Shown here in pieces: positions 1-64,000 of a stretch of 64,000 bases of DNA. The notes under the pieces were generated by a model, which worked only from the letters and a program-made list of their open reading frames with translations, did no database searches and was not told the DNA's origin. The translations under genes were made by a program, and so were the position numbers. Position 1 is the stretch's first letter, and each line of letters begins with the position of its first letter. The stretch is taken from assembly GCA_022703585.1 (NCBI GenBank), contig JAKLDJ010000002.1, positions 219,413 through 283,412 of the forward strand, in the 5' to 3' direction. Source of the stretch: Candidatus Omnitrophota bacterium. Lineage in GTDB: Bacteria > Omnitrophota > Gorgyraeia > Zapsychrales > JAKLDJ01.

Positions 1-1250
1 GCATTACGAAAACGCATCTTTTTACCGCCCTTGGCAAAGACGCTCTTTTCAAATGCCGGGAAGACACCCTTTTGTTTGGCCAGCTCCAGCGATTTTACTT
101 TGGCCTCGGTTAAAATAAAAGACATGACCCTTCCGGCCAATTCCAACGCCTCCTCGGTATCATAAGGAATGCCCAGCCGACACAAAAGCGAAGACCAACC
201 CATAACACCAAGACCGATTTTTCTGGTCAATTTGGTTTGCTTCTCAATGGCTTTTACGGGATGATTGTTGGCATCGATAACATTATCTAGAAAATGAACG
301 GCCGCTCGGGTGACGGCCTGCAGCCTATCCCAATCGATTGTGTAGCCACTCTCACTTTTGACCGCCATTCTAAGAAGATTGATAGAACCTAAATTGCAGC
401 TTTCATAAGGAAGCAAAACTTGTTCGCCGCAAGGGTTGGTGGCCTCATAAAGCCCCAGGGCCGTCGTAGGATTACACTGATTCATCTTATCAATAAAAAT
501 AAGTCCGGGCTCGCCGTTACGGTGAGCACTTTTAACGATCAAATCAAAAACTTCCTTGCTATTCGCGCGCTTAATAACTTTCTTTGTATGTGGAGAGATC
601 AGGTCATAATCTTCGCCCTTTTGAAGAGCACGCCAGAAATCGTCGGTAATCGCAATCGAGATGTTAAAGTTGCTGATCTCTTTATCTTTTTCTTTGCACG
701 TAACGAATTCCATAACATCAGGATGATCGACCCGCAAAATACCCATGTTGGCGCCGCGCCGAGTGCCCCCTTGTTTGACTGCCTGAGTCGCGCCGTCAAA
801 AACTTTCATAAAAGAAATCGGGCCCGAGGCAATGCCGCCGGTCGCCTGTACCAAACTATTTTTTTCACGAAGCCGCGAAAAAGAAAAACCCGTCCCGCCG
901 CCGGATTTATGAATAATAGCGGTTGCTTTCAGTGTTTCAAAAATGGATTCCATGGAATCTTCGATCGGCAAGACAAAGCAGGCGCTCAATTGGCCTAGGG
1001 GACGGCCGGCATTCATGAGCGTGGGCGAGTTGGGCATAAATTCCATCTCGGTCATGATGCGGTAAAAGGCCTCTTCGGTTTTCTTAACCTCGGTTTCATC
1101 AAAATTGTAACTTCGATCAACCGCAGCAATGGTCTTAGCAACGCGGCGGAACATCTCCTCTGGCGTCTCAACTACCTTGCCGTTTTCGTCCTTCTTCAGG
1201 TACCTTTTTTCGAGTACCTTTAACGCATTTTCAGAAATCTTTAGAGCCAT
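1..1250 (-). CDS. nrdJ: Class II (adenosylcobalamin-dependent) ribonucleotide reductase. The N-terminal ~416 codons are present; the 3' end runs off the window edge.
   Basis: Hand translation of the reverse complement from the ATG at 1248-1250 gives MALKISENALKVLEKRYL...LSACFVLPIEDSMESIFETLK...KSGGGTGFSFSRLR. This matches the class II RNR active-site region. A GGAGG RBS lies 8 nt upstream. The ORF track misses the gene because it is truncated at position 1. Confidence 0.85.
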   Translation of the reverse strand, partial: MALKISENALKVLEKRYLKKDENGKVVETPEEMFRRVAKTIAAVDRSYNFDETEVKKTEEAFYRIMTEMEFMPNSPTLMNAGRPLGQLSACFVLPIEDSMESIFETLKATAIIHKSGGGTGFSFSRLREKNSLVQATGGIASGPISFMKVFDGATQAVKQGGTRRGANMGILRVDHPDVMEFVTCKEKDKEISNFNISIAITDDFWRALQKGEDYDLISPHTKKVIKRANSKEVFDLIVKSAHRNGEPGLIFIDKMNQCNPTTALGLYEATNPCGEQVLLPYESCNLGSINLLRMAVKSESGYTIDWDRLQAVTRAAVHFLDNVIDANNHPVKAIEKQTKLTRKIGLGVMGWSSLLCRLGIPYDTEEALELAGRVMSFILTEAKVKSLELAKQKGVFPAFEKSVFAKGGKKMRFRN

Positions 1251-1279
1251 TATTTTTTCCTCCCCTATTTTCTGGGCTC

Positions 1280-1308
1280 ATTCTAATACCACAGGTAGTG
1301 CTTGTCAA
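1280..1308 (-). promoter_or_regulatory. Sigma70-type promoter for nrdJ (TTGACA, 17 nt spacer, TAGAAT on the minus strand).
   Basis: The reverse complement reads ttgacaagcactacctgtggtattagaat, with the -10 about 30 nt upstream of the nrdJ ATG. Confidence 0.55.
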
Positions 1309-1316
1309 TAGAATAA

Positions 1317-1332
1317 AATACAATATGTTGTG
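1317..1332. promoter_or_regulatory. NrdR-box-like near-palindrome (tacaatatgttgtg) abutting the nrdJ -35 element.
   Basis: The sequence resembles the ACACAATATATTGTGT NrdR operator consensus. Only one clear box was seen. Confidence 0.3.
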
Positions 1333-1466
1333 ATAAGCAGGATTTGCCGGTTTTTTCGTTTTTTCCGTCGATTGGTTACTCGAAGAAAACATCTTGCGGA
1401 TTACCCAGACTGGCCTGAAGTATATTAAAAACACTTTTAAAGGGCAAAAGTGATTAAAAATGAAAC

Positions 1467-2283
1467 CTACGCGCTCGCCTTTTTTCTAAAATCACCATGG
1501 CGCCGGATTGTATCGCGCTCGTTAAACGGCACCACCTCTTCCTTTTGCGGAAAATCCAGGTTTTCCTTTACATCATAGACAGAAATAACCGGTAGACGTG
1601 AAAAATAAATCTTTAACGACTCCAATTCTTTTTTAGGAAGCGGCTTGACCCCGCACGGCCTTAGCGCGGTATTAAGCTGCACCTCATCCGGATTAATTTC
1701 CCGTACTAAGCGTGCTATCTCACCGGCGTATTTCTTATTTTCTTCGACAAACATAATCTGCAAGGCCAATTTTCCGTTGTAATTTGATTTAAAATCGGCA
1801 ATTCCTTCTAAAATAGTTTTTAATTGCGTCCCCCGGACCGGCCGGTTAATCTTTCTAAAATCTTCTTCAGCGTAAGCATCGATTTTTGCCAAAACAAAAT
1901 CAGCCAACGCCAAGTCCTTCTGCACATCCCGGCGATAGATCAAGGCAGAGTTTGTGATCACGGCAATTTTTTCTTTACGGATCTTGCGGATACCTTTAAT
2001 CATCTCGCCTAAGTTCTTGGCTAGCGTGGGTTCGCCGTTTCCAGAAAATGTCAGATAGTCAATGCGCACTTTCGGTAATGCTTTTATCTCTTTGATGATT
2101 TCCTGAGTGGGGACGAAAATCTTTCTGATCCGGATTAATTTCCTGGTCGGGCCCAGCTGGCAATAAACACAGTTAAAATTGCACACCTTCTGCGCCGTCG
2201 AAATAGGGTCAATTCCTAAAGAATAACCCAGCCGCCAAGAATAGACGGGACCGTAAAGATATTCAAAATTGTTCTTAGCCATT
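1467..2283 (-). CDS. Radical SAM protein of unassigned subfamily. The ORF extends to 2363; the likely start is the ATG at 2283, giving MAKNNFEYLYGPV.
   Basis: It carries a CNFNCVYCQ (CxxxCxxC) motif and an N-terminal YGPVYSWRLGYSLGID segment. An AAGGAA RBS precedes the internal ATG. Confidence 0.75.
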
Positions 2284-2405
2284 TTAGTTTCCTTTATAAA
2301 ATTTTTAATTATCCCCCGTCTGTTTTGTCCCTGTCGTTTCGCGAGAAAGCCAGGACAAAACAAGCGCGGGGGTTGGCCACCTTTTGCCTTGCAATAAAAG
2401 GCGTC

Positions 2406-3467
2406 CTAACAAATCCGCGGCAATTGTTCACCCGTTAACATATCAACGATGCGATTTGCGCCGATTTTGCTTTTCATAGTAACAATAAAAGGAAATTCTT
2501 TTCTCACCTTGCCGATGATACTGGCATCCGTGCCCAGCGAATCCTTCTTTATAATCTTAAGCGCCCGCGCAGCATCTTTTTCTTTAACAAAGGCTACAAA
2601 GCGTCCTTCGTTAGCGACATATAACGGATCAAGCCCTAAGATTTCACACGCGCCCTGGACATCGCCGCGCACAGGAATCATATTTTCGTCAAGCTCAATA
2701 GAAACCTTGCCTTGCAGGGCAATTTCGTTTAAGGCACTCGCCAGCCCCCCGCGGGTTAAATCCCGCAGGCAGTGAATTTCAACTCCTGCCGATAAAAGCT
2801 TGCCGACTAAATGCGCTAAGGGAGCGCAATCGCTTTTAATGGTCGTTTCAAATTCCAACCCTTCGCGCACCGCCATAATCGCAATGCCGTGACGGCCGAT
2901 GTCGCCGCTTAGAATGATGCAATCACCTGGCCTGACTGATCGAGGCGACACCTTTTGGCGGTGCTCAATAATACCAACCCCGGAGGTATTAATAAAAATG
3001 CCGTCGCCCTTGCCCTTATCAACAACCTTGGTGTCCCCGGTCACAATTTGGACACCTGCCTTTTTAGCGGCACGCCCCATCGATTGCACCACCCGCCAGA
3101 GCATTTCCATCCCTAAACCTTCTTCCAAGATAAATCCGGCGCTTAAATAAAGCGGCCTGGCTCCGGACATCGCCAAATCATTAACCGTTCCGTAAACTGC
3201 CAAAGAACCAATGTCGCCCCCGGGAAAAAACAGCGGCCGCACCACGTAAGAGTCAGTGGTCATGGCAATTTTTTTCCGGCTTAAATCAAGAACGGCGGAG
3301 TCATGGCCCTCCATAAGAAAAGGGTTTTTAAACACCACCGCAAACATATTCGCAATCAAATCATGCATCAGCTTTCCGCCGCCGCCGTGTGCCATAAGGA
3401 TATTAGGATACCGGGTTATCGGTACGGGGCAGGAAAGCGAAAAATCTTTCGGGCTCTTGGCGCTCAT
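2406..3467 (-). CDS. hypE: [NiFe]-hydrogenase maturation protein HypE (AIR-synthase-like carbamoyl dehydratase).
   Basis: The 353-aa ORF has an AIR synthase-related fold signature and the diagnostic C-terminal PRIC. It overlaps hypD by 4 nt. Confidence 0.9.
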
Positions 3468-4591
3468 CTCTTTGTTGAATTTTTTCTGCTTTTTGTTTTA
3501 TTGACCTTCAAACCGCGGTAGCGGTAGTAAGCAGCACAAGCACCCTCTGATGATACCATTGTAGCACCAAGAGGATGTTCGGGTGTGCATTTTTTACCGA
3601 AGGCCGCACATTCGTAAGGTTTCTTGACGCCCTGTAAGATCAAACCGCTGATGCATTCAGGGGACTCTTGCGTTTTAATATCCCCCAGGGCAAAACGCCT
3701 TTCGGCATCAAACAGACGGTAGGGCTCGCGTAAACCTAAGCCGCTTTTCACAATCTCCCCGATGCCGCGCCACTTACGCGGGACAATTTCGAAGATTTCT
3801 TTAATCAGTTTCTGGGCCTGGCTGTTTCCCTCCTCCTTGACCGAGCGTGTATATTGATTTTCAACAACCCAGCGCCCTTCCTCGAGTTGCTTAATGCACA
3901 TAAGAATTCCCTGCAGAATATCCAGCGGCTCAAAACCCGTGACCACAACCGGCACACGGTATTTCTGTGCGATCGGATAATATTCGGTAGTGCCCATGAC
4001 CGTGCAGACATGCCCGGCCGCCAAAAATCCCTGCACGCGGTTATTTGGTGAAGAAAGAATTGCCTCCATAGCCGGCGGTACCAAGACATGCGAGACCAGA
4101 ATTGAGAAATTCTTGACACCTTCCTTGTGCGCTTGATAAACCGCCATGGCATTAGCCGGAGCTGTGGTTTCAAAGCCAACGGCAAAAAAGACAACCTGTT
4201 TTGCAGGATTGTCCTTAGCGATCTTTAAAGCATCCAAAGGCGAATAGACAATGCGAACATCTCCGCCAGAGGCCTTAACTGACAAAAGGTCTTTTTTGCT
4301 TCCCGGAACACGCAACATATCTCCGAAAGAACAGAAAATAGCCTCAGATCGTGAAGCAATTTCAATAGCTTTGTCAATAAGCTCCAGGGAAGTCACGCAA
4401 ACAGGGCATCCCGGCCCGTGCACCAACGTAATATCTTCAGGCAAAAGCTCATCAATGCCGAATTTGACAATCGCGTGCGTCTGGCCCCCGCAGATTTCCA
4501 TAATAGTCCACGGCCTTGTAATGATCCGGCGGATTTCCCGGCTCAAGCCTTCAGCTGCCTCTTTAGCGCGGTATTCGTCAAGATATTTCAT
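3464..4591 (-). CDS. hypD: Hydrogenase maturation protein HypD.
   Basis: The 375-aa ORF starts [11 protein letters not shown] and contains the GPGCPVCV and CGG/CPVC motifs typical of HypD. Confidence 0.9.
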
Positions 4592-4601
4592 AATGAATAG
4601 C

Positions 4602-4880
4602 CTAGGTTTTACCCTTGCGATTTTCCCTGGCCTGCTTGATATCGAGCTCTTTAAGCTCTTCCATTTCTTCCAAATACTTAAATACCTGCTTAGCTTCCTT
4701 TTCGTCTACCTTGCTTATAGCAAAGCCCACATGGACCATAACATAGTCACCGACTCTTATCTCTGGCACGTAGGCTAAAGACACTTCCTTAATAATGCCG
4801 TTAAATTCGACCTTGCCTTTACGGGAAAAGAGTTCACCGCCGGTCATGCTGATTACTTTTCCGGGAACAGCTAAGCACAT
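4602..4880 (-). CDS. hypC: Hydrogenase assembly chaperone HypC/HupF.
   Basis: The 92-aa protein begins MCLAVPGKV, the conserved HypC N-terminal Cys motif. Confidence 0.9.
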
Positions 4881-4884
4881 AGAC

Positions 4885-7221
4885 TTAACCTTTCAACTTA
4901 AATGAAGCCACAACCGCTTGGCCCAAGGAAATTCCCCCGTCATTTGGTGGTATCCTATTGTGCCAGAATACCTTTAGTCCCTCTTGTTTCATTCTGAAAA
5001 TAGCCTTTTCGGTCAAATATTTATTCTGAAAACAGCCTCCGCTAAGGCAAATACGGGCAGCCTTTGTCCTTTTCGCCATGCCAACAATTACTTCAGCCAG
5101 TGTATTGTGAAACTTTGCTGATATCTCCCCTGCCGGAAGCCCGCTTTTAAGGTCGCTCAGGACCTCTTTAACTATCGGCTCCCAGTCAACAACCAGGATT
5201 CCATCAAGATTTTTGTCGTTCTTGGAAACACAAAAGATATTGAAATTATAGCACTTATCAACATTCTTGCCCTCTAAAACATATTCCAATGCCATCGCAG
5301 CCTGGCCCTCAAAACTGGTTTTGTGATACAGGCCAACGATAGAGCTTACAGCGTCAAACAAACGGCCGACACTGGAAGTCACCGGTGTGTTTAAATCTTT
5401 AAGTATCATTTTGGCAATAGTCTCAAGTTCTTTCTGGGAGAAAGCTCGAACGCAAAGCAGCTCTTTCATCTCAAAAACTTTCTCGCCGAAGATCTCAAAA
5501 AGAACACCCAGAGCCGCTCGCCGCGGTTCTTTAATCGCTGCTTCATTCCCGGGCAACTTAAATGTTCGAAAGTATCCGACCCTTTTAAAGTCAGACAGCG
5601 TGGACATTAGGAACTCCCCGCCCCAAATTGTCCCATCTAATCCAAACCCGGTTCCGTCCCAGGCAACGCCCAGGACTTCATCGGCAATCCCGTTCTCACT
5701 CATGCACGAAACAATATGGGCATGGTGATGCTGTACGGCTATTGTCGAGGCTTTCTGGCCCTTAGTGTATTTGCTTGAAAGATATTCCGGATGCATGTCA
5801 CAAGCAATACCCTTGATGCGGGCATCATAAAGCGCAGGAAGGTCTTTAACGGATTGTCCAAACGCCAACAACGACTGTTTTGTCTCCAAGTCTCCTAAAT
5901 GTTGGCTGACAACAACGCTATCACCCAGGCTTAAGGCTACGGTATTTTTTAAATGCGCGCCCGCGGCTAAAATACCCGAGGCAGAATTCGAAACAGAAAC
6001 CGGCGCAGGCGCAAACCCGCGGGCGCGCCGCAAAACCATCATTCTCCCCGCCGTCAACCGCACCACCGAATCGTCCATATGTCGCGCAATCGGGCGATTA
6101 TGCACTAAAAATAAATCAGCAATACCTTTAAGCCTTTTAAGAGCTTCTTTTTCGTCAATACAGATCGGTTCATCAGAAAGATTGCCGCTGGTAGCGACAA
6201 CCGGAAAATTTAATTTTCTCATCAGCATATGATGAAGCGGCGTGTAGGCAAGCATCGCTCCAAGATAAGGATTTTCGGGCGCTACCGAAGGCGCCAGGCC
6301 CGGTTTTTGCCTAGAAACCTTGTTCAAAAGAACTATTGGCGCTTCGGACGAATTTAAGAACTCCCCCTCTTGAGGAGTAACGTGACAATGCTCCCTGATC
6401 ACTCGAAGACTTGGAAATAATAATGCTAAAGGTTTTTCTTCGCGATGTTTCCGCTGGCGCAGCCGCACGATTGCCTGATTATTACGAGCATCCACTAAAA
6501 GTTGAAAACCGCCCAAACCTTTAAGAGCAACAATCTTTCCCGCGCGGAGAGCCGCAACGGTTTTTACAAACGCCTCATGGTACGCAGCAACCCTTTTCCC
6601 TTCCCTGTTCCATAACTCAAGATGGGGCCCGCAGTCAGGGCAAGCATTAGGCTGGGCATGAAAACGGCGGCTTGACGGGTCTTTATATTCCGCCAGGCAG
6701 CGTTTGCACATTTTAAATTCTTTCATAGTGGTATTTGCCCGGTCATAGGGAATCGCTGTAATAATAGAAAATCGCGGACCACAATTGGTGCAGTTCGTAA
6801 ACGGGTAGGAATAACGGCGATTACCGGGGTCAATAATCTCATTAAGGCAATCCGGACAAGTGGCAATATCGGGTAAAATAGCCGTCGTCTTTGTCTTTAA
6901 GTCTTCACTTTCGCGGATCGTGAAATCTTTATAGTAGACAGGATTTAAAAAAGAAGTTTCGACATCCTGGATAGAGGCGTGAGCAGGTTTTTCTTTTTTA
7001 AGGCGGCTTAAGAAATCAGCCAGAGTTTCTTTCTTCCCCTCTACCTCGATGATAACGCCTTGAGCGGAATTGCTGACCCATCCTTTTAAGCCCAGGTCAT
7101 GCGCCAACCGGTAAACAAAAGGGCGAAAGCCAACCCCCTGCACTGCGCCGCGGATTAAAATGAGCAGGCGAGAAGTCTTTTCTTTTGAGGAAGAAGAAGC
7201 TGACGAAGAATATCCGGACAT
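4885..7221 (-). CDS. hypF: Carbamoyltransferase HypF (acylphosphatase, zinc-finger, YrdC and Kae1-like domains).
   Basis: The 778-aa ORF has an N-terminal acylphosphatase motif (VQGVGFRPFVYRLA), two CxxC..CxxC zinc fingers and a C-terminal Kae1/YgjD-like domain. Confidence 0.9.
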   Translation of the reverse strand: MSGYSSSASSSSKEKTSRLLILIRGAVQGVGFRPFVYRLAHDLGLKGWVSNSAQGVIIEVEGKKETLADFLSRLKKEKPAHASIQDVETSFLNPVYYKDFTIRESEDLKTKTTAILPDIATCPDCLNEIIDPGNRRYSYPFTNCTNCGPRFSIITAIPYDRANTTMKEFKMCKRCLAEYKDPSSRRFHAQPNACPDCGPHLELWNREGKRVAAYHEAFVKTVAALRAGKIVALKGLGGFQLLVDARNNQAIVRLRQRKHREEKPLALLFPSLRVIREHCHVTPQEGEFLNSSEAPIVLLNKVSRQKPGLAPSVAPENPYLGAMLAYTPLHHMLMRKLNFPVVATSGNLSDEPICIDEKEALKRLKGIADLFLVHNRPIARHMDDSVVRLTAGRMMVLRRARGFAPAPVSVSNSASGILAAGAHLKNTVALSLGDSVVVSQHLGDLETKQSLLAFGQSVKDLPALYDARIKGIACDMHPEYLSSKYTKGQKASTIAVQHHHAHIVSCMSENGIADEVLGVAWDGTGFGLDGTIWGGEFLMSTLSDFKRVGYFRTFKLPGNEAAIKEPRRAALGVLFEIFGEKVFEMKELLCVRAFSQKELETIAKMILKDLNTPVTSSVGRLFDAVSSIVGLYHKTSFEGQAAMALEYVLEGKNVDKCYNFNIFCVSKNDKNLDGILVVDWEPIVKEVLSDLKSGLPAGEISAKFHNTLAEVIVGMAKRTKAARICLSGGCFQNKYLTEKAIFRMKQEGLKVFWHNRIPPNDGGISLGQAVVASFKLKG

Positions 7222-7307
7222 GGCGATTTACTTCTTAGCGCTTCGGATTGATAGATTGCGACGGTATCTTTCCGGCGGGATTAAACTTTATTGAATTTTA
7301 TTAAACC

Positions 7308-8306
7308 TTATAAGATCTTCCCAAAACTCTGTAAAGCCTTCATATAATTGGCACGCTCAAAGGCCTCGGGATTCTCGCAAGATTTCTGGCTTATGCTCCC
7401 TTTCATCTGCTTGACCGATTCGTATTCGTTTTCTTGCATCCAGAGTTCCATGCCTTTAAGAATCTCGCCCGCGTGCCCGATACCGTTTTTCAAGAGCGTC
7501 GCACACAGCATCGTCGCATCAGCGCCGGCCATGAGCATCTTTAAAACATCCTCAGAGGTATGAATACCGCTGGTGGCGGCCAGGCTTGCCTTGACTTCTC
7601 CGTAGAGAATAGCAATCCAGCGCAAAGGTAGACGCATCTTGTTTGAAGTGCTTAAAAACAGATTCGGCACAACTGACAATGTTTCTAGGTCAATATCCGG
7701 CTGATAAAAACGGTTGAACAAAACCAAACCGTCCGCCCCGGCCGCATCCAGGCGCTTGGCCATGTTGGCTAACGCGCTAAAAAAAGGACTTATCTTAACC
7801 GCCACGGGTATCGTGACATTGGCCTTGACCGAACGAAGGATATCCAGATAACTCTGCTCAATCTTCTCTCCGGAAACATCGGGATCGGTAGCAACAAAAT
7901 AAATATTTAACTCTAGGGCGTCAGCCCCAGCCTCCTGGATGCGCTTGGCGTATTTAACCCACCCGCCGCCGGAGTGGCCGTTAAGACTGCCGATAACAGG
8001 GATTTTAACAGCCTTCTTGGCTTTCTCGATATGATTCAGATATTCCTCGGGACCTAAAATAAAATCCGAAGGCTCGGGAAAGTAGGTCAATGACTCGGCA
8101 AAACTTTCCGTTCCGTGAGTCATATGATGGTCTAATTCGTAAACCTCGCGGGTAATCTGTTCTTCGAAGAGAGAATGATGGACGACAGCCGCGATACCGG
8201 CATCTTCCATGCGCTTGATATTATCAATATTCTCCGAGAGCGGCGATGCCGAAGCCACGAGCGGATTTTTTAATTTCAACCCCATATAATTCGTCGAAAG
8301 ATCCAT
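7308..8306 (-). CDS. Dihydroorotate dehydrogenase family flavoprotein (class-1 DHOD/PreA-like TIM barrel, without a ferredoxin domain). The ORF extends to 8408; the start is more likely the internal ATG at 8306.
   Basis: Motifs [15 protein letters not shown] and PVIGSLNG are typical of the class-1 DHOD/dihydropyrimidine dehydrogenase fold. It sits immediately downstream of PFOR. Confidence 0.7.
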
Positions 8307-8323
8307 CAGGCACCTGTCTTGTA

Positions 8324-11300
8324 TTAGGTTTTTTGTTCCGTAGCCGGATTTGCTGCCGGTGTTGCCCCTGCTCCGGGCATGGCCGCTAGTCCAGAGTAAA
8401 TCCGCCAACGCTCGTTAACGTCTTTCTGGGCTAATTCCAGCAAGCGTTTGGCCTCCTCGGGCTTACTCTTGGTCAACATCTTAAAACGGTTTTCGGTATA
8501 AATATAATCCGCTAAAGGCATTTTGGGCTCGGAAGAATCAAGCTGAAGAGGATTTTTTCCCTCACGGGCTAACATCGGATTATAGCGAAACAGCGGCCAA
8601 TAGCCTGACTGGACCGCGGCCTTTTGATTTTGCATCCCTGTGGTCATATTAATACCGTGAGCGATACAATGTGAATAGGCAATAATCAACGATGGCCCCT
8701 CGTATGCCTCGGCCTCGAGAAAAGAGCGAAGCGTATGTTCGTCCCTGGCACCCATGGCCACGGCAGCAACATAAACATGGCCATAGGTCATGGCGATACG
8801 GGCCAAATCTTTCTTGGGTAACGGCTTTCCGCCTGCGGCAAATTTAGCCACCGCGGAGCGCGAGGTGGATTTAGACATCTGCCCGCCGGTATTGGAATAA
8901 ACCTCCGTATCCAAAACCAGGATATTGACGTTGCGGTCAGAAGCAATAACATGATCCAGGCCGCCAAAACCGATGTCATAGGCCCAGCCGTCACCACCGA
9001 TAATCCAAACACTCTTTTTAACCAGCATATCGGCAACGCTTAAAAGCATTTTGGCGTCCGCCGATTTAATGTCTTTCAACTTTTCCTTAAGAATTTTAAC
9101 ACGCTCTCTTTGCTCAAAGATCCCGGCCTCGGTTTTCTGGTCCGCGCTTAAGAGGGCGCTGACGAGCTCGCCACCCAGCTGAGATTCCATTTTCTTGAGT
9201 AACTCACCGGCAAACTCTTTTTGCTTGTCGATCGACAGCCGGAAACCAAAACCAAACTCCGCGCAGTCTTCAAATAGAGAATTCGACCACGCCGGCCCAC
9301 GGCCTTCGCAGTTTTTGGTGTACGGCGTCGTCGGCAAATTCCCGCCGTAAATCGAAGAACAGCCCGTAGCGTTCGCGACAACCGCGCGGTCGCCGAAAAG
9401 CTGGCTCATGAGTTTTAAGTACGGTGTTTCCCCGCAACCGGCGCAGGCCCCGGAAAATTCAAAAAGCGGCCTTAAAACCTGCATCTGCCGAATGGCGCCC
9501 GCCTTGACAAGATTTCGGTCCAAATCGGGAATATTGAAAAAGAATTTCCAGTTCTTCGATTCCTCTTCGCGTAAAGGCGGCTGTGGCCGCATGTTGATAG
9601 CTTTTAGTTTTGTGTCGGATTTATTCTTCGCAGGACAGGTATCAACGCACAACGCGCAACCGGTACAGTCTTCCGGTGAAACCTGAATAGTAAACTTCTT
9701 TCCCGCCCATTCCTTATCTTTGGCATCGACGGATTTAAACGTCGCAGGCGCTCCGGTCAAATACTTCGGGTCATACGCCTTGCCCCGGATAACCGCATGC
9801 GGACAGACTAAGCTACATTTGCCGCACTGGATACAAACCTTTTCGTCCCAAACCGGTATCTCGAGAGCGATATTACGCTTTTCCCATTGAGCGGTACCCG
9901 TCGGAAACGTCCCATCGGCCGGCATGCTTGAGACAGCCAGATCATCCCCGCGGCCGGCAATGATCTCGCCGGTAACCTTCTGGACAAACTCCGGCGCTTC
10001 TTTAACCACCGGCGGCTTTAACTCGATAGTGCTTGTGACCTTGGCCGGGACTTTGACCTCATGAAGATTAGCCAGGGTCTGGTCAACGGCATTAAAATTC
10101 ATTTTGACAATTTCGTCGCCTTTCTTACCGTAGGTTTTCTTAATCGACTTCTTTATCGCCTCGATAGCCTCATCTTTGGGCAGAATTCCGGAAATGGCAA
10201 AAAAACAGGTTTGCATAATCGTATTCATCCTGCCGCCCATGCCGGTATCTTTAGCGACTTTGTAACCGTCAATAACAAAAAATTTGAGCTTCTTTTTGAT
10301 GATCTGTTCTTGAGCAACGCGGGGCAATTTGTCCCAAACTTCATCTGCTCCAAAGGGGCTATTCAAAAGAAAAGTGCCTTTTTCGACAATGTCTTTTAAG
10401 ATGTCGTACTTCTCAAGAAAAACAAACAAGTGACATCCGATAAAGTTCGCCCGGTTGATCAGATACGTTGAGTTGATCGGCTTTGGCCCGAAACGCAAAT
10501 GCGAAACCGTGATCGAGCCGGACTTCTTCGAATCATAAACAAAGTACCCTTGTGCATAATTGGGGGTATCCTCACCGATGATCTTGATGGAGTTTTTATT
10601 AGCGCTCACCGTTCCGTCCGAGCCCAACCCGTAAAAAAGGCAGCGGACAACATCATCGGGTTCCGTGCTAAAACCGGGATCATAATCAAGGCTGGTGTGG
10701 CTTACGTCGTCATTGATACCGACGGTAAAATGATTCTTTGGTTTGGCCTTAGCCATTTCATCATACACGCCCTTGACCATCGCCGGAGTAAACTCTTTCG
10801 AGGAAAGTCCGTAACGACCGCCAATCACTTTAGGTAATTTCTTAAATCCGCCGGCCTCGCCCCCTTCAACCAGGGCATTAACAACATCCAAATAGAGCGG
10901 CTCGCCAATGCTACCGGGCTCTTTAGTGCGGTCTAAAACGGCAAGTGTCTTAACCGTCTTGGGCAAAGCGGCAATAAAATGTTTAATAGAAAAAGGCCGG
11001 TAGAGCCGCACCTTAAGCAGGCCGACCTTTTGATTCTTCTTGATCAGATAGTCAACCGTTTCCTGAGCGGCTCCGGCACCCGAACCCATCATTACAATCA
11101 CAGACTCGGCATCCGGGGCTCCGTAGTAATCAAATAACTTGTACGCGCGCCCGGTTAAGCCGGCAAACTTATCCATGGCCTTTTGGACGATCTCGGGACA
11201 GGCATCATAATAAGGATTGATCGTTTCGCGTGCCTGGAAATAAACATCAGGATTTTGTGCCGTACCGCGCATGACGGGGCGATCCGGAGTTAGGGCGCGA

Positions 11301-11914
11301 GCGCGATGCGCCGCCACCAAATCATCGTTGATCATAAAACGGATATCTTCGTCGTTGAGTTGTTCAATCTTTAAGGTCTCGTGAGAAGTCCTAAAGCCGT
11401 CAAAGAAATGCAGGAAAGGAACACGAGCCTCTAATGTCGCTGCCTGGGAAATAAGGGCAAAATCCATAACCTCCTGGACGGAGTTTGAGGATAGCAGGGC
11501 AAAACCCGTGCCTCGAACTGCCATTACATCGGCATGGTCACCAAAGATCGATAACGCATGTGCTGCTAAAGAGCGCGCCGCGATATGAAAAACCGTCGAA
11601 GTAAGCTCCCCGGCAATTTTATACATGTTGGGGATCATCAAAAGAAGCCCCTGGGATGCGGTAAAGGTGGTTGTCATAGCCCCGGTTTGAAGCGCGCCGT
11701 GAACCGCGCCCGCGGCGCCGGCCTCGCTTTGCATCTCTTGAACCAGAGGAGTCGTTCCCCAGATATTCTTTTTATCCTGGGCTGCCCATTCATCCGCCCA
11801 TTCACCCATATTAGAAGAAGGCGTAATCGGATAAATCGCAATGACTTCGTTGACCCTAAATGCTACATAAGCCGCTGCCTCATTACCATCAAGCGTTACT
11901 TTCTTTCTGTCCAT
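8324..11914 (-). CDS. nifJ: Pyruvate:ferredoxin (flavodoxin) oxidoreductase, single-polypeptide PFOR.
   Basis: The 1196-aa ORF has a TPP domain, two [4Fe-4S] CxxCxxCxxxCP motifs and an N-terminal [34 protein letters not shown], all hallmarks of NifJ/Por. Confidence 0.95.
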
Positions 11915-12014
11915 GTTGTGTGTCCCATCCTTAGGTTTTAGTTTTTGAATATTTTTCTGTAAGTTGAACCCGGATTAAGCGTGAGTGCTTCGAGGTGAAG
12001 ACAATTTTGGCGCT

Positions 12015-12040
12015 CTGGGCGGCCCGAAGGGCCGCCCCAG
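12015..12040. repeat. GC-rich perfect hairpin (ctgggcggccc gaa gggccgccccag) in the divergent PFOR/MEDS intergenic region.
   Basis: An 11-bp perfect inverted repeat. The same GGGCGGCCC/GGGCCGCCC stem recurs at 17319-17343. Confidence 0.6.
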
Positions 12041-12202
12041 GCCTGATTATCTTGCTTGAGGGAGTAATTATAACAGAAAGGCTCCATGCTGACAAGACAT
12101 AAAAAATCACCCGTCTTTAGCCTCCAGCCACCCAGCCCTCTCCAACAGCCCTAAGCTAGTTTTAGCAGCCGGTTATTTCCGCAAAATTGTAAATGATAAA
12201 AC

Positions 12203-12233
12203 TTGATAAATCTTCTTAAAAAAGGTATATAAT
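12203..12233 (+). promoter_or_regulatory. Strong sigma70 promoter (TTGATA, 17 nt spacer, TATATAAT) for the MEDS gene.
   Basis: The sequence reads cttgataaatcttcttaaaaaaggtatataatat, about 27 nt upstream of the ATG at 12260. Confidence 0.6.
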
Positions 12234-12259
12234 ATATCGGTAATAAGTTTTGGTGAATT

Positions 12260-12823
12260 ATGGTCGATCATAAACATACTTGTCTGTTCTATCGCACAAA
12301 AGACGAACTTATCGAAATCGCCGTCCCCTTCCTGCAATCCGGCCTTGCCAACCACGAATTTTGTCTTTGGACACTCCCGTCTTTGCTATCGACAGACGAA
12401 GCCGCGTCAGCGCTAAGCCAAGCTGTCGGCAGTCTTGAGCCGTACCTGGATAAAGGACAGCTGGAAATCAGCACGGCGATAGACTACTATTTGAAGTCCA
12501 GGACATTTACAGCCTATGAGATGATTGAACACTGGAGGGAAAAGGAAAAAGAGGTTGCTGCCCGCGGCTTTGCAGGAATTAGCGCCATAGGCGATGGCGG
12601 CTGGGGTGCCGAGGAGTATTGGATTAATCTTCTATTTTATGAACATGATATCGAAAGCATCATTGACAATAGCAAAATGAAAGCCATCTGCACCTATCAG
12701 CTTAACCAGTTTGATATTACCAAAATCAACGCCATCGGACGCACCCACCACGCTGCGCTGGCCAAAAGTCAGGACCAGTGGAATATCTACAGCCCGAAAG
12801 ACTTCAAAGACTTCGCAATGTAA
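12260..12823 (+). CDS. Stand-alone MEDS-domain protein (methanogen/methylotroph DcmR sensory domain).
   Basis: The N-terminal HTCLFYRTKDELIEIAVPFLQSGL matches the HxCxFY signature of MEDS domains. The protein is 187 aa with no output domain. Confidence 0.65.
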   Translation: MVDHKHTCLFYRTKDELIEIAVPFLQSGLANHEFCLWTLPSLLSTDEAASALSQAVGSLEPYLDKGQLEISTAIDYYLKSRTFTAYEMIEHWREKEKEVAARGFAGISAIGDGGWGAEEYWINLLFYEHDIESIIDNSKMKAICTYQLNQFDITKINAIGRTHHAALAKSQDQWNIYSPKDFKDFAM

Positions 12824-12906
12824 TTGTAGCAGTCATCAAAAAAGGAATAACCTCAAACTCACGTGGGGCCTATTCCCAGATTATTATCCGGTGTCTGCGG
12901 TTTGCC

Positions 12907-13149
12907 CTACTCCACGTCAAACGATACCAATTCCACCCGCCAGCCCGGGAACATAACGACTTCGATTTTAGCGCCTTCCAGCATCGTTCCTTTGGCAAGG
13001 ATAGAAAAAGTTTCCTTAAACGAGCCTTCCATCACGCCCGTGTACTGCCCGACCTTGACCACCACCTTGGTAACTTTTTTAGCCCCTTCTTTCTTGGCGT
13101 GCTCGGTAATGCCGTCAATAATAGGCTGAATCATGTGGGTTTCATGCAT
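12907..13149 (-). CDS. hypA: HypA-like hydrogenase nickel-incorporation protein. It keeps the N-terminal Ni-binding domain only; the C-terminal zinc finger is missing.
   Basis: MHETHMIQPIIDGITEHAKKEGAKKVTKVVVKVGQYTGVMEGSFKETFSILAKGTMLEGAKIEV aligns with HypA residues 1-70 (MHE motif), but the ORF stops at 80 aa with no CxxC pairs. It overlaps the protease gene by 8 nt. Confidence 0.7.
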   Translation of the reverse strand: MHETHMIQPIIDGITEHAKKEGAKKVTKVVVKVGQYTGVMEGSFKETFSILAKGTMLEGAKIEVVMFPGWRVELVSFDVE

Positions 13150-13603
13150 GGGTCAATTCTCCGATTAGTTTCTCCGCCATCTCAAGCGTCTTTTTAACAC
13201 TCTGCGTCATCTCACTCCCGATTTCAATGTCCTGCGGCTGAACACCGAACATATAAATGGCAGCCGATGTCTGCGTTTGCAGATACTCCAAGAACATCTT
13301 TGGCGAAATATCGTGCGTGGTCAAACCGCTTTTTAGAATCTCTTCCTTGCCTAAAATCTCACAGGCACCCGGCGCCATTCCCAAATGCACAGCATCTACG
13401 ATCAAAATCGTGTCCGGGTTTCCTTTAACTATTTTTCCGACAAAACTTTCAGGCGTTGTTCCCGCATCAATACAAACCGCCGGGATTTTTCCGTTGAGTC
13501 TCTGAATCAGCTCCGGGCCAAAGGCATCGTCACCGCGCAAAATATTACCCACGCCGACGATAACAATCCTGCCTTTTAAAATATCTTTAAGGGAATTCTT
13601 CAT
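13142..13603 (-). CDS. Hydrogenase maturation endopeptidase (HycI/HyaD family).
   Basis: The 153-aa ORF has the VGVGNILRGDDAFG motif of hydrogenase C-terminal processing proteases. Confidence 0.85.
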   Translation of the reverse strand: MKNSLKDILKGRIVIVGVGNILRGDDAFGPELIQRLNGKIPAVCIDAGTTPESFVGKIVKGNPDTILIVDAVHLGMAPGACEILGKEEILKSGLTTHDISPKMFLEYLQTQTSAAIYMFGVQPQDIEIGSEMTQSVKKTLEMAEKLIGELTHA

Positions 13604-13635
13604 TTCAGAAAATTATTCAGAAAAGACGGCGTTAA

Positions 13636-14256
13636 CTATTTCGTTGTCAGGGTTGTTTTTCTGCGGCACGGGGCACAAAGAATTTTGACTCTGTCGGAAC
13701 GGCCGTAATCTTTAAGGGCGGAAACAAGATTATCATCGACAATACCCAGGTTTTTAAGCCGCGACAGGTACAAGGTGGGACTGGAATAGGTCAGCTCTCC
13801 CAATCTTTCAGAAATCCATTTTAAATGGTCCTTGCAGGCAATCGGATCCCCACAGACTTCGCATAACTGCAGTTCTTTTTCAATGGTCTCAAAGGATTCC
13901 TTTTTGCGGTCAAAGAAAGAAAGTTCCCACTTGTTTGAAGTTTTAATCCCCTCGTGATTAGAAATGCACGCCGCCTCGCACTGGCCGCAAAAGATGCAGA
14001 TATCCGTATAGTGAATCATGATACGTTTGGCGCTTCCGGCGCGATCGGATAAATCCTTGTGGCTAATCGCCCCAACGGGACAAACCTCCTGGCAGGCCAA
14101 GCACCCGACGCACTTATCCTGATTAAACTCATACTGGCCCCTAAAGTTCGGATGAGGAACATGCGGCTCTTTCGGGAACTTAGCGGTATAGGGCCCTTGA
14201 AAAAGCGCTTTAACCGCCTCAATAATTTCTCTTATTTTAGGCAACTTTATTCTCAT
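13636..14256 (-). CDS. 2x[4Fe-4S] ferredoxin-like subunit of the hydrogenase (MbhN/EchF/NuoI-like).
   Basis: It has CVGCLACQEVCP and CIFCGQCEAAC motifs and is the last structural gene of the Mbh operon. Confidence 0.8.
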   Translation of the reverse strand: MRIKLPKIREIIEAVKALFQGPYTAKFPKEPHVPHPNFRGQYEFNQDKCVGCLACQEVCPVGAISHKDLSDRAGSAKRIMIHYTDICIFCGQCEAACISNHEGIKTSNKWELSFFDRKKESFETIEKELQLCEVCGDPIACKDHLKWISERLGELTYSSPTLYLSRLKNLGIVDDNLVSALKDYGRSDRVKILCAPCRRKTTLTTK

Positions 14257-14588
14257 GCTTCCCCTTCTCTATCTTCGGCATATTGATCGACAACGCTTCC
14301 CTGCCAAAGCTTTACCCCGGCCCGGTGCGCTCCGCGTGACAAGGCATGCGCTAAAACCGGAGCGGTCAAAAGCAAAAATGACATGCACAAAAGCGACTTC
14401 ATCCCCGCGGCGGTAAATCCCATCATCAGGAAAACCCCAAATAGGATACTGCAGGTGCCGGCCGTCACGCATTTGGTAGCGGCCTGCAATCGGTTATAGA
14501 TATCCGGCAGGCGGACAAGGCCCAGACAGCCCAACAGATCAAAGAAAAGACCAATGCCGATAAAAATCAAACCTAATGTACTATTCAT
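14253..14588 (-). CDS. Mrp antiporter subunit G-like membrane protein. The ORF extends to 14657; the likely start MNSTLG is at 14588.
   Basis: A small three-TM protein following the MrpE and MrpF homologs. It overlaps mrpF by 8 nt. Confidence 0.7.
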   Translation of the reverse strand: MNSTLGLIFIGIGLFFDLLGCLGLVRLPDIYNRLQAATKCVTAGTCSILFGVFLMMGFTAAGMKSLLCMSFLLLTAPVLAHALSRGAHRAGVKLWQGSVVDQYAEDREGEA

Positions 14589-14949
14589 CAAACCCTTTTC
14601 CTTCCAGATATTTTGAAAGCGCCAAAATGCTGATAAAACCCTGCAGCGCCCAGGCAATGCCGATATCGATATACCACATCCGTCCCGTGGAAATAGTTAA
14701 AATCGCGCACAAGCCCACGATCATAATTCCTAAAATATCCACCGCCACAATCCTGTCCGCTCCCGTGGGGCCCTTCCAGACCCGGTAAAGGCACAGCAGG
14801 CACGCCAGGATAATGATATACATGGCCCTGCCCATAAATTCTAAATGCGGTAAGTCCGGATAAAAGAGAAACGGCATCGGCCGCACAATAATTAAAGTAA
14901 CCACAGCCGTTAGCGCTACCGCACCGATAAACCATCTGACGATTTTCAT
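14581..14949 (-). CDS. Mrp antiporter subunit F-like (MnhF family).
   Basis: The 122-aa hydrophobic protein carries a DRIVAVD motif. Confidence 0.7.
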   Translation of the reverse strand: MKIVRWFIGAVALTAVVTLIIVRPMPFLFYPDLPHLEFMGRAMYIIILACLLCLYRVWKGPTGADRIVAVDILGIMIVGLCAILTISTGRMWYIDIGIAWALQGFISILALSKYLEGKGFDE

Positions 14950-14958
14950 AAAATATCC

Positions 14959-15456
14959 CTAGTCAAAAATCTTGGTTAATATTCTTTCAAAGCGCCCCAC
15001 CACCAATTTGGTCGCCGCTTCCATATCTTGAGTCTTCACATCGATCCAATGCACATAAAGAATACCTGCCTCACGGTCAATATCCACGACCATCGTTCCA
15101 GGGGTGAGCGTTATCGAACAGCACAAAAATGTCAAAGCCACGTCTGACTTTAGAGTCGTTTTAACCTTAACAATGCCGGGATTAATCGGCAGCCGGGGGT
15201 GTAAAACCCGGATGGCCACGTCAATGTTGGTTTTGACTAATTCCCAGAAAAATATAGGCACATAGCAAAATATAAAATACCACCAGCGGTGAGGATGGCT
15301 AAATCCCGCAGCGCCTTTGGTAAACAGATCCGCCACGATAAAATCAACGAACGCCGCCACCAAGACGCCCACGGTAATATGCTGCCAGTCCGGCGGCCAG
15401 TTTAGGACGCACCAGGTAATAAGACCGACAATGAATAAAACGATTCTTTTTGCCAT
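14959..15456 (-). CDS. Mrp antiporter subunit E-like (MnhE family).
   Basis: The 165-aa ORF has the SITLTPGT motif characteristic of MrpE. Confidence 0.75.
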   Translation of the reverse strand: MAKRIVLFIVGLITWCVLNWPPDWQHITVGVLVAAFVDFIVADLFTKGAAGFSHPHRWWYFIFCYVPIFFWELVKTNIDVAIRVLHPRLPINPGIVKVKTTLKSDVALTFLCCSITLTPGTMVVDIDREAGILYVHWIDVKTQDMEAATKLVVGRFERILTKIFD

Positions 15457-15459
15457 AGT

Positions 15460-16962
15460 CTAAATATGCTGTAAAACCGCAATAAGGTAATCCGCGCTTT
15501 CCGTCATGACGCCAACGGCCTGATTTAAGAAAACGTTTTGGATTCCCGGGATAAGTAAAAGCCCGCCGACCGAGGTTATTAAAGCCAAGGTGATCAAAGA
15601 GAATTTCATCAAAAATGGAACTTCAATAATCTTCTCTAACCCCACCCGTACATCACCCCAAAATGTACATTTCATAGCCTTTAAGAAAGCAGCCAGAGTT
15701 AAGACGCTGGCCACAATTGCCCAAACGGCAGGCCACAACTGCCCCGCCTCGACTGCCGCAAGAATAATAATCAATTTGCTCCAGAAACCTGCAAAAGGCG
15801 GAACCCCCGAAATCGACATGGTGCCGATAATGCTTGTCATGCCGGTGACGGGCATTTTTTTCATCAGCCCTCCCAATTTTTTCATGTCGCGCGTTCCGGT
15901 TGCATATTCAACGGCACCGGCACCTAAAAATAAAAGCGATTTGAATACCGAGTGGTTAAAAAGATGGAACAGGCTTCCCAGAATACTTAACGGCGTTCCG
16001 ATGCCAAAGCCTAAAATAATATAACCCATCTGGCTTATGGATGAATACGCATAAAGCCTTTTTAAATCCCATTGGCCGATCGCTAGAAACCCGCCCACCA
16101 CCATCGAGATGCAGCCTAAAACCATCAGGATCGAGGCTATCGCCGGGGTTACACCGATGACATTACCGAATATTCGAAATATGGTATAAATCCCCAGCGA
16201 TTTAATGAGAACCCCGGACAGCATCGCCGATATAGGTGCCGGAGCGCTGGGGTGCGCATCGGGAAGCCAGGCATGAAAAGGCACCAGGGCTGATTTTAGG
16301 CCAAAACCCATAACAAATAAAACACTGACCAAAAGAATGATATTGCTCGAACCCTTTTGTGCCAATACCGCGGCAATATCAGCCATATTTAAAGTGGAGG
16401 TAAAGCCGTACAGCAGGGCAATGCCCATCAGAACAAATAATGACCCCAAAGTGCTCATGAGCGCATATTTAAAAGCCGCCTCCAACTCATGGCGCTCGAC
16501 GCCAAAGGCAACCAAGGCAAAACTGGCAATGGCGGCGATTTCTAGAAACACGAATAAATTAAAAATATCCCCGGTAACAATAACCCCGTTCATCCCGCCC
16601 AACATCAGAAGAAACAGAGTAAAGAATTTCCATTTAGAAGTAAAATGCTCCATGTATTTAACCGAATAAATCGCAATCATGAGCGCGACCAGATTAACCG
16701 TTACTAACATGAACGCCGTTAGTCCGTCTAAGACCATAGCGATACCGATAGGCGGTTTCCAGGCCCCCACACTATAAACAAGAATGTGGTATTCATTAAC
16801 GAGCTTAAGCGCAAAAAGCGCCGCAATAAAAAGGCCTGCCGTAGATAAAACTCCTAGAAAGTCCGCAAGCCATTTAAGCTTTCGCCCCCCTATGGAAATC
16901 ATAAAAGCGCCGGCTAGCGGCACAATAACGAAAATAGGAATAATGTTGACGGCGGTCGTCAT
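15460..16962 (-). CDS. NuoM/MrpD-like antiporter-type membrane subunit of the hydrogenase.
   Basis: The 500-aa polytopic protein has the conserved proton-pumping-subunit segment SQMGYIILGFGIGT...FHLFNHSVFKSLLFL. Confidence 0.85.
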   Translation of the reverse strand: MTTAVNIIPIFVIVPLAGAFMISIGGRKLKWLADFLGVLSTAGLFIAALFALKLVNEYHILVYSVGAWKPPIGIAMVLDGLTAFMLVTVNLVALMIAIYSVKYMEHFTSKWKFFTLFLLMLGGMNGVIVTGDIFNLFVFLEIAAIASFALVAFGVERHELEAAFKYALMSTLGSLFVLMGIALLYGFTSTLNMADIAAVLAQKGSSNIILLVSVLFVMGFGLKSALVPFHAWLPDAHPSAPAPISAMLSGVLIKSLGIYTIFRIFGNVIGVTPAIASILMVLGCISMVVGGFLAIGQWDLKRLYAYSSISQMGYIILGFGIGTPLSILGSLFHLFNHSVFKSLLFLGAGAVEYATGTRDMKKLGGLMKKMPVTGMTSIIGTMSISGVPPFAGFWSKLIIILAAVEAGQLWPAVWAIVASVLTLAAFLKAMKCTFWGDVRVGLEKIIEVPFLMKFSLITLALITSVGGLLLIPGIQNVFLNQAVGVMTESADYLIAVLQHI

Positions 16963-17297
16963 CCTCTCAAGTCCCTTATCTTGGTGATATCGAACGTTCC
17001 GTATTTCTCGAAAATCCTCATGGCGAGCGCGATCAAAATAACGGTCGTGGCCAAGCCGATAACGATTGAGGTTAAAACAACCGCCTGCGGAAGCGCATCC
17101 ACCATATTGGTAATTTCGGCGTTAGGCGAATAGATCGGCGCACGGCCTTCTATGCGGTAGGCGATCAGGATAAAAAACAGGTTAACCGCGTACTCGGCAA
17201 TAATGACGCCAATGATAATCTTGATAATATTGCGCTTACGCAAAATCCCGTAAAGCCCTACCGAGAAAAACGAAAGGCATAATAGATAAATAGCCAT
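16959..17297 (-). CDS. MrpC/NuoK-like small membrane subunit.
   Basis: A 112-aa protein with three TM helices and gene order consistent with Mrp subunit C. Confidence 0.7.
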   Translation of the reverse strand: MAIYLLCLSFFSVGLYGILRKRNIIKIIIGVIIAEYAVNLFFILIAYRIEGRAPIYSPNAEITNMVDALPQAVVLTSIVIGLATTVILIALAMRIFEKYGTFDITKIRDLRG

Positions 17298-17318
17298 GAT
17301 TTTATTTTCCTGTTTCTC

Positions 17319-17343
17319 CGGGGCGGCCCTCCGGGCCGCCCCG
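17319..17343. repeat. Intra-operonic GC-rich perfect hairpin (cggggcggccc tcc gggccgccccg) between the mrpB-like and mrpC-like genes.
   Basis: An 11-bp stem, sharing its stem sequence with the hairpin at 12015-12040. It sits about 20 nt upstream of the mrpC-like ATG at 17297. Confidence 0.6.
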
Positions 17344-17350
17344 ACAATCC

Positions 17351-17812
17351 TTATTCCTTCTTGTTTTTTTCCGGCTCGTATTTCAATAGAACAAACGCCA
17401 CAAAAATAGCAAAAATCCCCGCGCCGACTTTAAGACTGATAGCCAGATTCAAAAGCGGTATTGTCCCGGCGCTAAACAGATGAAACGGCTCACCCTTGGC
17501 AATGAAATTTAAAAAGAAATATCCTCCGGTAAAACCTAAAAGAGCAATGCTTAATAAAATCAATGCCCCCAAATTTTCAAAAAATGACGTCACCGCTTTA
17601 GGAAGTTTGCTTAAAGCCGTATCCTTCCCGTACGCCAGCATGAGATTAATAAAAGACAAGGCAATAATGACCCCGCCGGCAAATCCTCCCCCCGGCGAAA
17701 CATGACCGTGAGAAAGAATATAAATCCCGTAAAGAAGGATAAACCCGACCGTTAATCTCGCCGTAGTCCTGACGATAACAGACATCCCTGTTTGGCGCTC
17801 TTTACTGCTCAT
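17351..17812 (-). CDS. MrpB (MnhB-domain) membrane protein, MbhF-like.
   Basis: LSHGHVSPGGGFAGG is the MnhB family signature. Confidence 0.75.
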   Translation of the reverse strand: MSSKERQTGMSVIVRTTARLTVGFILLYGIYILSHGHVSPGGGFAGGVIIALSFINLMLAYGKDTALSKLPKAVTSFFENLGALILLSIALLGFTGGYFFLNFIAKGEPFHLFSAGTIPLLNLAISLKVGAGIFAIFVAFVLLKYEPEKNKKE

Positions 17813-18353
17813 CGTTTTCCTCGATCACCTGGTTTTCTTTCTTTCTTCCGGTGCGCCGAACAATAGACATGACACCGACAACCGCCGTAAATAAAACCGT
17901 GGCCTCGCAGAGCGTATCAAAAGCCCTGTAATCAAGGATGATCGAAGCCACCACATTGGTCGCGCCGGTCTGCAGAAGGCCTTCCTTAATATACGTCGCA
18001 GATACCCTCATTAGAGGAGACCCAAACACCGGTAGATCTTTTAGGCATTTTGCCGCCACGGTCAAAAATGTCGCCACAAACGACACGACGACTATCGTAT
18101 TAAAAAACCAGCGGCCTGAAATTGAAAACGGCAAATCGGTTTTTAGCGTTGCCCGGATGAGAATAATCAGCGCTAGCGTTTCAACCACCAGCTGGGTAAT
18201 AGCCACATCCGGGGCTTTAAGAATAATAAATGTCATCGAAAGGCCCAAGCCCACCGCGCCCAAGGCCACAACCGACGACAAAAGATCCTTGGCCTCCAGC
18301 GCAATCACCGCGCCGATGATCATGAATATTAACAGTATGTATAATTCGACCAT
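17802..18353 (-). CDS. MrpA-C-terminal/MrpB-like membrane protein (fused MbhD/MbhE-like).
   Basis: It carries the APDVAITQ and ILDYRAFDTLCE motifs (DUF4040/MnhB domain). Confidence 0.7.
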   Translation of the reverse strand: MVELYILLIFMIIGAVIALEAKDLLSSVVALGAVGLGLSMTFIILKAPDVAITQLVVETLALIILIRATLKTDLPFSISGRWFFNTIVVVSFVATFLTVAAKCLKDLPVFGSPLMRVSATYIKEGLLQTGATNVVASIILDYRAFDTLCEATVLFTAVVGVMSIVRRTGRKKENQVIEENDEQ

Positions 18354-18365
18354 GTTCTTGAGGAG

Positions 18366-20015
18366 TTATTTAAACACAACATAAAAAATAGCCAGCATAC
18401 CCAAAAGACACCAGACCAGATACGTAGGAAGGACACCGTTATGCAAAAACCGCAAGGTCGCGGTAAAACCCGACGCTATCTTCCCTCCCACCTCATAAAT
18501 ATCAAATAGTTTCTTTCCGGCTAACCGATAAATAAATTTTAAAATCCCGACGTCCTGGATGGTATTATAAAATTCAACTCCCGATAACCGCATATCGGCA
18601 TTCTTTTCTAAGAACTCGCCGCCGACAAAAGACTCTGTCCGGCGCGTTTTTGCCATTCGGCCTAGAAAATAAATAATAGCGCCCAAGACGATTGCCAAGA
18701 GAATTAATGTCGTAGCAATTCCAGAATTCCACACGCCGTCAAATGCTACGCCCTCGTTTAAGCTGGGGAAGATAAACATCGTTAAAGGCACCGCATAAGC
18801 AAAAACACCGAAGATAATGCAGAAAACCGCTAGTAATACCGCCGGAAAAAGCATGGTAATGCCGACTTCTTGTTTTTTGTTACCGGCAATAGCCCTTTCG
18901 TTCGAAGGCTGACCCAAAAATATCGCGTGAACCAGTTTCATGAAACTCGCCAATGTCAAAGCACTGCCGAACATCGCCGCCATGAGCCAGACGATCCACC
19001 ATCCGCCGCCATTTTTTCCGAGCTCGATAATCCCCTGATAGATCATCCATTTCGAAGCAAACCCGTTAAAAGGCGGAACGCCCGAGATCGCCAGCGACCC
19101 GATTAAAAATGTTATAAACGTAATCGGCATGACTTTGACAAGCCCGCCCAGCTTCTCCAGGTCCGTTGTCCCGGCCTTTTTTTCCACAGCGCCGCCCGAC
19201 AAAAACAAGCAGGATTTGTAAATCGCATGGTTAAGCATATGGAATATCCCGCCGGCAATACCGAGTGGATTTCCCGTGCCGATCCCTAAAACCATATAAC
19301 CGACCTGGCTGACCGCATGGTAGCCTAAAAGCCGTTTGAGATCGTGTTGTACCAGCGCCATCATAACCGCCGCCACGATCGTAAAGCTTCCTACTCCCAT
19401 CAAAAACATATTCATGGCATCGTTCATCTGAAATATATCCAAAGAAATCCGTCCCAGGAAATAAATCCCCAGGAGCTTATCCAGCGACGCCGGTAAAAAC
19501 GCGGTCACGGGTGTCGGCGCATCCTCGGCCATATCCGGTATCCAGGTGTGAAACGGCATAGCCCCGGCTTTGGCAAATGCACCGATGGCCAATAAAAGAT
19601 ACGCGAGAATAGCAAACTTATTATCGAGCGTAATCGCCAATTCATCCATTTGAAAAGAACCGTTGATAAGCCAAATAAGGGCAACCCCCAAGAGCATGAA
19701 CGCATCTGTTCCTCCGACGATAATCAAAGATTTCCTGGCGGTAGCCGAGGTGCGTTCTTTATTTCCGAATTCAATCAAAAGATAGAGTAAAAACCCTAAA
19801 AATCCCCAAAAGACCACGAAGACAACAAGATTATTGGCAAAGATAGCGCCCAAAGAAGAAATAAGCGTGAGCGCTATATAAAGGTAGTAACGCGCTAATC
19901 CCTTTTGGCCGCGCATGAAGCCGAAAGAATAAACAGCGATTAACACCGTAAAGAACGCGGCAAATGTCCCCACGAAAGCGGAAAAATTGTCAACCTTAAA
20001 CAATTCGCCTAACAT
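18366..20015 (-). CDS. NuoL/MrpA/HyfB-like antiporter-type membrane subunit.
   Basis: The 549-aa polytopic protein has the conserved segment SQVGYMVLGIGTGNPLGIAGGIFHMLNHAIYKSCLF. Confidence 0.85.
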   Translation of the reverse strand: MLGELFKVDNFSAFVGTFAAFFTVLIAVYSFGFMRGQKGLARYYLYIALTLISSLGAIFANNLVVFVVFWGFLGFLLYLLIEFGNKERTSATARKSLIIVGGTDAFMLLGVALIWLINGSFQMDELAITLDNKFAILAYLLLAIGAFAKAGAMPFHTWIPDMAEDAPTPVTAFLPASLDKLLGIYFLGRISLDIFQMNDAMNMFLMGVGSFTIVAAVMMALVQHDLKRLLGYHAVSQVGYMVLGIGTGNPLGIAGGIFHMLNHAIYKSCLFLSGGAVEKKAGTTDLEKLGGLVKVMPITFITFLIGSLAISGVPPFNGFASKWMIYQGIIELGKNGGGWWIVWLMAAMFGSALTLASFMKLVHAIFLGQPSNERAIAGNKKQEVGITMLFPAVLLAVFCIIFGVFAYAVPLTMFIFPSLNEGVAFDGVWNSGIATTLILLAIVLGAIIYFLGRMAKTRRTESFVGGEFLEKNADMRLSGVEFYNTIQDVGILKFIYRLAGKKLFDIYEVGGKIASGFTATLRFLHNGVLPTYLVWCLLGMLAIFYVVFK

Positions 20016-21193
20016 CGGCCTAATTTCTCCCGGATTTTCTCGGTTTTTTCCTGTGACAGCTTGACTAAGCCTTCGCCATTATAAAGCATCTTTCCCTTGG
20101 TATCGCGCACGGCCATTCGCTCGGTACAGCAATAGCACGGATCAATCGCCGCTAATATAATAGCCGCATCAGAAATCGTTTCTCCCACCACCGTCGCTTT
20201 ATACGTCGGCATATTCATAAACGTAGGCGCCCGGATCTTGTGGCGCGCGGGCCGGTTAGTGCCATCGCTTAAGACATAATGAAAACTCTCTCCCCGCGGC
20301 GCCTCGTGCGTGCCGATCCCTTCTCCCGGCGGGATATCCGTTATCTGCATATCAATTTTTCCCCCGGGAAGATTTTTAAGACACTGCCTTAAAATTCTTA
20401 TGGATTCAAAAGTTTCCAGGATCCTTAAAACCACTTTATCAAATACGTCGCCGTTTTTTAGGACGATCATGTCCCATTCGACCTTATCATAGGCCTCATA
20501 TGGAGAATCTTTACGGACATCAATGGCAATGCCCGAAGAACGCGCCGTAGGGCCTAAGGCGCAATAATCAATGGCTTTTTCTTTAGTTAAAACTCCTACA
20601 TTCTTAGTCCTTGCCTGCAAAACAGGATCATCCATGACGGCTTTCTTGATCATGGTAAGCGTAGGAACAATTGAATCAAGTTTCTTTAATACAACCGGTA
20701 TATCTTCCGCTTTAATATCCCTGCGCACGCCGCCGGGCTTAAACATGGCGTAATTGTTGCGGTTGCCGGAGAGAATTTCCATTACATCTAAAATTTCTTC
20801 CCTTAGTTTCCACGCCCACATAAAAACCGTATTGTATCCCAAGAAATGGCCGGCCAAGCCCAGCCATAAAAGATGCGAATGAACCCTCTCCCCTTCAGCA
20901 ATAATAGTGCGAATGTACTGGGCGCGTAGCGGCACCTCGGCCTGGATAATATCCTCCACCGCCCTGGTGTAGGCAAACGGGTGGCTAGTTGAACAAATAC
21001 CGCAAATCCTTTCCACCGCAAACGTCGACTGGTCAAAATTCTTCATCTCGGAAATCTTTTCGATACCGCGATGGTTATAGCCGATTTGAACATCGATGTC
21101 CACAACCCTCTCGCCTTCAACCATAAGGCTAAAAAATTCAGGCTCTTCTTGTAAAGGATGATACGGGCCTATGGGAACAATTGTCTTTGCCAT
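20009..21193 (-). CDS. Group-4 [NiFe]-hydrogenase large (catalytic) subunit, NuoD-like.
   Basis: The N-terminal ligand motif ERICGICSTSH and the C-terminal DPCYCCTER are both present. About 35 aa follow the second motif as a protease-cleaved C-terminal extension. Confidence 0.9.
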   Translation of the reverse strand: MAKTIVPIGPYHPLQEEPEFFSLMVEGERVVDIDVQIGYNHRGIEKISEMKNFDQSTFAVERICGICSTSHPFAYTRAVEDIIQAEVPLRAQYIRTIIAEGERVHSHLLWLGLAGHFLGYNTVFMWAWKLREEILDVMEILSGNRNNYAMFKPGGVRRDIKAEDIPVVLKKLDSIVPTLTMIKKAVMDDPVLQARTKNVGVLTKEKAIDYCALGPTARSSGIAIDVRKDSPYEAYDKVEWDMIVLKNGDVFDKVVLRILETFESIRILRQCLKNLPGGKIDMQITDIPPGEGIGTHEAPRGESFHYVLSDGTNRPARHKIRAPTFMNMPTYKATVVGETISDAAIILAAIDPCYCCTERMAVRDTKGKMLYNGEGLVKLSQEKTEKIREKLGRC

Positions 21194-21667
21194 TTATACG
21201 CCTCTGTCTCTGATTGCGTTTTTATCCCACTCTTTGTAATCCCGCCTCAAGGGATAAACCCCCTCCGGCCAGTCCTCAGGCAAAAGTAACCTGCGCATGT
21301 CAGGATGATTCTTGAATGTAATACCCAAGACTTCAGTTGTTTCGCGTTCAATCCAGTTAGCGCCTTCAAAATAAGGGGTGAGCGAATCGATTTCCAAATT
21401 CGACTTGTCGAGTTTAATTCTGAAGGTAAATACCGCATCGATTTTATCAAATGTAAAATGATACAGCATTTCCATATGGTCCCGCACATCCACGCCCGAG
21501 GCGGTGTTAAACCGCGCCCCAAGCTCCCTAAAAACATGAAGGACAACACGCACCAGCGCTTCTTTTTTTATTTCGATGTAAATGCGTTTGGGCGACTTCT
21601 CAAAGACTCCGACAATATCTTGTTTAAATCGGTCGGTCAAATCTTTTAAAATTTCAAGTGGGGTCAT
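21194..21667 (-). CDS. NuoC-like hydrogenase subunit (30 kDa family).
   Basis: A 157-aa ORF sitting between the small and large subunits, as in Mbh/Ech/Hyc operons. Confidence 0.75.
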   Translation of the reverse strand: MTPLEILKDLTDRFKQDIVGVFEKSPKRIYIEIKKEALVRVVLHVFRELGARFNTASGVDVRDHMEMLYHFTFDKIDAVFTFRIKLDKSNLEIDSLTPYFEGANWIERETTEVLGITFKNHPDMRRLLLPEDWPEGVYPLRRDYKEWDKNAIRDRGV

Positions 21668-21684
21668 AGCGTATCAGCCTTTTT

Positions 21685-22149
21685 TTATTTCTTGCCTTCC
21701 GAAGTTGCCTTTATCTTTTCGATCAGCTTCACAATACCGGCAATCATGGCCTCCGGCCTGGGAGGGCATCCGGGAACATAAACATCGACAGGAATAACCT
21801 TATCTAAAGGAAGCGGGCAATTATAACTGTTAATATACATCCCCCGCGATAAGGAACATTCTCCCATGGCCACCACAAAACCGGGCTTAGGCATTTGTTC
21901 ATAAATTCTTTTAATGCGCGGGATACATTTACGAGTCACTGAGCCCGTTACTAATAAAACATCGGCATGTTTAATGCTGCCGACCAGCACCATCCCGAAT
22001 CTTTCAATATCATGACGGGGTGTCAGACAATCAATGATCTCAATGTCGCAGTTATTACAGCTTCCCGTCGACATGTGAAATACCCACAGCGATTTTAATA
22101 ATGCCTTTTGCTTTAGATTCATTTTATAAACCCTTAAAAGCCAGCACAA
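21685..22149 (-). CDS. Group-4 hydrogenase small subunit, NuoB-like with a proximal [4Fe-4S]. The start could be the ATG at 22149 or at 22122.
   Basis: It has the cysteine motifs GSCNNCDIE, GECS and GCPP of NuoB/HycG-type small subunits. Confidence 0.85.
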   Translation of the reverse strand: MCWLLRVYKMNLKQKALLKSLWVFHMSTGSCNNCDIEIIDCLTPRHDIERFGMVLVGSIKHADVLLVTGSVTRKCIPRIKRIYEQMPKPGFVVAMGECSLSRGMYINSYNCPLPLDKVIPVDVYVPGCPPRPEAMIAGIVKLIEKIKATSEGKK

Positions 22150-23059
22150 CCGCTAGAATCGCCAGCACCATCACCGGCCCCCAAAAAAACCGGACCGCAT
22201 GATCGATGCGCACGCGCGGGTTGGTATTTTTGATAACAATAATAAGAAACAGGATACCGATATATTTTAACAAGCTGTATAACGCATTAATTCCATCAAA
22301 TCTTAGCCCCCCGAAAAAGATAACAATCAAAAATAGCGGTAAGGTGCACAAAAGCATATTTTTCATCACTTTAAAGATAGCCAAACTCGAACCGGAATAC
22401 TCGATCAAAAGACCGCCGGAGATTTCAGTTTCCGCTTCGGCAACATCAAAGGGTACAAATCCGATTTTTGCCTGCACGCACAGAATTGCGACCACAAACG
22501 CCAACACACCCGATGCGCCACCGCCAAAAACACCGTTTTGCGCCTGAAAACTCAACAACTCGCCGAGCTTAATCGAAAAGCCGCCCTTAATAACCGGCAC
22601 AAACACCGCCAGCAAAAACGGTAATTCATAGCTTAAAATAAGTTTCATTTCCCGCGACGCGCCCAAACTTGCCAGGGGATTGCGCGAGGCAAAGCCTCCA
22701 ATCATCATGCTCATCGACGGGATTGTCAGCAGGTATAACACGACGACCAGATCGCCGATGAATGTTTTGCCAGGATTCAGAGTGTTAACCCACAAAAGCG
22801 TCGAAACCAGCGCCACACTCGCCAGGCCAAGCAAGGGCGCAGATAAAAAAGTTGCCTTGGAAACACCGAAAGGAACGAGTGTTTCCTTGCCCAATAATTT
22901 CACAATATCATAAACCGGCTGCAGCAAAGGCGGCCCCACCCGGTATTGGAGCCGGGCAGTAATTTTACGCTCAAACCAACTGGCCAGGAATCCGACTAAA
23001 GCCGTCACCACAAAACCATAAATAATTAAATAAAGAATGTCACTCATGCCTTTTTCCAT
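22124..23059 (-). CDS. NuoH/HycD/MbhM-like membrane anchor subunit.
   Basis: A 311-aa polytopic protein with NuoH family topology. It overlaps the upstream ferredoxin gene. Confidence 0.8.
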   Translation of the reverse strand: MEKGMSDILYLIIYGFVVTALVGFLASWFERKITARLQYRVGPPLLQPVYDIVKLLGKETLVPFGVSKATFLSAPLLGLASVALVSTLLWVNTLNPGKTFIGDLVVVLYLLTIPSMSMMIGGFASRNPLASLGASREMKLILSYELPFLLAVFVPVIKGGFSIKLGELLSFQAQNGVFGGGASGVLAFVVAILCVQAKIGFVPFDVAEAETEISGGLLIEYSGSSLAIFKVMKNMLLCTLPLFLIVIFFGGLRFDGINALYSLLKYIGILFLIIVIKNTNPRVRIDHAVRFFWGPVMVLAILAVVLAFKGL

Positions 23060-23622
23060 TGCCAGTGCGTCGAGTGCACGATTAAATTATCCCCGACCAG
23101 AAAAGTATTTTCATCCAACTCGATATCGGCGCTTTTTAAGCTTAGGGCCCCATGCGGACACGATGCAATACACAGCGGTTCATCTTTTTGATTCCTTCTA
23201 TCCAAACAAAAATCACACGTATGGACCAAAAGTGGAAGATTCTCGGGATAGATCGTTCCGTACGGACAGGCATGCGAACAGGATTTGCAGCTGACGCAGC
23301 GCATATTGTGCCTGATTAATAACTTTCCCTTATCTTTCTGCTGCTCCAACGCTTCACAAGGACAGGCGTTGACACAATGCGGCTCTTCGCAGCGACGGCA
23401 GACAAGATAATAGGTCGCCAGCTCGGCAACCGAGACAATGCCGTTATTTTGGGGGTGATAAAAATAGCTGCATTTGATCACGCATTCCTCACACTGGCCC
23501 GTTGAGCAGACATCCAGGTCGATGAAAAGGCGCTTATCGGAACCTTTTTGAGGCTCAGGATTCAGTTTGCTCTGATGCAGCTGTTCCGCACTATTTTTAA
23601 AATTATTTGCTTCGTTTCCCAT
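23044..23622 (-). CDS. Poly-[4Fe-4S] ferredoxin-type electron-transfer subunit (HycB/CooF-like).
   Basis: The 192-aa ORF contains four Cys clusters: CSTGQCEECVIKC, CRRCEEPHCVNACP, CVSCKSCSHACP and CDFCLDR...CIASCP. Confidence 0.75.
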   Translation of the reverse strand: MGNEANNFKNSAEQLHQSKLNPEPQKGSDKRLFIDLDVCSTGQCEECVIKCSYFYHPQNNGIVSVAELATYYLVCRRCEEPHCVNACPCEALEQQKDKGKLLIRHNMRCVSCKSCSHACPYGTIYPENLPLLVHTCDFCLDRRNQKDEPLCIASCPHGALSLKSADIELDENTFLVGDNLIVHSTHWQWKKA

Positions 23623-23645
23623 AATCCGATTTACCTAATCATTTT

Positions 23646-24467
23646 CTAATCCCAAATTTCGGGGAAATTCTTTATCTTGTCATAACGAAAAACCGGGCCG
23701 TCCTTGCAGCCGTAATAGGTCCCAATGCGGCAATGGCCGCATTTACCGATGCCACAGGACATATTCTTTTCCATCGAAAGGAAAATGTTATTTTCCTTAA
23801 AACCCATTTCCAAAAGTTTCTTGGTAGTAAATTTCATCATAATCGGCGGGCCGCAAACCACGGCAAAACCCTGCGCATAATCCATATCCACACTGTCTAA
23901 GATCGTCGGGACAACGCCCACTTTGTGATTCCAATCGCTGTCGCCCTTATCTACGGTCAGCTCAACATTTAAATCGCTGCGCTTCGTCCATTCTTCTAAT
24001 TCATTTCTATATAAAAAGTCCTTGGAGGTCTTGCAGCCACCGCGGAAGAATATCTTTTTAAATTGCCCGCTCATGTCAAAAAAAGAATACATGAGACTAC
24101 GGATCGGAGCAAATCCACATCCACCGCCAATAACCACGATCTCTCTCCCTTTAAACTCGTCTAGAGGATATCCCTGTCCAAATGGGCCACGCAGGCCCAC
24201 AATATCGCCGGGTTTTAATTCGTGTATTTTTGCGGTAACCTTGCCCACCTTCATAATCGTTACTTCAATCACATCCGCAACCGACGGCCGTGATGATGGG
24301 GTAAACGGCCCCTCGCCCACGCCGGGGACGGTCAATTCAATAAACTGGCCCGTCTTAAAAGGTATCGGCTCAACAGGCTTAAGCCGCAACGTTTTAATAT
24401 TGGGCGTCTCGGGAAAGATATCCAAGACCTGGGTTTTAATGGGCCTGTAAATATTCGCGCTAGGCAT
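23646..24467 (-). CDS. FAD/NAD(P)-binding [2Fe-2S] oxidoreductase (AsrB / sulfhydrogenase gamma / NfnA / PyrK-like).
   Basis: The 273-aa ORF has a ferredoxin-NADP reductase-like fold and a C-terminal CGIGKCGHCRIG 2Fe-2S motif. Confidence 0.8.
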   Translation of the reverse strand: MPSANIYRPIKTQVLDIFPETPNIKTLRLKPVEPIPFKTGQFIELTVPGVGEGPFTPSSRPSVADVIEVTIMKVGKVTAKIHELKPGDIVGLRGPFGQGYPLDEFKGREIVVIGGGCGFAPIRSLMYSFFDMSGQFKKIFFRGGCKTSKDFLYRNELEEWTKRSDLNVELTVDKGDSDWNHKVGVVPTILDSVDMDYAQGFAVVCGPPIMMKFTTKKLLEMGFKENNIFLSMEKNMSCGIGKCGHCRIGTYYGCKDGPVFRYDKIKNFPEIWD

Positions 24468-25494
24468 TGTTCACTAACCTTCTTAAAACTTTTCGTATAT
24501 CAATCTTCGCCGGACAAGCAGTAATACAACGGCCGCAGCCGGTGCAGGCATACACATTAGAAACTTTGGGGAAAAAGTCAAATTTCTTCTCAAAACGGTT
24601 CCGCAGCCTCATCCAAAGCTTCGGCCGGGGATTTGCCCCACCGGCAACCCGGGCAAATTCTTTGATCATGCAGGAATCCCAAATACGAAACCGCGCCATT
24701 TGTTTTTCGTCCCTTTGGTCAAACAAAAGAAAACAGTGACAGGTAGGACAAATGGTATTGCAGGCCCCGCACTCAACACAGGTCTTGGCTTCGTCGGCCC
24801 ATATTTCGGATTTATAATTACGCTCAATAATACCGCCAAAAAGTTCCTGCGAAGGAACATTATTTTTCTTAATATTCTCCTCTACCTCGAGATGGACCCG
24901 GGCTCTTTGATTTTCTTTTTCCATTAGCTGCCCTTCGCTCGCCTCCTCAAAAAGAGAGGCATTCTTTTTAACAACAGCTTCGCCCTTGCTTGATCCGACC
25001 TTAACCACAAACCCTTCTTCGATCTGGGAAAGATTAATGTCAAAATCTTCTTGAGGATACGGCTTAACACCTAAGGCGAGGCAATAGCAGGTATCAATAG
25101 CGCAGGTACAATCGGCTCCGATAATGAGATTTTCTTCGCGGTTCTTGATATAAAAAGGATCTTTAAAGCCCTGGTCTTTGAAAACAAAATCCTGAACTTT
25201 AAATCCTTTCAAGTCACAGGCCTTAACCCCTACAATCGCAAAAGGCTTGTCCGTCGCGTGGGGAATGGTGTCCTCAAAACCCTTAGCGACAATCTCCTTG
25301 GCTCGGCTAAAGAATGCCTTTAAAGGCTCGAAAGGCCGCACCTCTCCTATGACAACCTCATCCGTAGTCCCTGTATATTTCTTAAAGAAACGATGTTTAC
25401 CTTTTCTAACTGGGACATACACAGCATAATCGGCTGCAATTCCGGAAAGAAACGGCTGGAGATTGTGTTTATTTAAGAAAAGGCTTTTTTCCAT
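24460..25494 (-). CDS. FeS protein of the AsrA / sulfhydrogenase beta (HydB) family.
   Basis: The 344-aa ORF has CVECGACNTICPTC and CTGCGRCITACP clusters in its C-terminal half. It overlaps the AsrB-like gene by 8 nt. Confidence 0.75.
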   Translation of the reverse strand: MEKSLFLNKHNLQPFLSGIAADYAVYVPVRKGKHRFFKKYTGTTDEVVIGEVRPFEPLKAFFSRAKEIVAKGFEDTIPHATDKPFAIVGVKACDLKGFKVQDFVFKDQGFKDPFYIKNREENLIIGADCTCAIDTCYCLALGVKPYPQEDFDINLSQIEEGFVVKVGSSKGEAVVKKNASLFEEASEGQLMEKENQRARVHLEVEENIKKNNVPSQELFGGIIERNYKSEIWADEAKTCVECGACNTICPTCHCFLLFDQRDEKQMARFRIWDSCMIKEFARVAGGANPRPKLWMRLRNRFEKKFDFFPKVSNVYACTGCGRCITACPAKIDIRKVLRRLVNNA

Positions 25495-25496
25495 TT

Positions 25497-25880
25497 CTAG
25501 ACCTTAAAATATTTCTGGATTAAAGGCATGAGCTTCTCGTGCAGTTCGCTTTTTCCGACGTAAGCGCTGATGTCACCGCTTTTAAATACTTCCCGAAAGG
25601 TTGCCGTTTCAAACATCGTAAGGGCAATAATTTTGCAGTCAGGGAGGTACTTTTTTATTTTAGCTGCCGTATCAATACCGTTCATATTCGGCAGCCTGAT
25701 ATCCATGAGAATAATATTGGGTTTTTCCCGCAGGGCCGTGACGATCCCCAACTCGCCCGATGATGCTTCGAATATCTCAAAAGTGCTGTCTTGGGTCTTA
25801 AGATAATCCGCAACCATCTTTCGAAAGTCGTCATAATCTTCGATAAGGAGTATTCTTTTGTCTGTGCTCGCGGCTTTCAT
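25497..25880 (-). CDS. Single-domain (receiver-only, CheY-like) response regulator.
   Basis: The 127-aa ORF has the conserved segment KRILLIEDYDDF...ILMDIRLPNMNGI. Its stop codon is 2 nt from the AsrA-like start. Confidence 0.85.
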   Translation of the reverse strand: MKAASTDKRILLIEDYDDFRKMVADYLKTQDSTFEIFEASSGELGIVTALREKPNIILMDIRLPNMNGIDTAAKIKKYLPDCKIIALTMFETATFREVFKSGDISAYVGKSELHEKLMPLIQKYFKV

Positions 25881-25995
25881 GAATTTTCGGTCTCTAAAGC
25901 GGGGATGCTTATCCTTAAGCTTGGAGGTTTTATCCTATCAAATTAGAGATAAAAATCAAGAATAATCGGTTAAAATACACCCTTCAAAAAACATC

Positions 25996-28203
25996 CTAAC
26001 GGCGCCTGCGGACAACACCTACGGGAACACTCAAGCCAATCATCGTGCCCTTGCCTAATTGAGAATGAATCTTAAATTCACCTCCCAGCAACTTTGTTCT
26101 TTCTTCCATGGTTGAAAGGCCCAGGCCTTGCTGGACATTCTCTTTTTTGTTGACCGAAAAACCTTTCCCGTTATCTTTAATCGTTACCCACAACTGGTCC
26201 TTTTTTCTGTCCATCCGGATATCAACCCGAGAGGCTTGGGCATGGGTAATAACATTGGTCAAGGCCTCCTGGATAATCCGGTAAAAATTAATAACTTCGC
26301 TTTTAAAGACAAGGCGGTCTAAGCGGTCATGGCGAAATTCGATTCGTAAATCCTTGCGCTGCCTAAAATCTTCGACCATCGCCTTCATCGCCGCTGTCAG
26401 CCCTAAAATTTCCAGAGTCGTTGGGCGCAAGCCCGCCGCCAGGTGTCTTGATTTATCGATGATCAGGTCGAGTTGCCGGATAATCCTGGCATGAAACTCT
26501 TTAAGTTTCGCTTTATCAGAATCCGGAACATACATCGAAGACTGGATCATCATTTTTAAGATAGCCAGAGACTGGCCCAGGTCGTCATGAATTTCTCTGG
26601 AAATCCTGGTCCGCTCGGATTCCTGAGCGTTAATAATACGCTGCGGCAGTCCTTTAATCGCCTCTTCCATTTGTTTGCGCTCGGTAATTTCATTACGCAG
26701 CGCTACATACTGGTACGGCTTCCCGCGGTTATTCAAGAAAGGAATGATCGTCGTGTCCAGCCAGTGCAACGAACCGTCCTTGGCCTTGTTGCACATTTCG
26801 CCCTTCCACACTTTGCCGTTTGAAATTATTTTCCACATGTCCCGGAAGAATTCCGGCGGATGGACAGCAGAGTTAAGAATTTTATGATCTTCACCGAGAA
26901 GTTCCTCGCGTGAATATTTAGAAATCTCGCAAAATTTATCGTTAACGTAGGTGATCTTGCCTTCGCGATTCGTAATCGCCACAATGGAAGAAGCATCAAG
27001 GGCAAATTTGATATCCGCAAGTTCCTTGAGCGTTTTCTGTAAAGCCTCGTCCATCACTCGACGCTCGATAAACATGCCTAGCCGCTGGGCAACGGCATCA
27101 ATAAGCTTTCTTTCTTCAGCGGTAAACGGCCCCTCGGACGCGGGAGGCATCTTCTTTAAATAACATACTTCAATGGTACCCGCTTTTTTCCCATGGGCGA
27201 TAATATCGGCACGCTGTACCCAAGGCGTCACCTTGAAATTCTGAGTCTGGTAATTTGTATTTTTAACACTCAGCCGAGCCACCGCAAGATGAGGATATTG
27301 CCAGCTGGACGGTATAATAGAAACAACCTCCCGAAAAGTCTCTTCGCTATCCGGGTATTGCTGTTGACGAATTTCATCAATCCGGTACAGGCAGCTTATC
27401 TCCTTAACCCGCGCGTTCAAGTGAAGCAAAAGCCTCGCATTCTCTTCTTCAGCCTTCTTGCGGTCGGTGATGTCCAGAATAGTGCCCTGATAACCGACAA
27501 TCTGATTTTTATCACCGCGTCTGGCAACGGAAGTGATGAGCGCGTGAATGGGCGTGCCATTTTTCTTCTTTAAAGTGACTTCGTAATTCTCGACGAAATT
27601 ATCCCGCGCAATCCGCTGCATATACTTCTCTCGATGCTGCGGATCGACGTAAATATCAGTAACTTTCGTCTGCAAGAATTCTTCCTTGCTGTCAAAGCCA
27701 AACAGCTTAACCCCGGCATCATTGATATCTACCCAATGACCGTCTTTGGTAGTAATAAAAATACAATTTTGGGATGTTTCAAAGAGAATGCGATAGCGGT
27801 CTTCCTGGACCTGGGTGCGTTGGGTGATATCCCGCGTGATCCCCATGATTCCGACAATGCGCCCTTTCTCATCGCGACGGGGAAGCTTGCTGGTGGAAAC
27901 ATAGTGGCGGGAGCCGTCCGGGCGAGTAGTTTTTTCCAGAGTATCCAGCAAAGGTCTGCCGGTACGCATAACGGCAGCGTCGTCATCGGTCATCTGCCGC
28001 GCCTGCTCAAGCGGAAAGAAATCGAAGTCGGTCTTACCGGCCACCTCTTGAGGTTTTAAGCCCAGGCCTGCGGCATGGGCTTTGTTGACCATGATCAAAC
28101 GGCCTTTTTTATCTTTGAAATAAACAGCGTCGGGAATACTGTCGAAGAGTTCCTGAAGGAGATCGAACTTGGGCTTATCAGAAGGCTGGAAGATGTTTTT
28201 CAT
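25996..28203 (-). CDS. Multi-PAS sensor histidine kinase (HisKA_3 / NarX-DegS type plus HATPase_c).
   Basis: The 735-aa ORF has several PAS/PAC-like segments, the HisKA_3 motif ISREIHDDLGQSL and a C-terminal ATPase (GLGLSTMEERTKLLGGEF). Confidence 0.85.
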   Translation of the reverse strand: MKNIFQPSDKPKFDLLQELFDSIPDAVYFKDKKGRLIMVNKAHAAGLGLKPQEVAGKTDFDFFPLEQARQMTDDDAAVMRTGRPLLDTLEKTTRPDGSRHYVSTSKLPRRDEKGRIVGIMGITRDITQRTQVQEDRYRILFETSQNCIFITTKDGHWVDINDAGVKLFGFDSKEEFLQTKVTDIYVDPQHREKYMQRIARDNFVENYEVTLKKKNGTPIHALITSVARRGDKNQIVGYQGTILDITDRKKAEEENARLLLHLNARVKEISCLYRIDEIRQQQYPDSEETFREVVSIIPSSWQYPHLAVARLSVKNTNYQTQNFKVTPWVQRADIIAHGKKAGTIEVCYLKKMPPASEGPFTAEERKLIDAVAQRLGMFIERRVMDEALQKTLKELADIKFALDASSIVAITNREGKITYVNDKFCEISKYSREELLGEDHKILNSAVHPPEFFRDMWKIISNGKVWKGEMCNKAKDGSLHWLDTTIIPFLNNRGKPYQYVALRNEITERKQMEEAIKGLPQRIINAQESERTRISREIHDDLGQSLAILKMMIQSSMYVPDSDKAKLKEFHARIIRQLDLIIDKSRHLAAGLRPTTLEILGLTAAMKAMVEDFRQRKDLRIEFRHDRLDRLVFKSEVINFYRIIQEALTNVITHAQASRVDIRMDRKKDQLWVTIKDNGKGFSVNKKENVQQGLGLSTMEERTKLLGGEFKIHSQLGKGTMIGLSVPVGVVRRRR

Positions 28204-28254
28204 TCTTTAATGTGGTTTATTCTACAAATACAGAAAATCTTTTCCTCAAATATA

Positions 28255-29100
28255 TTACAGAGCTCTCAGATCCTTGATAAATCTATCCACCGCATCTTCC
28301 CAGGAAGGAATGACGATGCCGAGTTTTTTAGAAATCTTTGCGTTGGACATAAAAGACACCAGCGGCCTTTTGGCCTTGGTCGGAAAATAATCGGAAGGGA
28401 CCGGGATAACGGCATTTTGAAAACCCGATTTCTTCAGAAAACACTTTGCCCATTCATAACGCGAGGCATAGCCATTGTTGGTTAAATGATAGAGGCCTCG
28501 AAGATTTTCCTTAAGGGCCCGCATGGTGACATCGACGATATCCTTGGTATACGTCGGCACGGATACCTCATCGGCATTAATCTTAAGAATAGCGTCTTTC
28601 CTCGCCCATTGACGGACCTTGTAAAGAAAATTCTGTTTTCCTCCGCCAAAGACCCAGCTTAAGCGAAAAATAAGAAACTTATTTAAATGTCTTCGAACGG
28701 CCAACTCGCCTTGCAGCTTGCTTAAGCCATATTTATTGATTGGATGAGGCCGGTCGTTTTCGTTGTAAAAATCTCCCTTTTTACCGTCAAAAACATAATC
28801 GGTGCTGTAATGAACGAGAAGGATCTTCTGCAGCCGGCACACAAGCGCCAGATTTTCGACCGCGGAACTATTCACCCGGAAGGCTTCGGAAGATTTTCCT
28901 TCAGCATCGTCCACAAAATTGTAGGCCGCGCAGTTAAAGATAACAGCGGGTTTAAATCGGGAAACAACATCCTGAGTTTTCTTAAAATCCGTTATATCCA
29001 GTTGGGTTTCGGAAGGCGCGGCGAACTTGATTTTCTTGCTGCGGAAAAACTTTTGGAATTCTTTAGCCAATTGCCCGTTAGATCCAGTTATTAAAAACAT
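28255..29100 (-). CDS. rmlD: dTDP-4-dehydrorhamnose reductase.
   Basis: MFLITGSNGQLAKEF and the overall 281-aa sequence are typical of RmlD/RfbD. Confidence 0.85.
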   Translation of the reverse strand: MFLITGSNGQLAKEFQKFFRSKKIKFAAPSETQLDITDFKKTQDVVSRFKPAVIFNCAAYNFVDDAEGKSSEAFRVNSSAVENLALVCRLQKILLVHYSTDYVFDGKKGDFYNENDRPHPINKYGLSKLQGELAVRRHLNKFLIFRLSWVFGGGKQNFLYKVRQWARKDAILKINADEVSVPTYTKDIVDVTMRALKENLRGLYHLTNNGYASRYEWAKCFLKKSGFQNAVIPVPSDYFPTKAKRPLVSFMSNAKISKKLGIVIPSWEDAVDRFIKDLRAL

Positions 29101-29104
29101 CTCG

Positions 29105-29665
29105 TTATCTCTTATAGATAAAATTATTCTCGGCCTCGTCCAGTACGGGTAACAAAGCGTCCCGCCTAGAAAGAATCGGACGCCGTACGGGCCATTTAAT
29201 CTTTATTGCCGGGTCATCCCAACGCACGCCGCGCTCGTGCTTAGGGGCGTAGGCACTCGTGCATCCGTAGAAGATCTCAGCCCCATCGGTTAGAGTACAA
29301 AACCCATGCGCAAAACCTTCAGGGATATAAATCATCTTCTTGTTGCGCGCGGAAAGATTCAACCCCACCCATTTTCCGTAAAAAGGCGATCCCTTTCTTA
29401 AATCAACCGCCACTTCGAATATTTCTCCGGCGACTGCCCGGACAATTTTTCCCTGGGCAAAAGGGCTGATTTGATAGTGCAGGCCTCGGACGACATTCTT
29501 TCTGGACTTTGAATGATTGAGCTGTACCAACGGCTTATTGATTCCTGCCTTTTTAAAATCAGGAAGTTTGTAGGCCTCCATAAAGAATCCCCGTCCATCC
29601 GGAAACACCTGCGGCTCTATCAATAAGACATCCGGAATTTTTAACCGCGTAAAACGAAACGACAT
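29105..29665 (-). CDS. rmlC: dTDP-4-dehydrorhamnose 3,5-epimerase. The ORF extends to 29683; the likely start is MSFRF at 29665.
   Basis: It has the cupin-fold RmlC motifs (DGRGFF, VRGLHYQ). Confidence 0.85.
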   Translation of the reverse strand: MSFRFTRLKIPDVLLIEPQVFPDGRGFFMEAYKLPDFKKAGINKPLVQLNHSKSRKNVVRGLHYQISPFAQGKIVRAVAGEIFEVAVDLRKGSPFYGKWVGLNLSARNKKMIYIPEGFAHGFCTLTDGAEIFYGCTSAYAPKHERGVRWDDPAIKIKWPVRRPILSRRDALLPVLDEAENNFIYKR

Positions 29666-29708
29666 ATCTGACTCCTTCAACAAGTCCCTATTTTATTACG
29701 GGTTCTTC

Positions 29709-30149
29709 TTAGCGGGAGTGCGATTTTTCCCATGGCTCCATCAGCCCTTTAATGACCTTAAAGAGCGGATGAGGCAGAATTTTCTTGGCAGCTAAAAGGT
29801 CCCGATAGCGCTGGCAATCCCGTGTTTTTAATTTCTTCAAAAGATGCCTGAATTCGAAAGCAATCTGACCCCGCGCGACTTTAACGAGATGCGTTTTGGG
29901 CACCGCACGAGATATCTTTCGCGCGTCAAAACAATAACCTCTTTTTTCCGATTCCCTCAACACTGCCAACAGGTAAGAATCAATCGCCGGAACCGGCCGG
30001 GGACATTGCTTAAACCGATCCAGCTGTGGATGGTTTTTATAACCCTTGGTCTTGCCCGTTAAAACTTTTTTTGCTAAGAGCGCTTCTCGCCAAAGCGCGA
30101 CCAACCCCTTGGAATCAAGATACTTGGGATGAATCGACCACAGCCGCAT
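29709..30149 (-). CDS. Putative pyrimidine-dimer DNA glycosylase/AP-lyase family protein.
   Basis: The 146-aa ORF begins MRLWSIHPKYLDSKGLVALWREALLAKKVL, a conserved start seen in proteins annotated as pyrimidine dimer DNA glycosylase. The assignment is from memory, not a search. Confidence 0.45.
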   Translation of the reverse strand: MRLWSIHPKYLDSKGLVALWREALLAKKVLTGKTKGYKNHPQLDRFKQCPRPVPAIDSYLLAVLRESEKRGYCFDARKISRAVPKTHLVKVARGQIAFEFRHLLKKLKTRDCQRYRDLLAAKKILPHPLFKVIKGLMEPWEKSHSR

Positions 30150-30166
30150 AACTGTTATCTCGGATA

Positions 30167-31462
30167 TTACGAGGCCTGTTTAAGCGCCTGATCAATATCA
30201 TTGATAATGTCATCAATATGCTCAATGCCGATGGACAAACGAATAAAATCCGGCGTAACACCCGTCGCCAGCTGCTCTTCTTTTGAAAGTTGCTGGTGAG
30301 TGGTCGTCGCCGGGTGGATGGCTAAACTTTTAGCGTCGCCGATATTAGCCAAATGCGAAACAAGTTGCAGGGAATCGATAAATTTCTTTCCCGCCTCAAT
30401 CCCACCTTTGATGCCGAAACCGATAATGGCCCCCGCTCCCTTAGGTAAATATTTCTTGACCCGTTCTTTTTCCGGGCTCGCATCCAGTCCCGGATAATTA
30501 ACCCAGGCGACCTTACTGTTTTTTTCCAAATATTTGGCAACCGCAAGGGCATTTTCGGAGTGTCGCGGCATCCGAAGGTGCAGCGTCTCCAAGCCTTGCA
30601 GAAATAAAAAAGCGTTAAACGGGGAAAGAGCCGGGCCCATATCGCGAAGAAGGGTCACCCGCGCTTTTATAATATAGGCAATATTGCCCAAGGGCTTAAG
30701 CGCCTCGACAAAATCAATCCCATGATAACTGGCATCGGCACCGGCGATTAACGGAAATTTACCGTTGGTCCATTCAAATTTTCCGGAATCAACAATAACG
30801 CCGCCTAACGACGTTCCGTGGCCGCCGATAAACTTGGTAGCCGAATAGACAACGATATCCGCTCCGAAGTCAATCGGTTTTAAAAGATAGGGCGAAACGG
30901 TATTATCCAACACAAAAGGAATGCCGTTTTTGTGAGCCAGCTTGGCAATGCCTTCGAGATCAGCAACGTCTAATTTTGGGTTACCGATCGATTCGGCGTA
31001 GAAAGCCTTGGTTTTTGGGCTAACGGCTTTCTGAAAGGCATCGAGGTCGTTGGATTTGACGAACTTTACCTTAATTCCCAGACGAGGAAAGGTGTAATGA
31101 AATAAAGTGTACGTCCCGCCGTAAAGATTATCCGCAGAAACAATCTCATCCCCGGCCTGGGCAATATTTAAAAGGCCTAAGGTAATAGCGGACTGGCCGC
31201 TGGCAACGGCCAGGGCACCCGCTGCGCCGTCTAAAAGGGCCACCCTTTTTTCCAGGACATCAGTGGTAGGATTCATCAATCTCGTATAGATATTACCAAA
31301 TTCTTTTAAGGCAAATAAATTAGCGGCATGTTCGGTGTTTTTAAATTGATACGACGTCGTCTGGTAAATAGGAACCGCCCGCGAACCCGTCGTCGGATCG
31401 GCTTCTTGGCCGCCGTGAACAGCAAGTGTTTCCGCTTTTAGCTTCTTATCGATCTTCGTCAT
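30167..31462 (-). CDS. metY: O-acetylhomoserine/O-acetylserine sulfhydrylase (PLP-dependent).
   Basis: The 431-aa ORF has the Cys/Met metabolism PLP-enzyme motifs [25 protein letters not shown] and [10 protein letters not shown]. Confidence 0.85.
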
Positions 31463-31489
31463 CTAAGCCTCCGTAGTGGTGCACGTTCT

Positions 31490-31807
31490 TTATTCTGTTA
31501 AGCACAAAAGGATAGCTAAGTCTTCTTCGGCCTTTAGGGAATGCGGAGAATTGGCGGGCATATGGATAAAAACCCCGGGCGCTAAATCGATATCCTTCCC
31601 GCATAAATTAAAGGTCCCCTTGCCTCTCAACACCTGGACACACCCGTTTTTGGTGGACGTATGCGTATCAATATCGCTACCCTTGGCCAGGCACATCAAA
31701 GTATAATTATAAGTCTTGGACTTGGCCAGGACTTTGCTAAAAATCCCGCCATTGGAAAATTTCATGATCTCGTTTAGGTTTAGAGAAAATCCTTTTTCGG
31801 CCATCAC
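31490..31807 (-). CDS. Cupin-domain protein.
   Basis: A 105-aa small beta-barrel protein with His-containing cupin motifs. Confidence 0.55.
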   Translation of the reverse strand: MMAEKGFSLNLNEIMKFSNGGIFSKVLAKSKTYNYTLMCLAKGSDIDTHTSTKNGCVQVLRGKGTFNLCGKDIDLAPGVFIHMPANSPHSLKAEEDLAILLCLTE

Positions 31808-31920
31808 AAAACCTCTTTCGGAAAAAACTTTTAGAATAATATTATAATAGAAAATTTGGCTTAGAGTAAGTTATTTTGCGGTGAGTTACAGGAGGATGGG
31901 GCTTAAAAAGTACAGGTAAT

Positions 31921-32400
31921 TTAATAAGTTTTTTTGCCTTTTTGCCTCGACCAGAAACGAAAAAGCTCCAGGTTTTCTTTGTAGAGAAAACCTTTTTCCA
32001 GCTTCACCGGGCTCCTTCCCGACTGTTTCATTTTCTGACAGGAAATAGTCAGCTCGTGAAAACCGAAATGTTTCGCGTCCTTAATCGCCGCCCCGTAGAC
32101 AACCTTTGAAATCCGCGCCCAGTGACAGGCGCTAAAACACATCGGGCACGGCTCGCAGGTCGAATAAATAACACAACCCCGTAAATCGATTGTTTTAAGC
32201 GTCCGGCAGGCCCGGCGGATAGCCGTTATTTCAGCGTGAGCGGTAATATCGGTAGTTTTCCAGACAATATTGTGCGCAAGGGCAACGACTTTCCCTTTTT
32301 TAACAACGCAGGCGCCGAAAGGCGTCTGGCCTTTTTTGACACCCTGATGGGCCTTTTTGATGGCAAGATCCATATAGTATTCGGCGGTTTTGGGTTTCAT
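31921..32400 (-). CDS. CDA-fold nucleoside/nucleotide deaminase (TadA/guanine deaminase-like).
   Basis: It has the HAEITAI and CEPCPMC zinc-binding motifs. Confidence 0.8.
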   Translation of the reverse strand: MKPKTAEYYMDLAIKKAHQGVKKGQTPFGACVVKKGKVVALAHNIVWKTTDITAHAEITAIRRACRTLKTIDLRGCVIYSTCEPCPMCFSACHWARISKVVYGAAIKDAKHFGFHELTISCQKMKQSGRSPVKLEKGFLYKENLELFRFWSRQKGKKTY

Positions 32401-32435
32401 GGGATTTTTATGAGAGCAGTTGTGTTATAGCAATC

Positions 32436-32464
32436 GGGCGCCCCCGCCTTTGGCGGGGGCGCCC
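32436..32464. terminator. GC-rich perfect hairpin (gggcgcccccgcc tttg gcgggggcgccc) between the convergent ends of two minus-strand genes.
   Basis: A 12-13 bp perfect stem with a T-tract (GGTTTT) on the plus-strand side only. Confidence 0.5.
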
Positions 32465-32505
32465 GGTTTTGATCACTTATATTTAACGATTATTCCTTCC
32501 AATCG

Positions 32506-33171
32506 TTATTTCTTAAAGAAATCATGCAGGACTCTGGCAGCAATATCTCTCCCGCCCAAACCAAATGCCAGCGCTAAGGCAAGGCAAATAGCCGCAAAGA
32601 AGATATTAAACGCCGTTCCCACTAGAAGCGCCGCAATTCCCAGTTCGCTTAAAGAAATAACAATAGTGAAAATCACAATCGCCCAGCGGGTTAAACCGAC
32701 CAGGAGGTCTGCCCGCGGTATTTTGGCATTATTCGCGGTCGCAGCAACGATTCCGGCAATCAGGTTGGCCAAGAACATGCCGATGACCAGCACAAACAAA
32801 GCCGAAATCACGCGCGGGATATAGCTTGTCAATTGCTCAAGGAGCTGAGAAGCAACGGTAAGGCCGATAGCATTAACCGCCATCACCAGCACCATGATCA
32901 TGACTAGCCAGTACACTAAACCGGCCACCATTTCATTGGCAGTTGTACTAATGCCGCCTTGTTTCAGGACATTGCTGATACCGGCCTTGTCAGCGATGCT
33001 GTTGAATTTAATCGCATCCATCAGCTTCTGAGTAAGTTTGGCGAGAGTTTTGGCAATAATCCAACCCACAATAAGAATAACCAAAACACCAAACAGCACA
33101 GGGATAAAACCGGCAATCATTGTAAGCATCTTTCGAAGCGGATCGATAATTAATAGATCCCAACTTGTCAT
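32506..33171 (-). CDS. Integral membrane protein with a conserved TM-helix repeat (MscS-associated TM_helix family).
   Basis: The 221-aa ORF has repeated hydrophobic helices. Confidence 0.55.
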   Translation of the reverse strand: MTSWDLLIIDPLRKMLTMIAGFIPVLFGVLVILIVGWIIAKTLAKLTQKLMDAIKFNSIADKAGISNVLKQGGISTTANEMVAGLVYWLVMIMVLVMAVNAIGLTVASQLLEQLTSYIPRVISALFVLVIGMFLANLIAGIVAATANNAKIPRADLLVGLTRWAIVIFTIVISLSELGIAALLVGTAFNIFFAAICLALALAFGLGGRDIAARVLHDFFKK

Positions 33172-33354
33172 ATGCCCCTCCTCCTTTTGTTAGGTTAGGA
33201 AACTTTAGGCGTTCCTTTGCCTTAACCCATATTATAAGACTTTCCCGTCGCCCTCAAAGTAAAAAATAAAGAATTTAGCGACTTTGGCGCTGGAGAGAAA
33301 TTTAACGAGATAACCCGCAAAACCCTGTTTTACCCTTTAAAGAAGATGTTTCTT

Positions 33355-35469
33355 TTAGAGCACAATCCTTGCATCGACCGCGTAACTGCCGTCTTTGCTG
33401 GTCATAAGAGGATTAATATCGATTTCTTTAACCAAGGGTGCGAGTTTCTGGATAGCGCACAACGTTTGAATAATGGAAGGTTTATTGGCGGTAAGGCCCC
33501 GGAAGCCTTCTAATATCTTCCGGCCCTTGATATCATTGATAAGCCGTTCGGCCTCGACTTTACCGAAAGGAACAATGCGAAAAGAAACGTCTTTTAAGAC
33601 TTCCACAAAAACCCCGCCCAAGCCAAACATAACCACGGGGCCAAATTGGGGGTCATGGTTTAACCCGACGATACACTCAATGCCTTTAACCATTTGAATC
33701 AGGTTAATCCCCAGGATATTGGCTTTGGGTGCTGCCGCTTTAACCTGCTGCATCATTAAATTGAACTTTGTCCTTAATTCCTCGTCATTACGGATATTAA
33801 GAATAACCCCGCCTACATCCGTCTTGTGGACAATATCAACCGAAGCGATCTTGATCGCCAGAGGATACATGTCTTTTGCCTGGCGCACGGCGTCTTCAGC
33901 GGTTGTGGCAAAACCCCACTTGGGCGTAGGGACACCGCAAAGCTCCAAGACCTTGCGAGCCTCGTGTTCCATGAGGATGTTGCGGTTTTCTTTCTTTACC
34001 TTCTCAATCAAATCAACCGCCTCTTTAGGGGCACAAGCAGTTTCGGGATTATCTTTTACACGGCAAGAAATATCTTTCCAGGTATGTAAAACCTTAAGTG
34101 CCGAAACAGCCTGAGTAACCGAGGTAAACGCAGGGATATGGTGTTCGTTAAGATAATAAATAGCGTCGCGGGTCTTTTCGCCCCCTACCATTGCCACAAC
34201 GATGGGTTTGTTCCTGCCCACGGCTTCATATTCCTCCTGGATAGCCTTAGCAATATCCAAGGCATTGGTAATAACGGTTTCACAGTAAAGAATGATACCG
34301 GCGTTAATCTTATCTTCGCGCAGCACGATATTAACCGCCTGTTTATAATTGGCGGCCTTGGCCTGGCCGGTAATATCCACGGGATTTTTGGTACTGCCAA
34401 AGTCCGGCATGGTTACCCTGAATTTCTCCTCCAGCCATTTGGGGTCATCCAAGATCTTGATATCCGCAGTCTCGCATTCGTCGGTCGTGCGTACCCCGAT
34501 ACCGCCACCGTTGGTAATAATGACCGTTTCTTCGCCTTTAGGCGCGGGGAGCGAAAGGCTCCGCGACCAACCGAAGGCCTCGGTAAAAGTTTTAGCCCTT
34601 AGAATCCCTAATTGCTTAAAAGCCGCATCATAAATCTTATCCGCCCCGGCCAAAGAGCCGGTATGAGACACGGCTGCTTTAGCTCCGCGCTGGGAACAGC
34701 CTACTTTAAGGACTACGACGGGCTTCTTCACTTGCGTTTGCATAAACTTGCGGCCCTGCTTGATGCCTTCCATGTAAATTAAAATAACCTCGACGTTGCC
34801 GTCCTGGTTAAAATATTCAATCAATTCTTTTTCTTCGATATCTGCTTTGTTACCTACGCTAACCAGTGAGGCCAGGCCGATTTTTTCCATCGTCGTCCAA
34901 CCCATGAGGGCAATTCCTAAAGCACCGCTTTGAGAGACAAATGCGATTTTTCCGGGCAAGATATCGCGGGGGCCAAAACTGGCGTTGAGTTTGCTGGGGG
35001 TATAAATAATTCCGAAAATATTGGGGCCGATCAACGCCATATTGGCTTTGTCGGCGACGTTTTTAAGCTTTAACTCTTCATCCTTTTTGCCGACTTCGGC
35101 AAAACCGGACGTAATAACCGCTACACTCTTGACATTCTTGGCGGCACATTCTTCCATGGCCGATAAAACATGCGCGGTGGGAATAGCAATAATGGCCAAA
35201 TCAACGCTATCCGGAACCTCGCCAATCGTAGGGTAAGTTTTTAATCCCAGCACCTGGTTTTCGTGACGATTAATCGGAAAGACATTCCCCTCAAAACCGC
35301 CGCCGATAATATTTTTTAGGATCTGGTGGCCGATTTTCTCCGGATTGGTCGAGGCACCGATAATAGCAACGCTTTTGGGCTTAAAAATCGCGCCTAGATC
35401 TTTTGTATTTTTTCCGCAAGAATCCGAATCCTGATTTTGGTTAAGGGGCGATACCGGAGGGCACGACAT
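33355..35469 (-). CDS. ADP-forming acetyl-CoA synthetase (fused alpha-beta ACD; CoA-binding, succinyl-CoA synthetase-like and ATP-grasp domains).
   Basis: The 704-aa ORF has the N-terminal KSVAIIGASTNPEKIGHQILKNI CoA-binding motif and a C-terminal ATP-grasp. Confidence 0.85.
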   Translation of the reverse strand: MSCPPVSPLNQNQDSDSCGKNTKDLGAIFKPKSVAIIGASTNPEKIGHQILKNIIGGGFEGNVFPINRHENQVLGLKTYPTIGEVPDSVDLAIIAIPTAHVLSAMEECAAKNVKSVAVITSGFAEVGKKDEELKLKNVADKANMALIGPNIFGIIYTPSKLNASFGPRDILPGKIAFVSQSGALGIALMGWTTMEKIGLASLVSVGNKADIEEKELIEYFNQDGNVEVILIYMEGIKQGRKFMQTQVKKPVVVLKVGCSQRGAKAAVSHTGSLAGADKIYDAAFKQLGILRAKTFTEAFGWSRSLSLPAPKGEETVIITNGGGIGVRTTDECETADIKILDDPKWLEEKFRVTMPDFGSTKNPVDITGQAKAANYKQAVNIVLREDKINAGIILYCETVITNALDIAKAIQEEYEAVGRNKPIVVAMVGGEKTRDAIYYLNEHHIPAFTSVTQAVSALKVLHTWKDISCRVKDNPETACAPKEAVDLIEKVKKENRNILMEHEARKVLELCGVPTPKWGFATTAEDAVRQAKDMYPLAIKIASVDIVHKTDVGGVILNIRNDEELRTKFNLMMQQVKAAAPKANILGINLIQMVKGIECIVGLNHDPQFGPVVMFGLGGVFVEVLKDVSFRIVPFGKVEAERLINDIKGRKILEGFRGLTANKPSIIQTLCAIQKLAPLVKEIDINPLMTSKDGSYAVDARIVL

Positions 35470-35591
35470 GATTTTACCTTTCTATGATTAGAAATAAATG
35501 AATAACAGATCTTAATAACGATACAATTATAGTTTTATAAGGCATTCTGTCAAGAGGGATTGAGCGGCCGCGCAAAAACCTCGCCTTAGCG

Positions 35592-36062
35592 TTAAAGCTC
35601 GCCGATATCTTCATTCCATAATGCAGGATTATGGGTAATAAATTCGTCCATCATGACCTTGCATTCATCCAGGTCAAGGTCAATAATTTTAATGCCGTGG
35701 CTTTCCATAAATTTTTTCGCGCCCGGAAAGGTCTTTGATTCTCCGGCAACAACCTTCTTGATCCCAAACTGCACCGCGGCTCCGGCACAAAAATAGCAGG
35801 GCATCAGCGTCGAATACAAGGTCGTTCCCTTATAACTCCCCACCCTTCCGGCATTGGTCAGGCAATCCGTTTCGGCGTGCATCACCGGGTTGTTATCCTG
35901 TACGCGTTTATTGTGGCCCCGGCCGATGATCTTATTGTCTTTAACTAGGACCGAACCGATAGGAATACCGCCCTCCTTAAGGCCCGCCTGGGCCTCGGCA
36001 ATAGCGGCGCTCATGAATTCATCAATACCTTGCGGATCTTTTTGAGGGGACTTCTTTTCCAT
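35592..36062 (-). CDS. CDA-fold deaminase (cytosine/nucleoside deaminase family).
   Basis: It has HAETDCL and PCYFCAGA zinc-ligand motifs. Confidence 0.8.
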   Translation of the reverse strand: MEKKSPQKDPQGIDEFMSAAIAEAQAGLKEGGIPIGSVLVKDNKIIGRGHNKRVQDNNPVMHAETDCLTNAGRVGSYKGTTLYSTLMPCYFCAGAAVQFGIKKVVAGESKTFPGAKKFMESHGIKIIDLDLDECKVMMDEFITHNPALWNEDIGEL

Positions 36063-36064
36063 TT

Positions 36065-37084
36065 TTACCGGTAAAACATCATTTTGCTTTCGGTGAATTT
36101 CACAATCTGCTCCATCATCAAAACTGTTTCTACCGGATAAATCCCTGCCGCGGTTTCTCCCGAGAGCATTATAAAATCCGTGCCGTCTAAAATCGCATTG
36201 GCGACATCGGTTACTTCCGCGCGAGTAGGGCGCGCATGATACGTCATGCTTTCCAGCATTTGGGTAGCAGTAATACTTAATTTCTTATTCTGGTTACAAC
36301 GCACAATAATATCCTTCTGGATAAAGGGGATCTGATAGATCGGCATCGACACGCCCAGATCGCCCCGGGCAACTAAAATACCGTCGCAGGCCGCAATGAT
36401 CTCATCAAGATTGCCCACCCCTTCTTTGTTTTCAATCTTGGCGACAATCTTACAATCCGGCAGAAAGGGCTTGACCATCTTATAGACCAGCAAAATATCC
36501 CTCTGGTTGCGGACAAACGACTGGGCGATATAATCAACCTTATTCTTTATCCCAAAAATAATGTCCTTATTATCCTTCTCGGTCAAAATATTGGCTTTGA
36601 GCTTTAGGTCGGGAATATTGACGCCTTTTCGCGATTTTAAGATTCCGCCGTGCACGATTTTCAGCTTGATCCTTTTACCCTGACAACCGACGATCTTTAA
36701 AGCCAGCATGCCGTCATCGATAAACACATGCATCCCCTTCCTGAAACCACCCATGTCGACGTTCGACTCTAAGGGGATATGCCTTTTCCCGTTGCCGGCA
36801 TCAGCAGACATGGAAATTTCTTCGCCTTCTTTAAGCTCAACGGGATGTTTAAGGTGCCCCACCCTCATACGGTAACCTTCCAGGTCCTGAAGGATCTTGA
36901 TATTCCGTTTAAATTTCTTATTAATATTTCTGATATTGTCAATGGTCATCTGGTGCTGGGCTTCATCGCCGTGAGAGAAATTTAACCGCGCCACATCCAT
37001 GCCGGCTTTGGCCATTGCCAGGATAGTCTTAGGATTCAGGCTCGCCGGCCCGAGGGTGCAAATAATCTCCGTGTGAGGTGACAT
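36065..37084 (-). CDS. pyk: Pyruvate kinase, a short form with A and B domains only and no C-terminal regulatory domain.
   Basis: ICTLGPAS, ARLNFSHG, MLESM, PTRAEVTDVANA and SGETA motifs are present. The ORF ends at 339 aa. Confidence 0.85.
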   Translation of the reverse strand: MSPHTEIICTLGPASLNPKTILAMAKAGMDVARLNFSHGDEAQHQMTIDNIRNINKKFKRNIKILQDLEGYRMRVGHLKHPVELKEGEEISMSADAGNGKRHIPLESNVDMGGFRKGMHVFIDDGMLALKIVGCQGKRIKLKIVHGGILKSRKGVNIPDLKLKANILTEKDNKDIIFGIKNKVDYIAQSFVRNQRDILLVYKMVKPFLPDCKIVAKIENKEGVGNLDEIIAACDGILVARGDLGVSMPIYQIPFIQKDIIVRCNQNKKLSITATQMLESMTYHARPTRAEVTDVANAILDGTDFIMLSGETAAGIYPVETVLMMEQIVKFTESKMMFYR

Positions 37085-37107
37085 AAAAAGGCTCCTTAAG
37101 GTTCCGC

Positions 37108-37428
37108 TTACTCTTCCGGGGAAGTTTCTGTACCTGCGCCAAAACCGCCCTTTAAACCGCTTAACAATTTCGACAATGTGCCCATGAATATGAGCGTAAT
37201 GATAACGAAGAAAATGCCGACGACAACAACAGCAATATTCTGAAACTGCTTTTTCTTCTTTTTCTCCTGGGCCTCAAATATCAAGACCGCCAGCTCTTCT
37301 TCGCGGATTTCTCCGTTCGGCTCCTTAACCTGGGCAATATTGATGTTAAAAGAACGGGCAAGATCAACGAGGGCCTTGTGCCGCTCGGTTTTATCCGGAA
37401 TGGCTAATAATTCATCGAGGGTATTCAT
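37108..37428 (-). CDS. Hypothetical small membrane protein with a Lys-rich linker.
   Basis: A 106-aa ORF with one predicted TM helix. No recognisable family. Confidence 0.4.
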   Translation of the reverse strand: MNTLDELLAIPDKTERHKALVDLARSFNINIAQVKEPNGEIREEELAVLIFEAQEKKKKKQFQNIAVVVVGIFFVIITLIFMGTLSKLLSGLKGGFGAGTETSPEE

Positions 37429-37433
37429 GATTC

Positions 37434-37805
37434 TTATGAAATATACTTTTTTATCTTGGAAAGCAATTCATCCGCATCAAAAGGCTTTAAGACATAATCG
37501 TTGGCCCCGTAGAATCCATGGACTTCATGGATAAAATCTTTTTCGATAGATTTTGCCGTAAAAACAATGATCGGAATATGTTTAATGCTGTCGTCGGAGC
37601 GCACCTCATCACAAATCTGGTAACCGTCTTTGTACGGCATCATAATATCCAAAAGGATTAGATCAGGGCGCATCTTTTTAATCGTATCCATGGCCTCTTT
37701 TGGCGAATTGAGCACCGTTACTTTGTAACCGGCATGCTCAAGCCTCGCCCTGGTAATCTGGGCGATATCGACTTCGTCGTCGATTAAAAGTATTTCTTTA
37801 GCCAA
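37434..37805 (-). CDS. Single-domain response regulator (receiver).
   Basis: It has the conserved segment EILLIDDEVD...ILLDIMMPYKDG. Confidence 0.85.
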   Translation of the reverse strand: MAKEILLIDDEVDIAQITRARLEHAGYKVTVLNSPKEAMDTIKKMRPDLILLDIMMPYKDGYQICDEVRSDDSIKHIPIIVFTAKSIEKDFIHEVHGFYGANDYVLKPFDADELLSKIKKYIS

Positions 37806-37831
37806 AATCGCTGACTCCCTTTATAAGAAAA

Positions 37832-38635
37832 CTATTTCTTTCCTTGTCCGCTCTCAAGATAACGGCTTATGTCTTTTATAAACGTCGATTCATTAAACCG
37901 CCCCAGATAAAGATTGGCGCCCGCACTCATACAGCCAGACTTGGCCGCATCAATCGCTAACGCCTTCTCCCGCACCGAGGCACTGCCTAAATCCGCCGCG
38001 ATAAAATAATTATAAACAATGACGGGCTTGTGCTCCGACTGCGGCAAGCGGCGCAACACCTTAATGACCTCCTGGGCAGACATGTCGTTCATCTGAACAT
38101 CCATCACAATAACATCGGGTAAAAATTGGACAACCTTGCTGATCACTTCAGGGCCGGTTAAGGTAAAATCGGTTTGGCAGCCCACCCGCTTAAGTTGTAA
38201 CGCTATTTCCTCGACAACCGCCTTGGTGGAACCGGCGACGAGGATTTTCTTTTCACTTCTTACTTGGGGAGCATCGAGAGATAGGAGGCTTTCGACTTTG
38301 GCAAGAAGTTCATGGCTTTCAAAAGGCTTGGGGATAAAATCGTCAACTCCCGCGACCTTAAAAGTGTCTTCCATCAAGCCGCGGGCCGTCAAGACAATAA
38401 CGGGGATCTGCGCAGTAATCAAATTCTTCTTAAGTTCCTTATATAAGGTAAAACCATCCATAACCGGCATGAGGACATCGGTAATGATAAGATCCACGAC
38501 CTCTGTTTTTAACTTATCCAAAGCCTCCTGCCCGTTGATGGCCGTTGTCACCTCATACCCCTTCGCCTCCAACCTGAATCGAATAACCGAAAGAATATCG
38601 GCCTCGTCATCGACAACAAGAATCTTTTTTGCCAT
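37832..38635 (-). CDS. Response regulator with an N-terminal receiver and a second, degenerate receiver-like domain.
   Basis: The first half has KILVVDDEADIL...IITDVLMPVMDG. The second half, VIVMDVQMNDMSAQE, is receiver-like. Confidence 0.8.
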   Translation of the reverse strand: MAKKILVVDDEADILSVIRFRLEAKGYEVTTAINGQEALDKLKTEVVDLIITDVLMPVMDGFTLYKELKKNLITAQIPVIVLTARGLMEDTFKVAGVDDFIPKPFESHELLAKVESLLSLDAPQVRSEKKILVAGSTKAVVEEIALQLKRVGCQTDFTLTGPEVISKVVQFLPDVIVMDVQMNDMSAQEVIKVLRRLPQSEHKPVIVYNYFIAADLGSASVREKALAIDAAKSGCMSAGANLYLGRFNESTFIKDISRYLESGQGKK

Positions 38636-38844
38636 ATCCGTTAACCCCTAAACTTGGCTATTTTAAACGACCCTCAATCTTTTTACGTGTTCTCTCCTTA
38701 AAACAAATACAAGTAGCAGAAAATCATCCATATTTGCCGGGACTAAACAGGAAAGGTTTCCGGCCTAAAGACAATAGTATTTTAGTCTCGAGGGTTAGGG
38801 TAAGCAAGACAAAAACTTAAAACCAGCCCCCTCGATCGGAAGAA

Positions 38845-39774
38845 TCAGAAAAGGCGAACGTTTATGTTTTTTTCCGTTTGCGCCGGAGATTCTTGGGGAT
38901 TTGATCTTCGCAAACCAAGGGCCCTGGCCAAGGCATCCTCGGAATCCCGCTTCTCCCCTAACTCGCCGTAAGACAATCCCAGATATTGCAAAACATCCGC
39001 CTGCCTCGGATTAATTCTTAAGGATTCCAAAAGAAAATAAACGGCTTGTCTGTATTCCTTCAATTGGTAAGCCGCAAAACCGGCATAGTAGTAGAAAAAG
39101 TCCTTGCTGTCGGGAACCGACTTGGTCGCATACAAAGCCAGATTGAGCATTTTCTGATAATCCTGCAACTTCTGATAGCTAAGCATCAATAGCCGGTAGC
39201 AACCTTCATAACCTTCCTTAATCCCGACGGCAATTGATCCATCCAAAACTTTAGCCTCCTTCATAAGCTGCCAGTAAATAAATGACGCATACAAAGATTT
39301 GGCCGTAACATCCGGAGGAATGGAAAGTGCCTGTTCCAGCGAATCAGCCGCCTTTGAATAAAACCCTTTTTTAAAATAGATCACGCCGAGATTATACTGC
39401 GGCCACAGACAGCCAGGATCCAGCACCACCGCCTTTTCATAAAAGGAAATCGCCTTTTCCTCATCGCCATAATAGTAGCAACAAAATCCCAACACGGCGA
39501 GGATATCGGCTCCGCTCCCGGCATATTCATTGACCTTTTCATAGAATTCAATGTAAGGCTCCAATATTTCAGGACGGGCTGACTCCTGCCCCTGAGAAAT
39601 CTTTACCAATTTTACCAACGGAGGTTTTAGATAGTCGAGCCGATCAGCTCTGAAATTTCTTTTGCTGATGATACTGGCAGTGCACAAAAAGGCAATAAGG
39701 TAAAGCACACCCACCCGCCTACTTAAGGAAATAATCCTTCCGGTCAGATCTTTGACTTCCAATCGTTGCCTCAT
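38845..39774 (-). CDS. TPR-repeat protein with an N-terminal TM/signal anchor.
   Basis: The 309-aa ORF has repeated TPR-like A/Y/L patterns. Confidence 0.65.
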   Translation of the reverse strand: MRQRLEVKDLTGRIISLSRRVGVLYLIAFLCTASIISKRNFRADRLDYLKPPLVKLVKISQGQESARPEILEPYIEFYEKVNEYAGSGADILAVLGFCCYYYGDEEKAISFYEKAVVLDPGCLWPQYNLGVIYFKKGFYSKAADSLEQALSIPPDVTAKSLYASFIYWQLMKEAKVLDGSIAVGIKEGYEGCYRLLMLSYQKLQDYQKMLNLALYATKSVPDSKDFFYYYAGFAAYQLKEYRQAVYFLLESLRINPRQADVLQYLGLSYGELGEKRDSEDALARALGLRRSNPQESPAQTEKNINVRLF

Positions 39775-41990
39775 TACGATTCCTTGGTTTTCATAAGCAG
39801 TTGGCTGCCGAAGAAATTCTTAAAACCCATCCATATCAAAATAATAAAAACCAGGATAAAAACACCGGCCAGGAAATAATTAACAGCATACTGCCACCAC
39901 ATTCCAAAACGCAACACAACGACACTCTCGCCCGCCGGTACCCACAACCCCTTAAAGGCATAATTCGCCCGCCATAATTTTGTTTCCTTGCCGTTAACAA
40001 ACGCCCTCCAGCCTTCGTAAAAACTGTCGTTATAGACTAGGAATTTCTTTGAATCAAAATGAGTCCTAATTTTTATAGAATTAGCGTCAAAATGCAGGAC
40101 CTTAAAATTTGGCTCGTTGCCAGAAACGGTTTCCGCCAACAGCGGCAGCTCGCCGGAACTTTTTGAATCACCCCTGCCCTCCGCTTTGTAACCGCCGGAT
40201 ACAAAGGCGGCATTTTCTATTTTAACCAGCATCTGTTCAAGGCGCTTAAAATCAAAATCGGCATCTTCCATAGGCAAGACACGGTCATAAATAATGAATT
40301 TATGACAAACATATTCCTTGAGAACATTTTGATTAACGCTTTCGCTTAAGAAATACCCCCGTGTCGTTCCCCGGTAGATATTTTTCCCCCCTTCTTTCTT
40401 GGCCTCAACGCCCGAGGAATCACGCATAAAAGCAATACTTTTGTCGACGTCAGATTCTTCTTCTATTTTTGGCCGGCTGAAGGAAAAATGGGTATTAAAA
40501 ATAAACCTGCCCTGTGAAGACGTATCTGCCGGTTGTTCGTCATCAACATTCACTTTTGAAAATATTTCAATCGGCTGCAGGACCGTGACTGCAAATAGAA
40601 TGAAAGCCCAAACCCACGGCCGCAACGGTCTTTTACTTATGCAATAGAAACAAAAAGAAAAAAAGCTAAGAAAAACAGTAAGGTAGGCTGCGCTGACAGT
40701 ATTTTTTTGCCAGTAAAGAATAGCGGCAAACACTAGGTGCATAAAGAACAGAAATCCTAAAAGCGGATATTTCTTTAGCCCCGCCCCCGATAAGCGACCC
40801 ATAAACAAACGAAAGTTCTCGGCGCAGAATAAAACAAAGACCGGGACAAGAACCATCCAGGCAAAGAAATGTAAGTTCCTAAAATATTTGAAATAGACAA
40901 CGTGCTCGTAGAGAAACTTGTGCACGCCCGTCAGATTGCCCAGAATAATTAAAAGGACACAAAAACCGGCAGAAAAAATCACCATTAATTTCTTGCTGAG
41001 GAAATTCCCTATAGAAATCCACAGCAAAAGATAAGAAAAGATCGGAACGTAGAAAAGATTGATTTCTTTTCTACGGATACCGCCGAGCAAATGTTCAAGG
41101 TCAATCCACCCGCCGACACCGCTGGCAGCAATAGCCTTTAAGGCAACCGCTCCCGCAGGCTGACCCACAGGGTGCCCGGAGGCATAATATTCTCCCGCGG
41201 TCGTCGATTGGTACCATAAAAATCCCGGGACAAAAGCGAGAACCGCCAGAAGAAAACATGACCCGGCAAAGACTTTGTGGGATTTAAAGAAAACAAGGCA
41301 TTGACCAAGAAAGGAAACCGCATCCCGGAAGAAAAAAACGCCCAGACAAATCGTCAGAATCAAGAATATCGTCAGAAAATAAAAAGGGACATAGGTGATC
41401 GCAATCAGCATCACCGAGAACGTCATACCTAAAAAGAAAAGCTTGTTACGCTCCTGGGCAAAGGCGAACAGAAAATAAAAAAACCACACGGTAGGGACAA
41501 AAAGCAGAATAACAATAGGGCTGGAGAAAAGGATCCTCCCTAAGATGGAGAATGCCAACAAGACAAAGGCCAAGTAGGCCGCCATTTTATCGCGGGTCAA
41601 GCGTTTGACCAGCAAGTAAAAACCGGCCAACCCTAAAAAGTAATAGGCGACCATAAAGATAAAATAGGACAGCGTTACCGACAGGCCTAATGATTTTAAA
41701 AGAGGGATAGCATAAAAAAACGGGTTAAATTCCCCGATAGTCCGTAAATGCAGCAGATTCGGCCTGCCCCAGGCAAAAAAAGGATTCCACATCGGGTAAA
41801 CACCGTGAACAATATTGTGAATATAAAAATTGATATACTGATAGGCATTCCATGCGTCACGGTTAAGCATGGCCTGGTCATAAAGAAAGGCGCGGAAAAG
41901 ATAGACCCATAGAATGACCGGAGGGAAAAACAAAAAGAAGTTTTTAATAAAAACATTACCTCTGCTCTCTTTTTTCAACACACTGAACAT
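39774..41990 (-). CDS. Large polytopic membrane protein, GT-C-like (YfhO/ArnT-like) putative glycosyltransferase.
   Basis: A 738-aa protein with at least 12 TM helices and a soluble C-terminal domain of about 250 aa. Confidence 0.5.
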   Translation of the reverse strand: MFSVLKKESRGNVFIKNFFLFFPPVILWVYLFRAFLYDQAMLNRDAWNAYQYINFYIHNIVHGVYPMWNPFFAWGRPNLLHLRTIGEFNPFFYAIPLLKSLGLSVTLSYFIFMVAYYFLGLAGFYLLVKRLTRDKMAAYLAFVLLAFSILGRILFSSPIVILLFVPTVWFFYFLFAFAQERNKLFFLGMTFSVMLIAITYVPFYFLTIFLILTICLGVFFFRDAVSFLGQCLVFFKSHKVFAGSCFLLAVLAFVPGFLWYQSTTAGEYYASGHPVGQPAGAVALKAIAASGVGGWIDLEHLLGGIRRKEINLFYVPIFSYLLLWISIGNFLSKKLMVIFSAGFCVLLIILGNLTGVHKFLYEHVVYFKYFRNLHFFAWMVLVPVFVLFCAENFRLFMGRLSGAGLKKYPLLGFLFFMHLVFAAILYWQKNTVSAAYLTVFLSFFSFCFYCISKRPLRPWVWAFILFAVTVLQPIEIFSKVNVDDEQPADTSSQGRFIFNTHFSFSRPKIEEESDVDKSIAFMRDSSGVEAKKEGGKNIYRGTTRGYFLSESVNQNVLKEYVCHKFIIYDRVLPMEDADFDFKRLEQMLVKIENAAFVSGGYKAEGRGDSKSSGELPLLAETVSGNEPNFKVLHFDANSIKIRTHFDSKKFLVYNDSFYEGWRAFVNGKETKLWRANYAFKGLWVPAGESVVVLRFGMWWQYAVNYFLAGVFILVFIILIWMGFKNFFGSQLLMKTKES

Positions 41991-42022
41991 TTTCTAACTA
42001 TCTCCGATAAAAAAAGAAATTT

Positions 42023-42823
42023 TCAAGACCCGTAACATTTTAGAGCGTAAGCCACTTCTTCTTCCAGAGAAGACCCCTTCAAAAGAAATTCCAAAGAAAG
42101 CCAACCCTTATAATTGATTTGCCGTAACGCCTGCGCAAAACTTAAATGATCCACGCCCTTGTAGCCCGGCGCGCATAAATGGGGATCATTGATATGCATA
42201 TGCCCGAGGATATCCGCATGCCTTACAATCATGTCCGGACAAGATTCCTTATTCATGGTCATGCTGCCCGTGTCTAAAAGCAATTTAAAATGAGGATGAT
42301 TGACCAATTGGACTAGCCTGGCCCCCTCGTCGGCAGTATTAACAAAATCACAATCGTACTCGCCTGACAGCGGTTCGATACAAATCGAGATCCCCGCTTC
42401 TTTACATTCCTGGGCTATTTTATAGAAGAATGTAGCGGCAGAAGAAAGCGCCTCGTCAAAAGACAGGTTTCCTTTTTTGCGGTTCTTTCCCGCCCCGAAT
42501 ACCAGAATCGTCCCGCCGATGCCATTGCATAATTCAATCAAGTTTTTGATGTGCCATTCCAGCATTTCCCGGGTCGACGAACCGCCAAAAAGCTGCAATT
42601 CCGGATGATTGTAGACTAAGGACTGAAAGCCGATGGCCGTGATCCCGCGGTCAGCCAGAATCTTCTTAACATCCTCTCTCTCCTTCTTGGGGACCCGGGG
42701 GGAATTCTTCCAGAGCAGCGTGGGGGCAATTTCGATTCCCTTAATCGGCAAAGGCTTAATAATATCCAGCGCCTTTAAAAAAGAATGCCCCCCAAGGGCG
42801 ATGTTAGAGATTCCTATATTCAT
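42023..42823 (-). CDS. Sugar phosphate isomerase/epimerase (xylose-isomerase-like TIM barrel).
   Basis: A 266-aa protein of the AP endonuclease 2 / TIM-barrel family with metal ligands (HMHINDPH). Confidence 0.7.
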   Translation of the reverse strand: MNIGISNIALGGHSFLKALDIIKPLPIKGIEIAPTLLWKNSPRVPKKEREDVKKILADRGITAIGFQSLVYNHPELQLFGGSSTREMLEWHIKNLIELCNGIGGTILVFGAGKNRKKGNLSFDEALSSAATFFYKIAQECKEAGISICIEPLSGEYDCDFVNTADEGARLVQLVNHPHFKLLLDTGSMTMNKESCPDMIVRHADILGHMHINDPHLCAPGYKGVDHLSFAQALRQINYKGWLSLEFLLKGSSLEEEVAYALKCYGS

Positions 42824-42857
42824 AAAGGTCGCAGGGTGAGAAAATCTTTGGGACTGT

Positions 42858-43808
42858 TTAGTTACAGCGTAAAATGTTTTTTATGTTTCTTTTGCGATGA
42901 AGTCTTTCTTCCTGGTGGCGCGCAAAAAAGTTGTCGGCAATTCTTTTAAAGATCGCCAGTTCAAGGCCGATGAATATCATGACTACCCCGATCGTCATAT
43001 AGGAGTGCCGAAATGCAGTTTCTTGGATACCAAAAATCAAGAACGCCATAAAAACAAAAGCAACACCCGCACTGAGAAGCAGTAACCCCATCATCCCCAG
43101 GTAATACGCCCTCTCGCGGCTAAAGGTCACGGAAAAGAAAACGATAATGAGATCATCAATAGCCCTTTGAAGCCTTCCTAAGAAATTATATTTTGAAATA
43201 CCGCGAAAACGGGGCCGGTGCACAACCGGAATCTCGGTTACCCTAAAACCGTTACGATGAGCAAAGGCTGCGGCAAAACGGTACAAGTCACCGTAAAGCG
43301 CCAGATATTGGATAACATTCATCCGGAAACACTTTAAGCCCGAAAAATAATCTTCAAATTTTAAACCTGTAATCAAACGCATAAGCCAATTAAAAAGCCG
43401 CGAGGTAAGAATCGTCCGTTTTTCATCTTGGCGATTCACACGCTTACCCGAGACCACATCAAACCCCTCATCCATTTTCTTAACCAGCTTCGGGACATCC
43501 TCGGGATCATGCTGTAAATCACTATCAATCACAACAACGTATTGCCCCTTGACCAGTTCAAATCCCTGTTCCAGGGCAAGGGCCTTGCCCATTTTCTTAA
43601 AGAAATTAATCACGGTAATATTGCTGTTGTTGCGCTGAATTTCTTCCAGGACTTTCTCGCTATCGTCGGTAGAGCCGTCATTGACGAAAACAATCTGAAA
43701 ACTCCGCCCAAATTCAGAAAGCGCCTTATTGAGCCTCTGAAACAAAGGCATTAAATTGCCTTCCTCGTTATGAGCCGGAATAACCACGGAAATATCATAT
43801 TCTTTCAT
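42858..43808 (-). CDS. Family-2 glycosyltransferase, polyprenyl-phosphate sugar transferase type (ArnC/GtrB/DPM1-like) with C-terminal TM helices.
   Basis: VVIPAHNEE...VNDGSTDDS and a DSD DxD motif, followed by two C-terminal TM segments. Confidence 0.8.
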   Translation of the reverse strand: MKEYDISVVIPAHNEEGNLMPLFQRLNKALSEFGRSFQIVFVNDGSTDDSEKVLEEIQRNNSNITVINFFKKMGKALALEQGFELVKGQYVVVIDSDLQHDPEDVPKLVKKMDEGFDVVSGKRVNRQDEKRTILTSRLFNWLMRLITGLKFEDYFSGLKCFRMNVIQYLALYGDLYRFAAAFAHRNGFRVTEIPVVHRPRFRGISKYNFLGRLQRAIDDLIIVFFSVTFSRERAYYLGMMGLLLLSAGVAFVFMAFLIFGIQETAFRHSYMTIGVVMIFIGLELAIFKRIADNFFARHQEERLHRKRNIKNILRCN

Positions 43809-43879
43809 GGAGCCCCCTTAGATTTTTTCAAATATGTCTTTACGCTACATTTATTATTGTAAGAAATATGCCAATAAAC

Positions 43880-45235
43880 TCAAACGAAAAGTTTCTTTAG
43901 AAAACCAATCATGCGCCGTAGCGAGAATAATTTTATCGCCTTTAACGGCGAGCGCAAATAGTACGCCAGGTAAAAATTGGCCTGATAACGGACAAGTTGT
44001 TCCTGTGTAAAATTGGGGTGGCCCAACGCCGTGCCTGCCTGCTTGCCATAAGCCGTCCAATCGCCGGTTTTAAGGCTAAAGCCGTTTTGATTCTTGCGCG
44101 CCATCTCGTAAATCTGCGTCCCCGGAAACGGCGTTAAAATCGCAAAGTTAACGCTAGAGCAATACCGTCGCATCTTGAGGGCAAACTTCTTTGTCTTTAA
44201 AAGGCTCTCCTTGGTCTCAAATGGAAGCCCAAGAATAAAATTAAGCTCAATATTCGTTATGCCGACTTCTTTGCAGATTTTTAGCACCTTTTCGGCCATC
44301 TCCGGCGTGGTCCCTTTGCCGCACAATTCCAGGATTTTAGGATCCGCGGATTCTATCCCCAAGCTTAGCTCGTCACAGCCGCTTTCTTTCATCGCCCTGA
44401 CCAAATCTTCGTCGATGGTGTTAACCCGGGTGCTGGCAATCCAGCGGATATTTAATTTTTCTTTAATAAACCTCTGGCAAAATTCCATCGCATGCGGCTT
44501 TGACAGCGGAAACGTTCCGGCCTTAAGATCAAACCTTTTAAAACCGTAGTTGTCCATGCCATAGCGGATCTCTTCGATAATCCTTTGAGGGCTTTTATAG
44601 CGGACATCCCGACCCAGCGTTCGAAAACAAAAAACACATTCAAAGGGACAACCCCGCAAGGGCTCAACCGGAACGACAGAATACTTTTTTAAGTCATATA
44701 AATCCCACGCCGGAAAAGGCAATGTGTTTAAATCCTCAAAATCCTTGCGCGGCGGATTAACAGAAATATCTCCCTCGGCGCTTCTGTAGGCGAGGCCGTT
44801 GATATCTTTAAGGGCTTTGCCTTGAACAATGCTCCGAAGGGTCGACTCCCCTTCGCCTACGCACACAATATCAAACGACGGAAATTGCTTGAGGGTCTCA
44901 TGGGGAAGGGCGGTCACATGTTGTCCGCCGACGATGGTAACGATATGCGGGTTATTTTTCTTAACCTCTTCCGCTATCTTGGCGGCATCAATAATTTCTT
45001 CCGTATATGCCGGAAGAGCCAGGTATCCGGGGTTGGTTTTACGAATCTCCTCGACTAACTGTTCCAGCGTCATTTTTTCCGCTTGAGGATCAAGAATAGA
45101 AACGTCCAGGCCTTCCTTCCGCAGGACCGCGGCAAGGATAGCGATTCCGGCCCGTAAATGCGGTTCGGTATGCTGAACATAATCTTTCCGCTGGGAAATA
45201 AAAGCGCTGTTAAGCAGGACGAATTTTCCAGGCAT
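43880..45235 (-). CDS. B12-binding radical SAM enzyme (class B rSAM). The ORF extends to 45271; the likely start is MPGKFVLLN at 45235.
   Basis: It has an N-terminal cobalamin-binding Rossmann domain and a CPFECVFC radical SAM motif. Confidence 0.8.
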   Translation of the reverse strand: MPGKFVLLNSAFISQRKDYVQHTEPHLRAGIAILAAVLRKEGLDVSILDPQAEKMTLEQLVEEIRKTNPGYLALPAYTEEIIDAAKIAEEVKKNNPHIVTIVGGQHVTALPHETLKQFPSFDIVCVGEGESTLRSIVQGKALKDINGLAYRSAEGDISVNPPRKDFEDLNTLPFPAWDLYDLKKYSVVPVEPLRGCPFECVFCFRTLGRDVRYKSPQRIIEEIRYGMDNYGFKRFDLKAGTFPLSKPHAMEFCQRFIKEKLNIRWIASTRVNTIDEDLVRAMKESGCDELSLGIESADPKILELCGKGTTPEMAEKVLKICKEVGITNIELNFILGLPFETKESLLKTKKFALKMRRYCSSVNFAILTPFPGTQIYEMARKNQNGFSLKTGDWTAYGKQAGTALGHPNFTQEQLVRYQANFYLAYYLRSPLKAIKLFSLRRMIGFLKKLFV

Positions 45236-45248
45236 GGTATTGCACCGG

Positions 45249-45968
45249 CTAAGTTTTTTCGTAAACACCAAAAATGGTTATTCCAAAGGGAATCGGGAAA
45301 TTATTTCTGATAAAAAACGTTTCCAATCGGCAAACCGCGTAAAGGATCGCGTTGATAAAACGCGGCAACGGAGCGTAGACAAGCCGCGACCCTTTTTTGT
45401 TAAATAATTTTGCGCCGGCAATCGGCAGAAAAAGAAAGAACATCCAGTATCCCAGCCGACGGCATTGCATAACCGAAAGAATATTCTTAACTAGTCCCTT
45501 GCTATAGCGCCTCACATGGCCGTAAAACCGGTCGTGGGCACTATACAGCCAAGGCAAAGCCGGAACCGTAAACAAAAAAATCCCGCCGGGTTTTAAGACA
45601 CGGCGGATTTCCCGTACCGCCAGAGCATGATCTTCGATGTATTCTAAAACATCGAATGCCGTAACAATATCAAAGTATCCGTCGGGATAATCGATCGCAC
45701 AGGCGCTCGACACCTTTTTCTCGTAACAGGCATTTGGGCTTAAGGACTCAACGGCCTTCGCCTCGCTATCGATCGCAAAAACTTTTCCATAAGTCTGCAT
45801 TAACGCCAGATCATCACCCGTGCCTACGCCGATGTTTAATATTTTCCGTTGGGCGGGAATATCCTCTTTCCCGGATACCCGATCGAACAGTATCCGTATC
45901 AGATCCAGCTTACTCTTATACCAGAAATAATCTTTCGAGAGGCCGGCGGCCGGGGCGCGTAAGTCCAT
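45249..45968 (-). CDS. Class I SAM-dependent methyltransferase.
   Basis: ILNIGVGTGDD (motif I) is present in a 239-aa ORF. Confidence 0.75.
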   Translation of the reverse strand: MDLRAPAAGLSKDYFWYKSKLDLIRILFDRVSGKEDIPAQRKILNIGVGTGDDLALMQTYGKVFAIDSEAKAVESLSPNACYEKKVSSACAIDYPDGYFDIVTAFDVLEYIEDHALAVREIRRVLKPGGIFLFTVPALPWLYSAHDRFYGHVRRYSKGLVKNILSVMQCRRLGYWMFFLFLPIAGAKLFNKKGSRLVYAPLPRFINAILYAVCRLETFFIRNNFPIPFGITIFGVYEKT

Positions 45969-45993
45969 AATCTTTCCCTGGGAGAAATTTTCC

Positions 45994-47112
45994 TTAAAAA
46001 GCCTTTTTCAAAGTACCGGTAATATACGCGATTTGAGATGATGTCATTTCAGGATATACAGGTAACGATAAAATCTTTTCGCTGGCGGATTCGGTCTCCG
46101 GAAATGCGCCTTTTGAATAACCCAATTGGGCGTATCCCTTTTGAAGATAAAACGGAATAGGATAATGGATTCCTGCTTGAATACCGTTTTTGGATAAAAA
46201 TTCGATTACCTTTGATCGGCGATCAACCTGGACAACAAACAGATGAAAAACATGGGTCTCGGGATTTACAATGTCGGGGAGCTTAAGAATGCCTTTCTTT
46301 TCCAGCGGTTTTAACTCTTGAGAATATTTCTTTGCGATCTCCCAGCGCTTAAGATTCCACTGATCCAGATATTTGAGCTTAACGTTTAAAACTGCGGCCT
46401 GGATACTGTCGAGCCTGGAGTTTATTCCCCGTTGGGGGTATTCATATTTCTTTTCGGAACCGAAATTGCGCATGCTGCGGATTTTCTTTGCCAACTTTTC
46501 CGAGGAAGCCGACATCGCCCCGCCGTCGCCGTAAGCCCCCAAATTCTTCCCGGGATAAAAACTGAAACATCCGAATTGCCCAAAAGTGCCGACGCGTTTC
46601 TTTTTCCAGCGCGCTCCCGCGGCCTGGGCAACGTCTTCGACGATAAAAAGCGAATGCTTTTGGGCAATTTTTGCAATAACATCCATATTACAAGCACGCC
46701 CGTACAAATGAACGGGACAAATCGCTTTAGTGCGGGACGTAATCGCGGATTCGATTTTCTTTAAATCAATTAAATACGTTTCCGGGTCCATATCGACTAA
46801 GACCGGACGCGCGCCCGTCTCCATAACCCCGACCGCCGTTGCCACAAAGGTATTAGCCGGAATGATCACCTCGTCATTGACTCCTAATCCCAGGGCAGCA
46901 AAGGCTAAATGAAGCGCGTCGGTCGCATTCGCAACGCCAACAACGTAATCGGCCTCCAGAAATTCCGCAAAAGACCGCTCAAACTCTTCCACCTGCGGCC
47001 CCAAAATAAAAGAAGCCGAGGCGCAAACCTCGGCAATATTTTTATCAATCTCTTTCTTAAGTTTTTGATACTGAATCTTAAGATCCACCAAGGGAATATT
47101 CATTTCAAGCAA
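45994..47112 (-). CDS. DegT/DnrJ/EryC1/StrS-family PLP-dependent sugar aminotransferase.
   Basis: The 372-aa ORF matches the family along its length. From memory it resembles ArnB and WecE. Confidence 0.85.
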   Translation of the reverse strand: MLEMNIPLVDLKIQYQKLKKEIDKNIAEVCASASFILGPQVEEFERSFAEFLEADYVVGVANATDALHLAFAALGLGVNDEVIIPANTFVATAVGVMETGARPVLVDMDPETYLIDLKKIESAITSRTKAICPVHLYGRACNMDVIAKIAQKHSLFIVEDVAQAAGARWKKKRVGTFGQFGCFSFYPGKNLGAYGDGGAMSASSEKLAKKIRSMRNFGSEKKYEYPQRGINSRLDSIQAAVLNVKLKYLDQWNLKRWEIAKKYSQELKPLEKKGILKLPDIVNPETHVFHLFVVQVDRRSKVIEFLSKNGIQAGIHYPIPFYLQKGYAQLGYSKGAFPETESASEKILSLPVYPEMTSSQIAYITGTLKKAF

Positions 47113-47114
47113 CC

Positions 47115-48284
47115 TCAGATAGGTAGGTCATGAGCTGCATTATAAGCACTATTAATTTCCAGCGCCAATCGGTTACAGCGGGCATGGGCCTTAAAACAAC
47201 GGTCACAATTGAAATCCGACCCTTGAGAACTAATAAGCAGCCGCTCAAATTCTTTGCGGTTATCCGGAATGGCCCCTAACTTACCGAATAGAAATGACGG
47301 CGTAGCAATACTCGAGCAGCGATACATGTTGCCGTCAGCAGCCAGTGTCGTCTGGTAATACGTGTAGACGCAATGCCTGTAATTCATCCGGTCGACGTCT
47401 TGATTGAAAGGCGGAAAGTAAAAAATGTAAGGTTTATCGTCGGGGCTATGAGAGTAAAACTTCTTTAGGCGCTGTTCATAAACAAGATTCTGCGGGATTT
47501 CCACTTTTTGTTTATAGTCGCGCACCCGGGCAAACGGTTTTCCGTATTGGTCGTAAGGAATGGAAAAACGCAGGGAATCAACCCCCAACTCTTTGGCGAT
47601 TCTTACCATGCGCGCAATTTCCTCCTCGGAAGAATTAACCGAATTCATCAAATAACAGATCCTGACCGCCGGCCGCTGAGGATTCTTCTTTTGAAGAGCA
47701 CACGCCATCGCGATCCCTTCGATGATCGTGTCGAAGTGATTGACTTTAAGATTCTTCGTCTTCATGTGGCTTTCGGGCGTTCCGGCATCGAGACTGACCG
47801 AAAGATAATCTTTCTTATCCATCAGCATAAAAAGTTCGGTCAGAAAGCCTTTTTCCTCTTCGAGATTCTTAAGCCGTGAGCCGTTGGTATGGATACCAAA
47901 ACTTACTTTAAGTCTTTTTGTCACCCGAAGAAAATCCATCAGGTAAGGATTTAAAAGCGGTTCCGTATAGGCACCTCCGAAGATATGGTACTCGCACTTG
48001 GCGGGGCCGATATCTTCCAAAAGCCTTAAAACCTTTGGTTCGTCCATCCCTAAGGGGCGTTTAAGAAGCCCTCCCTGGCAATAATAACAGTCAAAATCAC
48101 ACGGACGTTTGTGGTCACCGGGCAGGTGGATCTCAAGCTGACGGGGATAGACGACCTTACCGGCAAAGACCTTGCTAAAGTCTCCGCCCAAGAAGTCTTT
48201 AAGGATCTTGAGGTAATCGTAATTGTCAGGCCGCTGGGGCAAGCCGTCGATTAAAGGTAAGGCAACGGATTCTTCGGAAGCCAT
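47115..48284 (-). CDS. Radical SAM protein, possibly with a C-terminal SPASM/twitch-like Cys cluster.
   Basis: It has a CDFDCYYCQG motif and C-terminal CDRCFKAHARC. A good RBS (AAAAAAGGAAGATATG) precedes the start. Confidence 0.75.
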   Translation of the reverse strand: MASEESVALPLIDGLPQRPDNYDYLKILKDFLGGDFSKVFAGKVVYPRQLEIHLPGDHKRPCDFDCYYCQGGLLKRPLGMDEPKVLRLLEDIGPAKCEYHIFGGAYTEPLLNPYLMDFLRVTKRLKVSFGIHTNGSRLKNLEEEKGFLTELFMLMDKKDYLSVSLDAGTPESHMKTKNLKVNHFDTIIEGIAMACALQKKNPQRPAVRICYLMNSVNSSEEEIARMVRIAKELGVDSLRFSIPYDQYGKPFARVRDYKQKVEIPQNLVYEQRLKKFYSHSPDDKPYIFYFPPFNQDVDRMNYRHCVYTYYQTTLAADGNMYRCSSIATPSFLFGKLGAIPDNRKEFERLLISSQGSDFNCDRCFKAHARCNRLALEINSAYNAAHDLPI

Positions 48285-48369
48285 ATCTTCCTTTTTTGGC
48301 CAGGATAACAGTTTCTTCCTGAGTGATCTCTCCCAGCCATATTATTAAATTTATTTAAAATAGTAGGGT

Positions 48370-48398
48370 ATTTTAACTCGGAAAATCCCCAACGACAA
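48370..48398 (-). promoter_or_regulatory. Putative sigma70 promoter (TTGTCG, 17 nt spacer, TAAAAT) for the rSAM/DegT/MTase/GT2 operon.
   Basis: The reverse complement reads ttgtcgttggggattttccgagttaaaat, about 85 nt upstream of the 48284 start. Confidence 0.4.
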
Positions 48399-48433
48399 GA
48401 TAAAAAATAGCTTCAATAGGATTTTGGGGAAAA

Positions 48434-48467
48434 GGGCGGCAGGATTGCTTTGGCAATCCTGCCGCCC
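48434..48467 (-). terminator. Rho-independent terminator of hcp.
   Basis: A 15-bp perfect stem (gggcggcaggattgc tttg gcaatcctgccgccc) followed on the minus strand by TTTTCCCCAAAAT. Confidence 0.7.
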
Positions 48468-48506
48468 TTCCCACCTTTTATTATACTAATATTAATTTAA
48501 ATACTA

Positions 48507-48731
48507 CTTTTTATTATCAGTCTTCGTATTCGTAAGCTCTCCGCGGCTGGTGTTGATGAATAGCATCTGTTGCTTCATCTGGGCAATAGCCTCTTTACCA
48601 ATCACAAGATAAGTCCCTGGCATCACTGAAATACGCAACCCGACGATCTCGTTTTGGATAAGATCCTCCATGCCGATCTTCTTAAAAACCTTAGGATCTA
48701 CCGTCCTGCCAAGGCCTCTCTCAAATCTTCG
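48507..48731 (-). pseudogene. Remnant of a D-isomer-specific 2-hydroxyacid dehydrogenase gene (NAD-binding-domain fragment).
   Basis: The minus-strand frame reads ...DPKVFKKIGMEDLIQNEIVGLRISVMPGTYLVIGKEAIAQMKQQMLFINTSRGELTNTKTDNKK*. It contains the family's LIxKExxxxMKxxxxLINTxRG signature, lacks both its N- and C-terminal parts, and overlaps the hcp stop codon. Confidence 0.55.
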
Positions 48732-50368
48732 TCAACCGTAGAAATCGGTTTGATATTAAATTTCTCGACAAGGATCTTTAGCACGTTCGGTGATACAAAA
48801 GCCGGCAGAGACGGACCAAGCCGTATATTCTTGATGCCTAAATAAAGCAGCGTCAGAAGAATGCAGACCGCCTTTTGTTCATACCAGGAAAGAATAAACG
48901 ACAACGGCAATTCATTGACACTGCATTTAAACGCACCGGCCAAGGCCGAAGCGATTTTAATCGCCGAATAAGCATCATTGCACTGGCCACAATCCAGCAG
49001 CCTGGGCAAGCCGCCGATCGCACCAAAATCCAAACGGTTAAATCTGAATTTTCCGCAGGCTAAAGTCAGAATGATGCAATTCTTGGGAACTTTCTGAGCA
49101 AATTCCGTAAAATAATTTCTCCCCGGCTTTGCCCCATCGCAACCGCCGATCAAGAAAAATCGCTTGACCGCACCCGCCTTAACCGCCTCGATCACCTTAT
49201 CGGCAACACCCAAAACCGCCTGGTGGCCGAATCCGACGAGAATCGATTTCTCAATTCTGTCTTCTTTAAAGCCTCCCAAGTTTCTGGCCTTGGTGATAAT
49301 TTTACTGAAATCCTTCTTTCCGTTTTTCAGCTCGATATGCCCGACACCAGGCCAGGCAACCAGGCCGGTCGTAAATATCCTGTCCTTGTACGAAGCCACG
49401 GGCTCTTGAATGCAATTGGTCGTCATCAGCACAACCGCCGGTATCCCATCAAATTCTTTCTTTTGATTCTGCCAGGCAGTGCCAAAGTGCCCGACGAGAT
49501 TCTTGTATTTATTAAGCTCGGGATAACCGTGCGCAGGCAACATCTCCCCGTGCGTATAAATATTTACTCCCGCATCTTTTGTCTGCTCTAAAAGTTGCTT
49601 CAAGTCATCCAGGTCATGCCCTGAAACAATAATCGCCGGACCTTTTTTTGTTCCCAAAAGGACTTTGGTGGGAACCGGGTTTCCGAAATGTTTTGTATGC
49701 GCCGTATCCAATATTTCCAGGCATTTTAAATTAACTTTCCCGAATTCCATGATAAGGCTTAAGTAAGCATCGGCTGTTAGAGTATCATCGACCAAGGAAG
49801 CCATCCCTTTATAAAAGAAGGCATTAACCTCCTCGTCTTCTACGCCTAAGACAGCAGCATGGTCGGCATAGGCTGCCATCCCCTTCATCCCGTAGAGAAG
49901 TATTTCTCTGAGGCTCCGGATATCCTCATTAATATTAACGTCAGAGAACAAGCCAACTGCCAAACCCTGACCGAGCAGATTATCTAAAGAATCAGCCGGC
50001 TTAAACTCGGCAGCCTTAGGCAGCTTATCGGAGAAATCGTTGCCGTTTTTATTCTTATAGGCCTTTAAAAACGAGTTCTTGAGATTTTCTCTAACCGTAT
50101 AAGACTTCCTGATCATTCCTGCAATACGTTCGGGGTCAAAATTAACATTGGTGACAGTAGTAAACAATCCCTCAATCAAGAATAAATCCGCCTTTTTCTC
50201 TTTAACCCCTAAATCCCGCGCCATCTTGCCAAAAAAGGCAATGCCCTTCAAACCATGAAGCAGCAGGTCCTGCAAAATAGCCGTATTGGAATCTTTTCCG
50301 CATACCCCTTTTACCGTACACCCTTGCCCTTTGGCAGTTTGTTCACATTGCCGGCACATCATTTCCAT
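48698..50368 (-). CDS. hcp: Hybrid-cluster protein (hydroxylamine reductase).
   Basis: The N-terminal MCRQCEQTAKGQGCTVKGVCGK Cys cluster and the 556-aa length match Hcp. Confidence 0.9.
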   Translation of the reverse strand: MEMMCRQCEQTAKGQGCTVKGVCGKDSNTAILQDLLLHGLKGIAFFGKMARDLGVKEKKADLFLIEGLFTTVTNVNFDPERIAGMIRKSYTVRENLKNSFLKAYKNKNGNDFSDKLPKAAEFKPADSLDNLLGQGLAVGLFSDVNINEDIRSLREILLYGMKGMAAYADHAAVLGVEDEEVNAFFYKGMASLVDDTLTADAYLSLIMEFGKVNLKCLEILDTAHTKHFGNPVPTKVLLGTKKGPAIIVSGHDLDDLKQLLEQTKDAGVNIYTHGEMLPAHGYPELNKYKNLVGHFGTAWQNQKKEFDGIPAVVLMTTNCIQEPVASYKDRIFTTGLVAWPGVGHIELKNGKKDFSKIITKARNLGGFKEDRIEKSILVGFGHQAVLGVADKVIEAVKAGAVKRFFLIGGCDGAKPGRNYFTEFAQKVPKNCIILTLACGKFRFNRLDFGAIGGLPRLLDCGQCNDAYSAIKIASALAGAFKCSVNELPLSFILSWYEQKAVCILLTLLYLGIKNIRLGPSLPAFVSPNVLKILVEKFNIKPISTVDEDLREALAGR

Positions 50369-50383
50369 GTCAATCTCCTTAGT

Positions 50384-50794
50384 TTATTTTCTTGTATTGG
50401 CCGATAGACTCTTAAGCGTAACCGCCCCTAATCTTTCCAAAGCATAATTTTCAATCTTTTTCAGCTCTCCCCTCAAAGGACAGCAAGACTTCTGGGAGCA
50501 GGGTTCTTTAAGGAATACGCATTCACTGACACAGACATCCCCCTGAAAAACTTTTATGATATCCAAGAGCAATATGTCCTGAGCAGGCCGGGCAAGAATA
50601 AACCCCCCTTGATTTCCTTTGGCCGAATCTAAAATCCCGCTCTTTTGCAAAAGCTGGAGTATCTTTCTTAAAAAAGCCCTGGGGATACCCAATTTCTCCT
50701 CGAGATACACGGTTGAAACCATTTTCTCTTTTGATTGCGCGATCTCTCTTAAGGCCCTGACCGCATAATCCGTATCCCTGGTAATCAGCTTCAT
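50384..50794 (-). CDS. Rrf2-family transcriptional regulator (NsrR/IscR-like), probably FeS-binding.
   Basis: It has an N-terminal wHTH (MKLITRDTDYAVRALREIA) and three clustered Cys (CSQKSCCPL). Confidence 0.8.
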   Translation of the reverse strand: MKLITRDTDYAVRALREIAQSKEKMVSTVYLEEKLGIPRAFLRKILQLLQKSGILDSAKGNQGGFILARPAQDILLLDIIKVFQGDVCVSECVFLKEPCSQKSCCPLRGELKKIENYALERLGAVTLKSLSANTRK

Positions 50795-50801
50795 GTCCTA
50801 A

Positions 50802-50828
50802 TGATACTATATAGGTATCATTTGTCAA
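50802..50828 (-). promoter_or_regulatory. Palindromic operator candidate (TGATAC-N7-GTATCA) overlapping the Rrf2 promoter (TTGACA, about 16 nt spacer, TATCAT).
   Basis: tgatactatataggtatca sits 8 nt upstream of the rrf2 ATG, with a TTGACA immediately upstream on the minus strand. Confidence 0.45.
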
Positions 50829-50872
50829 GAAAAAAATAATCAAATAAATATATTAAAATCACGCAGAAAAAC

Positions 50873-51550
50873 CTAAACGCCTCTGAAGAATTTTCGGTAA
50901 TACAAGTACACGGTAAGATTTAAAGAAAGCATCGCGTAGGAATAAAAGAAATCCTCCAGGGGTATCGTTAAGACTCTCACCCCCCATACTGCGGCAGGAT
51001 TGTAGACAACAACCGGCAGGGCCGTCAGGATATAATTAACAATCAAAAAGGGCACGTAGCCCGCGAGTATAAAAAGCCAATACCGCGAAGAGTTCAACAG
51101 CCCCGGAAGAAACCAAAGAGTTAACAACATGGCTGCTCCGCAAAACATAAGGACCGTAAAAGTGTATGCCCTTTCCTGATTAAAGAAAGCAAGGGCAAGA
51201 AATCCCATCGCCCATACCAAAAATACAGCCCTTGGAATTCTGAAACCGCCTTCCTTAATATAAAGCGCGATAACCTCATAAATAAAAATACAACTAAACG
51301 GCACCACCACAAAAAACAGCACCTCTTCAAGCGGAAGCCCGAAAAAGTTCATACCCAGCACATACCGGGCATTAAAACCCCAATCTCCCCGCGCAGTCGC
51401 CATAACATCCCAGACAATAAAAACCGTCCCCACCGATAGAATCGATAAGAATAATTCCGGAAAACGCCTATAATATCCAATTTTCTTTTTAAAGCTGAAA
51501 AGAAAAGGAAAAATAATAACCAAAAAATCAATCCACAAGTAAGTGCTCAT
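50873..51550 (-). CDS. Lycopene cyclase domain protein (fused CrtYcd-type).
   Basis: The 225-aa polytopic protein has two PLEE-containing repeats, characteristic of heterodimeric-type lycopene cyclases. Confidence 0.7.
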   Translation of the reverse strand: MSTYLWIDFLVIIFPFLFSFKKKIGYYRRFPELFLSILSVGTVFIVWDVMATARGDWGFNARYVLGMNFFGLPLEEVLFFVVVPFSCIFIYEVIALYIKEGGFRIPRAVFLVWAMGFLALAFFNQERAYTFTVLMFCGAAMLLTLWFLPGLLNSSRYWLFILAGYVPFLIVNYILTALPVVVYNPAAVWGVRVLTIPLEDFFYSYAMLSLNLTVYLYYRKFFRGV

Positions 51551-52134
51551 TTTTCCAATAATTCCTTCCGGAGATTGCCCAGAGAACTTCGCTGCTGTTT
51601 TGTTAGCTTTCCGTTTCTTAGCAAAAATTCAATCATTTCTAACTGGGTCTTTAGATCAACTCTTGCATAATCTTTACGAACCAGTGACAAATAAAGAGCA
51701 TTTACATCCTGAAGCCGTTTCTCTCCCACCCCAAAAAAAGGCGGCAGATGAGACAGGGTTGCGAACCGGACAAAACGTACTTCTAAGTCATCAGGATCTT
51801 TGTCGACGGCTTTATCGAGTAATTTTAAAGCCAGAGAAAGGCCGCTTACTTTTTGGGCAGGATTGAAAGAAAATTTGGCTTCAAGCCCTTTGGTCGCTCC
51901 GTAATAGGAAAGCACAATCGCCGGATACTCCTCGGAATCAGCAGGTAATCTAGTCTCGATTAATTTTAGGAGCGCTTTTGTATTTTTTTTACCCTTCTGA
52001 GCCTCCCGAAACTCTTTGCGAAGATATTCCCTGGTTATCGCTACGGATTCCGCTTCGAGTGCTTCTAAGTCCGCCGTCCAACAGGCTATAATAATCGAGA
52101 AAAGAGCAATAAAGAAATAGCGGGAATTTCGCAT
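51547..52134 (-). CDS. Hypothetical secreted protein embedded in the carotenoid operon.
   Basis: The 195-aa ORF has an N-terminal signal peptide (MRNSRYFFIALFSIIIACWTA). Both ends overlap neighbouring genes by 4 nt. Confidence 0.5.
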   Translation of the reverse strand: MRNSRYFFIALFSIIIACWTADLEALEAESVAITREYLRKEFREAQKGKKNTKALLKLIETRLPADSEEYPAIVLSYYGATKGLEAKFSFNPAQKVSGLSLALKLLDKAVDKDPDDLEVRFVRFATLSHLPPFFGVGEKRLQDVNALYLSLVRKDYARVDLKTQLEMIEFLLRNGKLTKQQRSSLGNLRKELLEK

Positions 52135-52137
52135 AAT

Positions 52138-52992
52138 CTAAAACCTGCTACCGAAGAACGTAACAATAAAATAGGCTCTTATTAAAAGCAGTAATTTATG
52201 AAAATCACAAATGCGGACTCGTTTTGATAATAAAAACGCAGCATCAAGATTCTTAATTTTTCTAAAGAGCGCGTTGTAATAAAGATATACCGAATATACC
52301 GCCAGGACATAGCTCCTGGGAATCTTTCTTATGCCGTCCAGCGCTACTTTAAATTCCTCCTCAACCTCGGCCTCCATTCGTTTCTTGGCCGCCTCGTTAA
52401 TATCTTCCTTATTCCTGATTCCCGGTAGATAAATCCGCCCGCGCGCCTCCAGGTCGTTTTTTATATCACGCAAAAAGTTGACCTTTTGAAAAGCCGACCC
52501 CAATTTCCTGGCAGGAACAACCAGCTCCTTAAATAACGGTTCATTCCCGGCGCAAAAAACCTTCAGGCACATGAGCCCGATAACTTCCGCGGAGCCATAA
52601 ACATACCTGTCATAAGAATTCTTATCATGGAATTTAAGCGTCAGGTCCATTTCCATGCTGGCAAGAAATGCGTCAATATACTCGCCATCGATCTTATATT
52701 TCTTAACCACATCCTGAAAGACCTCCAAAACCGGATTAGTCGAAACGCCAGCGCGAATAGCCCCATTAACATCTTTCTTGAATTGCTCCAACAAAATCTT
52801 TTTATCGCAACTTTGAAACGTATCCACAATCTCATCCGCCACGCGAACAAATCCGTATATACCGTAGATGGCATCCTGCGCCTCTTTGGGGAAAACCTTG
52901 ATCCCCAAACTAAAAGAAGTGCTGTAACGGTTCGTCATCAGCCGGCTGACCTCGTAACAGGTCTTAAGATAAAGATCCATGGTCATGGACAA
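52138..52992 (-). CDS. crtB: Phytoene/squalene (4,4'-diapophytoene) synthase.
   Basis: The 284-aa ORF has the YCYxVAGTVG-like region (IYGIYGFVRVADEIVD) and the trans-IPP head-to-head synthase fold. Confidence 0.8.
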   Translation of the reverse strand: MSMTMDLYLKTCYEVSRLMTNRYSTSFSLGIKVFPKEAQDAIYGIYGFVRVADEIVDTFQSCDKKILLEQFKKDVNGAIRAGVSTNPVLEVFQDVVKKYKIDGEYIDAFLASMEMDLTLKFHDKNSYDRYVYGSAEVIGLMCLKVFCAGNEPLFKELVVPARKLGSAFQKVNFLRDIKNDLEARGRIYLPGIRNKEDINEAAKKRMEAEVEEEFKVALDGIRKIPRSYVLAVYSVYLYYNALFRKIKNLDAAFLLSKRVRICDFHKLLLLIRAYFIVTFFGSRF

Positions 52993-54445
52993 TCCTCTCT
53001 AAAACAAGTTTGGAGCCGACAATCACCATCGGCAGTCCGGTTCCCGGCACGGTCGAGGCGCCGACGTAATAAAAGTTTTTTAACTTCTCGTCTTTGTTGG
53101 AGGGCCTTAGGTATCCGATTTGGGTCATTCCGTGGCAAAGGCCTAATCCCGATCCCCGATAGAGATTAAACATTATTCCCCAGTCTTGGGGTGTTAAAAT
53201 CTTCTTGACTAATGTATTTTTTGCGACATCGAAACCAATCCTTTTCGACAAATCACCAACGATATTATCCGCTAAATCTTCCTTGTCGAACCAATCTTTC
53301 TTAAAACGCAGATCCGGCACCGGACAAAGAATCAAAATACTCTCGCAACCCTCCGGGGCATATTCGGGATAAGCCTTTGTCGCCACATTAACATAATAAT
53401 ACGGCCTTTGCGGCGCCATCGCGGAAACAAAAACATTTTTGGCATACCCCTTAAAATTGCTCCCCAGGAAATAATTGTGTTGCATCGCATTATCGATTTT
53501 CCCCTTAACGCCTAAGTAAATCGTAAAAGGCGCCAGGCTCCATTGCATTTTATCCAGGCGCTTTTGACTGAACGCCGGTCTTTGTAAAACTTCTCCGCGA
53601 AAAGATGCCGCGTCGGCATTCGAGATAAAGATATCCGCCGGCCAGCGGCGGCCGGTTTGATCTTCCAGCTCGACGGCATTATTGTCTCTTATGTGAACCT
53701 TCTTTACCTCTGATTCAAAAACAAAATCAACGCCCTTGCTTTTGAGAGTATTAACCAGCGCCTCGACAATCCTATACATTCCCCCTTGCACCCCCCAATA
53801 ACCGTTGTGGCGGAATTCGACATAATTTAGAAGGGAATAAATCGCCGGTGTTCGAAAGGGTGTAGCCCCCAAAAAGAAAGAAACTAAAGAAAAGATGACC
53901 CGTAGCTCCTGGGACGAGAAATTTCTTTCGACCTCTTGCCACATATTCCTGAAAAGATACGGCAGATGTTTAACCGGAACGCTGGCAAGTTTGCCGAGAT
54001 AATCCAGGGGCCCGTAAAAATTAGTTTTGATCACCTTGGTGTCGGTGTCATGAAAAAGCTGCTGGCCCTTGCGTAGATATCTTTCAACCTTCCGCGCGAC
54101 ATCCGGCTCGATATCGGCAAACTCTTTTTCCAGTTTGAAAAGGTCTTTGTGAATTTTGTATGGCCTGCTGCGGCCTTCAAAAAATACCTGATATAGCGGA
54201 TCAAGCTCTCGAAGACCGATGGGATTGGCGATACCGCAACTTTTAAAAAGCTCCTCCAGCTCATAGCTCATACTCATAAATGACGGGCCGATATCGAATT
54301 TAAACCCGTCCAAGACAAGCTGGTTGAGCCGGCCGCCGGGGGTTTTATTCTTTTCTAAAACCGTAACCTTGCACCCCATTGCCGAAAGCCTTAGGGCTGT
54401 CGCCAGGCCACCCAAACCCGAACCGATGATAACAACCTTTTTCAT
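52964..54445 (-). CDS. crtI: Phytoene (or diapophytoene) desaturase, FAD-dependent.
   Basis: It has the N-terminal VVIIGSGLGGLATALRLSAMG dinucleotide-binding motif. The 493-aa ORF matches the CrtI/CrtN family along its length. Confidence 0.8.
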   Translation of the reverse strand: MKKVVIIGSGLGGLATALRLSAMGCKVTVLEKNKTPGGRLNQLVLDGFKFDIGPSFMSMSYELEELFKSCGIANPIGLRELDPLYQVFFEGRSRPYKIHKDLFKLEKEFADIEPDVARKVERYLRKGQQLFHDTDTKVIKTNFYGPLDYLGKLASVPVKHLPYLFRNMWQEVERNFSSQELRVIFSLVSFFLGATPFRTPAIYSLLNYVEFRHNGYWGVQGGMYRIVEALVNTLKSKGVDFVFESEVKKVHIRDNNAVELEDQTGRRWPADIFISNADAASFRGEVLQRPAFSQKRLDKMQWSLAPFTIYLGVKGKIDNAMQHNYFLGSNFKGYAKNVFVSAMAPQRPYYYVNVATKAYPEYAPEGCESILILCPVPDLRFKKDWFDKEDLADNIVGDLSKRIGFDVAKNTLVKKILTPQDWGIMFNLYRGSGLGLCHGMTQIGYLRPSNKDEKLKNFYYVGASTVPGTGLPMVIVGSKLVLERIVHDHGSLS

Positions 54446-54470
54446 GGGCCTTCTTTAAAAGAGTTCTTGG

Positions 54471-54734
54471 CTATCGAACTTTCTGCGGACTGCACAGATG
54501 CGCCGCTGAAACGGCGGTGCGTCCGCAGCTATTACAGATATAGGAAAGTTCTCTGATCTTGTCGTTACACAAATGCCTCTGATCGGCGATTAATGACCCG
54601 CACCAATCGCATTGTGCATCACCGCGCATAATGGGCACGCACAGATGGCCGTCTTTAGTTGTTGTCTGGCGACAGGTGGGGCAATGGTGAGAAGTTTTTT
54701 TGGCAGATTTCTTTACTTTTTTTGCTTTAACCAT
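54471..54734 (-). CDS. Small Lys-tailed Cys/His-rich protein with three tandem CxxC-x9-HLC repeats (putative tri-zinc-knuckle protein).
   Basis: The 87-aa ORF is MVKAKKVKKSAKKTS followed by HHCPTCRQTTTKDGHLC, QCDWCGSLIADQRHLC and ICNSCGRTAVSAAHLC. It overlaps the downstream methyltransferase by 8 nt. Confidence 0.55.
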   Translation of the reverse strand: MVKAKKVKKSAKKTSHHCPTCRQTTTKDGHLCVPIMRGDAQCDWCGSLIADQRHLCNDKIRELSYICNSCGRTAVSAAHLCSPQKVR

Positions 54735-55461
54735 TACGGCTCTCCTTATGTTTTATGGAATTTATTTTCTGAATCAAGAACAAGGCTGGTCTTTTGTCGA
54801 GTGAGATTTCTATCCGCCGCCACTCATTGACGGTGGCGGTTTTGATCCATTGAGTGGGAGCAGTTAAATCACAGGCAACACAAAGCAAGGTCGCCGCCTC
54901 ACAACTGGCGAGAACATCTTTTAGGAGATTATCATTGCGGTAAGGCGCCTCCATAAAGATCTGCGTCTGATTCTCCTGGGCAGAGCGCCGTTCTAAATCT
55001 TTAATCTTTTTGATTCGTAGATTTTTTTCTTTCGGCAGGTACCCGTTAAAAGCAAAATTTTGCCCATTTAACCCCGATGCCATGAGCGCAAGGGTAATTG
55101 ACGACGGGCCGACCAGAGGGATAAGTTCCATGCCATGTTTGTGCGCCAGCAAAACCAAATCCGCGCCTGGGTCGGCAACGCAGGGACAACCGCTTTCGGA
55201 AATAATCCCTGCATTCTTATCTGCGATCGTCTTGATGTATTTTTGAATCTCGGCGGCAGGGGTGTGTTCGTTGAGCAAAAGAAATGTGCAGTCGGCAGCG
55301 GAGAACTGCGGATTTATTCGTTTTAAGAAAACTCTTGCCGGTTTTTCTTCCTCGACAATAAAAAGGCGGATAGACTCGATTGTCCGCGCAATATACTGCG
55401 ACACAACCGAGAAATTCTCTTCGGCAATGACATTAGGAATAAGATACAGTTTTCCCGGCAT
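54727..55461 (-). CDS. Tetrapyrrole-methylase-fold SAM-dependent methyltransferase, RsmI-like (16S rRNA 2'-O-methyltransferase family).
   Basis: GKLYLIPNVIAEE matches the GxLYxVxTPIGN region of RsmI. The ORF is 244 aa. Confidence 0.6.
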   Translation of the reverse strand: MPGKLYLIPNVIAEENFSVVSQYIARTIESIRLFIVEEEKPARVFLKRINPQFSAADCTFLLLNEHTPAAEIQKYIKTIADKNAGIISESGCPCVADPGADLVLLAHKHGMELIPLVGPSSITLALMASGLNGQNFAFNGYLPKEKNLRIKKIKDLERRSAQENQTQIFMEAPYRNDNLLKDVLASCEAATLLCVACDLTAPTQWIKTATVNEWRRIEISLDKRPALFLIQKINSIKHKESRNG

Positions 55462-55470
55462 AAAAAAACC

Positions 55471-56316
55471 CTATGATGACTTTTCCCCTCTTATGCTGAT
55501 CGTCACATTGTTAAAGGGAATTTTCTTTCCCGAATCGGCAATGGCCTGCTCGATTAAGCCTACGAGACCGAAACAGCACGGAACCTCCATGTGGGCGTAA
55601 GTGACAGATTTAATCGTATTATTCTTAATAATCTCCGAGAGCCTCTCTTCATAAATACTCATATCGTCCAGCTTTGGGCATCCGACTAATAAAACTTTAC
55701 CTTGCAATAGGTCTTGATGAAAATCCGCATAGGCAAAGGGTACACAGTCTGCCGCAATCAACAAATCGCAGTTTTCCAAATACGGTGCATGAGGCGGAAC
55801 CAACATGATCTGAACCGGCCATTGACGAAGCTGCGATTCGCCCTTGGGTTGGGCCGATTTTTCTTTGCCCGACGCTTTGGAGCCTTCACGAAGATCCATC
55901 ATCCGCGAACCCGGACAGCCGGAAGGCACCGCCTTAGTAGCAGCACAAGAGGAAGATTTTTCAAGAGGATTCATAATACCTTTTCGGGCAAGATAATCCG
56001 TCGCTTCTTTAAGGTATTCAGTCTCATTATGCTCTTTGAGATGTTCGAGATGCGCCCTGACAACATTAGGGCCTTGTTTGACAATATTAATGATGACTTT
56101 CTCCTCGTCATATTTCTCCGCTTCCCGCTCTTCGATGGTGATCGCACCTTCGGGACAATGACCGATACAGGCGCCTAATCCGTCACAAAATAGATCGCTG
56201 ATAAGTCGCGCCTTGCCGTCAATGATCTGTAAAGCCCCTTCCGGACAATTGGGAATACATAGGCCGCAACCGGTACATTTCTCTTCGTTGATATTAATAA
56301 TTTTTCGTTTAGACAT
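55471..56316 (-). CDS. 4Fe-4S dicluster domain protein with a C-terminal Cys-containing domain of unknown function. The ORF extends to 56547; the likely start is MSKRKI at 56316.
   Basis: The N-terminus has CTGCGLCIPNCP and CDGLGACIGHCP motifs. The C-terminal part has SGCPGS, CPKLDD and VPCCFG motifs. Confidence 0.6.
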   Translation of the reverse strand: MSKRKIININEEKCTGCGLCIPNCPEGALQIIDGKARLISDLFCDGLGACIGHCPEGAITIEEREAEKYDEEKVIINIVKQGPNVVRAHLEHLKEHNETEYLKEATDYLARKGIMNPLEKSSSCAATKAVPSGCPGSRMMDLREGSKASGKEKSAQPKGESQLRQWPVQIMLVPPHAPYLENCDLLIAADCVPFAYADFHQDLLQGKVLLVGCPKLDDMSIYEERLSEIIKNNTIKSVTYAHMEVPCCFGLVGLIEQAIADSGKKIPFNNVTISIRGEKSS

Positions 56317-56336
56317 GAGTCCTCGATGAGCTTGAA

Positions 56337-56374
56337 GGGCGAACCGCCGTTTCTTAAGAAACGGCGGTTCGCCC
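56337..56374. terminator. Perfect 19-bp palindromic hairpin (gggcgaaccgccgtttctt/aagaaacggcggttcgccc) between rbr and the ferredoxin-domain gene.
   Basis: A T-tract (CCTGTTTTTC) follows on the plus-strand side. On the minus strand it sits 19 nt after the rbr stop. Confidence 0.55.
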
Positions 56375-56392
56375 CCTGTTTTTCTAAAACCT

Positions 56393-56971
56393 TTAATAAT
56401 TCTCCGCCAGCATTTCAAAATGCGCTTGGGGATGCCTGCAGGCCGGACAAACGGTGGGAGCGGTTGCACCTTCAACAACATAACCGCAATTGGCACAATG
56501 CCATTTAACCGGTTTATCTTTCTTGAAAACCTTGGCCTCGGCAACATTCTTAATCAATGCCCGATAGCGCTCTTCATGAAATTTCTCCACCTTGGCGATT
56601 TGCGCAAACGTATTAGCCACTTCGGGAAAACCTTCCTCCTTGGCCACTTTGGAAAAATCTTGATAGAGCATCGTCCATTCCATATTCTCGCCGGCAGCAG
56701 CCGCCTCCAGATTGCTTTTTGTGTCGGCTATTTTACCCGCCGGATAGCTGGCGGTAATTTCCGCCTCTCCACCTTCTAAATGGTTAAAGAACATCTTGGC
56801 ATGCTCTTTTTCATTTTCGGCAGTCTCGGTAAAGATATTCGATATCTGCACAAACCCTTCCTTTTTAGCCACGCTGGCAAAATAGGTGTAGCGGTTACGC
56901 GCCTGCGATTCGCCGGCAAACGCCGCTAAAAGATTTTTCTCCGTTTGTGTTCCTTTAATCGACTTTCCCAT
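56393..56971 (-). CDS. rbr: Rubrerythrin (diiron four-helix-bundle domain plus C-terminal rubredoxin-like domain).
   Basis: The 192-aa ORF has ExxH diiron motifs and a C-terminal CANCGY...CPACRHP. Confidence 0.9.
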
Positions 56972-57009
56972 TTTCTTTCTCCTTATTTAATCAGTGTTTA
57001 AGAAAATAT

Positions 57010-58203
57010 CTAACCGGCCTTAACTATCTTGGCAAATTCCTTTCCGTATTCATAACACCGCTTAAGCTCATTCTCATCCGGAACATACTGTACAGACAAA
57101 CCCGGTTGCGCCAAGGTAATCCCCGCTTCCTTAACGATCTCTTCGATAGCCTTAACCGCCCCGCCGGCCCAACCATAGGAACCGAAGGCGCAAGCGACTC
57201 TATTTCTCGGCTTTAATCCTTTTAAGAAAGCCAAAAATCCTCCGATAATCGTCAGCATATCGTTATCGTGGGTCGAAGAACCAAACAAATACCCCTTGGC
57301 GTCGAGCATCTGAGTAATGATTTCGGTGCGATCAGTTACTGCCACGTCATAAAGCTTTACTTCCAGCCCGGCATCGGTTAATCCCTGGCTCATCTTATAC
57401 GCCATTTTCTCGGTAGCACCCCACATGGTTTCATAGGCAATAACGACCTTGGGCTTGGTTTTGTTCTGGGACCAGCCGGTGTAAGCATCAATGGCTTTTT
57501 TGATATCGCGGCGCCAGATAATACCGTGGCTGGGCGCGATCATCTTAATAGGAAGCCCCGACGTTTTAATCTCTTCCAGCTTCCTGGCGATAACAGAGCT
57601 TAGAGGCCAAAGAATATTCGCATAATACTTTGCGTCTTCTTCCATCAGAACGGCCGGATCAGTTTCATCATCAAACCTCTCGGAAGTAGCATAATGCTGA
57701 CCAAAGGCATCGTTAGGCATCAAGAGCTGTTCTTCCGGGCAATAAGTAAACATGCTGTCCGGCCAATGGATCATGGCCGCTTCGATAAACTGAAGCGTCC
57801 TTTTGCCTAAATTGATTTTATCGCCGGTTTTCACAACTTGAAAATCCCAATTGCCGTAATAATGTTTTTGCAAGCCCTCCTTGCATTTTTGCGTGCCGAA
57901 CATTTTTGCCTTGGGGCACAGCTTAAGAAGTTCGGGATAAGCGCCGGAATGATCGGTTTCAACGTGATTGGCGACGATATAATCGATCTTTCCCGGGTCA
58001 ACCACCTGGCGGATATTTTCAATCAATTCTTTGGCAAACGACGCATGCACCGCGTCCACCAACGTAATCTTATCGTCGACGATAAGATACGAATTATACG
58101 TCGTCCCCCTCTTGGTGGTATAGGTATGCCCGTGAAAATGGCGCATATTCCAATCAATGGCGCCGACCCAATAGATATTTGATAGTATTTTTACGGCAGA
58201 CAT
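57010..58203 (-). CDS. Flavodiiron protein (FprA / rubredoxin:oxygen oxidoreductase / NO reductase type).
   Basis: The 397-aa ORF has a metallo-beta-lactamase-like domain (HVETDHSG) and a C-terminal flavodoxin domain. Confidence 0.9.
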   Translation of the reverse strand: MSAVKILSNIYWVGAIDWNMRHFHGHTYTTKRGTTYNSYLIVDDKITLVDAVHASFAKELIENIRQVVDPGKIDYIVANHVETDHSGAYPELLKLCPKAKMFGTQKCKEGLQKHYYGNWDFQVVKTGDKINLGKRTLQFIEAAMIHWPDSMFTYCPEEQLLMPNDAFGQHYATSERFDDETDPAVLMEEDAKYYANILWPLSSVIARKLEEIKTSGLPIKMIAPSHGIIWRRDIKKAIDAYTGWSQNKTKPKVVIAYETMWGATEKMAYKMSQGLTDAGLEVKLYDVAVTDRTEIITQMLDAKGYLFGSSTHDNDMLTIIGGFLAFLKGLKPRNRVACAFGSYGWAGGAVKAIEEIVKEAGITLAQPGLSVQYVPDENELKRCYEYGKEFAKIVKAG

Positions 58204-58225
58204 AATAAGCCCCTTTCCTTAAACC

Positions 58226-58927
58226 TTAATAGCCCTGGAACTGTTCGGAAACAATGTTTATCCCCGGAACCAAAAGCTCTTCAGATAAAATCCTTCTCAT
58301 CGCCGTTACCATCGCCGGCGGCCCGCAGACATAAAATTTTCTCTCTATAAAATCAGGAATACTGTCTTTAATTATCTGGCCGGTAATAAATCCTACTTTA
58401 CAGGAAAATTTATCGCACGGCTCCATCAATACATGCAAAACCCTAAGATTCCCGCACTGATTTTGCATTTGGTCCAGTTCATCTTTAAAGGCAATCTCAT
58501 GAATATTCTTATTACCGTAAAATAAGACCATGTCGTTTTTAATGTTCTTATCAACCGCGTATTTAAAGATGCTGCGGATAGGGGCAATACCGATACCGCC
58601 GGAAAGAAACGCGATTCTGGGCGCTTTTTCGTCTAGGATAAATTTGCCGAAAGGATACTGTATTTTTACGGAATCGCCCGGCTTTAGATGATTAAGCGTC
58701 CGGGAAAATTCGCTGTCGGTAATTTTCTTGGTAAATTCAATATAGCCTTTTTCCGTCGGCGAACTGGAAATCGATAAATATTTCTTTATCTCTTTATCAG
58801 TTTTAACTGTCACGGAAAGAAACTGGCCGGCTTGAAAATCAGCCGTGGCACCCACATCCACGCGAAAGCTCTTGACACTGGGAGTTCTTTGAATAACTTC
58901 CTTTATCGTTCCTTCTGATTCCGGCAT
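58226..58927 (-). CDS. FNR-like FAD/NAD(P)H oxidoreductase (PyrK/siderophore-reductase fold), candidate NAD(P)H:rubredoxin reductase.
   Basis: A 233-aa protein with a flavin-binding beta barrel and an NAD-binding domain (IAFLSGGIGIAPI). Confidence 0.7.
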   Translation of the reverse strand: MPESEGTIKEVIQRTPSVKSFRVDVGATADFQAGQFLSVTVKTDKEIKKYLSISSSPTEKGYIEFTKKITDSEFSRTLNHLKPGDSVKIQYPFGKFILDEKAPRIAFLSGGIGIAPIRSIFKYAVDKNIKNDMVLFYGNKNIHEIAFKDELDQMQNQCGNLRVLHVLMEPCDKFSCKVGFITGQIIKDSIPDFIERKFYVCGPPAMVTAMRRILSEELLVPGINIVSEQFQGY

Positions 58928-58955
58928 TGCTTTCCTTTATGATCTGATGGAGAAA

Positions 58956-59117
58956 TTAGGCTTTTTTTTCGAACATGTCCTTGCCCACGCCGCATTCCGG
59001 ACACACCCAAGTATCGGGCAAGTCTTCGAATTTCGTTCCCGCAGGAATACCGTTTTCCGGATCGCCTACGGCAGGGTCATAAATGTAGCTACAAACCGTG
59101 CATTGATATTTATTCAT
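58956..59117 (-). CDS. rub: Rubredoxin, 53 aa, below the ORF-track size cutoff.
   Basis: Hand translation gives [53 protein letters not shown], with two CxxC pairs and a canonical rubredoxin fold. A strong AAAAGGAGG RBS lies 7 nt upstream. Confidence 0.85.
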
Positions 59118-59265
59118 CCTTTACCTCCTTTTAAAGAGGAATTATTATTGTTAGGCTAAATACAACCCTACTTCCCTACCAAAATTCCTACCAATTGTAA
59201 TACGTTATTGTAAAATTGTCTACAAATTCATCCGCCAGGCCTGTCGTATCTGTTTCTCGCGTCCC

Positions 59266-59294
59266 TTGCAAATATTCCATCCTTCGACTATAAT
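59266..59294 (+). promoter_or_regulatory. Near-consensus sigma70 promoter (TTGCAA, 17 nt spacer, TATAAT) for ssrA.
   Basis: The sequence reads ttgcaaatattccatccttcgactataat, 16 nt upstream of the mature tmRNA 5' end. Confidence 0.6.
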
Positions 59295-59310
59295 TTATCC
59301 AGAACTTCAT

Positions 59311-59707
59311 GGGGGTGATAGGCCTCGACTTGAGTTTGACGCTGTAAGGATGGCGTGCCGGGGAAGCTTGGTCGGCCCCGTTAAAAATCCAAGCAAAACT
59401 AAACGCAAACGATCAAACGTTAGCGGAAGCCAATGAAATCGTGAATAACGTTTTCATGGGCGAAACAGTCCTCGCTTAAATTAAGTGAGGCCCTCTTGTA
59501 AGCTTCGCCTGCGGGTTTATAAAGAGGACGACAGCAGGCTGGTCCCGCTGATTGCTTTTGTTAACGGGACGAGACCTTAAAAGCTGGCCCTTTTTGTATT
59601 TTGTTTGTTGAAGCCAAAAAGGGCGAGATTTAAAAGACAAACTACGCACGTAGAGGTCTTTACGGAGTAACCCAAGGACGCGAGTTCGATTCTCGCCACC
59701 TCCACCA
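59311..59707 (+). ncRNA. ssrA: tmRNA (SsrA).
   Basis: The 5' end is GGGGGUGAUAGGCCUCGAC and the 3' end is GGACGCGAGUUCGAUUCUCGCCACCUCCACCA, a tRNA-Ala-like acceptor/T-arm with encoded CCA. An internal tag frame at 59405-59479 starts GCAAACGAU (A N D ...) and ends ...VLA-UAA. Confidence 0.9.
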
Positions 59708-59725
59708 GGCTTCGTCAAAGTGCTT

Positions 59726-59773
59726 TCGCCTTTGACTTCGCCTGGCTTCGCCGGAAGTCAAGGGCGAAAGCAA
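59726..59773. other. Stem-loop immediately 3' of ssrA (ctttcgcctttgacttc ... gaagtcaagggcgaaag).
   Basis: The inverted repeat matches at 16 of 17 positions. An outer inverted repeat also pairs the tmRNA 3' terminus (ccaccaggctt, 59700-59710) with aagcctggtgg (59791-59801). Confidence 0.5.
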
Positions 59774-59850
59774 TCCAAAAAAGCCTGGTGGTTACCCTGC
59801 GAAGCCAAACACGATAAGTATTTGGCGAAGCAGGGTCCACTATTTGAGAG

Positions 59851-60096
59851 ATGCACTACGTATACATTCTGATTAGTAAAGTGGACCCTTCCAAATATTA
59901 TGTCGGGATCACACAAAATATCAAAAAAAGACTCGCCGAACATAACGAAAACCCTTCTTGCAGTTATACTACAAAATATAAACCTTGGAATTTAACTACC
60001 CTCATTTCTTTCAGCGATAAAAGAAAGGCAACTAATTTTTAGATTTATCTCAAAGCGCATTCCGGCAAAACTTTTTTAAAAAAACACCTTATCTAG
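59851..60096 (+). pseudogene. GIY-YIG (UPF0213-type) nuclease-domain gene interrupted by an in-frame TAG at 60040-60042.
   Basis: MHYVYILISKVDPSKYYVGITQNIKKRLAEHN...DKRKATNF*IYLKAHSGKTFLKKHLI*. The family is normally about 85-100 aa, and the reading frame continues cleanly through the TAG. Confidence 0.6.
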
Positions 60097-60149
60097 TAAT
60101 TCCCTGCAACACCCCAAGAAAACCCATCCACAGGATGGGCTTTACGTTT

Positions 60150-60195
60150 GGTGGCCCTCGGCCGTCCCTTATTCCGGAAAAGGCCGAGGGCCACC
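60150..60195. other. 14-bp perfect inverted repeat (ggtggccctcggcc ... ggccgagggccacc) with an 18-nt loop.
   Basis: It lies between the GIY-YIG remnant and the pilin gene. No U-tract follows on either strand. Confidence 0.5.
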
Positions 60196-60348
60196 ACTCC
60201 TAAGAAGCACAAGACCACCCGCCTGCACATTTTCCGATTCTCTAAGAATCTTTTAACTAAATATGTTACAATGTTTTTATAGTTAGCAGCGTCTACCAAG
60301 AACTTAAAAGTTGTATAAAGTTTTATAAAAATATAGAGATAAAGATTT

Positions 60349-60804
60349 ATGAAAAACAAAGGTTTTACGCTCATAGAAATTCTGGTTATTGCGTCAATAA
60401 TAGCTGTGTTAGCAACTATCGCCCTTGTTAGCTTACTTCGTATGTTTATAGCATTTAACGAGGCCAGTGCCCGAAACACGATAAGAACAATTGCTTCCGC
60501 CTGCGAACAATATGCCTCATTCCACGGCGGAGAATATCCGTCATATGAAGGTCAATTAATCAGCCCGCACGATAGGCCCCCTTATATTAGCGAAGCCTTT
60601 GATCGCAAGGTAAAACACGGATATACCATTTATGAATTCTTCCTGAACCCGAGCGTGTATCACCTTAAAGCTAGGCCTGTACGCCGTGGCGTAACGGGCA
60701 ATAATTGCTTTTACATGTACTCGGATCAGGGTCTGGTTTTAGTCTCCAAACCGGTACAGACGTCAGGAGAATGCCCCCGCTACGATCCCCCTGCTTATCC
60801 TTAA
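60349..60804 (+). CDS. Type IV pilin / pseudopilin with a prepilin-peptidase N-terminal methylation motif.
   Basis: MKNKG|FTLIEILVIASIIAVLATIAL shows a G-1/F+1/E+5 class III signal, and a C-terminal Cys pair (CFYMY...GECP) is present. The upstream region is AT-rich. Confidence 0.85.
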   Translation: MKNKGFTLIEILVIASIIAVLATIALVSLLRMFIAFNEASARNTIRTIASACEQYASFHGGEYPSYEGQLISPHDRPPYISEAFDRKVKHGYTIYEFFLNPSVYHLKARPVRRGVTGNNCFYMYSDQGLVLVSKPVQTSGECPRYDPPAYP

Positions 60805-60887
60805 TTAAGAAAATTTAGCTAAAATAAAGTCGGCGAGCACTTTAACAAAACAAAGTGCCGGACGAAGCGGCAGCCACGAGGCATTGG

Positions 60888-62441
60888 TTACTGCAGTTTA
60901 TCGTTTCGGATATAATACTTTTGTTTCCCGATATATCTCGGCGCATAGTTTTCCTTAAAGAATTCAGCAAGTTGTTTGTAATCCGCAGCTGTGATCAACT
61001 CTTTTTGAAATAGATCCAAAAGGAAATCTTGATTGCGATAACGGCAGGTGACAACTGCCGGCCGGGTTGTTATTATTTTGTCCGCAATCCCGGTGCGCAG
61101 GGCATCATTCTTGAGTGCTGAAAAATCATCGATAAAATCGTATTGCCAGACAGAATAAAGTCTCGTCGTGTCATGAGCAAAAATCGGATGCCTAGGCAAG
61201 AAAGCCAGGCAGGTATCTTCCCCGCAATAATCCATAAGACGAGAAAATGTTTTTCTATCAGTAAGGTAAATGGAGCTATTGCCGCTTAATAAGTCTGCTG
61301 CGGACGAGGATAAGAAAATAGCGGCAACTACTCCGAAAATAGCGGAGCGCTTGGCCAGAGATAAAGTTTTTTCAAATACACCCAAAAGGGGGCAACCGCA
61401 TCCGATGATGGCACAAATAAAGAACCAAAAACCAAGATAATATTCTCCGCTAACATCGGTCGTCGTAGTTAAAGAGCTTGCGGTGCTCAGGCAGAAAGCT
61501 ATAAACAGCAACGTGCTCGATGCCCATAATTTTCCAAAACGGCTGAAAATACTATACGCCCCCCACCCCCCCAGTGCCAAAACTTCCAAGGGAAACATAA
61601 CTTTAAAAACAACTATTTGCGAATTAAAACCGAACATCCAGAATAAATAATCTTTAAGGATCCCATGACTGACTAAATAAGATAATAAAGGCAGGCAACC
61701 TATGGCAAGGCCAAGAAAATACAAGACCAGTTTCAACGGACGTTTTTTCTTTTCTCCTAAGAATACGGCAATAACCGGCAAGAAAACCAGTAAATATTGC
61801 TTAGGAACAAACGAGGCCGCTAACGAAAATGCTATTCCCGCAAAAAAACTAGGCAGGACCCTTTTGCCGGAAATCTCAAATGAGAGGCGTACGACCGCAA
61901 GCAGAAAGAAAATCATAAATATATCCGGACGGAGCAGCAAGTACTGGGCTGTTGAAGCAACGCTCGAAAGCACCAAAAGATAAATGGATAACTCGGCTTT
62001 TTCTTTCCAGGCCTGCCGGGCAATCTGCCAGCCAAGGAGAATATTGATGGCAAACATGAAGCCGGAAACAATACGCAGAATATCAAACATGACTCCGGAC
62101 GACTTCAACCATGAAACAAACGGAGCTATTAAAACTGACAAGAAAGGAGAATGATGTTCGAAGAAATCTTTGTAGGGAGTCAACCCTTGCGAAACAAGCC
62201 AGCCAAGATGAAGATGCCCTGATTCCACATGAGAAGCACCCATAAAAATCCCCAAGAATACTAAGAATACCGTATTTAAAACAACAAGCGGCCAGAAGCT
62301 AACCGTTAATTTCTTCCCAAAACGCGAATAAGCCCAAAGCCCGCTTATGATGGCGATGAGCAGAAAAATTAATACCTCCATGGGCCGATAGAATCTAACG
62401 AAAGAATCAATCATCGCGCTTTCTTTTTGGCAGCATAACAA
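60888..62441 (-). CDS. Polytopic membrane protein, GT-C-like putative glycosyltransferase (ArnT/PMT_2-like), paralog 1.
   Basis: A 517-aa protein with about 11 TM helices in the N-terminal two-thirds and a soluble C-terminal domain ending YYIRNDKLQ. It is about 50% identical to the next gene. Confidence 0.5.
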   Translation of the reverse strand: MLCCQKESAMIDSFVRFYRPMEVLIFLLIAIISGLWAYSRFGKKLTVSFWPLVVLNTVFLVFLGIFMGASHVESGHLHLGWLVSQGLTPYKDFFEHHSPFLSVLIAPFVSWLKSSGVMFDILRIVSGFMFAINILLGWQIARQAWKEKAELSIYLLVLSSVASTAQYLLLRPDIFMIFFLLAVVRLSFEISGKRVLPSFFAGIAFSLAASFVPKQYLLVFLPVIAVFLGEKKKRPLKLVLYFLGLAIGCLPLLSYLVSHGILKDYLFWMFGFNSQIVVFKVMFPLEVLALGGWGAYSIFSRFGKLWASSTLLFIAFCLSTASSLTTTTDVSGEYYLGFWFFICAIIGCGCPLLGVFEKTLSLAKRSAIFGVVAAIFLSSSAADLLSGNSSIYLTDRKTFSRLMDYCGEDTCLAFLPRHPIFAHDTTRLYSVWQYDFIDDFSALKNDALRTGIADKIITTRPAVVTCRYRNQDFLLDLFQKELITAADYKQLAEFFKENYAPRYIGKQKYYIRNDKLQ

Positions 62442-62474
62442 ACAACAACGCCTTGGATTTAGTTTCCATATACA

Positions 62475-63974
62475 TTATTTTAACTTATCGTTACGGATAT
62501 AGTATTTCTCTTGCCCAATGCGCTTTCGCGTATAATTTTCTTTGAAGAACAAAACAAGCTCCTTATAATCAGCCGCTGAAATCAACTTTTTCTGGAACAA
62601 GTCCAGGACAAAATCTTTCTTACGAAAAGAACAGACAACAACCGCAGGCCGAGAGGCCATGATTTCCTTTAAAACCCCCTGGCGCATGGCATCCTGTTTT
62701 AGGGGAGAGAAACGCGTAATATAGTGATACTGCCAGTCTGAATACAGCCGCGTGGCATCGTATGTAAACACCGGATGAAGAGGCAAGAAAACCAAACAAT
62801 GATCGTTCTTGCAATATTTCATCAGTTCCACCACGGCTCTTTTATCTTGCGGAAAATTCTTATCGCAAAATTCCCCCACATACATTATGCCGGGAATTAA
62901 CAAAAGGCTAAAAAAGACGCCGATAATAACCGCCCGCCTTACCCGGGAAGAGACTCTTTCGAACACCTCCGGGATAGGGCATCCGCTTGCAATAATCGCA
63001 CAGAGAAAAAGCCAAAAAGCGAGATAATGCCCCCAGCTTACGGCAATCGTACTCGTTAAGGAACTGAGCGTACTTAAGCAGAAGGCTACGATCAAAAGCA
63101 GGGTTTTTGTTCTGCGTGATTCACGAAAGCTCTTTAAAAGGCGGTATGCTCCCCACCCCGCAAACATCCCTATCATAAAAGGAAAGAACACTCGGAAGAC
63201 AATAATCTCCTTATTAAATTCAAATACCCAGAAAACAAAATCCTGGAAAATACCGTGGCTCATCAGATAGGATAGTAGCGGCAGACTGCCCACTGCGAGC
63301 CCGAGAAAATAGGCAGCCAGTTTCCCGGTACGCATTCTTTTTTCCCCCAAGAAAACAGCAATCAGGGGCAGGAAAAACAAGAAATACTGTTTCGTCATAA
63401 AAGAGGCAGCCAAAGAAAATGCTATTCCCGCGAGGAAGCTGGGCAAGACTCTTTTGCCGGGAATCTCCATCGATATCAATATCACCGCCAATAGAAAGAA
63501 CGTCATGAAGATATCCGGCCGTAACCAAAGATATTCAGCTCCAATAGCGGCGCTGGAGAGCACCAAAAGATATACAGCAAGCCTGGCCTTGTCTTGCCAG
63601 GCTTTCCTGGCAATCTGCCAACCGAGATAGGCATTTAATAAGAATACCAGCCCCGAAATAATACGAATGATATCAAAAATCACCGGCGACGGCTCAAACG
63701 ACTTGACCAGAGGAATCAGCATTATCCATAAAAATGGCGATTGATGCATCCAGAAATCGTTGTAAGGGACAAATCCCCGCGACATAAGCCATGCCGCATG
63801 AAGATGTTCTGTTCCGTCGTGATCTATCTGCGATACGGCAGCCCAGACCCCAAGCAATATGAAATTTGCAACAATCACCGGCACGATGCTGACTGTCAAA
63901 TTCCTTCTTAAGCGTTGGTATGCCCAAAAAGTGATTGTTGTAACCATCGATAGAAAAATAAGAAGATTGATCAA
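62475..63974 (-). CDS. Polytopic membrane protein, GT-C-like putative glycosyltransferase, paralog 2 (tandem duplicate).
   Basis: The 499-aa ORF shares its architecture with paralog 1: both have a conserved FDI(L/I)RI(V/I)SG block and a C-terminal YYIRNDKLK tail. Confidence 0.5.
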   Translation of the reverse strand: MINLLIFLSMVTTITFWAYQRLRRNLTVSIVPVIVANFILLGVWAAVSQIDHDGTEHLHAAWLMSRGFVPYNDFWMHQSPFLWIMLIPLVKSFEPSPVIFDIIRIISGLVFLLNAYLGWQIARKAWQDKARLAVYLLVLSSAAIGAEYLWLRPDIFMTFFLLAVILISMEIPGKRVLPSFLAGIAFSLAASFMTKQYFLFFLPLIAVFLGEKRMRTGKLAAYFLGLAVGSLPLLSYLMSHGIFQDFVFWVFEFNKEIIVFRVFFPFMIGMFAGWGAYRLLKSFRESRRTKTLLLIVAFCLSTLSSLTSTIAVSWGHYLAFWLFLCAIIASGCPIPEVFERVSSRVRRAVIIGVFFSLLLIPGIMYVGEFCDKNFPQDKRAVVELMKYCKNDHCLVFLPLHPVFTYDATRLYSDWQYHYITRFSPLKQDAMRQGVLKEIMASRPAVVVCSFRKKDFVLDLFQKKLISAADYKELVLFFKENYTRKRIGQEKYYIRNDKLK

Positions 63975-64000
63975 TGTGTCAAAACGTACAACGAGATTAA

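Follow-up and report, generated by a model that had tools for sequence, protein, structure and literature searches.

An 87-residue ORF in a 64,000-nucleotide stretch of a Candidatus Omnitrophota contig (the window) is a genuine gene and a real member of a conserved family. The family is widespread and undescribed, and comprises small bacterial proteins and domains built of three homologous knuckles of ~25 residues. Our best reading of its function, put forward tentatively, is that of a nucleic-acid-binding zinc-knuckle module at work in the response to photo-oxidative stress.

The ORF, whose strand was absent from the earlier note on this sequence, is encoded on the minus strand and translates to MVKAKKVKKSAKKTSHHCPTCRQTTTKDGHLCVPIMRGDAQCDWCGSLIADQRHLCNDKIRELSYICNSCGRTAVSAAHLCSPQKVR. 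A strong Shine-Dalgarno site, AAGGAG, lies 7 nt 5′ of its ATG (54734-54732). The first 8 nt of the ORF, ATGGTTAA, overlap the upstream methyltransferase gene and contain its stop codon (54729-54727). The N-terminal tail (MVKAKKVKKSAKKTS) has 8 Lys among residues 1-15, and the whole protein has a pI of 9.4. Both the Lys-rich tail and the 8-nt overlap had been described in the earlier note, and both were confirmed. The features of the gene and its surroundings are listed in the table.

Table. Features of the 87-residue ORF and of the surrounding genes (positions in the window)
Feature	Position	Strand	Basis or remark
87-aa ORF: Lys-rich tail and three tandem metal-binding knuckle modules	54471..54734	-	Sequence, translation
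Shine-Dalgarno AAGGAG of the 87-aa ORF	54742..54747	-	Read from sequence
8-nt overlap, ORF start/stop of upstream methyltransferase gene	54727..54734	-	Sequence
Lys-rich N-terminal tail, residues 1-15	54690..54734	-	Translation
Module 1, C18-x2-C21-x8-H30-L-C32	54639..54683	-	Translation
Module 2, C42-x2-C45-x8-H54-L-C56	54567..54611	-	Translation
Module 3, C67-x2-C70-G-R-x6-H79-L-C81	54492..54536	-	Translation
Hybrid-cluster (prismane) protein, HCP	48698..50368	-	
Lycopene cyclase	50873..51550	-	
Phytoene/squalene synthase	52138..52992	-	
CrtI-type phytoene desaturase	52964..54445	-	Start 25 nt past 87-aa ORF stop
244-aa TP_methylase-fold SAM methyltransferase, 1WYZ-type RsmI paralogue	54727..55461	-	Pfam/NCBIfam scores, solved relatives
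2x[4Fe-4S] ferredoxin-domain protein	55471..56316	-	Domain matches; probable true start 56316, mechanical ORF extends to 56547
Perfect 17-bp palindromic stem-loop between rubrerythrin and Fer4 genes	56337..56374		Sequence
Rubrerythrin	56393..56971	-	NCBIfam NF045767, 300 bits vs cut-off 200
Class-A-type flavodiiron protein (FDP; metallo-beta-lactamase-like and flavodoxin domains, without rubredoxin domain)	57010..58203	-	
Ferredoxin-NADP-reductase-type FAD/NAD oxidoreductase	58226..58927	-	

The protein contains three CxxC modules, as had been noted, with a spacing of C-x2-C-x8-H-x-C instead of the x9 given earlier. As profiles, the modules match one another with an hhalign probability of 97-98%. 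The metal-ligand candidates are C18, C21, H30 and C32 in module 1; C42, C45, H54 and C56 in module 2; and C67, C70, H79 and C81 in module 3. Among 112 aligned family members, the candidates of module 1 are conserved in 111 (C18, H30), 112 (C21) and 110 (C32), and those of module 2 in at least 111 (C42, C45 and C56 each) and 110 (H54). In module 3, C67 and C70 are present in all 112 members, G71 and C81 in 111, and R72 in 109. Because position 79 is His in just 24 of the 112, the third His being specific to the sub-family of the window protein, the conserved ligand set consists of nine Cys and two His. The earlier description of three Cys3His sites therefore holds for the window protein, but not for the family. 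Further conserved features of the alignment are the basic positions R53, K59 and R72, and an aromatic position within the module 2 knuckle, which is W44 in the window protein and Y, F, W or H across the family.

A single structural metal ion is the most likely occupant of each knuckle, and from the ligand pattern we infer it to be zinc. The predicted ligands are most likely Cys3His in knuckles 1 and 2; knuckle 3 would use Cys3His in the window protein and Cys3 in most relatives. An AF2 model built from 112 sequences (pLDDT 84, pTM 0.62) has three beta-hairpins with a CxxC in each turn; a prediction from 18 sequences (pLDDT 61) was too poor for use. When the 112-sequence model was searched against the PDB with Foldseek, no match and no DNA-binding fold was found (best E 0.3, TM ≤0.26).

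The ORF is conserved in relatives: when 1.84 billion representatives were searched with a profile, 262 proteins passed E≤1e-3 and 117 passed E≤1e-10; with the family profile, the window protein itself reaches 99 bits (E 2.9e-23). The family is carried by 42 GTDB species, all of them MAGs, from at least seven phyla, including Omnitrophota, Planctomycetota, Sumerlaeota, Elusimicrobiota and Armatimonadota, and one sub-clade accounts for ~500 metagenome matches. One protein, P0001 from a Candidatus Omnitrophota MAG, is identical to the window protein. All nine Cys are invariant in the 18 close homologues, and across the family the Cys spacing is nearly fixed at 2-10-10-2-10-10-2-10. We defined the family signature as nine Cys spaced 2-10-(8-13)-2-10-10-2-10, G-R following the third CxxC and, in each of the first two modules, a His two residues ahead of the third Cys; the window protein has every one of these features. 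Cases of joint ligand loss were sought among degenerate members, and proved too few and too closely related for ligands to be assigned to a common site.

The family had not been recognised at first reading, and this was borne out by the searches. Scans of Pfam and NCBIfam gave no threshold-level match for the window protein or for the knuckle domain of distant members and fusion proteins, generic zinc-ribbon matches staying below threshold; the PDB contains no solved-structure relative; and we found no paper on a triple-knuckle family in the literature on bacterial zinc-finger and cysteine-rich proteins, dodecin, flavodiiron proteins and Omnitrophota.

In 14 of the 42 GTDB species, the knuckle domain is fused at its N-terminus to a flavin-binding domain (dodecin in nine, PNPOx-like in five). 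Single cases of fusion to a receiver domain, to Hsp20 and to superoxide reductase (a rubredoxin-desulfoferrodoxin protein) were observed, and a CN-hydrolase fusion is also found among the members. P0030 has a REC domain followed by the knuckle domain, the latter in the position of an output domain. Of 139 members, 42 (~30%) carry Lys/Ala/Pro-rich tails whose net charge is +5 or more, at either the N- or the C-terminus. These tails are comparable to that of the window protein or much longer, often 20-40 residues, and one of them matches Pfam HC2 (histone-H1-like nucleoprotein) below threshold, with an E of 3.5e-7.

UV-lesion repair genes lie directly beside the knuckle gene in three independent lineages. 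UvdE is directly downstream, with a YbgA-like DUF523+DUF1722 gene upstream, in loci L010, L026 and L034, whereas L032 and L030 have DUF72 upstream and a pyrimidine-dimer glycosylase (Pdg) gene 24-30 nt downstream. DUF72 and Pdg are also found within 6 kb of the knuckle gene in L022. DUF72 is a UvdE-like TIM barrel (PMC11791011).

Genes for oxidative and nitrosative stress form a second group of neighbours. In the window, the ORF lies in an O2/NO-stress and carotenoid island, and the FDP encoded there is 44-50% identical to the FDPs whose genes immediately follow the knuckle gene in another clade. The stem-loop between the rubrerythrin and ferredoxin-domain genes may mark a transcript boundary or a processing site. 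Nearby two-component-system genes were rejected as linked partners; they are generic family members only, ~25% identical. Elsewhere, in the context of P0132, the gene order is Fur/PerR-family gene, DUF2400, knuckle gene, rubrerythrin. The neighbourhood of P0181 contains genes for rubrerythrins, encapsulin, a rubredoxin, ODP and DJ-1, and that of P0182 encodes HCP, AhpC, OsmC, ferritin and rhodanese.

The earlier note had taken the basic tail and the zinc knuckles to suggest binding of nucleic acid, possibly rRNA. We keep the first part as the best single reading, as a prediction, and drop the rRNA part. The triple knuckle together with a basic tail would form a nucleic-acid-binding module, most likely for DNA, and this module may place the protein or its fused partner (dodecin, PNPOx-like flavin binders, superoxide reductase, Hsp20 or the receiver domain) on the nucleoid under oxidative, nitrosative, light or UV stress. 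The proposed affinity for nucleic acid draws on the H1-like tails of ~30% of members, on the conserved basic positions R53, K59 and R72, on the receiver-domain fusion, on the profile's PDB matches to zinc-finger arrays (described below) and on the UV-lesion repair neighbours in three lineages; the proposed stress role draws on the window island, on the FDP, rubrerythrin, HCP and AhpC neighbourhoods, and on the desulfoferrodoxin and Hsp20 fusions. Both are suggested by tails, fusions and gene neighbourhoods. Within the O2/NO-stress island, the window protein would be made from an operon in which the ferredoxin-like gene and the methyltransferase gene come first and the carotenoid genes follow, and it could act as a regulator, a protective coat or a damage-targeting adaptor. 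Against binding of nucleic acid, the knuckle domain carries little positive charge by itself (+1.5 net on average, SD 3), 70% of members have no long tail, and Foldseek gave no DNA-binding fold. Furthermore, the commonest fusions are to flavin binders and many neighbours are flavoprotein or redox genes, which an electron-transfer centre fits at least as naturally.

The main rival, which we consider unlikely, is a redox-active metal protein with iron on the knuckles, either in rubredoxin-like mononuclear sites or in small Fe-S clusters on Cys3His ligand sets. Taking electrons from flavoproteins or from NAD(P)H reductases, such a protein would hand them on to FDP, rubrerythrin or superoxide reductase, and would serve as a functional substitute for rubredoxin in uncultivated anaerobes. 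In one clade, an FDP gene lies directly downstream of the knuckle gene, at a distance of 63-394 nt, in 26 of 26 informative loci, with a nitroreductase gene upstream and no rubredoxin-like ORF in those loci, a single, rather narrow lineage supplying most instances of this adjacency (median FDP identity 83%). Rubrerythrin adjoins the knuckle gene in L037 as it does in the P0132 context, and in the window the FNR-like reductase, FDP, rubrerythrin and ferredoxin-like protein are all encoded within 4 kb. In L005, L022 and L023, translational coupling links the knuckle gene with one for an aldo-keto-reductase/4Fe-4S protein, and a Flavodoxin_2/FMN-reductase gene follows 15 nt downstream in L040 and L045. 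The PNPOx-like fusions recall high-molecular-weight rubredoxin, and the dodecin and rubredoxin-desulfoferrodoxin fusions are also in keeping with electron transfer. For many class A FDPs, natural electron donors have yet to be identified (PMC9364112), which we also counted in favour of an electron carrier. However, Cys3His or Cys3 ligands on short hairpins are typical of zinc and not of known electron-transfer iron sites, and the fourth ligand of module 3 is missing in most members. Rubredoxins are small acidic proteins, whereas this family is basic and often carries Lys-rich tails of 20-40 residues. The receiver, Hsp20 and CN-hydrolase fusions and the UvdE, Pdg and DUF72 neighbours are hard to fit to an electron carrier, no rubredoxin match was obtained in Pfam or NCBIfam, and the P0181 neighbourhood has its rubredoxin as a separate gene.

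We regard as improbable a zinc-thiolate redox switch or a sacrificial thiol and metal buffer, in which H2O2, NO or photo-excited flavin would oxidize the nine Cys and free the zinc. The reaction would either toggle the activity of a protein that is fused to the knuckles or partnered with them, in the manner of Hsp33 and the anti-sigma factor RsrA, or scavenge the oxidant and buffer zinc like metallothionein. The oxidative and nitrosative-stress neighbourhoods are consistent with a thiol switch, as are the rhodanese, glutaredoxin and thioredoxin-like neighbours and the fusions to the Hsp20 holdase, to superoxide reductase and to flavin binders able to generate reactive oxygen species. RsrA also uses a Cys3His zinc site. 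Nevertheless, the rigid spacing and the conserved Gly, Pro, Arg and aromatic positions indicate a defined fold, not a metallothionein-like thiolate cluster, and no search linked the family by sequence to Hsp33, ZAS anti-sigma factors or metallothioneins. A switch of this kind would leave unexplained the DNA-repair neighbours, the basic tails and the fusion to a receiver domain.

A narrower form of nucleic-acid binding, to which we assign little weight, is that the knuckle array is the DNA- or lesion-binding part of a hitherto undescribed flavin-dependent system for UV or photo-oxidative DNA protection, sensing or repair. Its working parts would be the dodecin and PNPOx-like fusions, with genes for UvdE, DUF72, pyrimidine-dimer glycosylase and YbgA-like proteins as neighbours, and the stand-alone window protein, encoded between O2-detoxification and carotenoid genes, would represent the minimal form of the system.

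The small protein had also been viewed as a partner of the coupled 'RsmI-like' methyltransferase, with binding of rRNA or a metallochaperone role in mind; in its full form, this model makes it a dedicated partner that would give the enzyme specificity by binding rRNA or supply it with metal. The 8-nt overlap, the shared operon in the window genome and the basicity of the protein, which fits RNA binding, speak for such a partnership. The enzyme is, however, not RsmI proper: it scores 100.5 bits against a TIGR00096 cut-off of 167.9 and 69.6 against a PRK14994 cut-off of 502, and its best solved relative is the uncharacterized 1wyz_A (E 8.7e-64), the RsmI structure 5hw4 reaching only 1.2e-17. When co-occurrence was checked by tblastn, neither the methyltransferase nor any other window neighbour had a homologue within 6 kb of the gene in any of 50 related loci. 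At the locus of the nearest non-identical homologue (73% identity), the flanking genes are GNAT-like and BioF-like, and a Pfam census of 150 neighbour genes contained four class-I methyltransferases and zero TP_methylase. All-against-all clustering of the neighbours in the close sub-family revealed no universal partner, the immediate neighbours being otherwise very variable. TP_methylase-fold enzymes are not known to be metalloenzymes. With the family fused to many unrelated partners and nothing found that points to an rRNA role or a metallochaperone, we consider the partnership very improbable.

Small cysteine-rich proteins are routinely left 'hypothetical'. Here, one such protein defines a sizeable family, with hundreds of 50%-identity clusters, for which we found no curated model, structure or literature. 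A family model made from the alignments would annotate hundreds of hypothetical proteins consistently, and the recurrent fusion offers a new handle on dodecin. The family raises two questions: whether bacteria have a tandem array of zinc knuckles with which they bind nucleic acid under oxidative or UV stress, or whether it instead provides the small electron donor still missing for the class A flavodiiron proteins and rubrerythrins of uncultivated anaerobes.

We compared the family with known cysteine-rich systems. Tandem arrays of DNA-binding zinc fingers (PRDM9, Aart and ZNF568) head the list when the family profile is searched against PDB sequences; against PRDM9 the profile gave an E of 9.8e-20 for the whole chain and ~1e-7 per three-repeat stretch, and the window sequence alone gave 4.5e-8. 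C2H2 arrays such as PRDM9, ZNF568 and Zif268 share with the family Y-x-C-x2-C-G-[KR], a conserved Leu, a K-P linker and a tandem period. However, their period is 28 compared with 25 in the family, so that alignments need a 3-residue gap per repeat. The family ligands are H-x-C instead of H-x3-H, and the His of PRDM9 that pairs with the family His is not a ligand. Membership in the C2H2 class (C-x2-4-C-x12-H-x3-5-H) was rejected, since there is no second His, the His and Cys are one residue apart, and the ligand His is not aligned. The beta-beta-alpha fold was also rejected, as the AF2 model has no recognition helix and the Foldseek TM to CTCF and Zif268 is at most 0.26. The per-repeat gaps, the misaligned zinc His and the missing helix indicate that the C2H2 matches reflect an analogy of pattern, not homology.

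Retroviral-type CCHC knuckles bind single-stranded nucleic acid. Arrays of these (zf-CCHC PF00098, e.g. CNBP) have in common with the family the Cys-Cys-His-Cys order, a tight CxxCG hairpin, a Gly-His preceding the final Cys, an aromatic residue within the knuckle, short sites in tandem (~15 residues) and a basic protein. They differ in spacing (C-x2-C-x4-H-x4-C versus C-x2-C-x8-H-x-C); the period of the family is 25, and its third repeat usually has no His. CNBP is eukaryotic, whereas the family is bacterial and known solely from MAGs and metagenomes. Because no zf-CCHC match was obtained at E≤1 and the spacing differs, with ligand order alone in common, the family was not assigned to this class.

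Rubredoxin and high-molecular-weight rubredoxin resemble the family as small CxxC-knuckle metal proteins encoded beside flavodiiron protein or rubrerythrin genes, and the flavin reductase and rubredoxin layout of the latter recalls the fusions to FMN-binding split-barrel-like domains and superoxide reductase. Rubredoxin has a single Cys4 site and is acidic, whereas the family has three Cys3His or Cys3 sites and is basic with Lys-rich tails. A rubredoxin-like membership, which the earlier note had listed as a refuting outcome, was not found: PF00301-type proteins have two CxxCG ~29 residues apart, the family has one CxxC and an H-x-C per module, and there was no match in Pfam or NCBIfam.

The zinc ribbons DZR, DUF1610 and HVO_2753 share CxxC hairpins in a protein of ~60-90 residues, and they provide the automatic labels of some members. 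They consist of two CxxC...CxxC ribbons, without the H-x-C half-site or the three-fold repeat of the family. The window protein scores 19.8 and 17.3 bits against the DZR_2 and DZR gathering cut-offs of 27.0 and 27.3, and a tandem-duplicated relative (P0031) just reaches 27.0 bits in this test. An assignment to the DUF1610/HVO_2753 type (four C(P)xCG, two pockets) was rejected as well: the window protein has no PF07754 match, and HVO_2753 chain 9fhl_C is matched by the family profile with an E of 1e-3 and by the window sequence alone with 0.39. Cys9His2 is the ligand count of the bacterial metallothionein SmtA; an SmtA/BmtA identity was rejected, as no metallothionein family appeared in Pfam and NCBIfam scans of the window protein.

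A functional analogy can be drawn with Dps, a dodecameric, Lys-tailed DNA protector. Dps shows no relation to the family in sequence or fold, and the family has no ferroxidase centre; what they have in common are peroxide-stress gene sets and basic tails. Dodecin is itself a dodecamer, and its physiological role is debated. The dodecin fusions would show twelve knuckle domains per dodecameric particle.

The knuckle gene, which encodes a Lys-rich tail followed by three CxxC modules, has an AAGGAG Shine-Dalgarno sequence 7 nt 5' of its ATG. Its start and the stop of the 244-aa gene upstream share 8 nt (ATGGTTAA), as the earlier note had reported, and a crtI-like gene starts 25 nt past its stop. 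The tail carries 8 Lys in 15 residues, and the whole protein has a pI of 9.4. The candidate ligands are C18/C21/H30/C32, C42/C45/H54/C56 and C67/C70/H79/C81; the spacing is C-x2-C-x8-H-L-C, one residue shorter than the x9 first proposed. The internal repeat is genuine, as sub-alignments of the three modules matched one another with HHalign probabilities of 97-98%.

The ORF is conserved in relatives, a point raised in the earlier note. A word-indexed search with the protein returned 18 clusters in which the nine Cys are invariant, including an identical one from a Candidatus Omnitrophota MAG. When 1.84 billion cluster representatives were searched with a profile, 262 proteins passed E<=1e-3, of which 117 also passed E<=1e-10. 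Among 139 members the Cys spacing (2-10-10-2-10-10-2-10) is almost fixed, the first linker being the sole variable part. In an alignment of 112 sequences, the nine Cys, H30, H54, G22/G46/G71, R72, P34/P83 and L31/L80 are each conserved at about 85% or more. Because His occupies position 79 in only 24 of these 112, the family signature is nine Cys and two His. The earlier claim of three Cys3His sites thus holds for the window protein and its own sub-family, of which the putative third site is a trait, and not for the family. Scanning a single genome for each GTDB species yielded 42 loci, every one in a MAG, from Omnitrophota, Planctomycetota, Sumerlaeota/BRC1, Elusimicrobiota, Armatimonadota, Clostridia, Deltaproteobacteria and PVC-group bacteria; 502 metagenome contigs match a single peptide pattern of another sub-clade.

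No Pfam or NCBIfam model reached threshold with the window protein (best, DZR_2, 19.8 bits; cut-off, 27), distant members and fusion proteins gave nothing better than sub-threshold matches to either database, and a literature search found no paper describing the family, in agreement with the first impression of an unrecognised family. Judged from sequence, the family is new and unannotated but of a familiar type, small putative metal-binding CxxC-knuckle proteins of unproven function. What is distinctive is the unusual three-fold C-x2-C-x8-(H)-x-C architecture, the fusions and the gene contexts. Outside the 42 GTDB loci, the knuckle is fused in one case each to a receiver domain, to an Hsp20 at the C-terminus, to a rubredoxin-desulfoferrodoxin and to a CN-hydrolase that bears a histone-H1-like tail; there are also tandem duplications, which have 18 Cys. 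Lys/Ala/Pro tails with a net charge of at least +5 are present in 42 of 139 members.

Features of the window and domain arrangements of the knuckle family
Feature	Position or occurrence	Strand	Remark
Knuckle ORF, 87 residues	54471-54734	minus	translation of window
Uncharacterized methyltransferase, 1WYZ-type branch of TP_methylase-fold enzymes	54727-55461	minus	match to 1wyz_A
Perfect 17-bp palindromic stem-loop, GGGCGAACCGCCGTTTC-TTAA-GAAACGGCGGTTCGCCC	56337-56374		between rubrerythrin and Fer4 genes
O2/NO-stress island, 10 kb, all genes co-directional	48698-58927	minus	Omnitrophota window
N-terminal dodecin domain + knuckle	9/42 GTDB loci
PNPOx-like FMN-binding-type domain + knuckle	5/42 GTDB loci
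Weak TudS/DUF523-like domain + knuckle	1/42 GTDB loci
300-residue N-terminal domain of no known type + knuckle	1/42 GTDB loci
Stand-alone knuckle protein	remainder of 42 GTDB loci

The window island runs, in minus-strand order, through genes for an FNR-like reductase, a flavodiiron protein (FDP) and rubrerythrin, the 17-bp hairpin, a ferredoxin-like (Fer4) protein, the methyltransferase, the knuckle gene, crtI, crtB, a gene of no known function, lycopene cyclase and hybrid-cluster protein (HCP). Carotenoid genes amid anaerobe oxygen-defence genes are unusual. The hairpin lies about 18 nt past the rubrerythrin stop and lacks a T-run on the coding (minus) strand; GAGGA comes next, then an ATG at 56316, most likely the start of the ferredoxin-domain protein (281 aa). 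As a transcript boundary or processing site, the hairpin may separate an FDP-rubrerythrin unit from a Fer4-methyltransferase-knuckle-crt unit. A mechanically called 358-aa ORF (55471-56547, minus) was rejected as over-called, since it overlaps the rubrerythrin gene and runs through the hairpin. Two neighbouring ORFs, each of ~500 aa (60888-62441 and 62475-63974, minus), had no Pfam match at E<=1e-5. Coding-strand bias is very strong over the 64 kb, with 51 of 58 ORFs of at least 150 aa on the minus strand.

Similar neighbours recur in other loci (L) and around other family proteins (P). In the DPRHVCKPK clade, another sub-clade, the order is nitroreductase, lipoprotein-like gene, knuckle gene, FDP, NifU and PmbA/TldD; FDP is present in 26/26 loci with sufficient downstream sequence, mostly of one lineage (median FDP identity 83%). 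The lipoprotein-like gene (~218 aa; L054-L133, e.g. L057 283-1080) occurs in 45 of 65 loci, in the majority of these 45 stops 17-29 nt 5' of the knuckle gene, and has no Pfam or NCBIfam match; it is a second uncharacterized partner, tightly linked to the knuckle gene. P0132 lies in the order Fur/PerR-family gene, DUF2400, knuckle gene, rubrerythrin; P0181 is surrounded by DJ-1, three rubrerythrins, encapsulin, a thioredoxin-like protein, rubredoxin and ODP; P0182 adjoins rhodanese, a ferredoxin, HCP, AhpC, OsmC and ferritin; and rubrerythrin adjoins the knuckle gene in L037. A further sub-clade with ...CSPML... (L051/L052 and the P0181 and P0176 contigs) has a zinc-type alcohol dehydrogenase (ADH_N/ADH_zinc_N, ~345 aa) directly upstream in two independent contexts, and a recurrent DUF1844 gene in the vicinity.

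UV-lesion repair genes form another set of neighbours. The order in L010, L026 and L034 is YbgA-like (DUF523+DUF1722), PNPOx-knuckle fusion, UvdE and PNPOx, and in L032 and L030 it is DUF72, dodecin-knuckle fusion and, 24-30 nt downstream, pyrimidine-dimer glycosylase (Pdg); in L022 both genes, DUF72 and Pdg, lie no more than 6 kb away. DUF72, which forms a TIM barrel, is a near relative of UV-damage endonuclease (PMC11791011). The window has its own Pdg homologue (29724-30149, minus), 24 kb from the knuckle gene and 47-52% identical to those in L030 and L032. Flavoproteins are the commonest overall denominator of fusions and neighbourhoods: dodecin, PNPOx, nitroreductase, FDP, Flavodoxin_2/FMN reductase (encoded 15 nt past the knuckle gene in L040 and L045), FNR-like reductase and CrtI.

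We tentatively rank first a zinc-knuckle nucleic-acid-binding module in photo-oxidative and UV stress, because no other model jointly covers the long tails of histone-like type, the basic positions conserved across the family, the fusion that places the knuckle in output position next to a receiver domain, the DNA-repair neighbours and the zinc-typical Cys3His chemistry. On this model the diverse fused enzymes (superoxide reductase (SOR), Hsp20 and flavin binders) would be cargo tethered through the knuckle domain. In the main rival model, which we consider rather unlikely, the knuckle protein would bind redox-active iron or an Fe-S cluster and carry electrons between flavoproteins and FDP, rubrerythrin or SOR. 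Such a carrier best accounts for the flavin fusions and the FDP/rubrerythrin adjacency, and many class A FDPs have no identified physiological electron donor (PMC9364112); it agrees poorly with the basic tails and the ligand chemistry, and with the receiver-domain, Hsp20 and repair-gene contexts. A zinc-thiolate redox switch or scavenger, compatible with nucleic-acid binding, seems distinctly improbable.

The partnership with the methyltransferase proposed in the earlier note is highly improbable: in 50 related loci, where the knuckle gene itself was found in 50/50 as a positive control, no homologue of the methyltransferase lay within 6 kb, nor did any of the window Fer4 protein, rubrerythrin, FDP, CrtI, phytoene synthase or lycopene cyclase. 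The gene for the nearest non-identical homologue (73% identity) is flanked by GNAT-like and BioF-like genes; a small unannotated Cys-rich ORF (L138 441-801; MECINKEKNIKDCNCSYGGCPRHGLCCECLRYHR...) lies just upstream of it. The 'RsmI-like' enzyme, of TP_methylase fold, falls below the RsmI equivalog cut-offs and lies much nearer to 1WYZ (1wyz_A, 8.7e-64) than to RsmI (1.2e-17).

The role of the knuckle protein would bear on whether tandem zinc-finger arrays exist in bacteria, on the FDP electron donor in uncultivated anaerobes and on the role of dodecin. An AlphaFold2 model (112 sequences; pLDDT 84, pTM 0.62) predicts three beta-hairpins with the CxxC pairs in turns, together with two helices, a short one formed by the second linker and another of a single turn within module 3; Foldseek found no match for it in the PDB (best E 0.3, TM at most 0.26). 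Against PDB sequences, the family profile matched eukaryotic C2H2 finger arrays surprisingly strongly (PRDM9, 9.8e-20; the single knuckle protein sequence, 4.5e-8). C2H2 membership was rejected, since the PRDM9 alignment requires a 3-residue gap per repeat, the ligand His pairs with a non-ligand His of PRDM9, and the beta-beta-alpha helix is absent from the model. We read the similarity as a common pattern, not family membership: Y-x-C-x2-C-G-K/R, a Leu, a K-P linker and tandem periodicity. The nearest look is that of retroviral-type CCHC knuckles, which differ from the family in spacing and share its ligand order Cys-Cys-His-Cys (CxxCG...GH.C).
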